Assembly: GCA_965215015.1 (NCBI GenBank)
Contig: OZ244042.1
Location: 5,824,001-5,888,000, forward strand
Direction: 5' to 3'
DNA: 64,000 nt
Source of the DNA: Candidatus Poribacteria bacterium
GTDB taxonomy: Bacteria; Poribacteria; WGA-4E; PCPOR2b
Shown here one piece after another: positions 1 to 64,000 of this stretch; within the stretch, counting starts at the first letter, position 1, and each line of letters opens with the position of its first letter. The notes below the pieces were generated by a model. That model saw only the letters and a program-made list of their open reading frames with translations. It made no database searches and had not been told where the DNA came from. A program made the translations under genes and the position numbers.

Positions 1-127
1 CTCCGATAACAATGGCGTCATACATTTCTTTTATCTCCTGACACGGTGATGCGTGAAGTGGAAATTGGGCAATTCAGATTGTAAACCATTTCGTTGACCG
101 ATCTTCGATTCCTATGTTCCCAATCAG

Positions 128-886
128 TTACTTCATCGAGAATGGTTTGGGGAGTTCATCAAAATTCTTCTCTCTGTTTTCGCCACGCAACAGAATCGTT
201 GACCAATTATGTCCCAATGAATTCCTTTCAACCTGCCTGACCCAAGGTGGAATGTAACGAATTGTCAATCCACACCGCCGCCGTGTAGATTGGTTGGGCA
301 GACTTCCGTGAATTAACATGCCGTGATGGATTGAGATTTCGCCCGCCTTCAAAACCAAATCTACAGCATTCTGCTCCTCATCCTCACTGACCGGCACTTC
401 CTGATCGATACTTAACAAATTTCCTTCCTGTCCGGATTTTCCATGATCCCGAATACCGGGACGGTGGGTGCCAGGAATCACACGCATACAACCGTTTTCG
501 CAGTCGCTGTCGTCAATCGCATACCATGCGGTAATTGCTTCAGACGGCTCAAGCCCCCAATAGGTTACATCCTGATGCCATGCCACAAACTTTTTTTCGT
601 CAGGACCATATTTACAAAAGAAGTGCGTTGATAGCATCATAACATCGGGGCCTATCAGGGCTTCGATACAGTCGAGAATCTTCGGATGGGTTGCAATCTC
701 CCAGATGAACTCTTCGTCAAAATGTCGGTTGACTAATCCGATATGACATTCCTCGCGCCCTAGTCTGGCTTCTAATTCGTCGAACAATTCCCGATGTTGG
801 GTGGCTTCGGTCTCGTCGGAAATTTGAACTTTTGGAACAAAGCCTTCTGTCTCATAAGCCTGGATTTGTCTTTCGGTGAGGGACAT
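128..886 (-). CDS. Phytanoyl-CoA dioxygenase (PhyH) family Fe(II)/2OG dioxygenase
   Basis: WHQD...HHG..IHGS..N....RR facial-triad pattern and NGCMRVIPGTH motif. Confidence 0.9.
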   Translation of the reverse strand: MSLTERQIQAYETEGFVPKVQISDETEATQHRELFDELEARLGREECHIGLVNRHFDEEFIWEIATHPKILDCIEALIGPDVMMLSTHFFCKYGPDEKKFVAWHQDVTYWGLEPSEAITAWYAIDDSDCENGCMRVIPGTHRPGIRDHGKSGQEGNLLSIDQEVPVSEDEEQNAVDLVLKAGEISIHHGMLIHGSLPNQSTRRRCGLTIRYIPPWVRQVERNSLGHNWSTILLRGENREKNFDELPKPFSMK

Positions 887-906
887 TTTTCGCTCCTTTC
901 ATCTAT

Positions 907-1836
907 CTAGCCGCGATTTGGCACACGCCATTGAGCGTACCAACGGGAATCCCGCGACGGTCCTTCATCATCGCTCCAGCGGGTTTGCATACTTTCAAAT
1001 CCCTTCAATTGTGGACGAACATCGCGTTCCCAGATTTCCTCAATCTGATCAAAGGTGAGCGGCTGACGCTTCCCGCGAAGCGAGGACTCCGATCCGATCG
1101 GAGCCGACGTCAATTCAGCGTAGGTATTGAGAAGTTCTTTCGCCCTGGTGCCAAGCCACTGAACTTCATCGGCAACCATTCGCTCACCAACTTGGCGATC
1201 CGATTCGTGTGCAGTTGGTCCCATAGCAAAGTGGGGCCCCGGCGCATCTTGCTCTGGTAGACGTGAGACATCAACGCAATCCGGCTCCAATGCCCAGAGC
1301 AAGGAGGTCTCGACTTTACCGGCGTGATCGCCTCCGCTTTTACCATCACCATCGAAGCCGGGCTGATTCGCTTCAAAATCGGGCAGACCGTATAGCCGCA
1401 TACCAAAATACGGTTGGAGAATTTCAAGCAAAGTTTTGAGATCTTTCCAGTTGGGACCGTAGTGTCCCGTCAAAAGGAGAGCGGCATGAAATCCCAAGGC
1501 ATCGGCTGCGCGGACATGATAGCAGATATTCTTGAAATGCATCCATGCAGGCATCGCGGTCAGCCACGGACGCACCTCTCCGACGGTTCGATTTGCCCAG
1601 AGTGCATAACCGCCATGTTCGTGGATGTGCCAATAATCAGGTGGAGCAACAATACCGCCGTGCTCACGAGCTGTTCGGCACGCAATCGCATGTGCTTTCA
1701 AAGCATCAAGCCCGACCGCATTCTGGGGACCATGGGGTTCGCACAAACCATAGCAAAAATAGACAACAGGGTGTTCCTCTAACGCAGCTTCCAGTTCATC
1801 GGGAAACATCCGTTCCCAGCGCACTTCTCTTCTCAT
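907..1836 (-). CDS. Creatininase family amidohydrolase
   Basis: EPHG..N.VG.D, GH, DHAG..ETS metal-binding motifs. Confidence 0.85.
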   Translation of the reverse strand: MRREVRWERMFPDELEAALEEHPVVYFCYGLCEPHGPQNAVGLDALKAHAIACRTAREHGGIVAPPDYWHIHEHGGYALWANRTVGEVRPWLTAMPAWMHFKNICYHVRAADALGFHAALLLTGHYGPNWKDLKTLLEILQPYFGMRLYGLPDFEANQPGFDGDGKSGGDHAGKVETSLLWALEPDCVDVSRLPEQDAPGPHFAMGPTAHESDRQVGERMVADEVQWLGTRAKELLNTYAELTSAPIGSESSLRGKRQPLTFDQIEEIWERDVRPQLKGFESMQTRWSDDEGPSRDSRWYAQWRVPNRG

Positions 1837-1924
1837 CTTAGTTCCCTTTTACATTATAACCAATGGTGCGAGTTTGCAACTGTTGATACACTCTCCAATC
1901 AAAACAGGCGTGAAACTGACAATA

Positions 1925-2285
1925 GTAGGCATACAGCGTATGCTGTAACCGTTGTGACTCGGAACGGCACCCCGCCTGCGGTGCCAAGGGACTTCTCCTC
2001 ACTTAGGGGGTGTTGTCCTTTTCCCCGCTAAGCCCCCCTCAGTCCCCCCGCAAGCAGGGACGCAACCCGGTGGGGTGTTCGTCAATTCTAGGCTCAATGA
2101 GCATGGAACTGACACATTAGCAGACAGGGTATTTAGCAGGGAGAAGAAATGCCAGCACGGCGGAGCGTGCCGGCTCCTTTGGGATTAACTGTCACCGTCC
2201 GATTCATCGGGCGGTGAAAGACATCTTCACCGGCGGCGATGAATCGCCAAGGACACCCTGACTATAGCGCAATAGTCAGGACTCA
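1925..2285. repeat. Mosaic of REP-like palindromic modules (GTAGGCATAC..GTATGC, CCCCCCGCAAGCAGGG, GATTCATCG..CGATGAATC)
   Basis: The same modules recur at about 24535, 39240-39330, 44005-44080, 44420, 47785-47890 and 57750. Confidence 0.65.
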
Positions 2286-2344
2286 ACCCATGAACATTGA
2301 ACGACCTTTTCTAGTATTAGCGTTGAGGGGGAAACTCCGTCAGG

Positions 2345-2434
2345 CCTAAATGTACGAATGAACTCTTGTTTAATGAACCGATGAACTATTGAACGATGTG
2401 AAAACGACAGCGTCACCAACTCGCACCAAAGGTT
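2345..2434 (+). repeat. ~90-bp dispersed repeat (copy 1)
   Basis: Similar to the reverse complement of 44173-44262; partial copies at 40012-40081 and 57709-57748. Confidence 0.75.
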
Positions 2435-2703
2435 TATATGCCGACGTAGATACAGTTTCCTGTGGCACTTCCGATATAAAGTTGTATCATTGTTGCCACA
2501 ATCTTTTCGGATTCAATTTCTGTTTGCTACATTTATTTAGACAATTTCGTAAGAATTCCGCTCTGCTTCCACAGAACCGGCTTATGGCATCTTAATTGCT
2601 CATATCAAAGAAAACTATTGCCGAGCAAAATTTTATGCTAACTTAGCAAGTCTGTCAACCACAATCTAACAGGGCGCGGACTTAACAGATGTTGATTTTT
2701 CGC

Positions 2704-2732
2704 TTGGCAGCGGGTATGTCCTATGATATACT
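2704..2732 (+). promoter_or_regulatory. Putative sigma70 promoter for the lipoprotein/porin pair
   Basis: TTGGCA-17bp-TATACT with extended -10 TGn, about 50 bp upstream of ATG 2785. Confidence 0.5.
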
Positions 2733-2784
2733 TGACATATCTTGTTGAATCAACCTACGACCATGTACGAAAGGAAGGATAACC

Positions 2785-3408
2785 ATGAACAGACTCGTTC
2801 TCACTGTTATATCCCTGCTGATAGCAGTTACCCTCGCGGGGTGTTACACGCAGATTGGTTACTATGAGCCCCGTTCTCCAACCCGACAACCCTCCTATCA
2901 TCACCAAGATGAACGCCGGCACCAAGACGAGGACGAAAAGATGGAATCCGAGCAAGAGGAACAAGGAGAAGTCGCAGCGGAAGGGGAACCATCTGAATTA
3001 GAAGATGAAGGGTACTACGGACGTCGCAAACCGAGCTACGGTTATTCTGACCGTTACTATCGATCTTACTACGACGACGACTACTATTCCGTCTATCCAT
3101 ACTATGGCGGCTATCATCCCCTGTATCCTTATTACAGGTATTCCTACTATCCGTATTATTCATACTATGGACCCTACCATTATTATGGATATCATCCTTA
3201 CCGGTATCGCTACTCGAAGCGGCTCTCCAAGATTGATGATTTGCATTTTGGTAAGAGACGCTCGCAAAGCTATCGGGGGGTCAGATCCGGTCACCCGTCT
3301 TCAAGGCGTCCAGGTAGGTCATTGAGGGAGGGCGAAGAGAGTCAGGCTCCCGCGCGCAGTTCGTCTGGGTACCGGCGCGACAGATCCCGAAGATCCGGAA
3401 GGAGGTAA
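2785..3408 (+). CDS. Lipoprotein with Tyr-rich and Arg/Ser-rich low-complexity regions
   Basis: Signal peptide with LAGC lipobox, AAGGAAGG RBS, 7 bp upstream of the porin gene. Confidence 0.75.
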   Translation: MNRLVLTVISLLIAVTLAGCYTQIGYYEPRSPTRQPSYHHQDERRHQDEDEKMESEQEEQGEVAAEGEPSELEDEGYYGRRKPSYGYSDRYYRSYYDDDYYSVYPYYGGYHPLYPYYRYSYYPYYSYYGPYHYYGYHPYRYRYSKRLSKIDDLHFGKRRSQSYRGVRSGHPSSRRPGRSLREGEESQAPARSSSGYRRDRSRRSGRR

Positions 3409-3415
3409 CAATCCA

Positions 3416-4705
3416 ATGAGAAGATTGATGAGAATCACCATTGCTTTGGTGTTGATGTTCACCTGCTTTGTGCTTGGGAGCAGCGTCGGAGTTGCACAGG
3501 TGGAAGAAATTGCCATCGGTAATACCTTTGGCCTTGGCGCAAGGACCATGGGGATGGGTGGGGCGTTTCTCGCCGTCGCAGATGATTTCACGACACTGTA
3601 CTGGAATCCGGCGGGGCTCGCTCAGATTAGAAAGTTTGAGCTGTTTGGCAGCTTGTCACATAGTGAGCAGGACGTAGAAACAGAGTTCAACCGCGGGCGT
3701 GCTGCGGAAGCGGACAGATCAAAAACCCATCCCAACTCGATTGGGCTAGTCTACCCTTTATACGCAGCTCGTGGCGGATTTGCGTTCGCGCTCGGATATA
3801 ATCGTCCCCAAAATTTTGATTCGGAGACTGCCGTTAAAGGATTGGATCCGTCTTCTGACTCAGTGTTTAGTGGACTGGATGTGGATGAAACAACCGCTAA
3901 CAGCGGTGGCATCGGTATCTGGAGTTTTGGGACAGGTGTCTTTATATCGAATAATATCTTGCTTGGTGCCTCAATAGACTTTTGGCACGGCTCAAGTTTC
4001 AACGAGCTAAATAGCGCGGCGGAAGACATCAATAGCATTGATGCAGAAATAGAAAGTTTTGCTTTTCACGACACCGTGGATCGAGAATATACAGGACTCG
4101 GTGGCAGGGTAGGCATGCTTGCTTTCGCCGGGGAAAATGTGACGCTCGGTGGGACCATCACGCTGCCGGTAAACCTTGAAGTCAGCGAGGTATGGGAACA
4201 ACAAACCATAGTACAACTCGACGATGGTGAAGAAATTGTGGAGGGTGATAATGGGGCTATCTTATTTGATATTGAACGCCCGTTTGAGTTTGGCGGTGGC
4301 GTTGCTATCAAGCTCTTAGAGAAACGTCTGACGCTTGCTGGTGATGTACAGTTTACAGACTGGACACAGACGGAATACGACCCGGTGCCAGCAGAAGATG
4401 TGCCGCAGAACAACTTTGATCGATTTTATGATAGCACCATACAGGTTCGCGTCGGTGCAGAGTATCGTATCCCGGAAATCGAAACCAATGTACGTGTCGG
4501 CTACTTCCGCGATCCAATTCCGTTCCAAGATAAAGAGATAGACAACAATCGGGACTTTCTGACTATCGGGATAGGTAAGATCTTCGACCAAATTATTAAA
4601 ATTGATATTGCCTACATGCGAGGTTCATGGGAGCAATCAAACAGTTCACTGACAGAAAATCAAACCTCCAATCGGGTGTTCGTATCTGCGGGATATCGAT
4701 ATTAA
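3416..4705 (+). CDS. OmpP1/FadL-like outer-membrane beta-barrel protein
   Basis: Signal peptide, GARTMGMGGAF.A.ADD...LYWNPAGL motif, C-terminal aromatic residue (GYRY). Confidence 0.85.
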   Translation: MRRLMRITIALVLMFTCFVLGSSVGVAQVEEIAIGNTFGLGARTMGMGGAFLAVADDFTTLYWNPAGLAQIRKFELFGSLSHSEQDVETEFNRGRAAEADRSKTHPNSIGLVYPLYAARGGFAFALGYNRPQNFDSETAVKGLDPSSDSVFSGLDVDETTANSGGIGIWSFGTGVFISNNILLGASIDFWHGSSFNELNSAAEDINSIDAEIESFAFHDTVDREYTGLGGRVGMLAFAGENVTLGGTITLPVNLEVSEVWEQQTIVQLDDGEEIVEGDNGAILFDIERPFEFGGGVAIKLLEKRLTLAGDVQFTDWTQTEYDPVPAEDVPQNNFDRFYDSTIQVRVGAEYRIPEIETNVRVGYFRDPIPFQDKEIDNNRDFLTIGIGKIFDQIIKIDIAYMRGSWEQSNSSLTENQTSNRVFVSAGYRY

Positions 4706-4730
4706 AAGTCGCTATGACGAAGGAAAATTA

Positions 4731-5080
4731 TTGACATACTCCCCAGCCTAAAGGCTTTGAATTCTTACTCATTCCCTGCGAGGCAACTGCTTTAACTTTG
4801 TCAGGTGCCGCATCAGTGCTGTCTTGCCTGCCCGGATATGTGCTGTAGATAGCATAGTATCTGCGACACCAGGCGACAAAGTGATTCCACACTTCAGCGT
4901 GTGTCTCAATCGTTTGTTGCAATTCACGGTTGCCGTGATGGCTATACATCTCGAACTTGTAGATTTTCATCGGAGGGTCTTTCGGTCCTATAGCATGTGA
5001 GGAACACCCCAAGCGACGGTGCAGCATTCCCCCACAAAAGACAAGAAAATTATACCCCATTTTGCGATTGTTCGGTAACC
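4731..5080 (-). mobile_element. Internally deleted IS200/IS605-family (tnpB) element remnant
   Basis: tnpB-like 5' fragment from ATG 4970 (MKIYKFEMY...VWNHF...RYY), frameshifted by a GGCA duplication (the alternative frame reads GKTALMRHLTKLK), followed by a right-end-like GAATTCAAAGCCTTTAGGCTGGGGAGTATGTCAA. Confidence 0.7.
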
Positions 5081-5107
5081 GCTCGAATCTGGTCTTGAGC
5101 GAGAAAT

Positions 5108-5142
5108 AAAAAAGGCGTTGATTCTCAATCAACGCCTTTTTT
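5108..5142. terminator. Bidirectional intrinsic terminator at the end of the ribosomal superoperon
   Basis: A6-GGCGTTGATT-CTC-AATCAACGCC-T6, 30 bp after the rplQ stop. Confidence 0.85.
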
Positions 5143-5172
5143 CTGCTTTAATGACTTTAATGAATATCCACA

Positions 5173-5526
5173 CTATTCTACTAACTGGATATACCCCATC
5201 TGAGCGGCATCGCTACGTCTCAGCTCACCTCTGATGATACGAGTATATCCACCATTACGGTCTTGATAACGGGGGCCGAGGTCGTCAAATAATTTTTGCA
5301 GAACATCGTGGTCGTGGATGACCTTAGCGGCCTGACGGCGCGCATGTAAATCCCCTCGTTTAGCAAGCGTAATCAGTTTTTCAGCAACCCGCCTGAGTTC
5401 TTTGCACTTTGGCAGGGTTGTACGAATTTGCTCGTGCTCAAATAGTGCGGTGGCTTGATTACTAAACAATGCCTTACGGTGTCCGCTTGTTCTCCCGAGC
5501 TTCCTTCCCATTTTCCGGTGACGCAT
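5173..5526 (-). CDS. rplQ: 50S ribosomal protein L17
   Basis: [17 protein letters not shown]...GGYTRI. Confidence 0.98.
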
Positions 5527-5557
5527 GATTTTTCATCCTCATTGTATTTTAGGCAAC

Positions 5558-6544
5558 TCAATTATCGTTGCCAAGGGTCATCCCTAAAGAAAGTCCCATG
5601 CCCGAAAGAATATCCTTAATCTCGTTCAGGGATTTTCTGCCGAAGTTACGAAATTTCAACATCTCTTGTTCGGTCTTGACCACGAGGTCTCGGATGGTTG
5701 TAATCTTCGCAGCTTCCAGACAATTGGCAGATCGCACCGAAAGTTCGAGTTCTGCAACAGGCTTCGATAGCCACTGCTCACGCTGGAGTTCTTCCTCATC
5801 AATTTCCTCAACCGGTTCCACATAGGTTTCATCGAAATCGCTAAATAGCTTGAGTTGATCTAACAGAATATCCGAGGCTTGTGTAATTGCTTCTTTCGCT
5901 GTGATGCTTGCATCCGTCCATACTTCTAGGATAAGCCGGTCATAGTTCGTCATGTGTCCAACCCGTGTTTCTTCAACAACGAAATTGACTTTTCTGACCG
6001 GTGAAAACTTGGAATCGACCTGGATAACTCCAATCTGTTGATTGTGAGTTAGATGTTCTTCCCCGAACTCATATCCTCTGCCTCGGCAGACTTGTATGTT
6101 CATATCCAGACCATCGCACTTATCAAGTGTTGCAATATGCTGGTCTGGGTTGATGATGTCAACCTGACCGTTCGGCTGAATATCAGCTGCGGTAACGTTA
6201 CCAGAACCCTCTGCGGATAAAACCAAGGTGACAATCTCATCGGTGTAAACGCGGAATCGAATCTCTTTGAGGTTAAGGAGAACTTGGGTAATATCCTCTT
6301 TCAGGCCGTCAAGCGTTGAAAACTCATGCTTCACTCCATCGATTGCAACGGAAATAACAGCGGCACCTTGAATTGAAGAAAGCAAGATGCGTCGGAGCGA
6401 GTTACCAATAGTCATCCCAAATCCTCGCTCAAGCGGTTCAGCGATAAATTTCCCATAATCAGGCTGCAAGTTATCAAAGTCCGCAACGAGGCGTTTTGGC
6501 TTGGTGATTTCCCGCGTCGGTGTGGCGATTTCCCTCCCTGTCAT
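5558..6544 (-). CDS. rpoA: RNA polymerase alpha subunit
   Basis: [19 protein letters not shown] and [11 protein letters not shown]...NFGRKSL. Confidence 0.98.
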
Positions 6545-6572
6545 CTATCTCATCCTCCTACAAGTGGCTGCA

Positions 6573-7199
6573 TTATTTGGAGTAAAGTTCAACGATTAAC
6601 TGTGTTTGGAGGTCTGTGGCTAGTTGCTCAACGTTTGGAAACGTCCTAACAACTCCCTCTTGTTTATCGATATCCAACTCAAGCCAATCTGGTGTACCCC
6701 TGTGTTGAGAACGTTCTAATGCTTCTTGAATAACTGCCACGTTGCGACTTTTCTCTCGAGTTTGAATGACATCACCAGGTTGTATCAGGTAAGAGGGAAT
6801 ATTGACTCTTTTTCCGTTCACAAGGAAATGGTTATGTGTGACGAGTTGTCGAGCCTGCAAGCGTGAATTGGCAAAACCTAAGCGGTAAACCGCATTGTCC
6901 AACCGACACTCCAGTAATGTTAGCAAATTCTCTCTTACAACGCCTTTCTGATGCGCGGCTTTTGTATAGTAATTTTTAAATGGTTTTTCCAAAATACTAT
7001 AAATCCGCTTCGATTTCTGTTTAGTGCGCAATTGGTGTCCGTAATCTTTGACCTTGGGTAGTTTCTGACCATGTTGACCGGGCGGATAACTACGACGCTC
7101 AAATGAACACTTCGGGGAATCGCAGCGTTGCCCCTTCAAAAAGAGTTTTTCACCCTCTCTTCGGCACAGCTTACATACAGAACCTAAATATTTACTCAT
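6573..7199 (-). CDS. rpsD: 30S ribosomal protein S4 (Zn-binding CxxC type)
   Basis: CKLCRRE, PGQHG, RLDN.VYRLG, IVELYSK. Confidence 0.98.
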
Positions 7200-7257
7200 A
7201 CTTTTCTGGTTAAATTTGGACCATTTCCCCCTTTCTTAAAACCCCGATTTTCAAATA

Positions 7258-7650
7258 TTAGACACGACGCCGTTTAGGTGGTCGACAGCCATTATGAGGA
7301 ATTGGAGTAACGTCTTTCATTGAAGTAATTTCTAGCCCAGCTGCTGACAGAGACCGAATTGCGGACTCTCTGCCGGACCCCGGTCCTTTGACCCGTACCT
7401 CAACGCGTTTCATACCGTGTTCCATTGCCTTCCTAGCACAAGCTTCGGCTGTCTGTTGGGCTGCAAATGGCGTGGATTTCCGAGAACCTCGAAAGTTTGT
7501 CCCTGCACTTGCCCACGCAATCGCATTCCCGTTGAGATCGGTAATGGTTATAATTGTATTGTTAAAGGTTGCTTGGACGTGAGCAATTCCTTCAGAGACA
7601 TTCTTTCGTTCTCTCCTCCGTGGACGACTAGAGGAACTTGAATCTCGCAA
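7258..7650 (-). CDS. rpsK: 30S ribosomal protein S11 (probable TTG start)
   Basis: [28 protein letters not shown]; AAAGGAG RBS before TTG 7650. Confidence 0.97.
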
Positions 7651-7688
7651 AATGAATCTCCTTTCTGACGCGTAATTCACAAACGGTA

Positions 7689-8084
7689 TTAACCACCCTT
7701 ACGCGCAGCTTCTTTTGCTTTTCTGCCGACCGAGATGGTTTTTGCTTTTCCTTTGCGTGTCCGTGCATTCGTGCTCGTCCGCTGTCCTCGGGCGGGTAAT
7801 TGCCGCCGATGGCGTAATCCACGATAACTATTGATATCCATCAACCGTTTGATATTCAACTCGATTTCGCGTCGTAAGTCTCCTTCGACCTTGTAATCTT
7901 GGTTAATCGTTTCTCTTAATCGGCTGATTTCAGACTCATCAAGATCTTGGGACTTTTTGGCGGGATCGATTTGTAAATCCTCGACCATTTTTGAAGCGGT
8001 ATGGTGCCCAATCCCATAAATATAGGTTAAGGCAATGTCGATTCTTTTCGTTCGGGGTAGATCAACACCAGCAATTCTTGCCAT
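7689..8084 (-). CDS. rpsM: 30S ribosomal protein S13
   Basis: [10 protein letters not shown]...[13 protein letters not shown]. Confidence 0.98.
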
Positions 8085-8116
8085 GCTTTTTCCTCCTTAC
8101 ACGCTAGATAAAGTGT

Positions 8117-8233
8117 TCAACCCTGTCTTTGCTTATGCTTTGGATCTGCAGGGCAGATCACACGAATAACACCTTTTCTTTTAATTATTTTACACTGATT
8201 GCACATTTTCTTTACTGAGGAACGGACTTTCAT
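8117..8233 (-). CDS. rpmJ: 50S ribosomal protein L36 (not in the ORF track)
   Basis: Translated by hand: [38 protein letters not shown]; AGGAG RBS. Confidence 0.97.
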
Positions 8234-8269
8234 GATTTCTCCTGTACTGGAAAATGAACCCTATTGGAT

Positions 8270-9616
8270 TTATCGGGAGCGCCGTCCTCTCACACGCCTG
8301 TCCTTCAGAAATCCTTCGTAATGTCTCATCGTCAAATAGGATTCAATTTGTGACACTGTATCTAATACGACTCCCACAACGATTAGGATTGAAGCACCAC
8401 TGATTAATGCGCCAGTACCCAACCATCCTTGCAGGAGTAAAGGGAAGACCGCAATTGCGGCTAGAAATACCGCACCGGGTAAAGTAATTCGGGTTAAGGT
8501 ATCGTTAATATAGTCTGCGGTCTTTTTCCCCGGGCGAATGCCCGGAATAAATCCACCATACTTCCTTAAGTCATCTGCCATTTGGACAGGATTAATCTGA
8601 ACGGCGGTGTAGAAGTATGTAAAACCGATAATAAGAAGAGCATAAATCACCCAATATAAAGGGCTACTTGCGCTGAAAACTGCCGCTAGCCCCCCAATCC
8701 ATGCCCATGAGGGAAATTGACTTTGCAAAAACCCTAAAACTGTTGACGGAAATTGTATTAGGGTAACGGCGAAAATAATGGGAATCATACCAGCCGCATT
8801 AACACGCAGCGGGATATGCGTTGCTTGCCCACCCATTACCTTACGTCCTACGACTCGCCGGGCATATTGGACAGGGATTTTGCGAACACAAAAGGTAATG
8901 TACACAGTTCCCATAATCGCTATAACTCCCAAAGCGACGAAGATAACCAGTTTCGGCAGATCAATTTGACGATTAAGAAGTTGGTTGAATATTGTTTGGA
9001 TTCCGCCCGGCATACCCGATAGGATACCGATCGTGATAATTAGAGAAATACCATTTCCAATGCCACGTTCTGTTATTTGTTCGCCGAGCCACATGACGAA
9101 AGACGTTCCAGACATCAAGGTAATCATGGTTAGCAAAGTCCACCAAATACCCGGATTCGTCACGATTTCAATGCTTTCACTACTAATAACACTTCCAGGC
9201 CTTTGCAACACAAAGCTAATCATGATGCCTTGGATAGCACTCAATATAACAGTGGCATAGCGTGTATATTGGGTAATTTTTTTCCGGCCGTCCGGTTCTT
9301 TGGAAAGCTTTTCAAGGAAGGGGATAACAACGGTTAGGAGCTGCATGACAATTGACGCACTGATATAGGGTTGGATACCGAGTGCAAAGATTGTCATCTG
9401 CTTGAATGCACCGCCTGAGAAGATATCTACGAAGTCAAGGACACTTCCACCAGTGCGGCCTCTTAAGCCATCGAAAAACTTTTCCAATTCAATATCATCA
9501 ATGCCGGGGAGTGTAATATGGGCACCCAAGCGATAGACAATTAACAGCAGTGCTGTAAAAATGATTCGTTGCCGCAGTTCTGGAATTTTGAAAGCGTTTT
9601 GGAATGCCTTAATCAC
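8270..9616 (-). CDS. secY: Preprotein translocase subunit SecY
   Basis: ALGIQPYISASI, GIGNGISL, FIPGIRPG; multiple TM segments. Confidence 0.98.
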   Translation of the reverse strand: MIKAFQNAFKIPELRQRIIFTALLLIVYRLGAHITLPGIDDIELEKFFDGLRGRTGGSVLDFVDIFSGGAFKQMTIFALGIQPYISASIVMQLLTVVIPFLEKLSKEPDGRKKITQYTRYATVILSAIQGIMISFVLQRPGSVISSESIEIVTNPGIWWTLLTMITLMSGTSFVMWLGEQITERGIGNGISLIITIGILSGMPGGIQTIFNQLLNRQIDLPKLVIFVALGVIAIMGTVYITFCVRKIPVQYARRVVGRKVMGGQATHIPLRVNAAGMIPIIFAVTLIQFPSTVLGFLQSQFPSWAWIGGLAAVFSASSPLYWVIYALLIIGFTYFYTAVQINPVQMADDLRKYGGFIPGIRPGKKTADYINDTLTRITLPGAVFLAAIAVFPLLLQGWLGTGALISGASILIVVGVVLDTVSQIESYLTMRHYEGFLKDRRVRGRRSR

Positions 9617-10063
9617 TTAAATCACCTCAATGCTACCGCCGGTGGATTCTATCTTTTCAACAGCAGACTTTGAGAATCGGTGTCCCTGTACCGTTAATTG
9701 CTTTTCGAGATTACCTTCTCCAAGAATTTTGATTTTTCCGCTTTTCTTTTTCGTAATTCCAGCTTCCCACAAAATCTCAGGGGTAATCGTTATTCCATTA
9801 TCAAAATGATTGAGTGTCCGGATGTTGACAATTTCATACTCAATCCGTTTATGTGCAGTCCTTCTCGGACCACGCTTAGGCAAGCGTCTCACTAGGGGCA
9901 TTTGGCCCCCTTCAAACCAAGCGGGAATGGAGACACCAGCCCGGGATTTCTGCCCTTTGTGACCACGACCACAGGTTTTACCCCACCCGGAACTTTCGCC
10001 ACGCCCAACTCGCTTCCGAGTGCGCGTTGAGTTTTCTGCAGGCTTGAGTTCGTTTAGTTTCAT
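9617..10063 (-). CDS. rplO: 50S ribosomal protein L15
   Basis: RVGRG..SG.GKT.GRG.KGQ, FEGGQMPL.RRLPKRG. Confidence 0.97.
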   Translation of the reverse strand: MKLNELKPAENSTRTRKRVGRGESSGWGKTCGRGHKGQKSRAGVSIPAWFEGGQMPLVRRLPKRGPRRTAHKRIEYEIVNIRTLNHFDNGITITPEILWEAGITKKKSGKIKILGEGNLEKQLTVQGHRFSKSAVEKIESTGGSIEVI

Positions 10064-10181
10064 CAGCATTCACTCCGTTTTATGGATTAGTAATTACGCT
10101 TAAAAGTCCTTGTTTTTTTTAGAGGGTAACCTTTCCGAACAAATTAGGAGCACACCCTATCGGGGTTCTGAGAAAGGAACG

Positions 10182-10685
10182 TTAGTCGAGTAATTCCTCA
10201 ACCGTTTTGCCGCGCAAACGAGCCACATCGTTAATGTCTTTTAGACTTTTCAGGGCTTGCATGGTAGCTTCTGCCGTATTTTTTACGTTTCGAGAACCGA
10301 GCCGTTTGGTCAATACATCTTGCACACCGGCAAACTCCAAAATGACCCTCGTTCCAGGGCCAGCAATAATCCCTGTGCCGGGACCGGCTGGCTTGAGTAG
10401 AATCTTTGCACCCCCATATTTCCCGATAATTTCATGAGGGATGGTATTTCCTGATAAAGGCACGCGAATCAAGTTTTTTTTCGCATCAGCAATGCTTTTA
10501 CCTATGGCTGATGGAATTTCGTTGGCACTCCCAAAACCAAGTCCGACCACCCCCGACTGGTCCCCCACGACGGAAAGCGCATTAAAGCTGGGTGTTCGTC
10601 CGCCTTTACGAACGCGCATGACACGATTGATGTCAATTGGGCGTTCCTCAAATTCAAATTCATTCGGGTCTATTCTTTCCCTCAA
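10182..10685 (-). CDS. rpsE: 30S ribosomal protein S5
   Basis: NRV....KGGR...F.A..VVGD, KPA.PGTG.IAG. Confidence 0.97.
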   Translation of the reverse strand: MRERIDPNEFEFEERPIDINRVMRVRKGGRTPSFNALSVVGDQSGVVGLGFGSANEIPSAIGKSIADAKKNLIRVPLSGNTIPHEIIGKYGGAKILLKPAGPGTGIIAGPGTRVILEFAGVQDVLTKRLGSRNVKNTAEATMQALKSLKDINDVARLRGKTVEELLD

Positions 10686-10757
10686 AAGCGACTCTCCTTC
10701 ATTATCAAGTGTCGATTCATTTTGCGAACACGCTTACGGCGCACTCTCTTACGATTT

Positions 10758-11126
10758 TCAGAACCGGAGTCCCTCTTCTCTTGCAGCTTCTGCCAGGGCT
10801 TTAATTCTTCCATGATAGAGGTTTCCGCCGCGGTCAAAGACGACTGATTCAATTTGATGCTCTTTTGCTCGGCGAGCGATTAATGTGCCCACCTGTTTCG
10901 CTGCACCGATGTTGCCTTGTGTTGACAGGTTGTCTTTCAACTCTGGGGATAGGGTTGAGGCTGCAGTGAGTGTATTGCTGGCTTCATCATCAATAATTTG
11001 TGCGTAAATGTGCTTCAAACTTCTAAAAACCGAAAGCCTTGGTCTTTGCCTAGTACCGATTATTTTTTGTCGCACTCGCTGCTTTCGCTTATGTCTCGCA
11101 ATATATTTTTTCTTAGACCGATCCAA
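10758..11126 (-). CDS. rplR: 50S ribosomal protein L18
   Basis: [25 protein letters not shown]. Confidence 0.97.
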
Positions 11127-11239
11127 CGATTATCCCTCCGATAATAAGAAAAAGGATTGACAAATCCGGCTACGATAATTTTGGCTGACCGACTTGTAAA
11201 TCCTTTACTCTACAAAAATATACCCATTAAATCACTGCC

Positions 11240-11806
11240 CTACACCCCAGTTTTACCTTCCTTCATGCGGACGCGCTCCCCTTCGTAACGGAGGCCCTTG
11301 GAAGGTTCATAGACTTCGGGTTTCTTAATCTGACGAATTGAAGCAGCCACTTGGCCGACAAGTGCCTTATCAATACCATTCACCGTTATTGGTATATGAG
11401 GTTGGCCTCCCACAGTTTCGGGAGCACCAACACTCAAGGTGATACCGTCAGGTGGATCGTAGGTTACAGGATGAGAATATCCGACATTTAAGACCAAACG
11501 TTTTTGGCGGTCTATTTCCGCACGATATCCGATGCCAACGAGGAGGAGTTTTTTTTCAAAACCTTCAATCACACCCGTTACCATATTGGCGATAAGGCTT
11601 CGGGTCAGTCCGTGCAAAGATCTGTGCGCCTTCTGATTCGTCAATCTTTTAATTATGATTAATCCGTCCGCTAAGTTGACCGCTATGCCTTCAGGAATTG
11701 TCCAATTAAGACTGCCCTTGGGACCTTCAACAGTAATGTCTTTTTGGTCCAAGGCAACCTTAACTTTTGAATCCATCTGAATCGGCATTTGTCCTATTCG
11801 TGACAT
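11240..11806 (-). CDS. rplF: 50S ribosomal protein L6
   Basis: MSRIG..PI, GPKG, HGL.RSL..NMV.GV, GYSHP. Confidence 0.97.
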   Translation of the reverse strand: MSRIGQMPIQMDSKVKVALDQKDITVEGPKGSLNWTIPEGIAVNLADGLIIIKRLTNQKAHRSLHGLTRSLIANMVTGVIEGFEKKLLLVGIGYRAEIDRQKRLVLNVGYSHPVTYDPPDGITLSVGAPETVGGQPHIPITVNGIDKALVGQVAASIRQIKKPEVYEPSKGLRYEGERVRMKEGKTGV

Positions 11807-11835
11807 TGTGTTCGTCTCCGAATTCAAACTGAGAA

Positions 11836-12234
11836 TTACCAGATATGACAGAGGACCTCACCACCAATGCCGGATTTCCTGCATTCGGAGGCTGTCTTAA
11901 CACCTTGGGAGGTCGACAATATAGCAATTCCTAAATTTCCGTACACATTGGGCAGCCGGTCCGCTTTCACGTATACACGCCGCCCCGGTTTGCTAATTCT
12001 CTTGAGTCCTGTAATAACTTTTTCTTTCGATTCGCCATACTTGAGATAGATGCGCAAGATACCTTGTTTACCATCATCAATCCAACGATAGTTGCGGATG
12101 TACCCTTCCTCATGTAAGGTGCGAGTAATCTCCATTTTGAGATTTGATGCGGGTATTTCAACGCGCTCATGTCCAACCATATTCGCGTTGCGAACGCGGG
12201 TCAACATATCCGCAACCGGATCTGTCATTGACAT
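11836..12234 (-). CDS. rpsH: 30S ribosomal protein S8
   Basis: [28 protein letters not shown]. Confidence 0.98.
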
Positions 12235-12270
12235 AAGTTTTCTCCTTTACCAGTCCCGATAAATGGGGTA

Positions 12271-12456
12271 CTACCAACTTGCCTTTGTGACTCCCGGAAT
12301 TTTACCGGATCTTGCGAAGAGGCGAAAACAGATTCGGCAAAGATCAAACTTTCGCAGATAACTGCGGGAGCGCCCACAGTGACGACAACGATTGTATTTT
12401 CGAACCCGGAACTTTGGGGTTCTTTTCTGTTTGGCAATGAGAGCTTTTGTTGCCAA
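12271..12456 (-). CDS. rpsN: 30S ribosomal protein S14 type Z (TTG start, 61 aa)
   Basis: RCRHCGR...LCRICFR...IPGVTKASW. Confidence 0.96.
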
Positions 12457-12503
12457 ATAAAGGCTCCTTTCATTCACTGCTATCAAGGGGCAGTGTGCGC
12501 GTG

Positions 12504-13046
12504 TTACAATTCTCGAAACGGCATTCCCATCAGGTGTAATAACTCGCGTCCTTCTTCATCGGTTGGGGCTGTTGTTCCAATAGTGATATTCAATCCGCGC
12601 ACCTCACTTATGGTGTCGTATTCAATCTCTGGAAAAATGACTTGTTCTTGAATGCCCAAGGAGTAGTTGCCACGCCCGTCAAAGGAATCCGGCGAGAGAC
12701 CACGAAAATCGCGAATTTGTGGAAGAACAACGTTGACAAGTTTATTAAAAAATTCATACATCCCATCCCGCCGCAGGGTCGTTTTACAACCGATAGCCAT
12801 ACCTGTGCGGACCTTAAATGCTGACACAGATTTCTTGGCGCGGGTAATAACTGCGCGCTGACCACCTATTTGTGTCAGTTCTTCGACAGCATTATCCAAG
12901 AGTTTTGAATCTTGTATAGCAGCACCAACCCCCATATTTAGAGTTATCTTGTCAAGTTTTGGCACTTGCATAACGTTTGGATATTTGAAACGCTGTTGCA
13001 ACGCAGGGAAGACCTCTTCTTGATAAAAAGATTTAAATATACTCAT
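12504..13046 (-). CDS. rplE: 50S ribosomal protein L5
   Basis: VPKL.KI.LNMGVG, RDFRG....FDGRGNY. Confidence 0.98.
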
Positions 13047-13099
13047 TAATCTTTACCTTATAGATTGCGAAACTCCATCGAGAAAGTCATTATGCCCAC

Positions 13100-13450
13100 C
13101 TAGTCACGTTCGACAACCTCGCCACATTTCTTGCAGACGCGCACGCGGTATGTTTTTGTCCGTCCTGCAATTTCCTTCTCAAAAGTGCGCCGCGTTGTTC
13201 GAGTGGGTGTGTTACATTTTGGACAAATCAGCTTTAAGTTGGCGATGTCAATTGTTCCTTCTTTTTCGATAATACCACCCTGTGGTGCTTGAGGGCTCGG
13301 ACGGGTGTGCCTTTTAATTAGGTGAATGCCTTCAACGGTAGCACGACGTTTATGCGGAAGCATTTCTAGAATAACACCTGTTTTGTTCTTATCCTTGCCA
13401 CTCAATACTAACACATGGTCGTTTTTCTTTACATGGAATTTGGTCTGCAA
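13100..13450 (-). CDS. rplX: 50S ribosomal protein L24
   Basis: KOW motif V.VLSGKDK, GGIIEKE, CxxC...CxxC. Confidence 0.96.
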   Translation of the reverse strand: MQTKFHVKKNDHVLVLSGKDKNKTGVILEMLPHKRRATVEGIHLIKRHTRPSPQAPQGGIIEKEGTIDIANLKLICPKCNTPTRTTRRTFEKEIAGRTKTYRVRVCKKCGEVVERD

Positions 13451-13471
13451 CGATGCTACCTCCTAGGAGAA

Positions 13472-13840
13472 TTAAATAACCTCTGGTGCTAAAGAGACGA
13501 TTCGTGCAAATGCTTTCTCTCTGAGTTCACGAGCAACGGGACCAAAAATGCGTGTTCCACGCGGCTGGTCTTGAGCATCAATGAGAACAGCTGCATTCTT
13601 GTCAAATTTGATGTAAGAACCGTCGAGTCTGCGATGTTCCTTGGTTGCACGGACCACCACAGCTCGTACGACATCCCCTTTTCTAACTTGGCTATTTGGA
13701 TTTGCTTCTTTCACACTTGCTACAATTACATCGCCGACTCGCGCGTAACGCCTTTTACTACCGCCGAGCACACGAATACACATGAGCTGCTTTGCTCCTG
13801 TATTATCCGCACAATTCAACAAAGTGTATGCTTGAACCAT
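13472..13840 (-). CDS. rplN: 50S ribosomal protein L14
   Basis: [26 protein letters not shown]. Confidence 0.98.
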
Positions 13841-13884
13841 TGCTATTACCTTCCTTGGTTTACCCCCGTCCTCCACTTCACGCA

Positions 13885-14148
13885 TTAACTAGTTCTGTCA
13901 ACAACCTGACGAACTTTCCAACGTTTACGACGACTAAGTGGGCGAACTTCGACGATTTGGACAAGGTCGCCAACATGGCACATATTCTGCTCGTCGTGAG
14001 CTAGAATCTTTGTGGTACTTCTCACAATTTTCTTATAAAGGGGATGCTGATAAGCACGAACAATTTCAACAGCAACCGTCTTATCCATCTGATCACTTGT
14101 AACAGTACCCGTCCTGAGCTTACGATTCCCTCGCCTCTGCTTATCCAC
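13885..14148 (-). CDS. rpsQ: 30S ribosomal protein S17 (GTG start)
   Basis: G.V.SD.MDKT, HP.Y.K, AHDE, RPLS..KRW. Confidence 0.96.
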
Positions 14149-14170
14149 GCTTTTCCTCTCGTAACTAAAG

Positions 14171-14377
14171 TTATGGTGATTCTTCGATCCCCAGTTCACG
14201 TAGACGAAGGATTGTATGAATACGTGCAATATCCTTCTTGACTTTTTTTAACTGAGATGTATCTTCAAGTTGTCCTAGTATGCTTCGGAACTTAACGTTA
14301 AACGCAGTATCCTTAAAATCTCGAAGGTCGTTTTCTAGTTCCTCAGATGATTTGCTGCGCAACTCATTAGCAGTCAT
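14171..14377 (-). CDS. rpmC: 50S ribosomal protein L29
   Basis: ELR.KS.EEL, KKDIARI.T; position between rplP and rpsQ. Confidence 0.95.
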
Positions 14378-14384
14378 TGCTTGA

Positions 14385-14798
14385 TTATTCTCCCATTCGA
14401 CTGATAAACTTGGTTTCAATCGGCAATTTGTGGGCTGCTCTGCTCATCGCTTCCTTTGCCTCTTCTTCTGGAACCCCACTCAACTCATATAAAATGCGTC
14501 CCGGTTTAACAACAGCAACCCAAAACTCTGGGGCTCCTTTCCCACTTCCCATTCTGGTTTCAGCGGGTTTCTTTGTTACCGGCTTATGTGGAAAGATTTT
14601 AATCCAAACCTTGCCGCCCCGGCGGACATGACGTGTGATTGCGACTCGTGCTGATTCAATTTGGCGGCTCGTCAGCCAGCCCGGCTCCATTGCTTTCAAA
14701 CCATATTCGCCAAAATCTATTCGTGAACCTCGATAAGGTTTGCCACGACGCTTACCGCGCTGTACTTTACGGTGTAGGACCCGTTTGGGCATCAACAT
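14385..14798 (-). CDS. rplP: 50S ribosomal protein L16
   Basis: MLMPKR, RQIESAR, RMGSGKG. Confidence 0.98.
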
Positions 14799-14939
14799 TT
14801 TATCTGCTCCTTATTATCAAAACCTTTCTACGCACCGATTCGAGGAACCGAGCCTAAATCTCCAATCAACCGCAGAGATTTTTTATATTTTTTGTCTGTA
14901 ACCTCTGCGTTTCTGTGGTGAGTTTTCAAAAGGAAACAC

Positions 14940-15809
14940 TTACGATTCTGTACGCTCACGGTTGCTTCTGCGCGATCCGCGTCGCCTGTCCTGACCTCTT
15001 CTTCGTCTGGGTCTGCTGTCAGGGCGCGATGCTGAGCGTTCTCCCGACTGACCATCTAGGCGTCCGGAGCCTGAAAGCCGGGACGGACGTCTTCGAGAGG
15101 ATTCAGTTGGCACCTGCATAGCACGGCTGGAAGGGGGAGCCGTCCCTGGAAGCTCCGGTCTGCCAATAATCTCTCCCTTAAAAATCCACGTTTTAATGCC
15201 AATCTTACCGTAGGTTGTATCAGCTTCAGCAAAGCCATAATCGATATTTGCTCTGAGCGTATGCAGCGGCACTCTACCTTCGATATTTGATTCTGATCGA
15301 GCCATGTCGGCACCTCCAAGCCGACCACCGATGCTGATTTTAACTCCCTGGGCACCGGCTTTCATTGAAGCGATAATACTTTTCTTCATCGCCTGCCTAA
15401 AATTGGATCGACGTACGATTTGCAGTGCAACCGCTTCGGCGACAAGTTGAGCATCTAATTCAGGACGCTTGATTTCATCGACACTAATCCGAACCGTCCT
15501 TTCAGTGCTCGAGCTTGAATCTGTCTGTAGGATACGCTCTAAATCCGCTTGTAACTTTTCCGCTTCAACGCCACGCCGGCCGATGACGATACCGGGACGC
15601 GCTGTGTGTATATGAATATTACACCTATCCCCAACCCTTTCGATTTCGATACGGGAAATGCCGGCACGCGACAATCTTTCCTTAATGAAGGACTGGATTT
15701 TCAAATCCTCATGAAGCCATTGGGCGTACTCTTTTTCGTTATACCATTTTGAGTCCCAATTCTCAATAATTCCTAGGCGTAGTCCACGCGGATGCGTTTT
15801 TTGTCCCAC
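14940..15809 (-). CDS. rpsC: 30S ribosomal protein S3 with long Arg/Ser-rich C-terminal tail (GTG start)
   Basis: [28 protein letters not shown]. Confidence 0.97.
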
Positions 15810-15904
15810 TAAAACCTCCTCCTCAAAATTCAGTTGGGCAAAGGTTGCCGAGCGAGGGAGGTAAAGGAGCATATATCAGTTTGTTCAGAAGACTGGTCGG
15901 ATTT

Positions 15905-16270
15905 TCAATCTCCATTTTCACTTTCCTCCTCATCTAGCACGACTGTAATATGACACCTACGATGTAAGATCCGGTTTGCCATACCTCGTGCCCGTGGGCG
16001 AAACCATCTTCGGGTAATGCCATCGTTGACGACAATCTGTTTGACAACTAAATTGCTTTCATCAAGGGTGGCACCCTGCTGTTGTGCATTATATCGTGCA
16101 TTCGCTGTAGCCGATTGAATCAATTTGCGAATTACCGGAGAGGCATTTTTGTGTGTAAATGTTAATTGGTTTATTGCCTCCTCGACATATTGATCTTTAA
16201 CTAAATCGGCAACCAGACGCGCTTTGCGCGGGGCAATTGGCACGTTTCGGATACTTGCTCGAGCCTCCAT
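15905..16270 (-). CDS. rplV: 50S ribosomal protein L22
   Basis: PRKARLVAD, RPRARG, HITVV. Confidence 0.97.
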   Translation of the reverse strand: MEARASIRNVPIAPRKARLVADLVKDQYVEEAINQLTFTHKNASPVIRKLIQSATANARYNAQQQGATLDESNLVVKQIVVNDGITRRWFRPRARGMANRILHRRCHITVVLDEEESENGD

Positions 16271-16364
16271 ATTAATAATCTCCTAAATTAGCTTGAGCAT
16301 TTATAATAACTTCCGCTCATGATCTCGATTTTTCAAAAAGGGTTGTACAAGAATCGAGTATATT

Positions 16365-16631
16365 TTACCTTCCACTACTCGCATGCGATCTGAATGTTCG
16401 AGTGGGAGAAAATTCACCGAGTTTATGTCCCACCATGTTTTCTGTAATATAAACAGGGAAAAATTTCTTGCCATTATGAATGGCGAGCGTGTGACCAATC
16501 AGGTCGGGTGTCACCATAGATCTGCGTGACCATGTGCGAATCACACGTTTTGTCCCAGACCGATTCATCACTTCGATTTTTTTGAGAAGTTTTGGATCTA
16601 TGTAAGGCCCTTTTTTCACAGAACGGGGCAT
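16365..16631 (-). CDS. rpsS: 30S ribosomal protein S19
   Basis: [24 protein letters not shown]. Confidence 0.98.
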
Positions 16632-16689
16632 GACGCACCTCCTGAAAATGGTAAAAAAACACGAATAACTCTCTGTTAGTCGAGACAGC

Positions 16690-17514
16690 TTATTTCCGAC
16701 GACTGACAATGTATCTGCCAGATCGCTTTTTAGGATTTCTTGTTTTATATCCTTTAGTTGGAACTCCCCAAGGCGTTACGGGGTGTCTGCCGCCGGCACT
16801 TTTCCCTTCGCCCCCCCCATGCGGATGATCATGTGGATTCATTGCCACACCACGAACTTTGGGACGATGCCCTTTCCATCGGTTCCGTCCCGCCTTCCCA
16901 ATTGATAAGTTTGCATGGTCAACATTCCCTACTTGCCCAATTGTTGCCATACATTTCACTGGGAGTAAACGAACTTCGCCAGAAGGCATTTGGATCCGGG
17001 CATACTTTCCTTCGCGATCTACTAGCTGCGCTGCAACCCCGGCACTTCGTACCAGCTGTCCCCCTTTACCCGGCTGCATCTCTATGTTATGTATCGAGGT
17101 GCCGAGGGGAATCTGTTCAAGGGGCAAGGCATTGCCAACTTTGATAGGTGCATCTGGACCAGCATTGAGTACATCATCAACCTGTAATCCTAGAGGTGCG
17201 ATGATATAGCGTTTCTCTCCATCGGCATAATGGAGGAGGGCAATACGGGCGGATCTACTGGGGTCATACTCGATTGACGCGACCTTGGCAGGGATGCCAA
17301 ATTTATCACGCTTAAATTCAATCGCTCGATATCGACGTTTATGCCCGCCGCCACGCCTGCGGACGGTCATACGTCCCAGCGTGTTACGCCCGCCCTTTTT
17401 CTTTAATCCCTTCGTTAACGATTTTTCGGATTGGCGCCGAGTCACTTCTTCAAAGGCATCCCCTGTTATAAATCGGCGACTGGGTGTGACGGGTGAATAT
17501 GTTTTAACTGCCAC
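16690..17514 (-). CDS. rplB: 50S ribosomal protein L2
   Basis: [25 protein letters not shown]. Confidence 0.98.
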
Positions 17515-17551
17515 GCTAAATCCCTCCTAGTAAACCTTCAAACACGCACCA

Positions 17552-17851
17552 CTAGATGCTTTCAAAAGCGTCAATGGTAGTTCCTTCAGTAACAGTAATG
17601 ATTACCTTTTTCCAATTTGGTCGCCGCCCCAGTCGATACCGCCAAAATTGTCCCTTGGTCTTTCCGCGAACCTGCATGGTGTTAATCTTCAAAATCTTAT
17701 CTTTGAGATCGAAGAGTTCTTCAGCTGCTTTACGGATTTCTGCTTTACTGGCTTTTATATCAACCACAAAGGCGTATTTGTTCGATTCCCTGAGAATTGT
17801 GGTCTTTTCTGTTATTAACGGCTGCTTGATAATCCGATATGGATCTTTCAT
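17552..17851 (-). CDS. rplW: 50S ribosomal protein L23
   Basis: P.ITEK, K.EI, WKK; position in the S10 operon. Confidence 0.95.
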   Translation of the reverse strand: MKDPYRIIKQPLITEKTTILRESNKYAFVVDIKASKAEIRKAAEELFDLKDKILKINTMQVRGKTKGQFWRYRLGRRPNWKKVIITVTEGTTIDAFESI

Positions 17852-17861
17852 CTATCCTTCC

Positions 17862-18485
17862 TCAACTGAATTTTTCTTCTAGCTTTTCCGCTGCGCTTTC
17901 GGTGAAGACAATCTTATCATGCCAAAGCACATCGTAAACATTCAGGGTATCCCAAACACAACTATTGACGTTCGAGATATTCCGCACAGATAGGTAGATG
18001 TTTGATTCTGGCTGACCGAGGACAAAAAGAACTTTATCCGCCAACCCTAAATTCCTCAAAACTTGAACCATGTCCTTCGTTTTGGGGGCATCTAGCGTAA
18101 AGTCTTCAATCAGGATGCAATCGTCATTTTGAAATTTATCTGCTAAAGCCGAATGTAACCCCAGCTGACGCACTTTCTTCGGGGTGCGTTGACGATAGCT
18201 GCGCGGCTTCGGCCCGAATGCAACGCCGCCATGCACCCGTATTGGGGATTGACCATCCCCCGCTCGGGCACGCCCGGTCCCTTTCTGGCGATATAGCTTT
18301 TTGCCACTTCCTCGGACTTCGGACCGTGTTTTGGTGGAAGCAGTGCCTCGACGTTGGTTCGCAAGGTGTGCAACGACACATTGATGTATCACTGCCTCAT
18401 TAACAGCTGCATTTATGAACGCGTCAGATAATTCTCTTTGTCTTTGGGTATCCCCAGAACGATTATATACATCTAAAGCTGCCAT
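17862..18485 (-). CDS. rplD: 50S ribosomal protein L4
   Basis: [29 protein letters not shown]. Confidence 0.97.
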
Positions 18486-18510
18486 AAGCAATAATCCTCA
18501 AAAGGTATAT

Positions 18511-19149
18511 TTACTGTTTACCCTTTACTGCTTTCTTGATAATAAGTAGTCCATTAGGGGGACCAGGAACAGCACCTTTAACGAGTAACAGGTTCCTGGC
18601 GGCATCGGCTTGGATAACTTGCAGATTCTGGGTGGTCACCTGTTTACCGCCATGTCGTCCGGGCATCTTTTTGCCCTTGAAAACACGTGCGGGCCAAGCA
18701 CTGTGACCGATAGATCCTGCTCGTCGATGGTTTTTCTCACTACCGTGGGTCTGCCTCATACCCGCAAACCCCCATCGTTTAACCACACCCGTGAATCCAC
18801 GCCCTTTCGAGGTACCCGTTACATCAACGAAATCCCCGGGCGAGAAAATAGTTACCTCAACGTTTGAACCTACGTCCAAACCTTCTGTGCTGTCAACACG
18901 CATTTCTCGCAAAAACCGATGTGGTTCGACATTTGCTTTTTGGAAATGTCCCTTCTCGGGGCGATTGACCTTATTTGCACGCCGAAAGCCAAAGCCTAAT
19001 TGGATAGCGTTATAACCCTCACGGTCTTGAGTTTTGACCTGTACTATCGGGCAGGGGCCCGCTTCGACCACCGTGACCGGAATCGCAGCCCCGGATTCGT
19101 CAAAGATTTGTGTCATGCCAATCTTCTTTCCTAATATTCCATTACTCAT
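18511..19149 (-). CDS. rplC: 50S ribosomal protein L3
   Basis: [25 protein letters not shown]. Confidence 0.98.
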
Positions 19150-19193
19150 GTCACATCTCCGCAATGAGGGTATTCTGATTAAACGATGTGTAT

Positions 19194-19505
19194 CTACAGA
19201 AGCGTAATCTTGACATCAACGCCAGCTGGTAGATCTAAGCGCATTAGCGCATTAACTGTCTTGGGGGTCGTTTGTAAAATGTCCAATAACCGTTTGTGGA
19301 TTCGCATGGCGAACTGTTCACGGGATTTTTTGTCTTTGAAGGTCGATCGCTGTACAGTGTAAATATGCTGCTTAATCGGAAGCGGAATCGGACCTGAGAC
19401 TAATGCGCCTGTTCGCTTAGCGGTTTCTGCAATTTGGCCTGCAGAATGATCTAACAAACGATAATCAAATGATTTCAAACGAATCCTTATTTTCTGATTA
19501 TCCAT
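19194..19505 (-). CDS. rpsJ: 30S ribosomal protein S10
   Basis: KIRIRLK.FD, GPIPLP, SREQF, HKRL. Confidence 0.97.
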
Positions 19506-19525
19506 CAGTACTCCAGCTAAATTTG

Positions 19526-19571
19526 GTTCATTCACTCATTGGTGCATTAATGCACCAATGAGTGAATGAAC
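19526..19571. repeat. 46-bp perfect spacerless palindrome centred on TTAA between tuf and rpsJ
   Basis: GTTCATTCACTCATTGGTGCATT|AATGCACCAATGAGTGAATGAAC. Confidence 0.9.
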
Positions 19572-19575
19572 GAAA

Positions 19576-20775
19576 CTACTCAATAACTTCTGAAACAACG
19601 CCAGCTCCAACGGTGTGCCCGCCTTCACGAATCGCAAACCTCAGCTCCTCTTCCAGAGCGATAGGCTTGGTGAGTTCAACAGTAATTTGGACATTATCTC
19701 CGGGCATTACCATTTCAACACCTTCAGGAAGATGCATTATGCCAGTCACATCCGTTGTACGGAAGTAGAACTGCGGACGATAGTTACTGAAAAATGGCGT
19801 CCAACGCCCACCTTCGTCTTTGTTCAGAATATAGATTTCAGCCGCAAATCTTGTGTGTGGGGTAATACTGCCCGGAGCGGCGAGAACTTGCCCACGCTCA
19901 ACATCATCACGCTCAATACCGCGAAGCAGAACTCCGACATTATCACCCGCACGCCCTTCGTCAAGCAGCTTACGGAACATCTCTACACCGGTTGCAACCG
20001 TGCTGGAGGTGGGGGCCAGTCCAACAATCTCGACGGTGTCGCCGACGTGAACAATGCCGCGTTCGATACGGCCAGTCACAACTGTACCCCGCCCAGTGAT
20101 TGAGAAGATATCTTCCACAGGCATTAGGTAGGGGCGATCAATGTCTCGGACCGGCTCCGGAATCCAATTGTCACATGCCTCCATGAGCTCTAAAATTGAC
20201 TCACACTCCTCAGCATTCGGATTGCCGCCACTTTCCATCGCTTGGAGGGCAGACCCACTAATAACTGGAATGTCATCACCGGGGAACTCGTATTCAGTGA
20301 GTAGCTCTCGAACTTCGAGTTCTACCAATTCTAGGAGCTCCTCATCGTCAACCATGTCTGCCTTATTCAGGTAGACAACGAGGCTTGGCACGTTCACCTG
20401 CCGTGCCAAGAGAACGTGTTCACGAGTTTGGGGCATGGGACCGTCAGCGGCAGAGACAACAAGAATTGCGCCATCCATCTGCGCTGCACCGGTAATCATA
20501 TTTTTGATGTAGTCAGCGTGTCCGGGACAGTCTACGTGAGCGTAGTGTCGATTCTCCGTCTCATACTCAACGTGCGCGGTGTTTATGGTAATCCCACGCT
20601 CTTTTTCCTCAGGAGCTGCATCAATCTCTTCATAAGTTTTTACGTACTCGCTCCCAGAGAGATTTGACAACACCATGGTAATTGCAGCCGTTAATGTGGT
20701 TTTACCATGATCTACGTGTCCAATTGTGCCAACATTGATGTGCGGCTTAGTCCTTTCAAATTTTTCCTTTGCCAT
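19576..20775 (-). CDS. tuf: Elongation factor Tu
   Basis: [35 protein letters not shown]. Confidence 0.99.
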
Positions 20776-20865
20776 GTGTAAATCTCCTCACATTCTATTA
20801 AACTTAAGTAACCCCAAACCTCACTGATGAACGTTACCAACAAGCCATATCAACAGCGGGAACGG

Positions 20866-22959
20866 TTAAACAGAAAATCCTTTCGACGAGATAATTTCTT
20901 GAGCAATGCTCTGGGGAACATAACTATAATGTGCAAATTCCATCGAATAAGTTGCCCGTCCTTGCGTCAGGGAACGGAGCATTTTAACATAACCGAACAT
21001 TTCAGCAAGTGGAACATAGGCTTTAATGACCTGTATTCCGGACTTGGGGTGCATATCTGTCTGGAGAATTTGTGCACGCCGCGCATTTAAATCCCCCATT
21101 ACCTTTCCCAAATAGTCATCCGGAACAATAACTTCAATCTCCATGATTGGTTCAAGCAGTATCGGATCTGCGCGTTTCACCGCGTCTTTGAAGGCAATCC
21201 GAGCAGCGTTTGAAAATGCGATTTCTGAAGAATCAACGGGATGGTAAGAACCATCATACAATCGCACACCGACATCAACTAGTGGATAACCGCCTAAAAT
21301 CCCGGCAGTTATTCCCTCTTCAAGTCCCTTACGAACAGCGGGGATATATTCTTGGGGAATGGTGCCTCCCTTTATTTCATTAACAAATTCAAAACCGGCT
21401 CCCTGTTCGAGTGGGTAAATTTCAATAACCACATGTCCGAATTGACCACGCCCACCGGATTGCCGCACAAAACGCTCGTTGGCGTCTGCGGAACGCTGGA
21501 TAGTCTCACGATAAGCAACTTGAGGTTGACCAATCTCTGCCGAAACCTTAAATTCCCGAACCAAGCGATCTACGATTATCTCTAAATGTAATTCCCCCAT
21601 GCCGGACAGGACTGTTTGTCCTGTTTCTGGATCTTGATGAACCTTAAAAGTTGGGTCTTCTTCAGCCAACTTTGATAGTGCTATGTTCATCTTCTCAATG
21701 TCCGACTTTGTTTGAGGTTCAATAGCAATGGACATCACAGGAGATGGAAAGGCCATTGATTCCAATACAATCGGGGCATTTGGATCGCAAACGGTGTCGC
21801 CGGTCATCGCGGATTTGAAGCCAATGATGGCGGCGATATCACCCGCATAGATGGCTTGACGCTCCTCACGCTTGTTGGCGTGTAGCTGCATCAGCCTCCC
21901 GATCCTTTCAAACTTTCGGCGCGTACTATTGTATACAGTCATTCCTTTAGCCAAAACCCCGGAGTAAACGCGGAGGAATGTCAGCTTGCCAACATGTGGA
22001 TCGGTTGTAATTTTGAAGGCTAGTGCAGAAAAAGGCTCGTCGTCATTTGCTAAACGTGTCCCTTCCTCTTCAGCTTCTGGATTCAAGCCAGTTACCGGTG
22101 GTACATCTATTGGAGAGGGTAGGTAATCAACCACTGCATCTAGTAACGGTTGGACGCCTTTATTCTTAAGGGCTGTGCCGCACAGGACAGGAACCATTTT
22201 TCCGCTTAACGTCGCGCTCCTTAAACCCGCTTTGATTTCTTCCTCGGACAACTCAACCCCATCAATATATTTTACCAAGAGGTCATCATCACACTCGGCA
22301 ATTGCTTCCAACATTTGCTCCCGATATTCCAGAACACTCTCCATCATTTCATCTGGGATATCTGTATCGAACATAATCGATCCGAAACTCGCTTCGTCCC
22401 ATGTCAGTCCTTTCAGAGAAATCAAATCAACAATTCCACTAAATCTCTCGGAGGAGCCAATCGGCAGTTGAATTGGCACCGCTGAAGTCCCAAGCCGCTC
22501 AACCATCATTTCGACCGTTCGAAAGAAGTCCGCACCGGTTCGATCCATTTTATTAATAAGCGCGATACGTGGCACCTGATATTTATCTGCTTGTCTCCAA
22601 ACCGTTTCCGACTGGGGTTCCACGCCGCCAACTGCACAGAAAACAGCAACGGCTCCATCAAGGATTCGCAGCGATCTTTCGACTTCAACCGTAAAATCAA
22701 TATGTCCCGGAGTATCGATAATGTTGATACCATATCCATTCCATTGGCACGTTGTTGCGGCAGCGGTAATAGTAATCCCTCGTTCCTGTTCCTGTGCCAT
22801 CCAATCCATTGTCGTGGTGCCATCGTCAACCTCTCCCATACGATGCACTTTGCCTGTGTAGTACAACATGCGTTCCGTTACAGTTGTCTTGCCCGCATCA
22901 ATATGCGCCATGATGCCGATGTTTCGTGTATGGGTCAATGGAAATCGACGTTGCTCCAT
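20866..22959 (-). CDS. fusA: Elongation factor G (start may be up to 23022)
   Basis: [31 protein letters not shown]. Confidence 0.98.
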
Positions 22960-23089
22960 GGAACGCCGATTTTCAGAGGTCATTTGATTTTGTTTTTTAA
23001 GTCTCATTTTTTCTAAAACCATTCATGATACGGTAAAAAGATAAAGGTTTATTTAAAAAGAAGGTGCAAAGATACCCGGAACATCTATT

Positions 23090-23147
23090 TGAAACTGAGT
23101 TTTTGAGAAGAAACTCGGGGCTGTTGCGCGATTTCTTAACATGAGCC
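23090..23147 (-). repeat. Fragment of the GGCTCATGTTAAGAA-ended repeat in the rpsG-fusA spacer
   Basis: TTTCTTAACATGAGCC matches element ends at 27607/27732, 29699 and 45396. Confidence 0.55.
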
Positions 23148-23195
23148 AAAATAAAAAATTACCGCCCGATAGATTGGGGCTTCACTGAGCTCAGC

Positions 23196-23666
23196 TTACC
23201 AGCGATAGTGTGCAAATGCTCGATTCGCCTCCGCCATGCGATGTTGATCAAGTTTTCTGCGAATTGAAGATCCGTCATTCCTAGCGGCATCTAATAGTTC
23301 GCCCGCCAGCCGCTCTGCCATCGTTTTCTCTCCACGATCTCTTGCAGATTGAATAATCCAACGGAGTGCCAATGTTGTGCGACGTTCCGCTTTAACATCT
23401 ACTGGCACTTGGTAGGTTTGTCCCCCAACACGCCGAGACCGAATTTCAAGAACCGGCTTAACGTTGTTAATTGCTTCGTGGAAAACTGTAAGTCCATCCT
23501 GGTCGGTGCGTTTTTCAACAATGTCTATGCTATTGTATAGAATTGACCGAGCAACACTCTTCTTTCCACAAGCCATTAAGAAGTTTATAAATTTCGCCAC
23601 CAGTTTACTGTTATATTTTGGGTCCGGGAGTACGTCTCGTTTAACAACCTCTGTACGACGTGGCAT
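23196..23666 (-). CDS. rpsG: 30S ribosomal protein S7
   Basis: [29 protein letters not shown]. Confidence 0.98.
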
Positions 23667-23677
23667 ACCTTCCTCCT

Positions 23678-24049
23678 CTAACCAGCACTCTTTGCACCAT
23701 ATTTTGATCTTGCCTGCCGTCGATTCTCAACACCCGCTGTATCTAATGTGCCGCGGACTATGTGGTATCTGACATTGGGCAAATCCTTAACTCTGCCGCC
23801 GCGCACGAGTACAACCGAGTGTTCCAGAAGGTTATGATCTATGCCGGGGATATAGCAGGTGGCTTCTTGACCATTCGTAAAACGGACACGAGCGACCTTG
23901 CGAAGCGCCGAATTCGGCTTCGTGGGAGTTACGGTCCTGACTTGTAAACAGATGCCTCGCCGTTGGGGACAACTTTCCAGGACCGGAGATTTACTTTTCT
24001 TACGTGGTCTTTTACGAGATTTTCTGACTAATTGATTAATTGTTGGCAT
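23678..24049 (-). CDS. rpsL: 30S ribosomal protein S12 (non-consensus T43 and N92)
   Basis: [29 protein letters not shown]. Confidence 0.98.
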
Positions 24050-24072
24050 ATCTACCTCGGCTGACTAGTAAT

Positions 24073-24122
24073 GTGCAGACAAAAATAAAGCCCCACTATG
24101 GGGGCTCACAAAGTTGTCCGCT
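24073..24122 (-). terminator. Terminator-like hairpin inside the rpsL 5' leader
   Basis: AGCCCC-CATAGT-GGGGCT followed by TTATTTTT on the minus strand; stem extendable by GCGGACAA/TTGTCTGC. Confidence 0.55.
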
Positions 24123-24230
24123 GTAACGAAGTAACTGTGAAAAAACACGCCAAAGTGTTTTGGAACTATAAATTCCTCCCCTTTTCCACCTAATTCAAGG
24201 CGAAAATCCAAAGTTAGCGTCAAAAGGCGA

Positions 24231-24259
24231 ATTATACCAAACTGATAAGCGAATGTCAA
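24231..24259 (-). promoter_or_regulatory. Consensus sigma70 promoter of the str/S10/spc/alpha superoperon
   Basis: TTGACA-17bp-TATAAT on the minus strand with an A-rich UP-like tract upstream. Confidence 0.9.
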
Positions 24260-24439
24260 GCCCTTTTCTGCGTTTTTATTGAATTTTTTCTAAAGTTTGG
24301 ACAATTTATGGCAATGAGGACGGGTTGAGACTCCTTTTCGTGGGGCGAAACCGCACTCAGAAATCACTCCCACTTGACTGGATAGCATGTGGAGAGAAAA
24401 GGCTTGATCAAAATTGAACATGGCCATCCCATTGACTTA

Positions 24440-25035
24440 ACCCCCGTCGTGGGGGCAAGTTTCCCAACCTGCCGGCGATCACAGTTTGAAAACCTGTGTC
24501 TACGAGTGGATTTGCCTTGTCATGTGCCAAAGTCATAGGCATACGCCTTCTGCTCCCCGTTTACGGGGCCGGGGGTAACAGGGAGAAGCCCCCATATCCC
24601 CCCGCATGGGAAAAACAAAAGGGGATAAGTAGTTACTAGCTTTTAATAAAACGCCAAGATGCAAGGGGACTAAGCTACAAAAAAAGGAAACGAGAGAACC
24701 GGCTTCCCCTTCGTCAGGGAAGGGGGGCGTTTCTTCGTTCTTCTCCCGATGAAACCGCGAATCTACGATGCCGTAGGCATTCCCTTGGGCAGGCTACCGA
24801 ATCGGGACTTGCGCCCTCTCCCCACTTGCGGAGCATCCCCCCTCGAATCCCCCACAAATAGGGGGACGGGGGGTAAGGGAGCATCTTTGCGTTAAATTCA
24901 GAAAAAGCCCTCATCTACTCCGAAACAAAATATCCCCAACCCCATTAGGTGGGGTATCTTGCCCCATCTACCGCCTGCGATCAATATCTGTATCCGCGCA
25001 ATCTGCGTCATCTGTTTAATCCGCGATTTAGACAA
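24440..25035. repeat. Intergenic mosaic of REP-like and G/C-run palindromic repeats
   Basis: TTTCCCAACCTG / TTTGAAAACCTGTG, GGCATACGCC, CCCCCCTCGAATCCCCCA..GGGGGAC and AATCCGCGATTTAGAC modules; no credible ORF. Confidence 0.5.
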
Positions 25036-25074
25036 TTATTATGAGCACCCCTCAATTATATTTCCTCAAATTAA

Positions 25075-26082
25075 TTACATCCGCATCGCCGGTTCCTGGA
25101 CTGTGTCCAATAATCGGGTGATTACGGCATCAGAATCAACCCCCTCAGCTTCCGCGTGAAAGTTTACGAGTACACGATGTCGGAGAACAGCGTGCGCCAC
25201 CGATTTAACGTCTTCTATAGACGCATTCACACGCCCCCGTAGAATTCCGCGTGCTTTCGCGCCAAGGATTAAATACTGTCCTGCCCGTGGACCCGCCCCC
25301 CACCTTACCCACTGTTGAATAAAATCCGGGGCATCTTTGCTTCTGGGACGGGTCGCCCTTGCTAACTTGACCGCATACTGTACAACGTTATCAGCGGTTG
25401 AAACCCGCCGGACAATCTGATTTAGGGTTATGATGTCTTCGCCGGAAAGCACGGTCTCAAGTTCGGGTTCACCAACGCTGGTCGTCGAAGAAACAATTGC
25501 GACCTCCTCCTCCTCGCTCGGATAGTCGATCACAATCTTAAACATGAAACGGTCTAGTTGTGCCTCTGGCAGTGGGTATGTTCCTTCCTGCTCAATCGGA
25601 TTCTGCGTGGCAAGGACGAAGAACGGTTGTTCCAAATTATACATGGTGCCCCCCGCTGTGACATGATATTCCTGCATCGCTTCAAGCAATGCAGCTTGGG
25701 TCTTGGGTGGGGTTCGGTTGATTTCATCGGCAAGCAAGATGTTGGCAAATATGGGTCCCTGGATGAAGCGAATCTCCCGATGACCGGTGGAGCGTTCTTC
25801 TTCTAAAACGTCTGTGCCGGTAATATCGGCGGGCATCAGATCCGGTGTAAACTGAATTCGCTTAAACTGGAGATTGAGAATTTGGGCAAGCGTCTTAATC
25901 ATCAAGGTTTTGGCGAGCCCGGGCACGCCTTCAAGCAGGCAGTGCCCCCCTGCAAAGAACGCCATCAGCATCTGATCAATTACTTCCTCTTGACCGACAA
26001 TTGCTTTGTTGAGTTGTTCCGAGATGAGGTCTCTGGCATCCATTAGTTTTTCAATCGCTTGAACTTCTTCTGTTGCTGGCAT
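25075..26082 (-). CDS. MoxR-family AAA+ ATPase
   Basis: [58 protein letters not shown]. Confidence 0.95.
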
Positions 26083-26118
26083 GGTGTCTGTGGCTCCTTA
26101 TCAGTTTCAATCTCTATT

Positions 26119-26286
26119 AAGAGTTACGCAGTTTAGCTTGTAGTAGCACGTTCATTGCGCGTCAGATACCAACAACGTCGCGCGATAGTATCTAGCTCAA
26201 TTCATCAGATACTATCGCATAACCCACCGGGTATTCGATAAATCGCCCGACCACAAACCTTTAAGCGTTCAACTGTATAATCCCTA
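26119..26286. repeat. MITE/REP-like composite element
   Basis: GAGTTACGCAGTT...AACTGTATAATCCC degenerate inverted ends; internal GTAGTAGCACGTTCATTGCGCGT at 26140-26162. Confidence 0.55.
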
Positions 26287-26384
26287 CTCTAATGAGAACT
26301 ATTTTCTTTCTTAATCCTTGTCTAATCAACCGGTTGAAATGGTTTTCATATCTTTCACTTTTTTCTGCCAAAAATCTTCCCCAA

Positions 26385-27557
26385 TCAACCCAAGTAGCTC
26401 CAACTCGCCACGAAATCATCGATGTCGAAGGCGGGCATCTCGTTGAAGATGTAGGGGGTCGGCTCCTTGTTCTGGAAGCCGGGCACGAGTTGGGGCGAAT
26501 CGGTTTGGAGTGCTCTATCTAACGGCAGGAACCGCTGCCAGAGCAGCTGACGCTCCGGTTCCGTGAAACGATTGTACATGGGCTCGCGTGGCTGATGGCG
26601 TATGTTCTTCGCACGTTTAGATAACAACACGAGACATGTCATTCGACCTTCGGCACCCGGGTGCAGTTCAGCCAACCCCTGACGGAACCCTCCTTCATCT
26701 AATCTAATGGTCGCACGGAAAATGCGTTCAATCAAGGCGAGTTCGCCTCGTTCTAGTTCGAGAAAACCTTCAAACTTAATCGCTAGATGCACCGGCAACC
26801 TATCAATCAGCCCCGGCTGCCAGACGAAGGAGTGCGCGTGTGGGTATATACCGACCCCAAAGGCACGGTAGGTATACTGCAAGGTCCGGCGCAGCTTCGT
26901 GCTATAGTTACTGCCCCAGTGAAGGATTGTGTTCAGGTATACGACACCGTCACCTGCCTTCAATTCGATTGGGATGCCGCCCTCCACCGGCTCATGTTCA
27001 CTCTTGGATAACTGCCGGTTTTCCGCCTCAGTGTTGAATCGCCTGTGGCTGCCGGGGACCGCCCACAGTACATCATCGTCATACAATGCAATGTTCCACT
27101 GCGTATATGCCGGAGGATTCGCTAGGGAATCCGTGAACAACCCCTCCAACGGTCCCTCGCGCCACGACCGGATATCGCGATGCCAGTCCCATGGGCCGTG
27201 GTCTACCCGTGGGTTGCAGAACATGCCGAATTGCAGGGGTGCCACCTCCTCTGCCTGCATTAGCTGCTTGCTGATTCCGTATGTATTCTCGTGAAATACG
27301 AACTCTATTGATTCTACCGCGGCTGAGTCAACCACCCGATCAAACAACACCCGCGGCTGCGGACCGGACTCCCACTCTCCGCCCGGTGGCTCGCCCGGCT
27401 TACGATTGTCCGTCCACCACCGCTTATGCCGTTCAAGCATCTGTTCGCAATGTGTCCGCAACGACCCAAGTTGTTTCGGGGGCACGCACCCGCGCACGAT
27501 GATGTAACCTTTGTCCTGAATCTCTTTTGTGTCTGCGAGTGTTGTCATGACCTCCAC
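26385..27557 (-). CDS. PhyH-family Fe(II)/2OG dioxygenase with C-terminal extension
   Basis: WHRD, L..VPGSH, LKAGD, LHWG.NY...RR. Confidence 0.8.
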   Translation of the reverse strand: MEVMTTLADTKEIQDKGYIIVRGCVPPKQLGSLRTHCEQMLERHKRWWTDNRKPGEPPGGEWESGPQPRVLFDRVVDSAAVESIEFVFHENTYGISKQLMQAEEVAPLQFGMFCNPRVDHGPWDWHRDIRSWREGPLEGLFTDSLANPPAYTQWNIALYDDDVLWAVPGSHRRFNTEAENRQLSKSEHEPVEGGIPIELKAGDGVVYLNTILHWGSNYSTKLRRTLQYTYRAFGVGIYPHAHSFVWQPGLIDRLPVHLAIKFEGFLELERGELALIERIFRATIRLDEGGFRQGLAELHPGAEGRMTCLVLLSKRAKNIRHQPREPMYNRFTEPERQLLWQRFLPLDRALQTDSPQLVPGFQNKEPTPYIFNEMPAFDIDDFVASWSYLG

Positions 27558-27606
27558 CCTGACTGAAGTATAAATGCTTGGGATTGCCTAAATAACTTTC
27601 ATTTTT

Positions 27607-27732
27607 GGCTCATGTTCAGAAATTATGCAACAGAAACCGATTTCGTTCATTGGTTCATTAATGAACCAATGAACGAAATCGGTTTTCACGTTTCATACTC
27701 TTCGCGTTTCACACTTTCTTTTAACATGAACC
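27607..27732. repeat. MITE-like element with GGCTCATGTT/AACATGAACC ends and an internal 52-bp perfect palindrome
   Basis: Palindrome at 27634-27685, AAACCGATTTCGTTCATTGGTTCATT|AATGAACCAATGAACGAAATCGGTTT. Confidence 0.75.
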
Positions 27733-28677
27733 TCATTTCTTTCCGTGAATCCCCGCCGTTTGCTTCGCAATCATTGCAAGTTGGTCCTCATCCCACTCCT
27801 CTTGCTGCTGTAATGCGTACAGCGATGTATAACCCCCCGACCAGTCTGGAGGCACTAGACATGGGCGATTATCGTGGTGTGCCCAGCGGGCCGGTTTGCC
27901 CCTTACTATAGTGCCCTCATATTGACTAGGTAACGGATTGGCGGTGTAGGTGAACGCATCGGCTGACGAATAGACATTCAGCAACAGGGGCCGCCCTTGA
28001 TCGGAAAGGTTCGGCTTGGATCCGTGAATCACACGGCAGTTATGAATTGTGAGAGATCCGGAGGCCCCCTTCAGATAATGGACATTCTCCGTGTCAACGC
28101 GTTTGACATCTTCATCGCTGAGGCAACCAACCCATTGATTGTTCGCATTGTATTGATTGAAAAGTTCACCCTTGTGGCTTCCGGGGATAGCACCAAGGGG
28201 GCCCTGATCATCACCGACACCATGAAGATAAACGCCAATTGTGAGCGGACTATAGTTGGTGTGGGGCCAATAGGTAATGTCTTGATGCCACTTAACCTCT
28301 TCGCCACCTTCTGCCCATTTGAAATTTAATTTAGAGTGATGGAATTTGACGTCCGGTCCTACCAGATCTGCTGCCACCTCAACGATAACCGACTGGGAAG
28401 CAAACTCCCAATAGGTTGGGTGCTGTTCAACGGGACTGGTCAGCCGGCGTAGACGCGGATTGTCCGCCGTGTGGCCCGGTTCCAGATCGAACACCATGTC
28501 CGACTTATCCAGGGCCCGGCTGCGCTGCACCATTTCATCTGTAACGTCAATCAGGCGTTTGACCCAATCCTGCGGTACAATGCGTTCAACGAGCAGGTAT
28601 CCGTTATCAAAGTAAAATTGACGCTGTTCTTGGGTGAGCACTTCAGGTTTGTGAGACAATATCTTCTCAGGTGTCAT
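27733..28677 (-). CDS. PhyH-family Fe(II)/2OG dioxygenase
   Basis: SKLNFK, WHQD, GPL..IPGSH, IHGS.PN.S...R. Confidence 0.9.
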   Translation of the reverse strand: MTPEKILSHKPEVLTQEQRQFYFDNGYLLVERIVPQDWVKRLIDVTDEMVQRSRALDKSDMVFDLEPGHTADNPRLRRLTSPVEQHPTYWEFASQSVIVEVAADLVGPDVKFHHSKLNFKWAEGGEEVKWHQDITYWPHTNYSPLTIGVYLHGVGDDQGPLGAIPGSHKGELFNQYNANNQWVGCLSDEDVKRVDTENVHYLKGASGSLTIHNCRVIHGSKPNLSDQGRPLLLNVYSSADAFTYTANPLPSQYEGTIVRGKPARWAHHDNRPCLVPPDWSGGYTSLYALQQQEEWDEDQLAMIAKQTAGIHGKK

Positions 28678-28726
28678 CGGATAACCTCCTTCTATGAAAA
28701 ATCAATAACGGGGGGTATGTTTTCTG

Positions 28727-29557
28727 CTAATCCAATTGTCGGCGATACAAAATCCGTCCATACGGTTTAGCATCGCCAGCGTATTTTGGATTCAAACGGC
28801 GAACCATTTCCTGCGCTTCCTTGGACCAATCTTCGGGGATGGGATGTGTCTTGCTAGCCAGCTGTGCCTTGATGCGCTCCGGCAAATCGCAAAAATCAGG
28901 CTGAAACCAGAGTGTAATAACCATGCGGCGTTCATCAGAGTTGTTCGCATACGAAGCGTGCAGCAGGCGTGCATCACCAATCAACAGGTCACCCGCTTTG
29001 ACCGGGACATCAATTTCGTCAGGGCGTGTCGAAAATTCCGGGCGGTTTAGGTTCTTTGCCTCTGAAATCTCACCGGCGTGTGGTTCCATGATTAAATCAT
29101 GGAGTGGGTTGTGCTTGTAATGCGACCCCGGAAGCACGCGGAGACAACCGTTATGCGGCGTGGTGTCGGTCAGGTAGTACATAAAGAATACCTGTTGGGG
29201 TCGTGGGTCGTAGGTGGTTGGATCCGCCCAACCAAACCAGTCGTAGTGCCAAAACAGAGCCGGACTGTGCGGCGGCTTGCTGAGGATATATCCACTGGTA
29301 AAGGTTGGATCCTTGAACCCCATTGATTTCAAAGCATCAAGCGACAGCTGCCACGAAATCAGTTCCGCGAAAACCGGGTCCTCGTAAGTTCTGAACGCGC
29401 TCCCCTGAGAACGGTAATATCTTTTGTGCGCCTCTGTCATATTTTCACAGAGTCGGTCTGTCCCACTCCGGAATCGGTCGAGTAGCGCATCGCTCAGGAT
29501 ATTCTCAAAAATACAGAACCCTTCATTGATGAGTTGGTTATATTTCTCTTTCGACAT
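28727..29557 (-). CDS. PhyH-family Fe(II)/2OG dioxygenase
   Basis: SKPP, WHYD, NGCLRVLPGSH, KAGD, LLHAS..N. Confidence 0.88.
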   Translation of the reverse strand: MSKEKYNQLINEGFCIFENILSDALLDRFRSGTDRLCENMTEAHKRYYRSQGSAFRTYEDPVFAELISWQLSLDALKSMGFKDPTFTSGYILSKPPHSPALFWHYDWFGWADPTTYDPRPQQVFFMYYLTDTTPHNGCLRVLPGSHYKHNPLHDLIMEPHAGEISEAKNLNRPEFSTRPDEIDVPVKAGDLLIGDARLLHASYANNSDERRMVITLWFQPDFCDLPERIKAQLASKTHPIPEDWSKEAQEMVRRLNPKYAGDAKPYGRILYRRQLD

Positions 29558-29605
29558 GCAGCCCCTCACATCGCAGTTCAATTAAGTCAGATTAAAACCC
29601 TGATT

Positions 29606-29635
29606 ATTGTAGTCGAATGAGAAGGCCAAAGTCAA
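29606..29635 (-). promoter_or_regulatory. Putative sigma70 promoter for the phyH cluster
   Basis: TTGACT-18bp-TACAAT. Confidence 0.45.
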
Positions 29636-29889
29636 GGATAGAAATTTACGAGCAGGGCGAGAGTCAACAGATATCACCGCAATTTCTCCCTTTCCATTGC
29701 TCATGTTAAGAAGCTGTGCAAAGAAACCGTAGGAGCCGATGAACTAATGAATCAACTGTCTTCACGTTTCACGCTTTTGGCGTTTTACGCTCTCTTTTTT
29801 TTATAAGCCTTCTACTTTTATCTTTGCAAATCAGCGAAATCTGGGTCCGTATCCACTTTCAAAATCGAAGCGCGTCCGCCCTATTTTCA

Positions 29890-29919
29890 TTGACTTTCTT
29901 TTAGCAGCTCATGTATGAT
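29890..29919 (+). promoter_or_regulatory. Putative sigma70 promoter
   Basis: TTGACT-18bp-TATGAT about 50 bp upstream of ATG 29973. Confidence 0.45.
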
Positions 29920-29972
29920 TGAGAAATCAAATCAGCGCGGTCACATAGTGATCCGGATAACGGGGAGAACCT

Positions 29973-30872
29973 ATGATTAAACTCGGTTGTAACAGCTTGG
30001 TGAAAGACAGAGATAACCCCGGTGGGTGGATAGATATTGAGACGATGATTGATTTAATCCATACACTGAGACTGGATATCATTGATTTTCAACTCGATAG
30101 AGGATTTCGCTCTCTAGAACCGGCGTATCTCCGCAGGGTCAAAATTCTGTGCCATAGGTACGGTTTGCCGATAGGTTTCATAGGAGTCGGTAGTGGATTT
30201 GTCGGCACCGCTCAGCTGCCGAATAGAGGGGTGGTTGGTGCGTCGCTATCGCCGGACGAACTACAGCGGCGAATCGATGAAGTCAAGGAAGCCGTGGATG
30301 TTGCAGCATTTATGGGCACACCCCTGATTCGTCTCTTCGGCGGAGGGGTGCCTGAAGGTACGGAGAACCGTGAAGCGGTATGGTCAACGATGATCACCGG
30401 TTTCCAAGCGGTCTGCGATTACTCAGCTGAGAAAGGTATCCTTATTGGTCTTCACAACCATCCGCCGGCTGTGGAACCAACAAGCAATGATATTCGCCGC
30501 ATCTTGAATGACGTTGACCGTGAGAATTTCACCTTCATCTTAGACACCGGCCGGTGGCGGGGTGCACCGGGATCGGATGGGGCGGGAACCTCCGATACAA
30601 TTTATAAATACATGGAACAGACCGCGCCTTACGCTTCATACGTGCGCGCCAAAATTTATAAGGTTGATAGCGGTCAGGAGGAGTTACTTGATTATAGACG
30701 TATTATCTCTATTCTCAAGAAGGTGAATTTCAACGGGAATATGTCGATTGTTTTCGAGGACCGGGGCAATCAGTGCGATTACACCGAAGCCATTGGGTTG
30801 GCAGTCAAACATTTACGGAGGTTACTTGCAGAATCGGAGGGTAACAAAAATGACCTCAACCCAAAAGCATAA
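29973..30872 (+). CDS. Sugar phosphate isomerase/epimerase (xylose isomerase-like TIM barrel)
   Basis: A..MG.P.IR.F.G, L.NH, LDTG, G..SI.FE pattern. Confidence 0.8.
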   Translation: MIKLGCNSLVKDRDNPGGWIDIETMIDLIHTLRLDIIDFQLDRGFRSLEPAYLRRVKILCHRYGLPIGFIGVGSGFVGTAQLPNRGVVGASLSPDELQRRIDEVKEAVDVAAFMGTPLIRLFGGGVPEGTENREAVWSTMITGFQAVCDYSAEKGILIGLHNHPPAVEPTSNDIRRILNDVDRENFTFILDTGRWRGAPGSDGAGTSDTIYKYMEQTAPYASYVRAKIYKVDSGQEELLDYRRIISILKKVNFNGNMSIVFEDRGNQCDYTEAIGLAVKHLRRLLAESEGNKNDLNPKA

Positions 30873-32937
30873 AATTCCGTGGGAGAACATAGGGGAACCG
30901 CTAGCAGAGTTGCTTCGGTATGAGCACAAGATTGGCTACTACGAGCACGCAGGCTACGCTTTGCTGTCAACGGTTGTCCATGAAATGGCAGATTCGGCGT
31001 GGCGGCGATTCCTTTTGACGGACAATAATTTCGCTGCAGTAGTTAGTCAGGTCATCGCGCTATCCGATAGGGGCTCCAAAAGCCCCAAAGAGGTTCTTGA
31101 CTCAATCCACGAACTTGTCCACGCCGCTCACACCCATACGCCAGAAGGATCTGTACCGTTCCTGAAAGCATATCTAAAGTACAGACCGAGTTTCCCAGGG
31201 GCTATCCGAGAGGGATTGGACGCGCTCTCAATGCAGGGAAAACGTCAGCTAGCTCTTCGTGCAATCGCTTTTGCAGCGGAGATGGAGCGTCTCCAACCGT
31301 TCCAGCCACACACTGAAATGGCAGCGGTGGTGTCCGAACATTGGTACGAACAGATTCTTGGCGGGAACCTAACCGTGCCTCAAGCGCGTAGAATACCCGC
31401 GCAGATACTCACCGCGAAAAAGCACTTGTTCAACCACCTGCGCCGGACCGAAGAAGATAGCCAGATCGATGAAGAGACCGTCTTCGATAGATATGCAGAC
31501 GTATTCAAGTCAACCGATATTTTAGCTGTGACGGATATCATCGTTAGTATGCACCGTTTCAATCTGATACGTCAGTTTCATGTTAAGTTCCGATTTATTC
31601 CCGAAAATCGGGATCGTTGTAGAGATCGGAACGCTCTTACAACCTTGGAGTTTGATGTGAAACAGATTGAACTTTTCCTAAAGAACTTCCCGAAGGCGGA
31701 GGTGTTAAACCGCTTTGAGAAATTAGAGGAGTGGCTGGGTAAATACCACAAGACAAATCACGATGGCACGATATTAACCCCACCCCTAATTGATTTTCTA
31801 TCAAAGGGTTCGGACTTTGACGCTCTTCTAGATGAACTCGACCGATATAGAGCGGATACGCGGAACGGGCGATTCGATATAAACAACATCTTGCAACGAG
31901 ATCTGGAATTCAGACGCTTCGCCTACGAGTACACACGCGTTCTAGAACCGCTGACCTATCAACTCCAGAATCGCTATCCACCGCCGAAATCGAACGAAGA
32001 GCTGTACCGATTATTCAACCAACTTGAAGAACTGCCACCGGTTACCGCAGATGAACCCCATTTGAGCGAGCAACATCTCGCAGAAGTCGGTCGCACCGCA
32101 TACGAAGCCGCGGGATTTCTCAAATTTTTGAAAGGGTTTCGAGGGCGCACTAGTAGGCACATCGTGGTGGTGGGGAATGATCGTTACGGACGGCAGTGGG
32201 TTGTCGAACCTATCGAGGCATATCTCACAGAGGGGTTCACACTTAGGTATGACCGTGTACGCTCCGGCACTTCTACGAGACTGAGTGTTCCCGCTGCGTT
32301 CCCACGGGAATTCGTCAAAGAGATTAGTGAGGGGATGCCCCATATCGTCATTGTGGACGCCTCCCATGCACCACCGAGCAACGACGTGATGCAGCTTTCC
32401 CGCGGCCTCCGAGGTTATGCCCACTGGTTTGCTGTATTCAACGACCTCCGTGCCGAAGGCAACGTTGCCAGATACCAAGAGGAGAGCTCCCTTCCAGCGG
32501 AGCATTTCCCCGAACTGATGAAATGGCATGACTACATTGCGCGGAGACAGCAGTTACAGGAGTGGGTCTCACCGGGCCCGACTTACCGGGTGACGACTTG
32601 GGGGCCGGAGTTGAAAGACACCGTGATACTAGGGGACATGCAAGTGAAGCGTTATCCGGCGGTTTACCATGAGAAGATGGGGGGTGATTCGCCGTTGGTG
32701 ATTCTGGCAAACCCTATTATATATCGCATGGAGGGAGATGACCTTCCACATGCCCTGCGAGGAACCACGCCGCGCTACTTCGATGACCCCGAAGCCCACG
32801 CAGCAGACAGCATCGTGTTCGGGTTTGGCTCCCATGGGCTTGAAACTCGACTCAAGGGGATGAGCACAGAGCAATTCGTCCAGACAGTCCAGGGATACAT
32901 CAAGGGGGAGATTAATAGGTTGTTGAAGGATTCATGA
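30850..32937 (+). CDS. Hypothetical protein (about 695 aa)
   Basis: Long ORF with GGAGG RBS before ATG 30850; no confident family assignment. Confidence 0.75.
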   Translation: MTSTQKHKIPWENIGEPLAELLRYEHKIGYYEHAGYALLSTVVHEMADSAWRRFLLTDNNFAAVVSQVIALSDRGSKSPKEVLDSIHELVHAAHTHTPEGSVPFLKAYLKYRPSFPGAIREGLDALSMQGKRQLALRAIAFAAEMERLQPFQPHTEMAAVVSEHWYEQILGGNLTVPQARRIPAQILTAKKHLFNHLRRTEEDSQIDEETVFDRYADVFKSTDILAVTDIIVSMHRFNLIRQFHVKFRFIPENRDRCRDRNALTTLEFDVKQIELFLKNFPKAEVLNRFEKLEEWLGKYHKTNHDGTILTPPLIDFLSKGSDFDALLDELDRYRADTRNGRFDINNILQRDLEFRRFAYEYTRVLEPLTYQLQNRYPPPKSNEELYRLFNQLEELPPVTADEPHLSEQHLAEVGRTAYEAAGFLKFLKGFRGRTSRHIVVVGNDRYGRQWVVEPIEAYLTEGFTLRYDRVRSGTSTRLSVPAAFPREFVKEISEGMPHIVIVDASHAPPSNDVMQLSRGLRGYAHWFAVFNDLRAEGNVARYQEESSLPAEHFPELMKWHDYIARRQQLQEWVSPGPTYRVTTWGPELKDTVILGDMQVKRYPAVYHEKMGGDSPLVILANPIIYRMEGDDLPHALRGTTPRYFDDPEAHAADSIVFGFGSHGLETRLKGMSTEQFVQTVQGYIKGEINRLLKDS

Positions 32938-32991
32938 TCCTTATGGAGGATTACAATTTAAGAATCCTACAACGTTTTGGAGGAACCGATT

Positions 32992-33813
32992 ATGGCAAAA
33001 ACAATTATTTCGGTGGCGGTGGTCGGGTCGGGACCCACCAAGGAGATGAATCCTGCCGTACCGTATACACCCAAGGATATTGCACAAGCGGCGATTGAAT
33101 GCAGTCGCGCGGGGGCATCGATCACACACATTCATGTGCGTGACCCGGAAACGGGGATCGTCTGTTCAAGGCTTGAGCTCTTCGCAGAGGTTGTGGATCG
33201 GATTCGCCAAGAGTGCGATATCCTGATCAACCTCACAACGAGCGGAGGAAACATATCCGGAAAAAACATCATTGAGGAACGCCTTGAGCCTGTTACGCTA
33301 AAGCCAGAAATCTGTTCCCTTGATGTCGGCTCAATGAACTTTGGAGATCGCATGTTTCTCAATCCGCCGGAGTGGGGACGGGCTGCGGCGCAACGGATGC
33401 GTGAGCAGGGCGTCAAGCCTGAAATCGAAGTCTTCGACGCGGGGCACATGCGGCAGGCACTACACTTAATTAATGACGGACTATTTGAGGATCCGCCGTT
33501 TGTCCAATTGTGTATGGGGGCTGGCTGGGGTATCGAAGCGACGCCGGAGAGCTTACTGTTTATGAAGAACTTATTGCCACCCGGTATTCCTTGGTCCGTT
33601 TTGGGTGTCGGTCGAACTCAGTTGCCGATGATTACGATGGGCATCATTCTCGGCGGTCATATTCGCGTCGGTTTTGAAGACAATATTTATCTCCGCAGGG
33701 GGGTCCTGTTAAAAAGCAACGCCCAGATGGTCGAGGTCGCGGTGAATTTGGTTGAGCAGCTACAAGGCGAGGTTGCTACACCTAGCGACACACGTCAAAT
33801 CCTTGGGATATAA
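32992..33813 (+). CDS. Beta-keto acid cleavage enzyme (BKACE/Kce, DUF849)
   Basis: NPAVP.TP, AGA...HIHVRDP, KPE.CSLD.GS.N, GHIRVG.EDN. Confidence 0.92.
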
Positions 33814-33899
33814 AACCAAACGTGAAGCGTAAAGACGCGAAAAAGAGAAAAATTCTTGTGTCTCTGCGTCCTTTCGTTTCATTTTTCAGATGATGTTAG

Positions 33900-34874
33900 T
33901 TGAGTGCATCGATTCACGTAAGAAACGCAGATCTGCGTTCCCTACTAATGACACTTTTGTTGAACGGTTGCGTGCATAGAAAGAGATTGATTCGCCGGAT
34001 GTTACAAACAAAGGGTTTACAGGAATTTCTAGAAGGCGTTACTGAGGAGATTGTTGAGTGGCGGATGCTCAATATGGATTCCGAGCTGGTCACAGCCAAT
34101 CTGAGTCGTACAATCGGTCCCGGCATTCACAATACCCTCAGTCCCCACTGGAATTTTAACGCCAAACGCGGTGACGGGGTGGTTCCAGTTAATAACATTC
34201 TGAAATTTGAGACCTTTGGTGAGCCCTGTCCTTTGGGCACGAAGCTGCTGCAGAAAACGCGATTACGACTGGTGACAACACGGGACGAGAACGGGCTGCT
34301 GAAACGCAGTCATTTAGCGATGAACTGCGAATTGTTCAATAAAAACACAGACTCCCAGCGACCAGTCGGACGCGCTGAATTTTGGATGGCACTCACCCGT
34401 CCGCTCGCTCCCCCAGGCCAACATAAGCCAACCGATGTGCCGGAGGCACTCAAGTTCTTGAAAGAACATGAGGCAATCGAAAGTGATCTGGTCAGCCGGG
34501 ATATTGAGTCGTACCGCTGCCGGGCACCCGCCGACGGACAATCCTTCCATGACACGATGCCGTTGGTCTTCCATATGGACAGATCGGATATCTACCGTCA
34601 CATTAATACGAGTGTGTACATGAACCAAGCCCAGGATTACCTAGCACTCCTGTACCACAAAGTTGGCGGGGATGCCGGGCGGCTGCGATTCCGTGAAATC
34701 ACAATCTATTTTCGTAAACCTTTTGTACCGGGACAGGGGGCAGAGGTAGAGTTAGACCTCGTTGAGTGGGCGGACCGATTCCGTGGTGCTGTTCGTTTCT
34801 ATCATTGTGATGGTGAAAGGGGCAGAAGTGAGCGGATCTCGATGGCAATGGAAACGCGGGGGCCCCTACATTGA
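33900..34874 (+). CDS. Putative double hot-dog (acyl-ACP/acyl-CoA) thioesterase
   Basis: SDIYRHIN..VY resembles the D..HVNN..Y motif; I.FRKP..PG motif. Confidence 0.5.
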   Translation: MSASIHVRNADLRSLLMTLLLNGCVHRKRLIRRMLQTKGLQEFLEGVTEEIVEWRMLNMDSELVTANLSRTIGPGIHNTLSPHWNFNAKRGDGVVPVNNILKFETFGEPCPLGTKLLQKTRLRLVTTRDENGLLKRSHLAMNCELFNKNTDSQRPVGRAEFWMALTRPLAPPGQHKPTDVPEALKFLKEHEAIESDLVSRDIESYRCRAPADGQSFHDTMPLVFHMDRSDIYRHINTSVYMNQAQDYLALLYHKVGGDAGRLRFREITIYFRKPFVPGQGAEVELDLVEWADRFRGAVRFYHCDGERGRSERISMAMETRGPLH

Positions 34875-34908
34875 AAACCGACCCCAGCGACGCAGAGACG
34901 ATGTTAGT

Positions 34909-34934
34909 ACATTGGCTCATTAATGAACCAATGT
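34909..34934. repeat. TTAA-centred palindrome (same family as 19526 and 27634)
   Basis: ACATTGGCTCATT|AATGAACCAATGT with one mismatch. Confidence 0.7.
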
Positions 34935-34964
34935 GTGGTTAATTTTAGATTAAGGAGGAGGACA

Positions 34965-36524
34965 ATGCGATACGACACAATCATCGTCGGAGCAGGGGCG
35001 GCTGGGGCGATACTTGCGGCCCGACTTACCGAAGATTCGGGACGCTCTGTCCTATTACTGGAAGCGGGGCCTGACTTCCCAAATTTTGAACAGCTTCCAG
35101 AGGAAATCAAGTACGGTTATGGGCAAGATCGCAATATCTGGGCAAGAGCCTTCGGTCGCCCGACCAAGTTCGGTTGGGGATACACCGCCCGTGTTACCGA
35201 CAGTGCCCCCACCATGTTCGTCCCGCGAGGCAAAATAGTTGGAGGCTCAAGCGCAGTGAACGCGCAGATCTTCCTCCGCGGCGTGCCCGAAGACTACGAT
35301 ACTTGGGCTTCCTTGGGCAACGACAAATGGAGTTACGAGGAATTACTCCCTTGCTTTCGCAGAAACGAGGCGGATCCCGACTATAGCGACTCCTATCATG
35401 GAAACACGGGGCCCATCCGCGCCCGACGTCACACATACGAGGAGTTGAACCCTGAACAAGCTGCCTTCTACGACGCAGCTCGGGAGTCTGGCTATCCGGA
35501 TTGTCCCGACCACAACGATCCGGACTCTACGGGGGTCGGTCCCCTCGCGCTCAATAATCCGGGGGGCATCCGCTGGAGCACGGCGATCGGCTACCTAAAT
35601 CCAGCACGCCATCGCCTGAACCTTACCATCAAGGCGGACTGCTTGGTACACCGTCTCCTTTTTGAGGGCAAGCGCGCTGTTGGCGTCCAGGTAGAGAGCG
35701 GCAGCGAGATGTTCAATGTCTATGGCGAGGAAATCGTTCTGTGCGGCGGCTCCATCGGTTCACCGCATATCCTCATGCTTTCGGGTGTTGGGCCCGCCGA
35801 TCATCTCAAGGCTGTTGGCATTCCCTTGGTGCATGACCTGCCGGGCGTTGGACAGAACCTAAGAGACCATCCACAGGTATCGGCCACCTTGAGGGTAAAG
35901 GAAGCCTTTGTGCCCGATGGTACAGAGCCACGGCTTCAGGTTGGGCTTCGATACACGGCAAAGGGGTCCGACCTACGCAATGACATGTTTCTCCTCCCAA
36001 CCGCTTTCGCCACCGAGGAAGGCTATCTCGTCGAATCGAACTCCGTGCCTCTAGGATTTCACGTTGCTGCTTGCATATACCTTGCCGTCGGCGCGGGCGA
36101 AATCCGGCTCGCCTCTGCCGATCCGCATCAACAACCCGCCTTGGATTATAATTACCTGACCGAGGCCTTTGACCGCGAACGACTACGCGAGTCTGTGCAC
36201 ATCGTCATTGATCTACTGGAACACGATGCCTTCAAAAAGCTGGTTGCGGAACGTCTTGCACCGACGGATGCCGATTTAGCGACGGACAAAGCCCTGGACA
36301 AATGGCTGCTGCGCCAAGTAACTACCAGCCACCACATCTCATCAACCTGCAAGATGGGCCCCGACTCCGATCCAATGGCTGTGGTTGATCAGTACGGTAA
36401 GGTCCACGGTGTCGAGGGACTGCGGGTAGCAGACGCTTCGATCATGCCCGACTGCATCCGCGCCAACACCAATGTGACTACTATGGTCATCGGAGAGCGT
36501 GTGTCGGACTTCATGAGGACGTGA
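34965..36524 (+). CDS. GMC oxidoreductase (choline dehydrogenase-like)
   Basis: GAGAAG, RGK.VGGSSAVN, VGQNL.DH, H..STCKMG, LRVADASIMP, NTN. Confidence 0.93.
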   Translation: MRYDTIIVGAGAAGAILAARLTEDSGRSVLLLEAGPDFPNFEQLPEEIKYGYGQDRNIWARAFGRPTKFGWGYTARVTDSAPTMFVPRGKIVGGSSAVNAQIFLRGVPEDYDTWASLGNDKWSYEELLPCFRRNEADPDYSDSYHGNTGPIRARRHTYEELNPEQAAFYDAARESGYPDCPDHNDPDSTGVGPLALNNPGGIRWSTAIGYLNPARHRLNLTIKADCLVHRLLFEGKRAVGVQVESGSEMFNVYGEEIVLCGGSIGSPHILMLSGVGPADHLKAVGIPLVHDLPGVGQNLRDHPQVSATLRVKEAFVPDGTEPRLQVGLRYTAKGSDLRNDMFLLPTAFATEEGYLVESNSVPLGFHVAACIYLAVGAGEIRLASADPHQQPALDYNYLTEAFDRERLRESVHIVIDLLEHDAFKKLVAERLAPTDADLATDKALDKWLLRQVTTSHHISSTCKMGPDSDPMAVVDQYGKVHGVEGLRVADASIMPDCIRANTNVTTMVIGERVSDFMRT

Positions 36525-36849
36525 CAAATCACTTTCTTGAAGCGAGGACGCCCACACTTTTTGCCGTGCTTCCGGTCAGCAAACATTTTCTGGTAGATGC
36601 TGGGAAAAGTCAGGAGCAAAGCTGCCAAAGTTGACATTTTGTCAAATGGGGATGGAATACGCGCTTCTCGTTGATTCAGCGGCGGTATAATACTCAAAAC
36701 GTATAATAGTTCTATGTATGATGAAGCAAGGTGCCGCTTATTGCCTCATTGGAAGTATGAGTTGGGCAAGATGCCCGCCCTACGAGGGCGTTGTGTTTTG
36801 ATACACCTAGGTTATTCTAGCATCTTGTTTTTAGATTATCCCCGTTATC

Positions 36850-38052
36850 CTATTTCCGTTGCCGTGAGGTTTCCGGCACCAACCAGAGGAAAATCGCTAC
36901 TGCCATATACCCAACTCCTGCGAGAACCAAAGCGGAAAGCCCCAGTCCTGACACATCTGCAATCTCACCGACGATCCAGGGCCCCGTTGCGTGACCGACA
37001 TCACCGATGAGCCGCCAGACCGAAAGGAACTCTCCTGTACCCTCGCGCGGAGCAAGATCTGCCCCCGTCGTCATCATTGTGCCAGAACCAAGCCCGTTAC
37101 CAAGTCCCATTACAATGCCTGCGATTAGTAGGGTCAAGTAGCTGCCTGTCAAAGGCACCATCGCCATTCCCGTTGCAAAAATGAAGAAGCAGGGAACGAT
37201 GGCGTATCTCCTACCAAACCGATCCATAATAAATCCCGCCACCGGAAACATCACCATATCGATAAATGAGGAGAGACTAAAGATCAGCCCCACTGTCTGG
37301 CGGTCTAGTCCGATGACATCGCGTCCATAGAGGATAATAATAATCCGCCGCCCCGCTCGGAGGGTTTGGACGCAGATTTGCCCCAATCCAGCTGTGAGTA
37401 AGGCACGATAGTGTGCTTTTAATATATCAATGAATTGTTTCAGGTGCAGCCGCCGGGGACCTACCACTGAAGGACGTTTTGTTTCGTGAATGAAGAAAAG
37501 GCAGAATAGAAAATTGACCCCCATAATCGCTGCACAGGCAAAGAATGGAGCACTCAACCCGTAATGCTTACCGATGAAACCGCCAATGGCCGGCCCTAAA
37601 AAAGTGCCGATTCGACTCACCCCCCCGAACATTGCAAGCGATCTGCCACGTTCGGGAATTGGGACGGCATCCGTCAAATAGGTATATCGCGCAATAGTCC
37701 ATAAGGCACTGCCGACTCCCGCGATAAGTTGGTAGATGATTAGCTCAAAGACAGTGTGGGCAAGTCCGACGCCGAGGGTCGATAATCCCACCACGGCAGC
37801 ACCGATTAACATTGACGCTTTGCGGCCCGTCCGTTCGATCAAGATGCCGGCGGGCACATCAGCGATCAAGACACCGACACCTTGCATACCGAGGACTAGC
37901 CCCATCAGGCTATAGGAAGGATTAAAAGATTTTGCGTATTCAGGGAAGATTGGGATGAGGATCCCACCGCCGACGGAAAGCAGAAACGCGGGGAAATAGA
38001 TCGGCAGGATAAGCGAGCGCCGCGTAAACGGTTGCTCTCGTAAATTCTGCAT
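36850..38052 (-). CDS. Major facilitator superfamily transporter
   Basis: About 12 hydrophobic segments; G..ERTGRK and G..MDRFGRR motifs. Confidence 0.9.
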   Translation of the reverse strand: MQNLREQPFTRRSLILPIYFPAFLLSVGGGILIPIFPEYAKSFNPSYSLMGLVLGMQGVGVLIADVPAGILIERTGRKASMLIGAAVVGLSTLGVGLAHTVFELIIYQLIAGVGSALWTIARYTYLTDAVPIPERGRSLAMFGGVSRIGTFLGPAIGGFIGKHYGLSAPFFACAAIMGVNFLFCLFFIHETKRPSVVGPRRLHLKQFIDILKAHYRALLTAGLGQICVQTLRAGRRIIIILYGRDVIGLDRQTVGLIFSLSSFIDMVMFPVAGFIMDRFGRRYAIVPCFFIFATGMAMVPLTGSYLTLLIAGIVMGLGNGLGSGTMMTTGADLAPREGTGEFLSVWRLIGDVGHATGPWIVGEIADVSGLGLSALVLAGVGYMAVAIFLWLVPETSRQRK

Positions 38053-38065
38053 AATCGGGTTTTCG

Positions 38066-39133
38066 CTATCCGTACCTTTCTCGAAGAATTTCTGCTGCTT
38101 TCGCTTCGTTTTTGAGCTTCTGGTATGCCTCGTCGATGGGGATTTCTGCGGCACTGCCGGGCGCAAATCCGCAGTCTGGATTCAAGGTGATACGTTCAGG
38201 ACTCAAGTGGCACAGTGCATTTTCAACGCGTGCAATAATCTCTTCAGGTGTATCGATATGCTCGCCTCGACAATCAACGCAGCCAAGACCAACCGTTTTA
38301 TCTTCCGGGATCCCCTTTAGCACGGCAAGGTCACCGGCGACTGGAATCGTGAACTCCATCAGGTACTGATCGACTTTGAGCCGTTTCAGGTGGGACAAGA
38401 TCGGTTCATATCCCCCTTCGCCAATCCAGCCGTCACGCCCCTTATTGCGCCGACAGAGGTGGATGGCAATCTGAATCCCGTCAACATTCCTGATAATCTG
38501 ATTCAGCAGATCAACACACAAATCCATCTCACGCTCAGGATTTTCGTAACTCGCCCTGACGGACTCATCGACAAAGAGGCACAAATGCGGGTCATCAAAC
38601 TGAGCGACGGCTGCCCCTGCATCCCTGACAGCGATAAGTTCATTCTGCAAAATATCGACGAGATCATACATGAATGCCTCGCGCGTTGGATAAGCGTCCC
38701 GCGATTTTTCCGGGTCCCACATCCGCTGTCCCAATAGATATGGGGACGGGAGACACACCTTTGTCAGTCGATCAGTGTGCTGCTTTAGAAATGCAGCCTC
38801 CGCCGCGACAATCCCCGGCTGCTTGAGGCGTATTTTATCAACAGCGGTTGTCCAGTGCATGCCCTTGTGCATACTCAACTCGAATCCACTTGCGATGTCT
38901 GCGATCACACCGATGTAGGAACGCCGCCGCCACTCGCCATCAGAAATGATATCGATCCCGGCAGCTTCCTGTACCGCAATGATGTATTGTACGGCGGCGT
39001 CCATCTCTTTTTGTGTCTCGGTTTCGGAGTGCTGCGATGCGTTTTCGAGTGCAAGTAAATCGCGAACAAAATCAGATCGTGGCATGCTGCCCACAACGGT
39101 GGTTGGGAATAAGGGAAGTTGTTGATTTGACAT
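38066..39133 (-). CDS. Cobalamin-independent methionine synthase II family protein (core, C-terminal barrel only)
   Basis: TTVVGS.PR, SDGE.RR, Q.DDP, HLC Zn ligands, PDCGF. Confidence 0.88.
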   Translation of the reverse strand: MSNQQLPLFPTTVVGSMPRSDFVRDLLALENASQHSETETQKEMDAAVQYIIAVQEAAGIDIISDGEWRRRSYIGVIADIASGFELSMHKGMHWTTAVDKIRLKQPGIVAAEAAFLKQHTDRLTKVCLPSPYLLGQRMWDPEKSRDAYPTREAFMYDLVDILQNELIAVRDAGAAVAQFDDPHLCLFVDESVRASYENPEREMDLCVDLLNQIIRNVDGIQIAIHLCRRNKGRDGWIGEGGYEPILSHLKRLKVDQYLMEFTIPVAGDLAVLKGIPEDKTVGLGCVDCRGEHIDTPEEIIARVENALCHLSPERITLNPDCGFAPGSAAEIPIDEAYQKLKNEAKAAEILRERYG

Positions 39134-39169
39134 AGAAAATAGAACCCACAGTGTTGGTATCTACTGTTC

Positions 39170-39402
39170 GTAGTAGCGCAATTCATTGCGCGTGAAATGG
39201 GTGCTGTTGCACCACAGCGTCGGTATCTATACGACTCACAACGCCCGATTCATCAGGCAACTACAATTCTCCGACAGTCGTAGGCACGCCCCGCGCCCCC
39301 TCCCCCTGCTTGCGGGGGGACTGAGGGGGGTAGCCGCATGCCGACTCCCTTAAAGACGCGGGTTGAAGGGCGCGCCTACAAACTCAAGAGCGTAACTCCT
39401 AA
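39170..39402 (+). repeat. Composite REP/MITE-like element
   Basis: GTAG-type REP at 39170-39193 plus a ~200-bp block homologous to the reverse complement of 47749-47930; ends GAGCGTAACTCCTAA. Confidence 0.75.
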
Positions 39403-39422
39403 TAGAATTAGTATGACATGCT

Positions 39423-39969
39423 TTACACCCGCATCTCCGAGAGCGCATTCTCATAACCGGCGTAGGTCACACCATCAAAGAGAACGAAACGCACCTCTTC
39501 GATCCCATCATGCCCTTCTAGAAATTCTTTTACCGCATTGAGGGCCGTAGTTGCTGCTTTGTCAATCGGGTAGCCGTAGATGCCCGTGCTGATCGATGGG
39601 AATGCAATCGTCTTGATGCCGCCCTCAAGTGCAAGGCTCAAACTTTCCCGGTAACAGCTGGCGAGGAGGTTGGGTTCACCTGCGTTTCCGCCCCGCCAGA
39701 TCGGCCCCACGGTGTGGATGACATACTTCGCAGGCAGATTGCCCCCCGTCGTGATTACCGCACTCCCCGTCGGACAGCCCCCCTGCTTGGCACGGATTTC
39801 GTTACATTCCGCCATAATCGCCGGCCCCCCCGGCGCTGTGAATTGCGCTGTCAACGCCGCCATCGCCCATGAGTTGTTCATTCGCAGCGTTGACAATCGC
39901 ATCAATCTGTTCTTTTGTAATATCTCCTTGAACAAGAGTGAAAGTCGTTTGGCTAATTGTGATTTGCAT
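39423..39969 (-). pseudogene. Macrodomain O-acetyl-ADP-ribose deacetylase (YmdB-like), frameshifted
   Basis: GDIT....[17 protein letters not shown] in one frame and GNLPAKYVIHTVGP...FPSISTGIYGYP in another; the shift is at a G7 run (39825-39831). Confidence 0.85.
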
Positions 39970-40011
39970 AAATCCCTCCGTACGTAAAACATGAAGATTA
40001 GAAGACGGGAC

Positions 40012-40081
40012 AATGAACTGCTGAACCAATGAACTCTTGAACGATGTGGTAACAACAGCATCGCTAACCTGTACCAAAAGG
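40012..40081 (+). repeat. ~90-bp dispersed repeat (degenerate copy)
   Basis: TGAAC octamers plus GAACGATGTGG..ACAACAGC similar to 2345-2434. Confidence 0.6.
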
Positions 40082-40128
40082 CATTGACCAATAAATGTAA
40101 CGTGCAATGTTCCTGTGTGCGGGCGGGG

Positions 40129-42237
40129 TCACCCCGTCCCTACGGGACTCATAACGATATTTCCTTCGCTATCGAAGTATCCGCGGTAGTCAGGTGGAAT
40201 GACGATGGTTGAATCATATTCGTCAATAAGCAAAGGACCAGTTGTGCCTTCCTCTCCCAGATCCTGACGTGAGATGACGGGGGTGTTGATTGTCCCCCAT
40301 GATGTGCCGAAATAAGCCGCTCGACTCGACGCACGCGCGCCGAGGCGCTCCGCCGGATTGAGCACGCCCTGTTGACCGCGTATCCCCGCCTGTCCAATCA
40401 ACCGGACCGCCACAACTTCGACCGGGTTGTCCGGATCAGATCGGTGTCCATAAAGCCGTTCATGTTCTGTCTCGAAGGTTGTGTACAACGTCTGCACCGT
40501 ATTTTCGGTGAAGTTCTCATCTGCCACTGCAATCCGTATCTCCGAGGCTTGTCCCTTAAAACGTATGTCAACGCTGCAACTGAGTGCCACTTGGTCAGCG
40601 GAATAACTTTCGGTCTCGAATTGGGTGAGCATATTGTGCTGCATCTCCGCTTTAATCTGTTCCAAAGCCCTTGCATTGAGCGTTTCGCCAGAAAGCAGAC
40701 AACTGCGGACATCGTGATGCTCGACACCGGAAAAGAGTAGACCCAAGGTGCTGAATAGACCGGGCAGCGGGGGCACGATAACTTGACGGATCAAGAGTTC
40801 CTTTGCCAGTCCCGCTGCGTGAATCGGACCAGATCCCCCAAAAGCCATCAGAACAAACTCCCGTGGATCGCGTCCACGCTCGGTGGAAACAGCGCGTAGG
40901 GCCCGCATGGTACGGGCATTGGCAATCCGATGAATCCCCTCTGCCGCTTGGAGTAAATCCATTCCAAGGGGTACAGCGATGTGGTCATATATCGCTCGTC
41001 GTGCGGCTTCAATAGTGATGCTCACCTCTCCATCAGCTAGCTCACCGGGTCGAATATAGCCCAACACCACATTGGCATCGGTGACAGTTGGTTCGGTCCC
41101 TCCGCGTTGATAGCAAGCGGGTCCCGGTACGGCACCTGCACTACGGGGCCCAACACGCAAACCGCCCGCTCCATCTAGATACGCGATGCTACCGCCGCCG
41201 GATCCGACCTCAGCGATGTCGATGCTCGGAGCGCGAATCAGTTCGCCACCCCCGCCGACCAGTCGATTTCCTGCCGAAATCGTGGCACCAACTTCGTATT
41301 CTGGGCTGTAAGCCACCGCGCCATCTTCGATTATAGAGGCTTTAGCAGTGGTGCCCCCCATGTCGAGTGTAATTAGGTTATCCGTCCCTAGTTGTTGTGC
41401 CGTGAATCCAGCCGCTAACACACCGGCAGCCGGACCCGATTCAAGAACAAAGACTGGTAACCTTGCAGCATCGGCCTCTGGCGTTAATCCACCCGCCGAT
41501 TGCATCATCAACAACGGCCCTTCAATCCCCATCGTCTGCAACCCGCTACGCATTGCGTTCAAGTAACGCTGCATCACGGGACGGACGTAGGCGTTGACAA
41601 CAGTGGTGGCGGTACGTTCATATTCTTTACGTTCCGGAAGGACTTCAGATGAAAGAGAGACCGGAACATCTGACAACTGCGCTCTCAGGAAATCGCCGAC
41701 AGCGTTTTCATGTTGGGGAAAGGCGTAGGCGTGGAGGGTACAGACCGCTACAGATTCGACCCTCTCTTTCTCCAATTCCTCCTTGAGATGCCATAGTTCT
41801 GATTCCGATAGTGGGGTCAGCACCTCGCCGGAGGCAGAAATCCGTTCCGTGAGTTCAAAGCGCAAGTAGCGTTCGACAAGTGCTTGCGGCTTTTCAAAGA
41901 ACAAATCGTACATTTGGGGCGCACGAATGCGCCTCAGTTCGAGCACATCTCGGAAGCCCTTGGTCGTAATCAGTGCGGTTTTCGCGCCACGTCTCTCTAA
42001 AACGGCGTTGGTTGCCACCGTGGTGCCGTGGGCGACTTCGCTGACAGTTGTCCCTGTAGCGTCGGTTGTGCGTAGTAGATGCTCAATTGCGCTCAGCACT
42101 GCTCTTTCAAAGTCGGGCGGTGTGGAAGGTACCTTGTGGGTCCAGATGTTTCCGCTAGCGTCGATCAGGGCAACATCGGTGAAGGTGCCGCCAACATCCG
42201 CACCGATTCGCATTGTGTTGTGATTGGTCATTGTCAT
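40129..42237 (-). CDS. Hydantoinase/oxoprolinase subunit A
   Basis: DVGGTFTD, HGTTVATNA, ESGPA.G, DMGGTT, GGGSIA, FGG.GP.HA. Confidence 0.93.
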   Translation of the reverse strand: MTMTNHNTMRIGADVGGTFTDVALIDASGNIWTHKVPSTPPDFERAVLSAIEHLLRTTDATGTTVSEVAHGTTVATNAVLERRGAKTALITTKGFRDVLELRRIRAPQMYDLFFEKPQALVERYLRFELTERISASGEVLTPLSESELWHLKEELEKERVESVAVCTLHAYAFPQHENAVGDFLRAQLSDVPVSLSSEVLPERKEYERTATTVVNAYVRPVMQRYLNAMRSGLQTMGIEGPLLMMQSAGGLTPEADAARLPVFVLESGPAAGVLAAGFTAQQLGTDNLITLDMGGTTAKASIIEDGAVAYSPEYEVGATISAGNRLVGGGGELIRAPSIDIAEVGSGGGSIAYLDGAGGLRVGPRSAGAVPGPACYQRGGTEPTVTDANVVLGYIRPGELADGEVSITIEAARRAIYDHIAVPLGMDLLQAAEGIHRIANARTMRALRAVSTERGRDPREFVLMAFGGSGPIHAAGLAKELLIRQVIVPPLPGLFSTLGLLFSGVEHHDVRSCLLSGETLNARALEQIKAEMQHNMLTQFETESYSADQVALSCSVDIRFKGQASEIRIAVADENFTENTVQTLYTTFETEHERLYGHRSDPDNPVEVVAVRLIGQAGIRGQQGVLNPAERLGARASSRAAYFGTSWGTINTPVISRQDLGEEGTTGPLLIDEYDSTIVIPPDYRGYFDSEGNIVMSPVGTG

Positions 42238-43901
42238 CTTGGGATTACTGGTAATGTAATGTGAGAAGGATATTGTGCGTTATGATAGATTGTCTGGTGT
42301 GCTACCTGCATTTCGGCGTCTACCCCCGGCGTGTGACCGGTGTTCTGATTCCGATCAAAGCGTGGGAAGTTGCTACTGGAGACTTCGACGCGAATTTGGT
42401 GCCCCGCCTTGAAGAGGTTGCTTGTTTCCCAGAGTACAATCTCGTATGCGTAGATAGCATCGGGCTCGATCAACGTCGGCTCTTCATAAGACTCACGGAA
42501 TCGTGCCCGCACAATGCCTTCGCAGATGTTAATCGCCTTCCCTCCCGGATGCACATCAACGAGTGTCGCAGTAAAGTCCGTATCCGGCGCAGTGGAAGCA
42601 GCATAAAGCGTCAACTCAATCTGCCCTGTGACCTCCAAATCCTCGGTGAGCGAGGGGGTGGAGTACACCAATATATCGTCTCGGCGTTCCACAGATCGCC
42701 GATCCTGTGGACCCGTATTATCAATAAACATGCTCTGACCGCCCACGGTGGGGACAGGATTTTCGGGGTCGTAGGTGAAAGAATCTGCGGGTTCATTCTG
42801 TGGCGGTTGAGCGGTCAGTCCACCGTCGCCGTGGAGGGAATTGGCGCGTCCCCCACTGTGAAGGTAAAATTGGGTATATCGCGTCCGCGCGAGGGGCCAC
42901 TCATGCTCAGCCCGCCAGACGTTCTCCCCCATCACGAAGATTCGGATGGGGGGCTCATCGTCGATGCCGGTGTCAATTCCTTTTAGCCGTTGATCATACC
43001 AATGCAGATGAGCCCCCGGAATATCCACCGCGGCGTTTGGTCCAAAATCGATATCACCAAACGGTTCACCGCTACCAATTCCAGAGTGCGTCCACGGACC
43101 GACCAACAGTTTTGTTTGCCCTCTAACTTCCGGGGTACGAGCTTGTGTCGTCCAACCGGTGAAACACTTGAAGCCTTCGTGAACGAGATTATCGTACCAC
43201 CCGGTGATAAAATATGCGGGCGTTTCGACTTCAGCGTACCTGTACTTCATGCTGTAGGATTTCCAGAAATCGTCAAAGGCGTTGTGTCGAATCACCTCCC
43301 TATAGAACGGGCGATCACCGATGCTGTCGAGGGCGGAAATCAATGGCAATCTCCGATAAACCTCCTCCCAATCAATTAAATCTCTCGGTGCGTTCTGGTT
43401 TGTGCGGTCGCCAAGCCAGATGAAGTTCATGGCGTTCTGGAGCTGCAGCACACCGTTATATCGTATGTGCCCATAATTGTCCTCCTGGTTGGCAATCGGG
43501 ACGAGTGCCTTGACGTATGGACTCCGAAGAGCCGCCGGCAAAATCTGCGTAAATCCGGGATAAGAAACACCGAAAGTTCCGATATTTCCATCGCACCAAG
43601 GCTGTGCACCTAACCACTGTTGTGTGTCGTAGCCGTCGTTGGTTTCGTCAATGTAGGGGTGCCACACTCCCTCTGAATCGTAGCGTCCGCGGGAGTCCTG
43701 CATCACCACGGCGTAGCCGTTTTGTGCGAAACGCACCGCCCAATCCACATAGCGCGGATGTTGGGTGCTGTAGGGGGATCGGATAAGCAGCACCGGGAAT
43801 TTATCGCCAGTTGGGGGACGGTACAAGGCACCGTAAAGCCGAACGCCATCGCGCATGGGGATTTTGAGGTCCAACTGGATACGGATATCGAGGTTGGGCA
43901 T
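42234..43901 (-). CDS. CocE/NonD-family serine hydrolase
   Basis: PMRDG..L, R.PY, QD.RGR..S.G, GVSY.G nucleophile, GPW.H, SS.FPRFDRN. Confidence 0.93.
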   Translation of the reverse strand: MPNLDIRIQLDLKIPMRDGVRLYGALYRPPTGDKFPVLLIRSPYSTQHPRYVDWAVRFAQNGYAVVMQDSRGRYDSEGVWHPYIDETNDGYDTQQWLGAQPWCDGNIGTFGVSYPGFTQILPAALRSPYVKALVPIANQEDNYGHIRYNGVLQLQNAMNFIWLGDRTNQNAPRDLIDWEEVYRRLPLISALDSIGDRPFYREVIRHNAFDDFWKSYSMKYRYAEVETPAYFITGWYDNLVHEGFKCFTGWTTQARTPEVRGQTKLLVGPWTHSGIGSGEPFGDIDFGPNAAVDIPGAHLHWYDQRLKGIDTGIDDEPPIRIFVMGENVWRAEHEWPLARTRYTQFYLHSGGRANSLHGDGGLTAQPPQNEPADSFTYDPENPVPTVGGQSMFIDNTGPQDRRSVERRDDILVYSTPSLTEDLEVTGQIELTLYAASTAPDTDFTATLVDVHPGGKAINICEGIVRARFRESYEEPTLIEPDAIYAYEIVLWETSNLFKAGHQIRVEVSSSNFPRFDRNQNTGHTPGVDAEMQVAHQTIYHNAQYPSHITLPVIPR

Positions 43902-43969
43902 AAAATACTCCCTTCACCTTCTAAAAAAATGTCTGAATCAGGATACTCAGACTGAGAGGATTAACAGGG

Positions 43970-44090
43970 TTTAGGAGTTACGCACTTGAGTTTGTAGGCA
44001 CGCTCCGCGCCCCCTCCCCCTGCTTGCGGGGGGTTAGGGGGGTGGAGATTCTTAGGGAGTCGACATACGCCGTATGCCGTCCCCCCTAAG
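43970..44090 (+). repeat. REP/MITE-like element
   Basis: TTAGGAGTTACGCACTTGAGTTTGTAGGCACGCTCCGCG start shared with 47749 and the reverse complement of 39370-39402. Confidence 0.7.
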
Positions 44091-44172
44091 AACGAGGTTC
44101 AGCCTGCCAAAATTATAGCATACTTCCCCTATAGAACGGACAAAAAAGTGTTGAACAGATGCGGTAACTATT

Positions 44173-44262
44173 AACCTTTAGCGTGAGTTGGTAAGGTTGT
44201 CGTTTCCACATCGTTCAACAGTTCATCAGTTCATTAAAGAAGAATTCATTTGTACATTTAGG
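44173..44262 (-). repeat. ~90-bp dispersed repeat (copy 2)
   Basis: Reverse complement aligns with 2345-2434. Confidence 0.75.
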
Positions 44263-44465
44263 ACTTATGCAGTTGAACCCTCGACGCCTTGTCGGTCAAG
44301 ATACATATCTCGACGCCTAAATGTCCATAGTCTCGATTTGCCAAAATTGACAGACAGAAGGCCTATGTTGATGCATTTGGCAGTTTAGGCAACCCCGATT
44401 TCAGCGAGGGAAGGGGCGACAGCATACGGAGTATGCCTACGACTGATCGGTTATTAATGCGAATA

Positions 44466-45356
44466 TCATGTAATCTGATCCAACTCCTGACGCAGGGACG
44501 ATGGCAGCGGCCCCATTTCCGACGCTTGGGCAACATCCTCAAGTTCAGCGATATTGGCCGCGCCACTGGAAACTGTCGTTACCCTCGAATCCGTAAGGAT
44601 GTATTGGAAGGCGTTCTGTGCGAGCGTTCCCGGTATGTCCTGAAGTCGTTCGATGATGCGCTGGACGCTTTTCTGTTCTACTTCATCGGCTATACCCGCT
44701 ACCACCTGCAGCCGCCGGGGTTCGTCGGCGAACAAACCACCCGCCAAGGGAGTGGCGACAACGACCCCCATATTGTGAGCAGCTGCCATCGGGATAACCG
44801 CTTTTGTTGCCCTTTGCGAGCAGGGGTGATAGTCATGGTACACTAACATTGTATCGAATTCTCCGGTGTCTGCGAGTTTTACCAAGAGTGGGATGGCTCT
44901 GCCCGTGATTCCGATTCTTTCGCAAAGTCCACGTTTCTGTGCTTCCTTCAAGCCCTCAAGCGTTCCGCCCGGTTCCGTGATTCGTTCCCAAGCCGCCATG
45001 TTGACCTCATGGATCTGGGCCGTGGACAATTTTGGGATGCACAGCCGCTGCAGGCTCCGTTCGATGCTCCAAAGGACGCTGTCGCGACGGTAGTCAAAGT
45101 TCGGGGGATCATAACCGACTTTGGTGGCCACATAAAAGTGTTCCGCTATACCTTCGAGCGCACCGCCCAACAGTTCCTCGCTCTTGCTGTAAAGTGGGGC
45201 GGTGTCGATGTAGTTAATTCCCAATTCGAGTGCGCGCTTCACCACTTCGTTGGTACTCTCTTGGGCGCGTTCAGGATTATTTCCCATCAGGTACGCGCCA
45301 CCGAGACTGATTTCGCTGATCTGCCAACCTGTTCTCCCCATCGTTCGGTATTTCAT
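44466..45356 (-). CDS. Aldo/keto reductase
   Basis: Y..MG.TG..IS...LG, GINY.DTA..Y, ATKVG, SL.RL. Confidence 0.9.
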   Translation of the reverse strand: MKYRTMGRTGWQISEISLGGAYLMGNNPERAQESTNEVVKRALELGINYIDTAPLYSKSEELLGGALEGIAEHFYVATKVGYDPPNFDYRRDSVLWSIERSLQRLCIPKLSTAQIHEVNMAAWERITEPGGTLEGLKEAQKRGLCERIGITGRAIPLLVKLADTGEFDTMLVYHDYHPCSQRATKAVIPMAAAHNMGVVVATPLAGGLFADEPRRLQVVAGIADEVEQKSVQRIIERLQDIPGTLAQNAFQYILTDSRVTTVSSGAANIAELEDVAQASEMGPLPSSLRQELDQIT

Positions 45357-45514
45357 TGTTTACCTCTCAGTTACTATGTTCATTGACAGTTCTGACTCAT
45401 GTTAAGACATCGTGCAACAGAACCTCCTCTAACTCCCTGCAAGCGAAGGAGCCCCCCGCCTTCGGGGGATTACAGGGGGGGCTCGGTTTCTCTTTGCGTT
45501 TTGACTTTCTTTTT

Positions 45515-46426
45515 CTATAAACCACAGTCGGGCGCGGGCCAGGGGTGACCTTTCTCTGTCGCATCAATCATCTTTTGCAACTTGTCGGTGACGTATTGGG
45601 TGTGGATGGCGATGAGTGCCTCACCTTTCTCTACACTGGCAAGCAAGGCGTTTTCTTGGCGGGCGCGGTCACGAGGATTTTCCGGATTCGGCCCTCCCTG
45701 TGGCCAACCCTCCCCGGAAAAGGGTTCGAGATACGCTTTGACTTCGGGCGATAGATTATGGGCGTAATCCAAGTTGGCAGCGTCATACGCTGCCATCGTA
45801 AAGGCACGCACCCGTTGGGGGAACGCCGCTAACATCACGGATGTTTCGTCCTCTGAGGCGTGGTTCAGCGCAGTTTGTCGCGCCACCGTGTCCAGCTTGC
45901 CGGCTTTCAAATCTCTGTAACCTTGGAGGATGGTTTCCCGGTCCTCGTCCGTGAGCCCCATCCAGTACGACTCCTCATCCATCGTGATACCCAGGTCTTG
46001 CCGCCACGCTGGCAACACCTCCTGAAGCAATCCGTGGTTGCCTCCATGACCGTTAACGACCAGAATCGTACGAATGCCATGCGTTTTCAGGCTCTGTGCG
46101 ATATCGAAGATATATGCCCGCAGCGTCTCTTTGCGTAGCGTCAGTGTCCCCTTCCGCGCCATGTGGTACGGGGAGTAGCCCACAGGACAGGGTGGAGCGA
46201 CAGTGACTTGGGGGTAGAGCCGCAAGGCGGCCTGCTGGGAGATGAACATGGACAGGGCAATATCTAGGTCAAGGCTCAGGTGTTCGTTGTGCTGCTCGGT
46301 CGCACCGATGGGGATGATGGCGGCTTTCAATTTCCCACACTGCAACGCTTCCCGAATCTCCTTTCGGGTGCATTCCCCTAGCATGACTCTGTAGGGGTTG
46401 ACGTATCGGTTTCCCGCGTTTGCCAT
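45515..46426 (-). CDS. Creatininase family amidohydrolase
   Basis: PIGA.EQH..HL...D, S.YH...GTL, NGHGGN, HA...ETS. Confidence 0.9.
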   Translation of the reverse strand: MANAGNRYVNPYRVMLGECTRKEIREALQCGKLKAAIIPIGATEQHNEHLSLDLDIALSMFISQQAALRLYPQVTVAPPCPVGYSPYHMARKGTLTLRKETLRAYIFDIAQSLKTHGIRTILVVNGHGGNHGLLQEVLPAWRQDLGITMDEESYWMGLTDEDRETILQGYRDLKAGKLDTVARQTALNHASEDETSVMLAAFPQRVRAFTMAAYDAANLDYAHNLSPEVKAYLEPFSGEGWPQGGPNPENPRDRARQENALLASVEKGEALIAIHTQYVTDKLQKMIDATEKGHPWPAPDCGL

Positions 46427-46429
46427 AGT

Positions 46430-47695
46430 TTAGGCTCCTTTATTCCTCTCTAGCTGTCGCACGGTACTGCCCCCTTGCACGGCGTCATAGAGCTCCTTGA
46501 ACGCATCGCTTCCGTCGTCGGGAACGGCTTCCAGAGAGGAGCCTCTCTCGCAAGTCGGCATGGCGTCGTTCGGATAGACCGCGTGGAGTTCCTGCTTGCC
46601 GCAACCGTAGTAGGTAGTCTCCCCACTTGCGCGGGTATAGCGATAGATGTGACAGGGCGGATCTACAAAGGAGTAGTCCACCTTGTATTTCTGCACGGCT
46701 TCTTGGTCAACCTCCATGCCGATGCCCGGCTTTTCCGGTACACGATAGAAACCGCCGCGCAACTCGATGGGTTCTGTGATGAGTTGGCTCTTCCAAATGT
46801 TCATGCAGGTAATCGCGGGCCACTTCGCTTGGGCACATACGGCACCGAGGTGGGCTGCCCATGTTGTGGTGATACCGGTGCCGACGAGTTGCAACCAGAA
46901 GGGTTTGTTCGCTTCCTCACAAACGGTCGCCTGCTTCAGCAGACGATGGGCACCGGCACAAATAACGAAACCATCTGCTACATCTTCCTGCAGCGTGGTC
47001 AGGATGGGCGGGGAACCGTAGTGCATCGCCACAGGGCGGTTGATACGTTGGCGGATCTGTTTGTTCCCAGCGACATCATCCTGTGGAATCGGGGTTTCGA
47101 TCATGGCGACCTGCTCGTACTGTTCAAGGGTCTTAAGAAATTCGACAGCGTTGGCTGCATTCGCCAAGGTTGCATTGAAGTCCAGATCCAGCTTGAACTG
47201 CGAGGGCACATCGTTGATGATGGCACCGATTGCTGCGTGCAGATCGTACCAAGTCCGTGCTTTGAGTTTGGAGGACATATAGCCCTGCTCCGCCGCATCG
47301 GCGCACTGTTGTGCCCAATCTTTCGGAGGCATGTCCATCGCCCACCAAGAGAGCGGGCACCATTCTCGGACTTTCGTACCCAGAAGACGATAAGCAGGCG
47401 TATTCAACGATTTGCCTACTGCGTCAAAGAGCGCGATTTGCACGCCGGCACCCAAACCGTCCTCCCACAGCAGATCACCCGCCTCACGCCCCACGATTCG
47501 TTCTTCGATATCATCAGACACCCTCGCCCAGGTGTAGTTGGGAATGGTCTCGCCCCAACCGACCACGCCGTTGTCGAGGGTGAGCTTGCAAATCTGGACA
47601 ATATGCCAGTGTGGCAGCCAATACTGCATGTGTTCGTTGGTGTGCGGTGTGAAGGGAACGTCCAAGTAAGTAAGTTCAATATCGGTGATTTTCAT
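46430..47695 (-). CDS. Mandelate racemase/muconate lactonizing (enolase superfamily) enzyme
   Basis: MKITDI, G.GE, ALFD..GK, KxK, D.N, E.P, P.KPG.G. Confidence 0.88.
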   Translation of the reverse strand: MKITDIELTYLDVPFTPHTNEHMQYWLPHWHIVQICKLTLDNGVVGWGETIPNYTWARVSDDIEERIVGREAGDLLWEDGLGAGVQIALFDAVGKSLNTPAYRLLGTKVREWCPLSWWAMDMPPKDWAQQCADAAEQGYMSSKLKARTWYDLHAAIGAIINDVPSQFKLDLDFNATLANAANAVEFLKTLEQYEQVAMIETPIPQDDVAGNKQIRQRINRPVAMHYGSPPILTTLQEDVADGFVICAGAHRLLKQATVCEEANKPFWLQLVGTGITTTWAAHLGAVCAQAKWPAITCMNIWKSQLITEPIELRGGFYRVPEKPGIGMEVDQEAVQKYKVDYSFVDPPCHIYRYTRASGETTYYGCGKQELHAVYPNDAMPTCERGSSLEAVPDDGSDAFKELYDAVQGGSTVRQLERNKGA

Positions 47696-47748
47696 GATAG
47701 TATCCTCCCATTGAGATTTTATGCACTTGTGTGATGATCAAAACAGAT

Positions 47749-47930
47749 TTAGGAGTTACGCCCTTGAGTTTGTAGGCGCGCTCCGCGCCCCTTCCCCCCG
47801 CAAGCGGGGGGAAGGGGTGTAAGCAGGGGGAGGGGAGGCAGAGCGTGCCGACACCTGTCGGATGAACTGCAGTTGCACGATTCATCGGGCGGCGTGAGTC
47901 GTATAGACACCAACACTGTCGTGCAACAGT
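47749..47930 (+). repeat. Composite REP/MITE-like element
   Basis: Inverted homolog of 39203-39402. Confidence 0.75.
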
Positions 47931-47971
47931 GGAGAGCCGACACTGTTGCACAATGTTCCGTCTGACCTATC

Positions 47972-48868
47972 TTAACGGTTAAAGAAAAAATCTTCCGCTG
48001 TCTTGAAAAGAATTTGCTCTTTGTCCGAATCACTTAAAAAATCAGCGTGGTCGTTGATGAGCGCAATTGCCGCGAGGAAATCGATATGGGGGTCACTCAT
48101 TACCACGGGACCCCCGCTGTCGCTTTCCCACATACATCGCTCTGGACCAAAAGCGTCTACCACCCGCCGAATCAGTGGCAAGAGATCCAGATACGGAGCC
48201 TTCCCATCTCCCAACGTTTGGAAGGGACCCAGCTTGACCATCACGCGCTTGTGTCTTGCCATATCGCAGAGCATTTTGATATCTTCTTCAGGGAAGACAC
48301 CGTCTCGCATCCTCACCCCGCAGACATGATCCAAAATCACAGGGGTTTCTGGAAAACGGGTGCACATTCGATCCAAGTCCGGCAAATCATCAAGCCCCAT
48401 CAAGAAACTCAGGGCGAGGTTGTGCGCTGCCCCCGCTGCAAACATCTGCTCGTACCCCGGATAGTCGAGCCACCGCGTAACATCACCTATCGGCATACGC
48501 GCGCTCTTGCCGCCACGCACACGGAAGGCATAGATGCCCCGACAGGATAACGCGATCATCGTTTTATCCGGACTGGCAAGCGACACATCCGTCACCGCTG
48601 GCACAATGCCCGTTCCTACAAATGTGTCTGGGGCACTGGCGATCAGGTCTATGATGTAACTGTGGTCCAGACCGTACCAAGTCATCTGGACGAGGTTTAT
48701 CCGGACTTTGCCGACCGAACGACTGTACTCGAAATGCTGCGCCGGGGTAAAGGAAGGCAGCCATAGATCGCTCGGGTCGAAACCGGGGGCCAGTGGATAA
48801 CTTTCAAAGTCGTCTGTCCAAACGTGAATATGTGCGTCAATGACTTTATCCTGTATTGTTATACCCAT
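47972..48868 (-). CDS. Amidohydrolase_2 family protein
   Basis: IDAHIHVW, ILDH, FGPERCMWESD. Confidence 0.88.
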   Translation of the reverse strand: MGITIQDKVIDAHIHVWTDDFESYPLAPGFDPSDLWLPSFTPAQHFEYSRSVGKVRINLVQMTWYGLDHSYIIDLIASAPDTFVGTGIVPAVTDVSLASPDKTMIALSCRGIYAFRVRGGKSARMPIGDVTRWLDYPGYEQMFAAGAAHNLALSFLMGLDDLPDLDRMCTRFPETPVILDHVCGVRMRDGVFPEEDIKMLCDMARHKRVMVKLGPFQTLGDGKAPYLDLLPLIRRVVDAFGPERCMWESDSGGPVVMSDPHIDFLAAIALINDHADFLSDSDKEQILFKTAEDFFFNR

Positions 48869-49174
48869 TCGCTTTTCTTACCCTTTGCTTTGTGATAGTT
48901 TATACCTCTTCCGGATCCGCTCATGGATAGGTGTGCTTCCGCTTCATTTGATGGATGACTCTAAAATATTATCGAGGGTTCCGACCTGAAAGCGTCAACT
49001 AATTCTCGAACCCCTCTCGTTTTAACTTATTTGACCAAGCGACGTGAAAACTGGTATATTTCTTGAGATGTTATCACAAATTCCAGTGGGAAGCCATGAA
49101 AAACTTGAAAAGAAAAACAGTTGTCCAATGAACCATTTTAGTCTACCCAACACTAAATGGGATAGGAGGACATT

Positions 49175-49408
49175 GTGGCAACGGCTCTTCTCTTTCAAGA
49201 GAGAATGGCGGTTGTTCGGGACGCAATCTCGGAACTCCCTCTGATTCATCAGCAAGTGATTTGGTTATTCTACATCGGAGCACTCTCGATGAAGAAAATC
49301 GCGGCAAGACTCAGCATTAGGAAAGGGATGGTTAAAAGCCGTCTATATCACGCCAGAGAACAGCTGGCGCCCCGCCTGGCTCCCTACTTCATCGAGGATT
49401 CGTGTTGA
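49175..49408 (+). CDS. ECF sigma factor region-4-only ORF (stand-alone or remnant)
   Basis: AI.ELP...Q.V..L.Y...LS...IA..L....G.VKSRL..AR..L; AGGAGG RBS before GTG. Confidence 0.6.
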   Translation: MATALLFQERMAVVRDAISELPLIHQQVIWLFYIGALSMKKIAARLSIRKGMVKSRLYHAREQLAPRLAPYFIEDSC

Positions 49409-49434
49409 TACCAAAATAGAACAGAAAGGCTAGG

Positions 49435-51948
49435 TTGAAAAACAAAATAGTGAAACATTCCTTGCTAAGATGGACGACGAGTTTACATCTGTTCTCTGTC
49501 TCCCTGTTGCTAGCTTTGGTGCTGCCCCTCGCAGCACTATCTCAAACCGGGACGATTGAAGGTTCCGTCTATGATGGAAGCACCAACGCCCCGGTAGTCG
49601 GCGCAGAAGTCAATCTCCTGGGAACCGATGAACGCCAAACAACTGACACGGAAGGCAAATTCTGGTTTATAGAAATCACCCCAGGCACCTACACCGTGTC
49701 AATAACCCACACAATGTACAGCACTCCTACGGAAACCGATATAGAGGTAAACGCAGGGCGTACCACCCAAGTAAAGCTGTACCTCGGTGAAGTGCTCATG
49801 CTAGAGGAAGTTATTGTTGAGGGGGAACGTCTCCCGCCAACGATTAGTCGAAAAGACATCCGTGGGAGCGAACTGAGACGCCTGCCCGGCGTCGCTAATG
49901 ACGCCCTCAAAGGGCTGACGACACTTCCGAGCGTCGGTGTCCCCAATGATTATTTCGGTATTCTCTATATCCGTGGAAGTGAGCCAGGATCTAACCTCTA
50001 CTATTTCGACCGGACACCGCTTGGGTATCCGTTTCACTGGGGTGGTCTTCTCTCAACCGTTAGCTCGGAAGTCATTGATAAAATTGACATCTATGCCGGC
50101 GGATACGGCGCAGAATTTGGATTAGATGCACAGGCTGTGCTAGACATCCACTCGCGCGATAGCCTAGAGAAACAGAAGAGCGGCAAATTTAACCTAAATA
50201 TCTTCTACTCTGAAGGGATGCTTGAACGCACAATTGGGGATGAGGGATACGCGTCTATTGCCGGACGACGGAGCTATATCGATCTCATTGTCGGACGATT
50301 CGTTGATGGACAGTTTCCCTATTTTTCAGATTATCAACTCAAATTCGCCTATCCTCTCGGTAAAAAGCATCGCCTAATGCTCAATGCCTTTGCGGCAACA
50401 GACCATTTCCACATTGAGGAAACGACATCTGTAGAAGCGCCGGAAGTGAGGAGGGACGGAAGTGAAGTGGAAGAAAGAACACGGACATTTGAAGGTGCGC
50501 GCACCTCTGCCTTTTTCAAAAATGGGTTTAACGCGCAAGGCATCCATCTCCGTTCAAATTTCACCGAAAATCTCACCTCTCAATTCTCGTTCACCCGTTC
50601 CTTCAATTTTCTCACTATCGACTTTGAGGCACCCATCACTGAGTCGTATGAATTTGATTCGGATGGAGAACTTATCCTTGAAGTAGACTACGTCCATTAT
50701 GATGTAAACATTAAGGTTCCGGTCTATACGCTTAGGGAAGACGTGTCCTACAGGTTAAACCTGCATCCTGATGATATGAGTAGTCAAAACACGCCGGCTG
50801 CGTTGGAAACAGGCTTCCTCATCTCCTTCAGTCCTGCCAATAGTTTCGAGGACAGCAGGATCCCACAATATGAAGAGCGCGGGGAGCCCGTAGAAACGGT
50901 TACTCCAATCGTTGAAGATGGAGAGATAGTAGGAGAAACCATTGTGTATGAACGGCAGCACGAGTTAGTCGGTATCACAGAGGGCAACTACGAATTCGGG
51001 CACAATTTCCGTCGCGCTGAAGGCTACTTGCAGGGGCGATATGACCCGTTACCCTTTCTATCCGGCGCGCTAGGGGTTCGGTTGGATTATCTAAGTGTGA
51101 CGGAGCAGCTCTCCATTCAACCGAGGGGAAGCTTAAGTTTTGTACTGCCGAGTGATTCCAACCTCCGACTCGCGTATGGATATTATGAACAGAGTCCACA
51201 ACCGCATCAGATACTGTCGGAAAACGGGAACCCCGCGTTAGAATCGAGCCTCGCTCGACACTATATCATGGAACTAGAACACGAACTTTCATCTCGAACG
51301 GAATTCAAGTTTGCGACCTATTACAAAGACATACAGAAATTGGTCACAACGGATGAGATAGCGAATTATCTTAATCAAGGTACTGCGTATGTTAGCGGCG
51401 TAGAGGCATTCCTGCGGCACCGTGTGCCAGATAAGTTCTTCGGTTGGATTTCGTATGCCTACACACACGCTGAGCGGCGCGAGAATCCGGAGGTTTCCTA
51501 TCAACCTTATTTTTTTGATAACACAAATATTGTTAGCATTGTTGCCAATTATAACTTCACACCCAAGTTTGAGATTGGCGCGAAGTGGCAGTATTTGAAC
51601 GGAACAACCGAAGTGCCAATCAGCTCTATCGTTCTCATTCAAGACCCAATCACACGCGGATTGAACCCGCTTTTGGCGAGCGTTGATGAATCCCTCACGG
51701 CCGAACTGACCCCGTACCACAAGTTGGATCTCCGGGTGGGTTACAAATTCGACTTTATGGGCTTACGGGTAGGCGGGTTCCTTGATATTCTGAACATCTA
51801 CAACCGGAAAAATACTGTGAAATTCGTCTTTACTCCGGACTCGCCGCTTGAAGTCCAAGGGGAAGAGGTAGAGATCGAAGAACCTGAAATCTTTGAAGAA
51901 CAGCAATTCCCACGTATCCCCTATATGGGTCTAACTGTTGAATTTTGA
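49435..51948 (+). CDS. TonB-dependent receptor with N-terminal carboxypeptidase-regulatory-like domain
   Basis: Signal peptide, G.I.G.V.D...P..GA.V, plug motif YIRG, LDLRV, NIYN, C-terminal F. Confidence 0.9.
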   Translation: MKNKIVKHSLLRWTTSLHLFSVSLLLALVLPLAALSQTGTIEGSVYDGSTNAPVVGAEVNLLGTDERQTTDTEGKFWFIEITPGTYTVSITHTMYSTPTETDIEVNAGRTTQVKLYLGEVLMLEEVIVEGERLPPTISRKDIRGSELRRLPGVANDALKGLTTLPSVGVPNDYFGILYIRGSEPGSNLYYFDRTPLGYPFHWGGLLSTVSSEVIDKIDIYAGGYGAEFGLDAQAVLDIHSRDSLEKQKSGKFNLNIFYSEGMLERTIGDEGYASIAGRRSYIDLIVGRFVDGQFPYFSDYQLKFAYPLGKKHRLMLNAFAATDHFHIEETTSVEAPEVRRDGSEVEERTRTFEGARTSAFFKNGFNAQGIHLRSNFTENLTSQFSFTRSFNFLTIDFEAPITESYEFDSDGELILEVDYVHYDVNIKVPVYTLREDVSYRLNLHPDDMSSQNTPAALETGFLISFSPANSFEDSRIPQYEERGEPVETVTPIVEDGEIVGETIVYERQHELVGITEGNYEFGHNFRRAEGYLQGRYDPLPFLSGALGVRLDYLSVTEQLSIQPRGSLSFVLPSDSNLRLAYGYYEQSPQPHQILSENGNPALESSLARHYIMELEHELSSRTEFKFATYYKDIQKLVTTDEIANYLNQGTAYVSGVEAFLRHRVPDKFFGWISYAYTHAERRENPEVSYQPYFFDNTNIVSIVANYNFTPKFEIGAKWQYLNGTTEVPISSIVLIQDPITRGLNPLLASVDESLTAELTPYHKLDLRVGYKFDFMGLRVGGFLDILNIYNRKNTVKFVFTPDSPLEVQGEEVEIEEPEIFEEQQFPRIPYMGLTVEF

Positions 51949-52093
51949 AGCCTCGCGGTTGAAAGAGAGAGGAGTTGAGGAAGCGAGGGGGCGGGAAAAC
52001 GGGATAAAATTAACCGCAGACGCGAAGAACGCAGAGATTTTTATGTTTTTCTCTGTGACCTCTGCGGCTCTGTGAAATGTAATCAAGCTTTCA

Positions 52094-52117
52094 ACGCGCA
52101 ATAAATTGCGCTACTAC
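52094..52117 (-). repeat. GTAG-type REP
   Basis: Reverse complement GTAGTAGCGCAATTTATTGCGCGT; copies at 26140, 39170, 57958 and 58965. Confidence 0.75.
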
Positions 52118-52273
52118 GAACTAGAGAACAAAGCAGAAATATAGAATCACCCAGAAGACAGAGAAATCGCTAAAAGATTACAATAGGCGGCACGCCCCAC
52201 GGGCACGCCCCCTGCTGGCGGGGGATAGAGTTCTTAACATAAATGTCAACACGCCCTAGCAACTTGGGTGTAT

Positions 52274-55200
52274 TTAGATTAACGCCGCGCTGCAGATAAT
52301 CTTGGGAACAGCTTCATTCTCAAGTTGGTCATCCCGCTGCCTCGATTCCCATTCCCCCATGTTATATTGGTGGTAAAGGTCGATCAGATTTTGTAATAAT
52401 ACCGTTCCAGTCACACCGTTTCGGCGCAGTAAATTGAGATCTCGATTCACGGCGGTCGTCATTGTCCCACGGAACACCTTTTCCAACCTGCTAGCTTGAG
52501 CAGCAACGTCCTCATCTGACGCGTTCGCAAAAATGAGTCGCAATTCCTTTAGTATGTACTGTTGTGCTGGCTTCAGGGAAAGTTTGTGCTTGCGCTCCGA
52601 TTGCGAGTTTTTGATTTCCTGAGTGAATAACTGCTTGACCCCCATGAGGACTGCGTTATAATCCGTAGGCAACTCGCCCCCGGCAAGTTCCGGTTCACAC
52701 TTAATCTGATTGAGGATGCGGGAGATGTCTCTGGAAATAATGTTACCTTGTTCGTCTAAAAGGAACAGTTGTTGATAACGCCCCGCTTGGCAGAACAGAT
52801 AGGTTCCTTTTGAACCTATTGGCATTGCTGCGCGAATCCCGTCTCTCAGATTCGCAATTCGTTCGTACTCCATCGGGTCGTCGCGCCGCAGCTGCCTCAG
52901 GATTTCTTCGGCTTCGTTGAGGTCAATAGTCTTTTCATCTTCGTCATCTTCAAACAGGCCCAACTGCTCGCCTTCCCCCTCATAGATGGCATACATCGCT
53001 GCTTCGTTAAGTTGTTCCGAGTTATCGAGGATAGCCGCGTCCTCGCCAATCGTATCGTGAATATCTTGGATGCGATGCTGAAGGATTTGTCGCAACCCCA
53101 AATTTTGTTCGATGCCAGTTTCTGGTAGAAAGTTGAAGCCGTAAATCACATCGTGCGCGCTACCGATACGGTCAATACGCCCGAATCGCTGGATCAATCG
53201 TACGGGATTCCAGTGGAGGTCGTAGTTAATAATTTTGTCGCTGTCCTGTAAGTTGAGCCCTTCTGCCAGCACGTCGGTAGCGATGAGGGTAGACAATTCC
53301 GACTCTCCGCGCTGAAATTGGTACTCTGGATTTGCTTTCGGTGCGAAACGCCCCACTGCTCGTTCTTTGCTTTTGTCACCGCTATAGATTACATCAACAT
53401 CAGCCCGTTTGCCATTAGGGTTCAGGTTGCCAAACAGATAACGCGCTGTATCCGCATATTGGGTGAAGATTAGACATTTCCCCTCGTTAAGTGGCGGTTC
53501 CGCCAATCGTTTTTTGAGGATTTGCAACTTCGCATCTTGCGCGGCGGTGATTGGTGATACAAGCCCCAACATTGTGCGTAGCAATTGGATGTCATGTTCA
53601 ATATCTGCACGCAGTTCATCAATTTTGAAATCCGCAATATTGTATTGTACTGAAGCATGCCGCAACGCCTCCATCAGGTCCTGTTCCTCCGCCTCGTTGG
53701 GTTCGTAGAGGATGTTTTGTGCTGCCTCACCGGCAGGGACAATGCCACCTTCAAGGGCTTCGAGAAAGCGTTTATGGACCTCCAACAACCGATGCACCGT
53801 TACCTTAAAAGCGTGCACACTGGATTCAAACCGTTTGAATAGGAGTATCCGCATCAACCCACGAAGGTTTATTCCTGAGCTTTGCAAGTTGGTGTAAGGC
53901 TCTTGTTTCTGCTTTGCCTCGATCACGTAGTTCCAAAGCCCGTAACGGGCATAGGTTAATTCATCAGCCGAGGAGGAGCTCAACGGGCTGCCGCGCGGTG
54001 TTCCCAAATGCTCCCGCAGCTTAAAGTAAAGGCCCTGATAGGTGTCCTCGATATTGTAGGAGATAGTTTCTAAGACACGCTTCGGGAAGAACTGCTTTTC
54101 CCCACCGACAACGACGTAAGCCTTGCGATGTCCATCAAGGTACTCCTGAAATTTCGATGGATCAACGGGTTGGTCGGTCTTTCCATCGAAACCGTACCAG
54201 CGCAGGATGTGATTACGGGTGCGTCGGAGGAGGATATTCCTCAATAGGTCGGGGAGATTTTTTTCTCGCTTCTCAATCTGGCGAAAATATGTCCGCAGGT
54301 TGGGCGGATCTATTGGTAAATCGGTGACGTCATCGGGATGAAAGAGTTTCATCTGGTGGTATATGTCCCAAGCACTCTTGTTGCGCGGCGTCGCCGTGAG
54401 AAAACAACACCGCTGTCCGGCGGTTAAAAAGGTTTCCAACACTTTGTAGCGTTGCGTGTCGGAGTGGCGGAAATTATGGCTCTCGTCAACCAGTATGAAA
54501 TTCCGATCGCGGTATATCACGTCATCAAGAATATCCTGTCCACCGCCACTTTCTCGTAAAGCTCCTATAGAAAGGACACGGGCGTTGAGTTGGTACACCT
54601 CATTGTAGCGATCCCACATTTTAACCAACGGAGCGGGACAGATAATCAGTGGACGTGCCTTTTCCGTCCGTTCAAAATGCTTGACAATCGCTGCGCCGAT
54701 GTAGCTTTTACCGAGACCGACAACATCTGCAACAAAGGCTCCGCCATAATCCCGAATAATCTGCACCGCCTGTTGGACAGCAACTTTCTGGAAATCCGCT
54801 AACTGTTTGGTAATGTCATCTTCCCAGAGCATGTCCCCCTCATCGCCCCCTTCAAGACGGTCTTTAACCAATTCATAAAGTGTTTTCATGTAAATGTCAT
54901 AGGGACTCACCGGGGCAATCGCCCAAGATGATTGTAGTACCTCCATCAGAGATTCATCGAAATCCTGCGCTTCATCCCAGAGTTCGTCGAACCAGCGACA
55001 CAGTTCAGCATGATTGGCGTTCCCTTGCACCACAACGTTTAACTCGGTATTGTGGCTCACACCGGATAGCGTGAGGTTAGACGACCCCACAACAGCGATG
55101 CCCTTTTCGTAACGCTCCTTACCACCATAATCAAATATGTAGGCTTTGGCGTGGAGTCGCCCTTTGGTATAGACGCGGGCAAGTAGCCGCTTTTCTACTA

Positions 55201-55582
55201 TCATCTTTGCCAGCATTTTAATCAATGCCTCACTTTCATCGGTCTGGTCCATCAACTCGACCGACTCCGTGATATTCTCTGCGGTTTCTGCCCTCATCTG
55301 CTGATTTTTGGTTCGCTTGGGGTAAGTCTGGGCTTCTGCAACATTGGCAACCTGTTCTAATCTGCGATACCCTTCTGCTAGCTGCTCTAACGTCTCACGA
55401 TTGGTGGTATTGCCGATCAGCAGGCGGAGCTCTTTGACCTGCTGGAGCTCTTTCGCAATGCTTTGAAATCCTGATAGGAAAAAGTAACCCACTGCGAATC
55501 GTGCTCTTTCAGTAGAGTCGAGGATGAGGTTGATGTGGTCAACCAACTTTTCGTTGCGGTTGTCGATGACGTCGTGTTTCAT
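52274..55582 (-). CDS. PLD-nuclease + SNF2-type SF2 helicase fusion (restriction/defence-associated)
   Basis: HAKAYIFD (HxKxxxxD) and GSSNLT; ADVVGLGKS, DESH, TATP, QRFGRIDR. Confidence 0.9.
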   Translation of the reverse strand: MKHDVIDNRNEKLVDHINLILDSTERARFAVGYFFLSGFQSIAKELQQVKELRLLIGNTTNRETLEQLAEGYRRLEQVANVAEAQTYPKRTKNQQMRAETAENITESVELMDQTDESEALIKMLAKMIVEKRLLARVYTKGRLHAKAYIFDYGGKERYEKGIAVVGSSNLTLSGVSHNTELNVVVQGNANHAELCRWFDELWDEAQDFDESLMEVLQSSWAIAPVSPYDIYMKTLYELVKDRLEGGDEGDMLWEDDITKQLADFQKVAVQQAVQIIRDYGGAFVADVVGLGKSYIGAAIVKHFERTEKARPLIICPAPLVKMWDRYNEVYQLNARVLSIGALRESGGGQDILDDVIYRDRNFILVDESHNFRHSDTQRYKVLETFLTAGQRCCFLTATPRNKSAWDIYHQMKLFHPDDVTDLPIDPPNLRTYFRQIEKREKNLPDLLRNILLRRTRNHILRWYGFDGKTDQPVDPSKFQEYLDGHRKAYVVVGGEKQFFPKRVLETISYNIEDTYQGLYFKLREHLGTPRGSPLSSSSADELTYARYGLWNYVIEAKQKQEPYTNLQSSGINLRGLMRILLFKRFESSVHAFKVTVHRLLEVHKRFLEALEGGIVPAGEAAQNILYEPNEAEEQDLMEALRHASVQYNIADFKIDELRADIEHDIQLLRTMLGLVSPITAAQDAKLQILKKRLAEPPLNEGKCLIFTQYADTARYLFGNLNPNGKRADVDVIYSGDKSKERAVGRFAPKANPEYQFQRGESELSTLIATDVLAEGLNLQDSDKIINYDLHWNPVRLIQRFGRIDRIGSAHDVIYGFNFLPETGIEQNLGLRQILQHRIQDIHDTIGEDAAILDNSEQLNEAAMYAIYEGEGEQLGLFEDDEDEKTIDLNEAEEILRQLRRDDPMEYERIANLRDGIRAAMPIGSKGTYLFCQAGRYQQLFLLDEQGNIISRDISRILNQIKCEPELAGGELPTDYNAVLMGVKQLFTQEIKNSQSERKHKLSLKPAQQYILKELRLIFANASDEDVAAQASRLEKVFRGTMTTAVNRDLNLLRRNGVTGTVLLQNLIDLYHQYNMGEWESRQRDDQLENEAVPKIICSAALI

Positions 55583-55633
55583 TTCGGTTGCTTTCCCTAA
55601 TTTTTTTCGTTCAATCCCTTAAGGAATGAATGG

Positions 55634-55951
55634 TTACTCTGTCCGCAACGTTTGTCCGATATATTCGTCGTGTCGCTCGCTGAGATTAGTGGCTTTGTAT
55701 TCTAACGTACCCGCCAACGCTAGTAGTGGATCGGGATTGTCGGACATCGTTTTCCGTAAGTAACTGTCGTTTTCTACTATCTTGTCTAAGGCACTTTCGG
55801 CAGATAAATTTGCCTGCTTGTGTTCACGCCTTTCAACTAGAGCTACAATCCATCGAACGGTCATTTCCTCGGGAGCGTTCCCAAATTGTTGGGCAATACG
55901 TTTTAGGGAATGATACAATCTGTTCTCAAGTTTGACCGTTAATGTTTGCAT
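55634..55951 (-). CDS. Antitoxin-like protein (RHH-like N terminus), no toxin adjacent
   Basis: MQTLTVKLE..LY..LKR.A start; DPLL.LAG....LSERHDEY tail; AGGAG RBS. Confidence 0.55.
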   Translation of the reverse strand: MQTLTVKLENRLYHSLKRIAQQFGNAPEEMTVRWIVALVERREHKQANLSAESALDKIVENDSYLRKTMSDNPDPLLALAGTLEYKATNLSERHDEYIGQTLRTE

Positions 55952-55983
55952 TGGCTTGTATCTCCTACGGGATGTGATCGTTA

Positions 55984-56454
55984 TTACTCCCTTGCCCAAT
56001 CCACCAGTGCTTTATCCGGAGATGGGATGTCATTGATGGATGTGAAATAGTAGCGTTCCCATCCGAGATGAGGCAGACCGCTGAAAATCATCAGGTTGAG
56101 TGGGTATTCATCGCTATCGGCGGCATGTCGGAAGTCGTCCCGAAATAGGAAGGTGGGCTTGCCTAGTGCTATCGCTATCCCTAGCTCAATCATGACTCCT
56201 TCATCTGGCGGTATTCCGTTCACGACCGCAAAAATAGCGTCCGCGTCGAATACGTCCTGTTTGTCCTGCTGTCCAATTCGGTACGCCCAGTCGGAGGAGG
56301 ATCTGTCTTGGTTATTGCGTTCAAACGGCTCCCATACCTCTAAGCCAATCGCTTCCAATGCCTTGACGAGAGCGGGTAACACGGTTTCCCGCTGCTGCTC
56401 TGAGAAGCCGTAGGGATTCGCAAGATATATTATCTTTTTTTTATTTATGGTCAT
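55984..56454 (-). CDS. Nucleoside 2-deoxyribosyltransferase family protein
   Basis: IYLA.P, D...V..AD, D.G...ELG.A.ALGKP catalytic Glu motif. Confidence 0.85.
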   Translation of the reverse strand: MTINKKKIIYLANPYGFSEQQRETVLPALVKALEAIGLEVWEPFERNNQDRSSSDWAYRIGQQDKQDVFDADAIFAVVNGIPPDEGVMIELGIAIALGKPTFLFRDDFRHAADSDEYPLNLMIFSGLPHLGWERYYFTSINDIPSPDKALVDWARE

Positions 56455-56459
56455 CGGTC

Positions 56460-57683
56460 TTACAATTTCCTTTCTTCTTGCAGGGATTTGGCCGCAAAAA
56501 TTGTTAAGCGTAATTCTTCGCCGAATAGTTCGTATACAGGGATTTTACCGCTCAGTTTCTCACTTTCGTTCAAAATGATGCCAACCCCTTCACCCCGACG
56601 TTCTAAAAAGTGTCGTCGCACTACCTGTGCATCCATATCATCGTTGAGTGTCGTTTCCGAAAGTAGGCGAGCGAGGAGTTCGTTACGGGTCGCTTGATTG
56701 TAGCGCAAATCGTCTACCGTTAAGGTATTTGCCAATGCACCCGGCGAATAGAGTTCCAACCGATCCATGAACATAAACAGACGAATCTTCGATCCAGCTT
56801 TTGAATAATCTCTATGTACGACGGCGTTAACCACTGCCTCAAAAATGGCTCTCATACTGTATTGTGATCGCTCTATTCTACCAATTTCCTTACGAGCCGA
56901 TACCTGGTTGTGTTTTTGAACAAATTTGAAGGCATCCACAATTTGTTGGTCCAGCGGCCCCCTAAAATCCTTAGCATCAATCTGGTAGTTCGCATCCCTT
57001 TCTATGCTATTATAGAAAACAGCTTGAATGAAACTGTTATAGAGGTAATCGTCCGGGCTATCATGACACATCAACAAACCGGCTACCGAGGCGCGGTACT
57101 CCTGACCCTCTTTGGCCAGCAAACGTCTTTTAAGTAGCAAGTTTTCTATCTTCCCACGATCAGTTGCTCCTTCTGTGATAAATCGCTGATACAGCGTTTC
57201 CTTTAATGTGTCTTTGTGGGTGTTGGGTACGAACTGTTCGTCAAAGGAGATTCTATGTGCCTGTGAGCGGCTTTGTAGCAATCGCCCCAGCTGCTCGGTG
57301 GTCATCTCCCTTTTGCTGCTGCCTTGGCGGAGGAAATAACCGTTAGATGTTTTGTGGACAAACGGGCTACGAGGCACCCCTATTTTTAGCAGATTTTTAT
57401 TATCCATCCGCAGCTTTTCTGTAACAATGTCAACCATGGGGTCAATGTTGTCCCGGCATATTTCAACCACTGTTTTCTCGATCCTGTCCAGATCTTGGCG
57501 GCTAATACCGATAATTTCGCTATCATCCTCAACACCGATCAGTATCACCCCACCGTTAGCGTTGGCGAAAGCAGCGATTTCATCAGCCAGGCCCTCTCTG
57601 TGAGGCAACTCTCTTTTAAATTCAATCGTTGAGTCCTCTCCCAAATCTATTTTTTCAATGAGCTCAGTTAAGCTGTCAAACAT
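56460..57683 (-). CDS. Schlafen/AlbA_2 domain + HATPase_c_4-like protein
   Basis: GE...IEFK, AAFAN..GG...IGV.D, EAVVNAVVHRDY, SPG.L, RN..LA..L, E..G.G. Confidence 0.88.
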   Translation of the reverse strand: MFDSLTELIEKIDLGEDSTIEFKRELPHREGLADEIAAFANANGGVILIGVEDDSEIIGISRQDLDRIEKTVVEICRDNIDPMVDIVTEKLRMDNKNLLKIGVPRSPFVHKTSNGYFLRQGSSKREMTTEQLGRLLQSRSQAHRISFDEQFVPNTHKDTLKETLYQRFITEGATDRGKIENLLLKRRLLAKEGQEYRASVAGLLMCHDSPDDYLYNSFIQAVFYNSIERDANYQIDAKDFRGPLDQQIVDAFKFVQKHNQVSARKEIGRIERSQYSMRAIFEAVVNAVVHRDYSKAGSKIRLFMFMDRLELYSPGALANTLTVDDLRYNQATRNELLARLLSETTLNDDMDAQVVRRHFLERRGEGVGIILNESEKLSGKIPVYELFGEELRLTIFAAKSLQEERKL

Positions 57684-57782
57684 TGCTTATTCCCCAAATC
57701 AATATATTAACTTTTGGTGCGAGTTGGTGAGACTGTCGTTTCCACATCTAAGCCCCCCTTCCCCCGCAAGCAGGGGGTTCTT

Positions 57783-58050
57783 TTCGACTTCCATGACCGC
57801 AACGCGAAAGAAAAAACCAGAATTTAGAGGTCCTCTAACCCGAGATTGGATGAGCTGTGGCGGACAATTTTGGGGAGAATCTAAATCTGTTAACATAAAC
57901 ATATAAGGGGGGCCGCAGCTAATCGATTCAGTTCTAAGGATTACCCCGTTTAGGCTCGTAGTAGCGCAATTCATTGCGCGTGGAATAGCCCCAGAACGCT
58001 TGCAGCGAGTGCACCCTCAACTCCAAGGATTACGCTGTTTAGGCGCATTA
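57783..58050 (-). pseudogene. Decayed copy of the DUF4276-like gene, with an inserted REP
   Basis: 57783-57935 is near-identical to 60929-61083; 58008-58050 matches 61189-61230. Confidence 0.8.
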
Positions 58051-58200
58051 GCCGTAAGCCTAACAAGTGGGAGTTGTCAACCTTCACGTTGAAAACATGA
58101 AGGTTATAAATCCTCCCCCTAACAATCAGCTAACAGAGAGACTAACAGACAGTTTTAAGCCAGAAGGTTATAAATCTTTTTGTTCAGCAAAAAGCCAACA

Positions 58201-58716
58201 TCAACTATCGTTGGCTCTTGGTGGGTTCTGACCATGATGTGTTAAGTGGTTGATATGGTTCTGGTTAAGTTGTCGGATGCCTGCTTCTATGTCCGATAGC
58301 CGCTGATTCATCTCAGTAAAACGATAATTGGTTTCGACTTGCATATCAGATAAACGCTGATTCATCTCAGTAAAACGATGATTGGTTTCGACTTGCATGT
58401 CAGATAATCGTTGATTGGTATCATCAATGCGCTTGTTTGTATCGTCGAATCGCTGGTTCATCGTGCCGATGACTTCATCAATGCGCTTGTTTGTATCGTC
58501 GAATCGCTGGTTCATCGTGCCGATGACTTCAACGAAACGCTTGTCCATCCGGTCTTCGAGGCGTTCAAACGCGTGAAAGAGCATCTCACTATGTTTTTCT
58601 ATCTTCTTATCGTTTTGCCCAATGCGGTAGAACATAATCGCTACATTCCCAATGAACGCAACCACAGCGAATGCCACCAGTATCAGGTGACTTGGGCTCC
58701 AGTCTGCAAAACTCAT
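58201..58716 (-). CDS. Membrane-anchored coiled-coil repeat protein, copy 1 (171 aa)
   Basis: MSFADWSPSH plus a TM helix, 7/11-residue repeats, C-terminal LNQNHINHLTHHG; AGGAAGG upstream. Confidence 0.8.
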   Translation of the reverse strand: MSFADWSPSHLILVAFAVVAFIGNVAIMFYRIGQNDKKIEKHSEMLFHAFERLEDRMDKRFVEVIGTMNQRFDDTNKRIDEVIGTMNQRFDDTNKRIDDTNQRLSDMQVETNHRFTEMNQRLSDMQVETNYRFTEMNQRLSDIEAGIRQLNQNHINHLTHHGQNPPRANDS

Positions 58717-58861
58717 TTGTATCGTGTCCTTCCTTTTGGCCGCTAGGGTTTGGCGGATGATTATTACTGTCTGCATTGTCAATCGTCGCAGCCTAACGGA
58801 TAGCACGCATTCAAAAATAGCCAATCAACTCAGAGAAGGGAATCGCTAGATACCTTCCCAC

Positions 58862-59057
58862 TCAGCTCTGAAAGGCATCCGAAACTAATTGGGCGCCGCG
58901 GATGCGGTCTAAGGTGACCCCGCAGCTGAGCGATTACGTTCTAAGGATTGCCCCGTTTAGGCTAGTAGGAGCGCAATTCATGCCGCGTAGAATAGCCCCC
59001 AAACGCTTGCAGCGAGTGCACCCTCAACTCCAAGGATTACGCTGTTTAGGCGCATTA
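58862..59057 (-). pseudogene. Decayed, internally deleted copy of the DUF4276-like gene
   Basis: Pieces match 60599-60649, 61051-61083 and 61189-61230; REP at 58965. Confidence 0.7.
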
Positions 59058-59207
59058 GCCGTAAGCCTAACAAGTGGGAGTTGTCAACATTCATGTTGAA
59101 AACATGAAGGTTATAAGTCCTCCCCCTAACAATCAGCTAACAGAGAGACTAACAGACAGTTTTAAGCCAGAAGGTTATAAATCTTTTTGTTCAGCAAAAA
59201 GCCAACA

Positions 59208-59735
59208 TCAACTATCGTTGGCTCTTGGTGGGTTCTGACCATGATGTGTTAAGTGGTTGATATGGTTCTGGTTAAGTTGTCGGAGGCTCGCTTCTATGTC
59301 CGATAGCCGCTGATTCATCTCAGTAAAACGATGATTCGTTTCGGCTTGCATATCAGATAAACGCTGATTCATCTCAGTAAAACGATGATTGGTTTCGGCT
59401 TGCATCTCAGTAAAACGATGATTGGTTTCGGCTTGCATATCAGATAAACGCTGATTGGTTTCGGCTTGCATGTCAGATAATCGTTGATTGGTATCATCAA
59501 TGCGCTTGTTTGTCTCGTCGAATCGCTGGTTCATGCTGCCGATGACTTCAACGAAACGCTTGTCCATCCGGTCTTCGAGCCGTTCAAACGCGTGAAAGAG
59601 CGTCTCACTATATTTGTCTATCTTCTTATCGTTTTGCCCAATGCGGTAGAACATAATCGCTACATTCCCAATGAACGCAACGACAGCGAATGCCACCAGT
59701 ATCAGGTGACTTGGGCTCCAGTCTGCAAAGCTCAT
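59208..59735 (-). CDS. Membrane-anchored coiled-coil repeat protein, copy 2 (175 aa)
   Basis: Paralog of copy 1 with a different repeat order. Confidence 0.8.
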   Translation of the reverse strand: MSFADWSPSHLILVAFAVVAFIGNVAIMFYRIGQNDKKIDKYSETLFHAFERLEDRMDKRFVEVIGSMNQRFDETNKRIDDTNQRLSDMQAETNQRLSDMQAETNHRFTEMQAETNHRFTEMNQRLSDMQAETNHRFTEMNQRLSDIEASLRQLNQNHINHLTHHGQNPPRANDS

Positions 59736-59880
59736 TTGTATCGTCTCCTTCCTTTTGGCCGCTGGAGTTTGTCGGATGATTATTACTGTCTGCATCGTCA
59801 ATTGTCGCAGACTAACGGATACCACGGATTCAAAAATAGCCAATCAACTCAGAGAAGGGAATCGCTAGATACCTTCCCAC

Positions 59881-59987
59881 TCAGCTCTGAAACGCGTCGG
59901 AAACTAATTGTGCGCCGCGGATGCGGTCTAAGGTGGCCCCGCGGCTGAGCGATTATGTTCTAACGATTACCCTGTTTAGGCTCATTA
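59881..59987 (-). pseudogene. Decayed, internally deleted copy of the DUF4276-like gene
   Basis: 3' end, middle fragment and 5' end of 60599-61228 joined directly. Confidence 0.7.
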
Positions 59988-60078
59988 GCCGCAAACCTAA
60001 CAATCAGCTAACAGAGAGACTAACAGACAGTTTTAAGCCAGGAGGTTATAAATCTTTTTGTTCAGCAAAAAGCCAACA

Positions 60079-60453
60079 TCAACTATCGTTGGCTCTTGGT
60101 GGGTTCTGCCCATGATGTGTTAAGTGGTTGATATGGTTCTGGTTGAGTTTGCTCATTTCGACTTGCATATCAGACAATCTCTGATTCATTTCAGTTCGGA
60201 CGCCTGCGATCTCAGTTCGGACGCTTGCGATTTCGGTTCGCAAGCCTGCGATTTGCTGATTGACTTCAACGAATCGCTTGTCCATCCGTTCCTCGAGGCG
60301 TTCGATGGCATGAAGGAATGTAGCGACTTGCTTCTCTTGCCGTTTTTCGCTCTGCCCCATGCGATAGAACATGACAGCGACATGCCCAATGAACGCAACG
60401 ACAGCGAATGCCACCAGTATCAGGTGACTTGGGCTCCAGTCTGCAAAACTCAT
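60079..60453 (-). CDS. Membrane-anchored coiled-coil repeat protein, copy 3 (124 aa)
   Basis: Same N and C termini; shorter stalk with IAxxRTE heptads. Confidence 0.8.
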   Translation of the reverse strand: MSFADWSPSHLILVAFAVVAFIGHVAVMFYRMGQSEKRQEKQVATFLHAIERLEERMDKRFVEVNQQIAGLRTEIASVRTEIAGVRTEMNQRLSDMQVEMSKLNQNHINHLTHHGQNPPRANDS

Positions 60454-60598
60454 TTGTATCGTGTCCTTCCTTTTGGCCGCTGGAGTTTGGCGGATGATTA
60501 TTACTGTCTGCATCGTCAATTGTCGCAGACTAACGGATAGCACGCATTCAAAAATAGCCAATCAACTCAGAGAAGGGAATCGCTAGATACCTTCCCAC

Positions 60599-61228
60599 TC
60601 AGCTCTGAAAAACATCGGAAACTAATTGTGCGCCGCGGAGGCAGTCTAATGTTCTCTTCAGACTTGGAGATACAACAGCAGCACGTGCCAAATCCCAGTG
60701 GGTTTGTACGAATTCACTGAGGCAATTGTTATATTCAGGACCTACTATTGCGGTCGTCGCTCTTGGTGCAGGCACTAGCCGATCCCGCAATCTTGTCTTC
60801 TTACTCCTTCGGGCAAGTGAGACCAGAAATTCTTTGGGATTGTCTATATCGTCTGTGTTGGACGGAATCCGATTGACTGGTATTGATAGAAATTTTGCGA
60901 GGGCACTCCGATCCGCCATAATCCAAGATTCGACTTCCATGACCGCAACGCGAAAGAAAAAACCAGAATTTAGAGGGCCTCTAACCCAAGATTGGATGAG
61001 CTGTGGCGGACAATTTTGGGGAGAATCCAAATCTGTTAACATAAACATATAAGGTGGCCCCGCAGCTGAGCGATTCAGTTCTACGGCTCTTCTTTGAAGG
61101 TAAGAATTCCCTTGATATATATTTGGGATTCTTTGCACAATTTCGATACCAAAATGCTTTAGAATTTTAGTCGAAACTGCATTGCTTAGTGCATCCTCAA
61201 CTGCAAGGATTACGCTGTTTAGGCTCAT
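60599..61228 (-). CDS. DUF4276-like (TOPRIM-like) partner of the ABC ATPase
   Basis: AVED, TDLD, EVESW.MAD, PKE, SPSL motifs; TAATG overlap with the ATPase gene. Confidence 0.7.
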   Translation of the reverse strand: MSLNSVILAVEDALSNAVSTKILKHFGIEIVQRIPNIYQGNSYLQRRAVELNRSAAGPPYMFMLTDLDSPQNCPPQLIQSWVRGPLNSGFFFRVAVMEVESWIMADRSALAKFLSIPVNRIPSNTDDIDNPKEFLVSLARRSKKTRLRDRLVPAPRATTAIVGPEYNNCLSEFVQTHWDLARAAVVSPSLKRTLDCLRGAQLVSDVFQS

Positions 61229-62379
61229 TATAGGAAACTCAACTGTTCAGCATTTTCGGGTTTGGCTCTTGAAAGCACGGCTTCACTGACTGTCAATCCA
61301 GCCTCAAGGAGTGTCCGCACTTCAACAATATCAGAGGCTATTTCGACTGCGGTTCCCTCTTTTGCAGGCGTGAGCAAAAGCACCTCCCTTCCATCGATGC
61401 CCGGGTCTGTCAGAAGCGCATCGCTATGTGTGCTAACAAAGACCTGGCGCCGCCGGCTTCTTTGTATGTTAGAAATAAGTGCCGCGAGCTGTGATACAAC
61501 GCCCGCGTTTAATGAGAGTTCGGGTTCCTCCAATAAGAGGACCGACTCACTTTCAAGGAGTGCCCATAATAGCCCCAGAAGCCGCAGCGTCCCGTCAGAA
61601 AATTGATCTTCGCGCTGCCGACCTGCATTTGGACACCAGTGGGAATAAAGTGCCTGTAAATGGGGGCGCCCAGTGGTTTCGTCGCGAATAAATTCCAAAC
61701 CCTCAAGTTGAGGCACAGCAATTTTGAGGACTTGCTCGATTCTTCTTAGGCGTGAACGGCGGGTTTTTTCCGGGACACTCGCTACCCTTTCAAGGAACCC
61801 TTGCCCAAACGGGTCGTCTTCAACGATTCTTCCCTGAATCGAATCGGCAAACCGTAAGAGTTGAGGAACCAGATGCAAGTATGTGATGGTCTGAAGGAAA
61901 CGCGCTATTTCCCGAAATTCGGCATTGACATTAATCTGCTCGAGAAAGGTCTGCGTGAGCCGCTCTTCATCCGCTTTATCTTCTCCATTGGGCCTACTAA
62001 GGAGCTGTTCACCATCTTTCCACACGCATTCATGAGTGAGATAGGTCCGGCGGTGTCCACGCGTTTCTTGGCGAAATCCGAGTCCATATATCCAGGTTGC
62101 AGAGGAATCCGAATCGTCCGCAAGGTGAATTTCAATTGTAACTTCTGGATCGCGCCGCGCTGCCAAGCTACGGATTTTAGAAACACCCCCTCGATCTTTA
62201 ACAGCTTTCTGAAAGCCCCCTCCCTCCGCTTTTACGATATCTCGAAGAAAACGAAAAATGTCAAGGAGGTTAGATTTTCCGGACGCGTTCGCGCCAATGA
62301 TAAACTGGCGTTCGCTAAGACGCACACCAATCTGTTGAAAATTACGCCAGTTTTTCGCTATGAGCTGACTGATTATCAT
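61228..62379 (-). CDS. AAA_21/ABC-type (SMC/OLD-like) ATPase
   Basis: KNWRNF, GANASGKS, SDGTLR, LLLEEPE, STHS. Confidence 0.88.
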   Translation of the reverse strand: MIISQLIAKNWRNFQQIGVRLSERQFIIGANASGKSNLLDIFRFLRDIVKAEGGGFQKAVKDRGGVSKIRSLAARRDPEVTIEIHLADDSDSSATWIYGLGFRQETRGHRRTYLTHECVWKDGEQLLSRPNGEDKADEERLTQTFLEQINVNAEFREIARFLQTITYLHLVPQLLRFADSIQGRIVEDDPFGQGFLERVASVPEKTRRSRLRRIEQVLKIAVPQLEGLEFIRDETTGRPHLQALYSHWCPNAGRQREDQFSDGTLRLLGLLWALLESESVLLLEEPELSLNAGVVSQLAALISNIQRSRRRQVFVSTHSDALLTDPGIDGREVLLLTPAKEGTAVEIASDIVEVRTLLEAGLTVSEAVLSRAKPENAEQLSFL

Positions 62380-62509
62380 AACGGTAACTCCCAATAGCTT
62401 TGTGTAGATTTCCCAAAGTAGCAGACCCGCCCCGCGGGGGGATTCTTAGGGGGTGTCGGGCGATCTATGGTTGGATTGCCTTACCGCAAACTCAAGTGTC
62501 TAACTCCTA

Positions 62510-62935
62510 TTACATTTCGATTATGACAAACACGCACATGATGAAACCAATCTCCACTATATAAAAAATAACAAGAGTGATAGAAAAGATTGCAGCTATC
62601 CAGCTACATTTGGGCTTGTTTTTGTGCTTCGTAGGATTCATCTCGAAATCGGTATCGGATTGAACTCTGATTTCATCGTATACCTGTCGAAATAACCTCT
62701 CCTGCCAGAGAAAGTATCCGTCCAGAATCCAAAATCCTAGGACGGGGAGAATAAGCACCAAGACAAAATATGGGTCAAAATCTGGGTTTTGTATGTTCTG
62801 TCTGGTGATTAAAACCATCGCTGCAACAATGATGGTCATGCTCCAACTTTTGACTAAGAAACTGTTGCTTCCCAAACGGTTAATAACAGCTTGGGTCATT
62901 TTCAAATGTTCTACGACCTTTTCTGTACAGTTCAT
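62510..62935 (-). CDS. Small multi-pass membrane protein next to the TIR gene (candidate effector)
   Basis: HL...Q.VI.RL..NSF..K.W, FW.LDGY.L..ER.FR..YD; about 3 TM segments. Confidence 0.7.
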   Translation of the reverse strand: MNCTEKVVEHLKMTQAVINRLGSNSFLVKSWSMTIIVAAMVLITRQNIQNPDFDPYFVLVLILPVLGFWILDGYFLWQERLFRQVYDEIRVQSDTDFEMNPTKHKNKPKCSWIAAIFSITLVIFYIVEIGFIMCVFVIIEM

Positions 62936-63024
62936 GGGTTTATCCTCCAATTTTGAAATGTGGTAGCCTAACCATAAAGCTAGTATCCTTTTGAGGACTT
63001 CCTCTACAATGAAGATTTCCTCGT

Positions 63025-63693
63025 TTACCCTTGCACCGTTTTCGTTATATTGTAATCACCTATCCTTTCTCTTATACCTTCTGCTGTTTCAAGATAATAT
63101 TCTTTGTTTTCTATAAAATCGCCCCATTTAACCGAATCAATGTAGGAGCTATGGCCCATATAAACAGGGTTGCTAGGAGGATGGCGTAGGCAGTTGTTAA
63201 ACGTAGGTCTTTTTATGTTAAACATATTATCTCGTAGTATCTGAAAGAGACTAAGGGTCTTTAGAACTCTGCAATGGCAAGAAGGGCAGGTATCATCTTC
63301 AAGAAAGTAGCTATATGATGAATATTGGTCCGGCAAAACAACTGCTAATATCGCATTTGTTCGGCTTGTACGCCCATGCCGTACAATTTCTTTCAGAGAG
63401 TATGAAACTTCCCACGGAATCCATTGGTCAGATTCATTTTGCCTCGAATCTTTCATATTTGGTGAAATTAGGACAAGTGTTAAACTGCTGTCGTATATTT
63501 TGTCTTTTAGGTGAGATGCGATAGTTTCATCCTGAAATTCGCTTAAATCTTCATCACCTTCCCCTTTATAGATTTCATCATTTTCAAATAGCTCAATTAG
63601 TTCATCAACATAAGCACGGGCAGTTGTTCCCCCCCTAATAGACTGAACACTATCATCAGCATGTTTATAGGAAACAAAAATTTTTCTGGCCAT
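63025..63693 (-). CDS. TIR-domain protein (ThsB/DUF1863-like)
   Basis: [30 protein letters not shown] with the presumed catalytic Glu. Confidence 0.85.
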
Positions 63694-63848
63694 TTAGTTG
63701 TTACTCCTTATTAATTGCCCCGCTCCTCCATTGTCTGAATCGCGGATTGTCGCAGATTCAAAGATGGCACGAATTCAAGAATCCGCGCTATCGGTGTCAG
63801 TTGTTTAATCCAAGATTCGGACCATTTATTCTGTTGCTCCCGCCACAA

Positions 63849-64000
63849 TTAGAGCGGGCAGACTCCATCTACTTCGATGATAGGAGGCTCAACGTCTGTG
63901 TCCTGTCGAGGACAACGCCCTTTAAATCTGACTTGTAACTCTCTTGAGTTCAAAAGCTCTAAATCCAATTGAAGTACATCTTCAACCGTGTTTGAAAGTT
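63849..64000 (-). CDS. 3' end of a gene starting beyond the window
   Basis: Open frame ...LSNTVEDVLQLDLELLNSRELQVRFKGRCPRQDTDVEPPIIEVDGVCPL* running off the edge. Confidence 0.4.
   Translation of the reverse strand, partial: LSNTVEDVLQLDLELLNSRELQVRFKGRCPRQDTDVEPPIIEVDGVCPL

Follow-up and report, generated by a model that had tools for sequence, protein, structure and literature searches.

Array of coiled-coil genes and nuclease remnants

The window, by which we mean the whole 64 kb stretch of Candidatus Poribacteria DNA that was analysed, contains three minus-strand open reading frames of 171, 175 and 124 aa whose stop codons lie 1007 and 871 bp apart. These coiled-coil genes lie immediately downstream of a HEC-01A/B gene pair, on the same strand, and pieces of the HEC-01B gene recur around them:

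57783..58050, minus strand: truncated HEC-01B after copy 1 (nt -1..41, a ~50 bp palindromic insert, 3..24 and 143..300; 91-94% identical)
57958..58007, strand undefined: palindromic repeat inside the nuclease remnant, with a second copy at 58964-59014
58201..58716, minus strand: coiled-coil gene copy 1, 171 aa, with a short (predicted periplasmic) tail, one transmembrane (TM) helix, a stalk of 7- and 11-residue units and a His tip
58862..59057, minus strand: gutted HEC-01B between copies 2 and 1 (nt -1..41, a ~50 bp palindromic insert, 4..24, 143..179 and 577..630; 86-93% identical)
59208..59735, minus strand: coiled-coil gene copy 2, 175 aa
59881..59987, minus strand: gutted HEC-01B between copies 3 and 2 (nt -1..24, 146..179 and 577..630, in order; 89-92% identical)
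59988..60078, minus strand: 3' flank common to the coiled-coil genes, with two further occurrences, each carrying a 59 bp insert, at 59058-59207 and 58051-58200
60079..60453, minus strand: coiled-coil gene copy 3, 124 aa, mosaic of array-type ends and the middle of another paralog lineage
60454..60598, minus strand: 145 bp spacer from the HEC-01B stop to the coiled-coil start, found again at 59736-59880 and 58717-58861
60599..61228, minus strand: intact HEC-01B, TOPRIM-like with a weak DUF4276 match (PADLOC HEC-01B, E 7.4e-56), from which the remnants derive and which belongs to the amplified unit
61228..62394, minus strand: HEC-01A ABC ATPase (PADLOC HEC-01A, E 1.6e-156), single copy and not within the amplified unit

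The three copies agree in every one of their first 23 and last 22 residues, and self-BLAST of the main repeat blocks gave E values from 0 to 1e-72, far beyond chance; the three paralogs reported in an earlier note on this DNA, with these lengths and this stop spacing, are thus real. No additional copy was found elsewhere in the 64 kb window. Because a purine-rich ribosome site lies immediately 5' of the Met start of these genes and the equivalent Met is the start in homologs, the longer TTG starts given by the ORF finder are unsupported. The stalks of copies 1 and 2 divide exactly into 7- and 11-residue units opening with Arg and that of copy 3 consists of heptads of the IAxxRTE type, as had been described, although the differences are not limited to the stalk, since codons 23-64 of copy 3 diverge too. 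The conserved flanks were likewise confirmed, except that the upstream one extends over ~200 bp rather than ~150 and opens with the final 54 nt of the HEC-01B (DUF4276-like) gene. Promoter-like matches in the 145 bp spacer are at chance level, promoter and terminator scans gave results at or near chance, and Rfam returned no matches across 52,000-64,000. Part of the palindromic repeat, which may be REP-like, also occurs at 39168-39198 and 52090-52119.

All three spacers hold colinear pieces of HEC-01B, each with the 5' start and an internal piece. On this arrangement the repeat unit is larger than the coiled-coil gene and comprises two genes, HEC-01B plus coiled-coil gene; the triplication noted earlier stands, and what had been missed is the nuclease gene that was co-amplified and then deleted. 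Tandem amplification of the two-gene unit produced the triplet, after which the extra nuclease copies were gutted by short deletions, all three coiled-coil frames remaining open. Stalks diversified by slippage of 7- and 11-codon units and by recombination with other paralogs. Retention of the three frames despite nuclease loss could reflect selection against surplus nuclease alone. The locus is a clear record of defence-island self-editing, in which a nuclease and its passenger were amplified, the nuclease copies deleted, and the passenger kept and recombined.

Evidence for recombination comes from copy 3. Its codons 23-64 are 72-73% identical to copies 1 and 2, with 12-13 synonymous and 15 non-synonymous changes; among the copies, identity rises to 93-100% in codons 1-22, the final 24 codons and the flanks. 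In trees of 24 hand-picked rows, copies 1-3 are identical over the end segment and copy 3 falls in a separate clade over the middle segment (support 97/94); ranked by its post-TM segment against copies 1 and 2, copy 3 comes only 69th-70th of 111. By these comparisons copy 3 is a mosaic.

A tandem repeat in what is probably a metagenome-assembled genome might be suspected of being an assembly artefact. The copies differ by 3-28% depending on the segment, however, the three nuclease remnants differ in structure, and another assembly encodes two close homologs (135 and 150 aa) with the identical C terminus and stalks of other length, so that an artefact is scarcely conceivable.

Predicted trimer with a histidine tip

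Family members are small inner-membrane proteins that cross the membrane once and share a layout of a ~10-residue tail, one hydrophobic helix, an in-phase coiled-coil stalk of 7- and 11-residue units and free length, and a His tip. TM hydropathy is at least 2.0 across the 167 full-length members, and charge bias predicts the same topology throughout, the C-side K+R excess being +2 to +8 in 167/167. The proteins are thus predicted from sequence to be N-out/C-in, with a cytoplasmic stalk reaching ~12-20 nm, which contradicts a surface decoy, a decoy being one of the roles proposed in the earlier note. The TM helix carries a polar Gln, His or Asn in 166 of the 167 members, and the His of a WSPSH motif at the outer membrane face is nearly invariant.

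The structure model of copy 3 is a single helix (residues 8-115, mean pLDDT 86.9) and, when three chains are modelled, a parallel homotrimer. The homotrimer, the one oligomer state modelled, scored 0.70 versus 0.00 for the best of three controls, with contact agreement of at least 90% and partner pLDDT of at least 80 across runs, which supports a trimer, though a dimer or tetramer is conceivable. Of proteins solved as one-chain pairs, 20 of 30 reached this mark, against 1 of 23 for those solved as single chains; these counts are rough guides here, and long coiled coils may pass by resemblance to solved ones. Leu103, His107 and His110 lie within the confident interface and His114 outside it; the tip histidines are predicted to lie on the three-fold axis. 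RhxxhE is a trimer motif, and its strict form is present in only 33 of the 167 members.

The tip histidines stand at +3, +6 and +10 in 166, 167 and 166 of 167 members, on the consecutive core positions a, d and a. Within the GTDB set this conservation is circular, the tip having been used for the scan; in the set found by BLAST and HMM alone the motif is present in 116 of 120. The non-core Asn, Gln, Ile and Leu flanking the histidines are invariant. The His tip may be a metal binder, as had been suggested, and the membrane anchor and the heptad/hendecad coiled coil of variable length are supported. Trimers with a metal-binding tip are the probable form of the rods: stacked His3 layers would bind a divalent metal of the Zn, Ni or Cu type and clamp the free end, and a cytoplasmic partner would dock on the surface of the clamped tip.

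The stalk would then be a spacer that must keep register but whose length is not measured. Indeed, 149 of 167 lengths fall into the four mod-7 classes reachable by 7/11 steps, with the phase picked after seeing the data and relatives counted as independent. A rigid rod whose ends are conserved and whose length changes in discrete steps might also suggest a molecular ruler setting a distance from the membrane, as the earlier note had it. The Trp-to-tip distance, however, spans 59-196 residues across the family and varies at orthologous sites (at the pafA-era site it is 84, 87, 91, 94, 95, 95 and 95, and at another shared site 73 versus 106), which makes a ruler extremely unlikely.

On balance we favour, with slightly better than even confidence, a membrane-anchored trimer whose conserved His-clamped tip is the working end, the array having arisen by amplification of the HEC-01B unit and the gene being a frequent passenger; its metal binding and function are what we infer.

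Family distribution and genomic context

Searches of Pfam, NCBIfam and PADLOC placed the three proteins in no family above curated cut-offs and gave generic coiled-coil matches only. A GTDB scan with the tip motif matched 98 stretches, 94 of them from Candidatus Poribacteria (28 assemblies); the four others, together with one further match (L079), were dropped as chance because they lack an encoded TM-coiled-coil protein. Sites are scattered, with up to eight per chromosome (in OZ242036.1, eight sites across 0.2-6.2 Mb). A profile search of 1.84 billion representatives gave 360 matches at E<=0.001 and 70 at 1e-10, the tail being generic coiled coil and unnamed. The top ESM Atlas clusters (0.92) are also unnamed and, where the source is known, mostly Actinomycetota, the tip alone scoring at most 0.86. 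No longer fused forms appeared among 8,000 scored candidates, which is weak evidence. Foldseek found no matches in PDB or BFVD, a search that a single helix makes uninformative, and the best PDB sequence match, apolipoprotein A-IV (E 2e-4), was rejected as compositional. Neither the family's peptide motifs nor any Poribacteria coiled-coil family was found in the main texts of openly accessible papers. A 2023 survey, behind subscription, reportedly treats hendecad families. The family is uncatalogued, multicopy and phylum-wide in a common sponge symbiont.

The surroundings in the window are defence-like, as first described: the array is neighboured by HEC-01A/B, a ThsB-type TIR gene, a PDC-M50A-like membrane protein, a Schlafen/AlbA_2 gene and a PLD-SNF2 helicase gene. 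The earlier view can be put as one in which the coiled-coil proteins are a diversifying accessory, a sensor or decoy of the HEC-01 ATPase/TOPRIM pair amplified to broaden recognition. The adjacent pair is indeed HEC-01A/B, a candidate defence system of an ABC ATPase and a TOPRIM protein whose B gene belongs to the amplified unit; the three frames were retained though the nuclease copies decayed, and the two homologs of 135 and 150 aa suggest an array in another strain. Elsewhere, however, the association does not hold. A HEC-01-like pair occurs in 1 of 73 loci, and that pair is distant (23% identity). Recognisable defence genes lie within 1.8 kb in 14 of 73 loci (17 with borderline labels), a tally that includes L079 and a doubtful fragment (L045), and neighbours are mostly housekeeping. 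Defence genes make up 23/250 (9.2%) of near genes versus 7/140 (5.0%) of far ones, a non-significant difference (p=0.17; 0.17-0.34 over the near-versus-far comparisons) from an underpowered tally with hand-assigned labels and a conservative control, the far set having loci in common with the near set. In PADLOC the coiled-coil proteins matched no HEC-01 model, their hits being weak coiled-coil ones (E>=4e-6) to long proteins of other kinds. HEC-01 itself is described, in the available part of its report, as a two-gene system that has no coiled-coil partner and gave no defence in the original assays (bioRxiv 10.1101/2024.01.29.577857). Moreover, what is seen, a generic stalk that varies and an invariant tip, is the opposite of the pattern expected of a diversifying sensor.

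The earlier note had named scattered homologs without defence-island enrichment as grounds for giving up a dedicated system with the ATPase/TOPRIM pair, and this is largely what was found; we consider such an accessory quite unlikely. The gene would instead be a frequent passenger of variable chromosomal sites, the HEC-01 neighbourhood being one landing and no fixed partnership. The triplet looks like a local duplication beside a defence gene, not a new defence system, and on present evidence it adds no new anti-phage system.

On a further reading the gene acts mainly as a dispersed DNA repeat: its conserved ends would allow cargo genes to be integrated, amplified and exchanged through homologous recombination, its protein being under weak selection. 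Cargo is flanked by same-strand pairs in three loci (L014, L047 and L049) and likewise in the window; copy 3 is mosaic; and at the pafA-era site the gene is constant in seven genomes and the adjoining cargo changes. Fragments are common: 12 of 76 matches in long loci lie within ORFs <70 aa, and copies therefore decay often. A ~85 bp repeat is common to 21 of 95 3' flanks and also precedes unrelated genes. This repeat is missing from the window, however, and upstream flanks of unrelated sites have nothing in common past the ribosome site. No mobile-element end shared by all copies was found, the 95 flanks falling into 53 clusters. In addition, pN/pS is 0.53-0.55 in the TM and pre-tip segments; amino acids are conserved although synonymous sites approach saturation (pS 0.71-0.93), so that the protein is under selection, and the lengths retain coiled-coil phase beyond mere frame. 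We regard a role mainly as a DNA repeat as very unlikely.

For the ~85 bp repeat itself, a hairpin and kissing-loop model was rejected: it pairs 78.7% of cells, 98-271 of 500 shuffles equal it, and RNAalifold gave no consensus. Rfam held nothing credible for it. A bolder reading, which we think unlikely, joins this repeat to the protein: a natural membrane-anchored His-layer metallo-trimer, with the WSPSH His at the outer face, a mid-membrane polar residue and three tip layers, would act as a metal- or pH-gated switch that was multiplied, its stalks recombined, alongside a ~85 bp repeat heading variable cargo arrays including defence genes. If true, the switch family and the repeat would form an undescribed cassette-like platform for gene exchange.

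Resemblance to phage releasins and trimeric stalks

Single-pass oligomers of phage lysis cassettes offer another comparison. In the available parts of the reports, Mu gp25 releasin (DUF2730; PF10805, phrog_736) has ~100 aa, a single N-terminal TM helix, N-out/C-in topology and a helical cytoplasmic part (PMC9239132), and the holin-like mycobacteriophage LysF1b type has the same N-terminal TM helix and topology with a charged cytoplasmic part (PMC13056207). The family could accordingly derive from a domesticated phage protein that permeabilises or depolarises the inner membrane, an effector of the abortive or stress type gated by its His tip. Besides size class and topology, the polar TM residues fit such a reading, and integrase or recombinase genes are found close to some copies (L049, L060). 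Among PHROG families, phrog_736 is matched most often (25 of 79 members, best E 1e-7), and gp25 itself belongs to it (E 5.3e-33); a precomputed PF10805 label is attached to 4 of 120 homologs, and the Atlas holds a releasin cluster at 0.84, a lead only.

However, profile-profile comparison (hhalign) gave a probability of 5-26%, 54 of the 79 members miss phrog_736, and PF10805 was not among the matches for copies 1 and 3 (E<=0.1), the best 25 for copy 2 or the top 25 families of the 79 members. Against the narrow DUF2730 profile (17 sequences), members reached a median of 7.2 bits and a maximum of 15.5, with shuffles at ~0, reversals at 2.8 and unrelated coiled coils at up to 15.3. The proline break and LLLE end of DUF2730 are missing from the family, and DUF2730 lacks the His tip. 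Mu gp25 is of fixed length and, like the LysF1b type, which was compared by features, belongs to lysis cassettes, in Mu-like phages near endolysin, whereas the family is chromosomal and multicopy. No endolysin family was found in the window or in the 390 neighbour ORFs that were scanned out of 767 called, and tblastn of copy 3 against 50,697 phage records returned nothing but two matches at E 0.6. A phage-derived effector is, in our judgement, not likely, and the His-tipped trimer carried as a passenger is the reading we prefer.

The closest counterparts of that tip are the designed trimers IZ-3adH and IZ(5)-2a3adH, which have two or three His layers in a three-stranded core and, in the available part of the source, bind Ni, Zn or Cu (PMC9523718). 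These are synthetic soluble peptides, whereas the family is natural and membrane-anchored, with the His order a-d-a and presumed metal binding. Three His layers in a predicted trimer core are thus a specific feature, found for designed peptides only in openly accessible papers.

DUF1640 (CCDC90-like) and DUF3782 resemble the family as prokaryotic trimeric stalks with repeat amplification. DUF1640 is anchored at its C terminus; the CCDC90-like profile was matched by only 3 of 79 members at E<=0.001 (best 1.3e-5), and the family lacks the nuclease domain of DUF3782. A beta-layer-type motif, described in homotrimers in the available part of PMC4786415, is a further likeness in seven divergent members: [aliphatic]-A-T-K-x-[DE] is absent from the three window proteins, and 7 of 93 GTDB matches carry a relaxed form.

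The tandem array and its amplified unit

The three coiled-coil paralogs of the earlier note were recovered as ORFs at the places, lengths and stop-codon spacings claimed (1007 and 871 bp), beside the candidate defence pair HEC-01A/HEC-01B:

58201-58716, minus strand, coiled-coil copy 1 (ORF, 171 aa)
59208-59735, minus strand, coiled-coil copy 2 (ORF, 175 aa)
60079-60453, minus strand, coiled-coil copy 3 (ORF, 124 aa)
60599-61228, minus strand, upstream neighbour HEC-01B, TOPRIM-like nuclease gene (E 7e-56)
61228-62394, minus strand, upstream neighbour HEC-01A, ABC ATPase gene (E 2e-156)
62510-63693, ThsB-type TIR gene (E 2.9e-80), then PDC-M50A-like membrane protein gene (E 2.2e-37)
52274-57683, rest of the island: PLD-SNF2 helicase, nucleoside 2-deoxyribosyltransferase-like and Schlafen/AlbA_2-HATPase genes

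The copies are 100% identical over their N-terminal 23 and C-terminal 22 residues, the main repeated blocks of the array align with BLAST E values of 0 to 1e-72, and no further copy of the gene was found elsewhere in the 64-kb window. As proposed, Arg-initiated units of 7 and 11 residues account exactly for the stalks of copies 1 and 2. Among the genes beyond HEC-01A/B, the ThsB-type and PDC-M50A-like genes are, by sequence, a probable TIR plus membrane-effector pair.

Each spacer of the array was aligned to the HEC-01B gene. The spacer between copies 3 and 2 holds colinear HEC-01B remnants (gene nt -1..24, 146..179 and 577..630), that between copies 2 and 1 holds the same remnants together with a duplicated gene start and a palindromic insert, and remnants of nt -1..41, 3..24 and 143..300 lie downstream of copy 1; in all three places they are 86-94% identical to the gene. 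The conserved upstream flank noticed earlier therefore begins with the nuclease's own 3' end. As read from these alignments, the amplified unit is HEC-01B plus the coiled-coil gene. HEC-01A is single, the additional HEC-01B copies are gutted and all three coiled-coil frames are open; surplus nuclease without the ATPase may have been selected against.

Compared with copies 1 and 2, copy 3 is 98.5% identical over codons 1-22, 96% over the last 24 codons and 72-73% over codons 23-64, where there are 12-13 synonymous changes. Synonymous divergence that large, limited to one block, points to recombination rather than to selection alone. In the post-TM segment, copy 3 ranks only 69th-70th of 111 by likeness to copies 1 and 2. 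The nearest relatives of copies 1 and 2 there include the homologous proteins P0007, P0004 and P0008, probably dispersed paralogs in the window's own genome. Trees built from 24 selected rows show identical ends for the three copies and place the middle of copy 3 in another clade (support 97/94). We consider the history of the triplet well supported.

Short repeats also occur in the window. The 51 bp upstream of the ThsB-type gene (63732-63782) are 76-78% identical to the coiled-coil upstream spacer (60505-60555), and a related short repeat is present in L027, L034, L052, L006, L009, L044 and L067 (L-numbers denote GTDB loci matching the family's C-terminal tip motif). A second family of short palindromic repeats lies at 57704-57775, 2395-2439, 44169-44212 and 2014-2059, one copy adjoining the last of the HEC-01B remnants at its end. 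Ribosomal protein genes, along with rpoA, secY, tuf and fusA, form an operon at window 5558-23666 (labelled by reading translations) that could serve for taxonomic placement of the genome.

A family of predicted trimeric membrane coiled coils

Copy 1 has 581 homologs, and the only named organism among the 120 listed is Candidatus Poribacteria. Of 98 GTDB stretches with the motif of the His-containing tip, 94 belong to 28 Poribacteria assemblies, and a single chromosome carries as many as 8 sites, spread over 0.2-6.2 Mb; the window, too, is presumably from a Poribacteria genome. Among matches in the long loci, 12 of 76 fall in ORFs of <70 aa. The four matches outside Poribacteria, and L079, were judged to be chance. 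No Pfam or NCBIfam family scored above its cut-off, PADLOC gave weak generic coiled-coil matches only, structure and phage searches for relatives returned nothing, and no published description was found in the freely accessible literature searched. We conclude that the feature is genuine and that its family is uncatalogued. Several members share the tip although their N-terminal helices are unrelated, and the tip is therefore the defining unit.

Protein anatomy was compared across 167 non-redundant full-length members. All 167 have a hydrophobic 19-mer with a Lys/Arg excess of 2-8 on its C side over its N side; under the positive-inside rule this bias predicts a cytoplasmic stalk, which argues against a surface decoy. 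AlphaFold2 predicts a single helix over residues 8-115 (pLDDT 86.9). Three chains modelled along with two zinc ions scored 0.70 (on the chains, not the zinc) versus 0.00 for the best control, a mark reached in calibration by 20/30 proteins whose solved structure is a homodimer and by 1/23 whose solved structure is a single chain; these counts apply only roughly here. Runs share at least 90% of contacts with partner pLDDT of at least 80, and the modelled contacts, which include Leu103, His107 and His110, are parallel and in register. The alignment shows the hydrophobic a/d pattern leading directly into histidines at a, d and a, found in 166, 167 and 166 of 167 members, counts that are partly circular because tip-scan members are included; among members found by homology, the tip motif is present in 116 of 120. 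Asn, Gln, Asn, Ile and Leu are the near-invariant non-core tip residues. Prediction supports the trimer with its histidine core, which would place the family among small membrane-anchored trimeric coiled coils. Strict RhxxhE is a trimer motif, and only 33/167 members have it. A beta-layer-type motif of the kind described in homotrimers (PMC4786415) occurs in seven divergent members. The tip histidines may form a metal clamp, by analogy with designed trimers whose cores contain two or three histidines and which bind Ni, Zn or Cu (PMC9523718); metal binding and the family's cellular role are both inferred.

Trp-to-tip distance, the measure of length, spans 59-196 residues, and 149/167 lengths belong to the four mod-7 classes that steps of 7 and 11 residues can produce (phase set post hoc; related sequences). 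This distance is 84-95 over seven genomes at the pafA-era site; at a second shared site the values are 73 and 106. Phase is preserved but length varies; the stalk therefore appears to be a spacer, not the ruler previously envisaged. In the TM and pre-tip segments pN/pS is 0.53-0.55 with pS near saturation, so the protein is under selection.

The nearest characterised architectures are LysF1b-type holin-like proteins (PMC13056207) and Mu releasin gp25 (DUF2730), a 99 aa single-pass N-out/C-in protein (PMC9239132). The commonest PHROG match is phrog_736, the gp25 family (25/79 members). Profile-profile probability against gp25/DUF2730 is 5-26%, the narrow DUF2730 profile gives members a median of 7.2 bits (maximum 15.5) with overlapping unrelated coiled coils (maximum 15.3), and no endolysin was found among scanned neighbour ORFs. 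The family is built like a releasin; the likeness established here is one of architecture.

An independent event is seen in L014 (4186-6968), where another coiled-coil gene and a family gene were duplicated in tandem as one unit; the second copy lacks TM and stalk after an in-frame deletion. Other small membrane coiled-coil proteins adjoin family members at L036 5042-5311, L070 3827-4171 and L014 4186-4683, one having a related His-containing end. Poribacteria seem to carry several families of such proteins.

Genomic neighbourhoods

From 767 ORFs called in 73 loci, 250 cluster representatives within 1.8 kb were compared with 140 drawn at random from the 165 lying ≥2.6 kb away. Defence-type domains, labelled by hand, occur in 23/250 near versus 7/140 far (p=0.17), or 24/250 versus 9/140 with borderline labels (p=0.34), and mobile-element genes, also hand-labelled, in 9/250 versus 6/140. 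Defence-gene enrichment is not significant and homologs are scattered genome-wide; as the control and the near set have loci in common, a modest enrichment is possible. A defence gene lies within 1.8 kb in 14/73 loci (17/73 with borderline labels), and other loci adjoin pepA, trxB, era, rph, alr, transporters and the like. A distant HEC-01-like pair occurs in 1/73 loci, a count that does not support a fixed partnership with HEC-01. In bioRxiv 10.1101/2024.01.29.577857, HEC-01 is a two-gene candidate that was unprotective in the assays. On present evidence, the triplet is not a new defence system.

The CRISPR-Cas locus of L077 (3029-8371) includes a family member, flanked by RAMP genes and cas6/cas2. 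The coiled-coil gene lies at a shared site, bounded by the Pup-ligase/proteasome operon and era, in L032, L038, L051, L062, L072, L073 and L078, and the cargo of the site varies by genome (none, DNA methylase, GmrSD, TIR-TPR, lipoproteins).

In other Poribacteria genomes, 21 of 95 coiled-coil 3' flanks contain a repeat of ~85 bp, which is absent from the window. It had no Rfam match in the two loci scanned, and covariation support for its proposed structure was absent. The repeat abuts the ribosome site on the same strand, also occurs 5' of unrelated genes, both small ones and defence genes such as restriction, TIR-TPR and T5orf172 genes, and looks like a cassette boundary. Copies lie at:

L020, 4914-4996, 4567-4649 and 3142-3230, ~85 bp repeat
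L052, 5040-5120, 6641-6698 and 7497-7565, ~85 bp repeat
also in L022, L050, L058, L060, L032, L062, L069, L072 and L078
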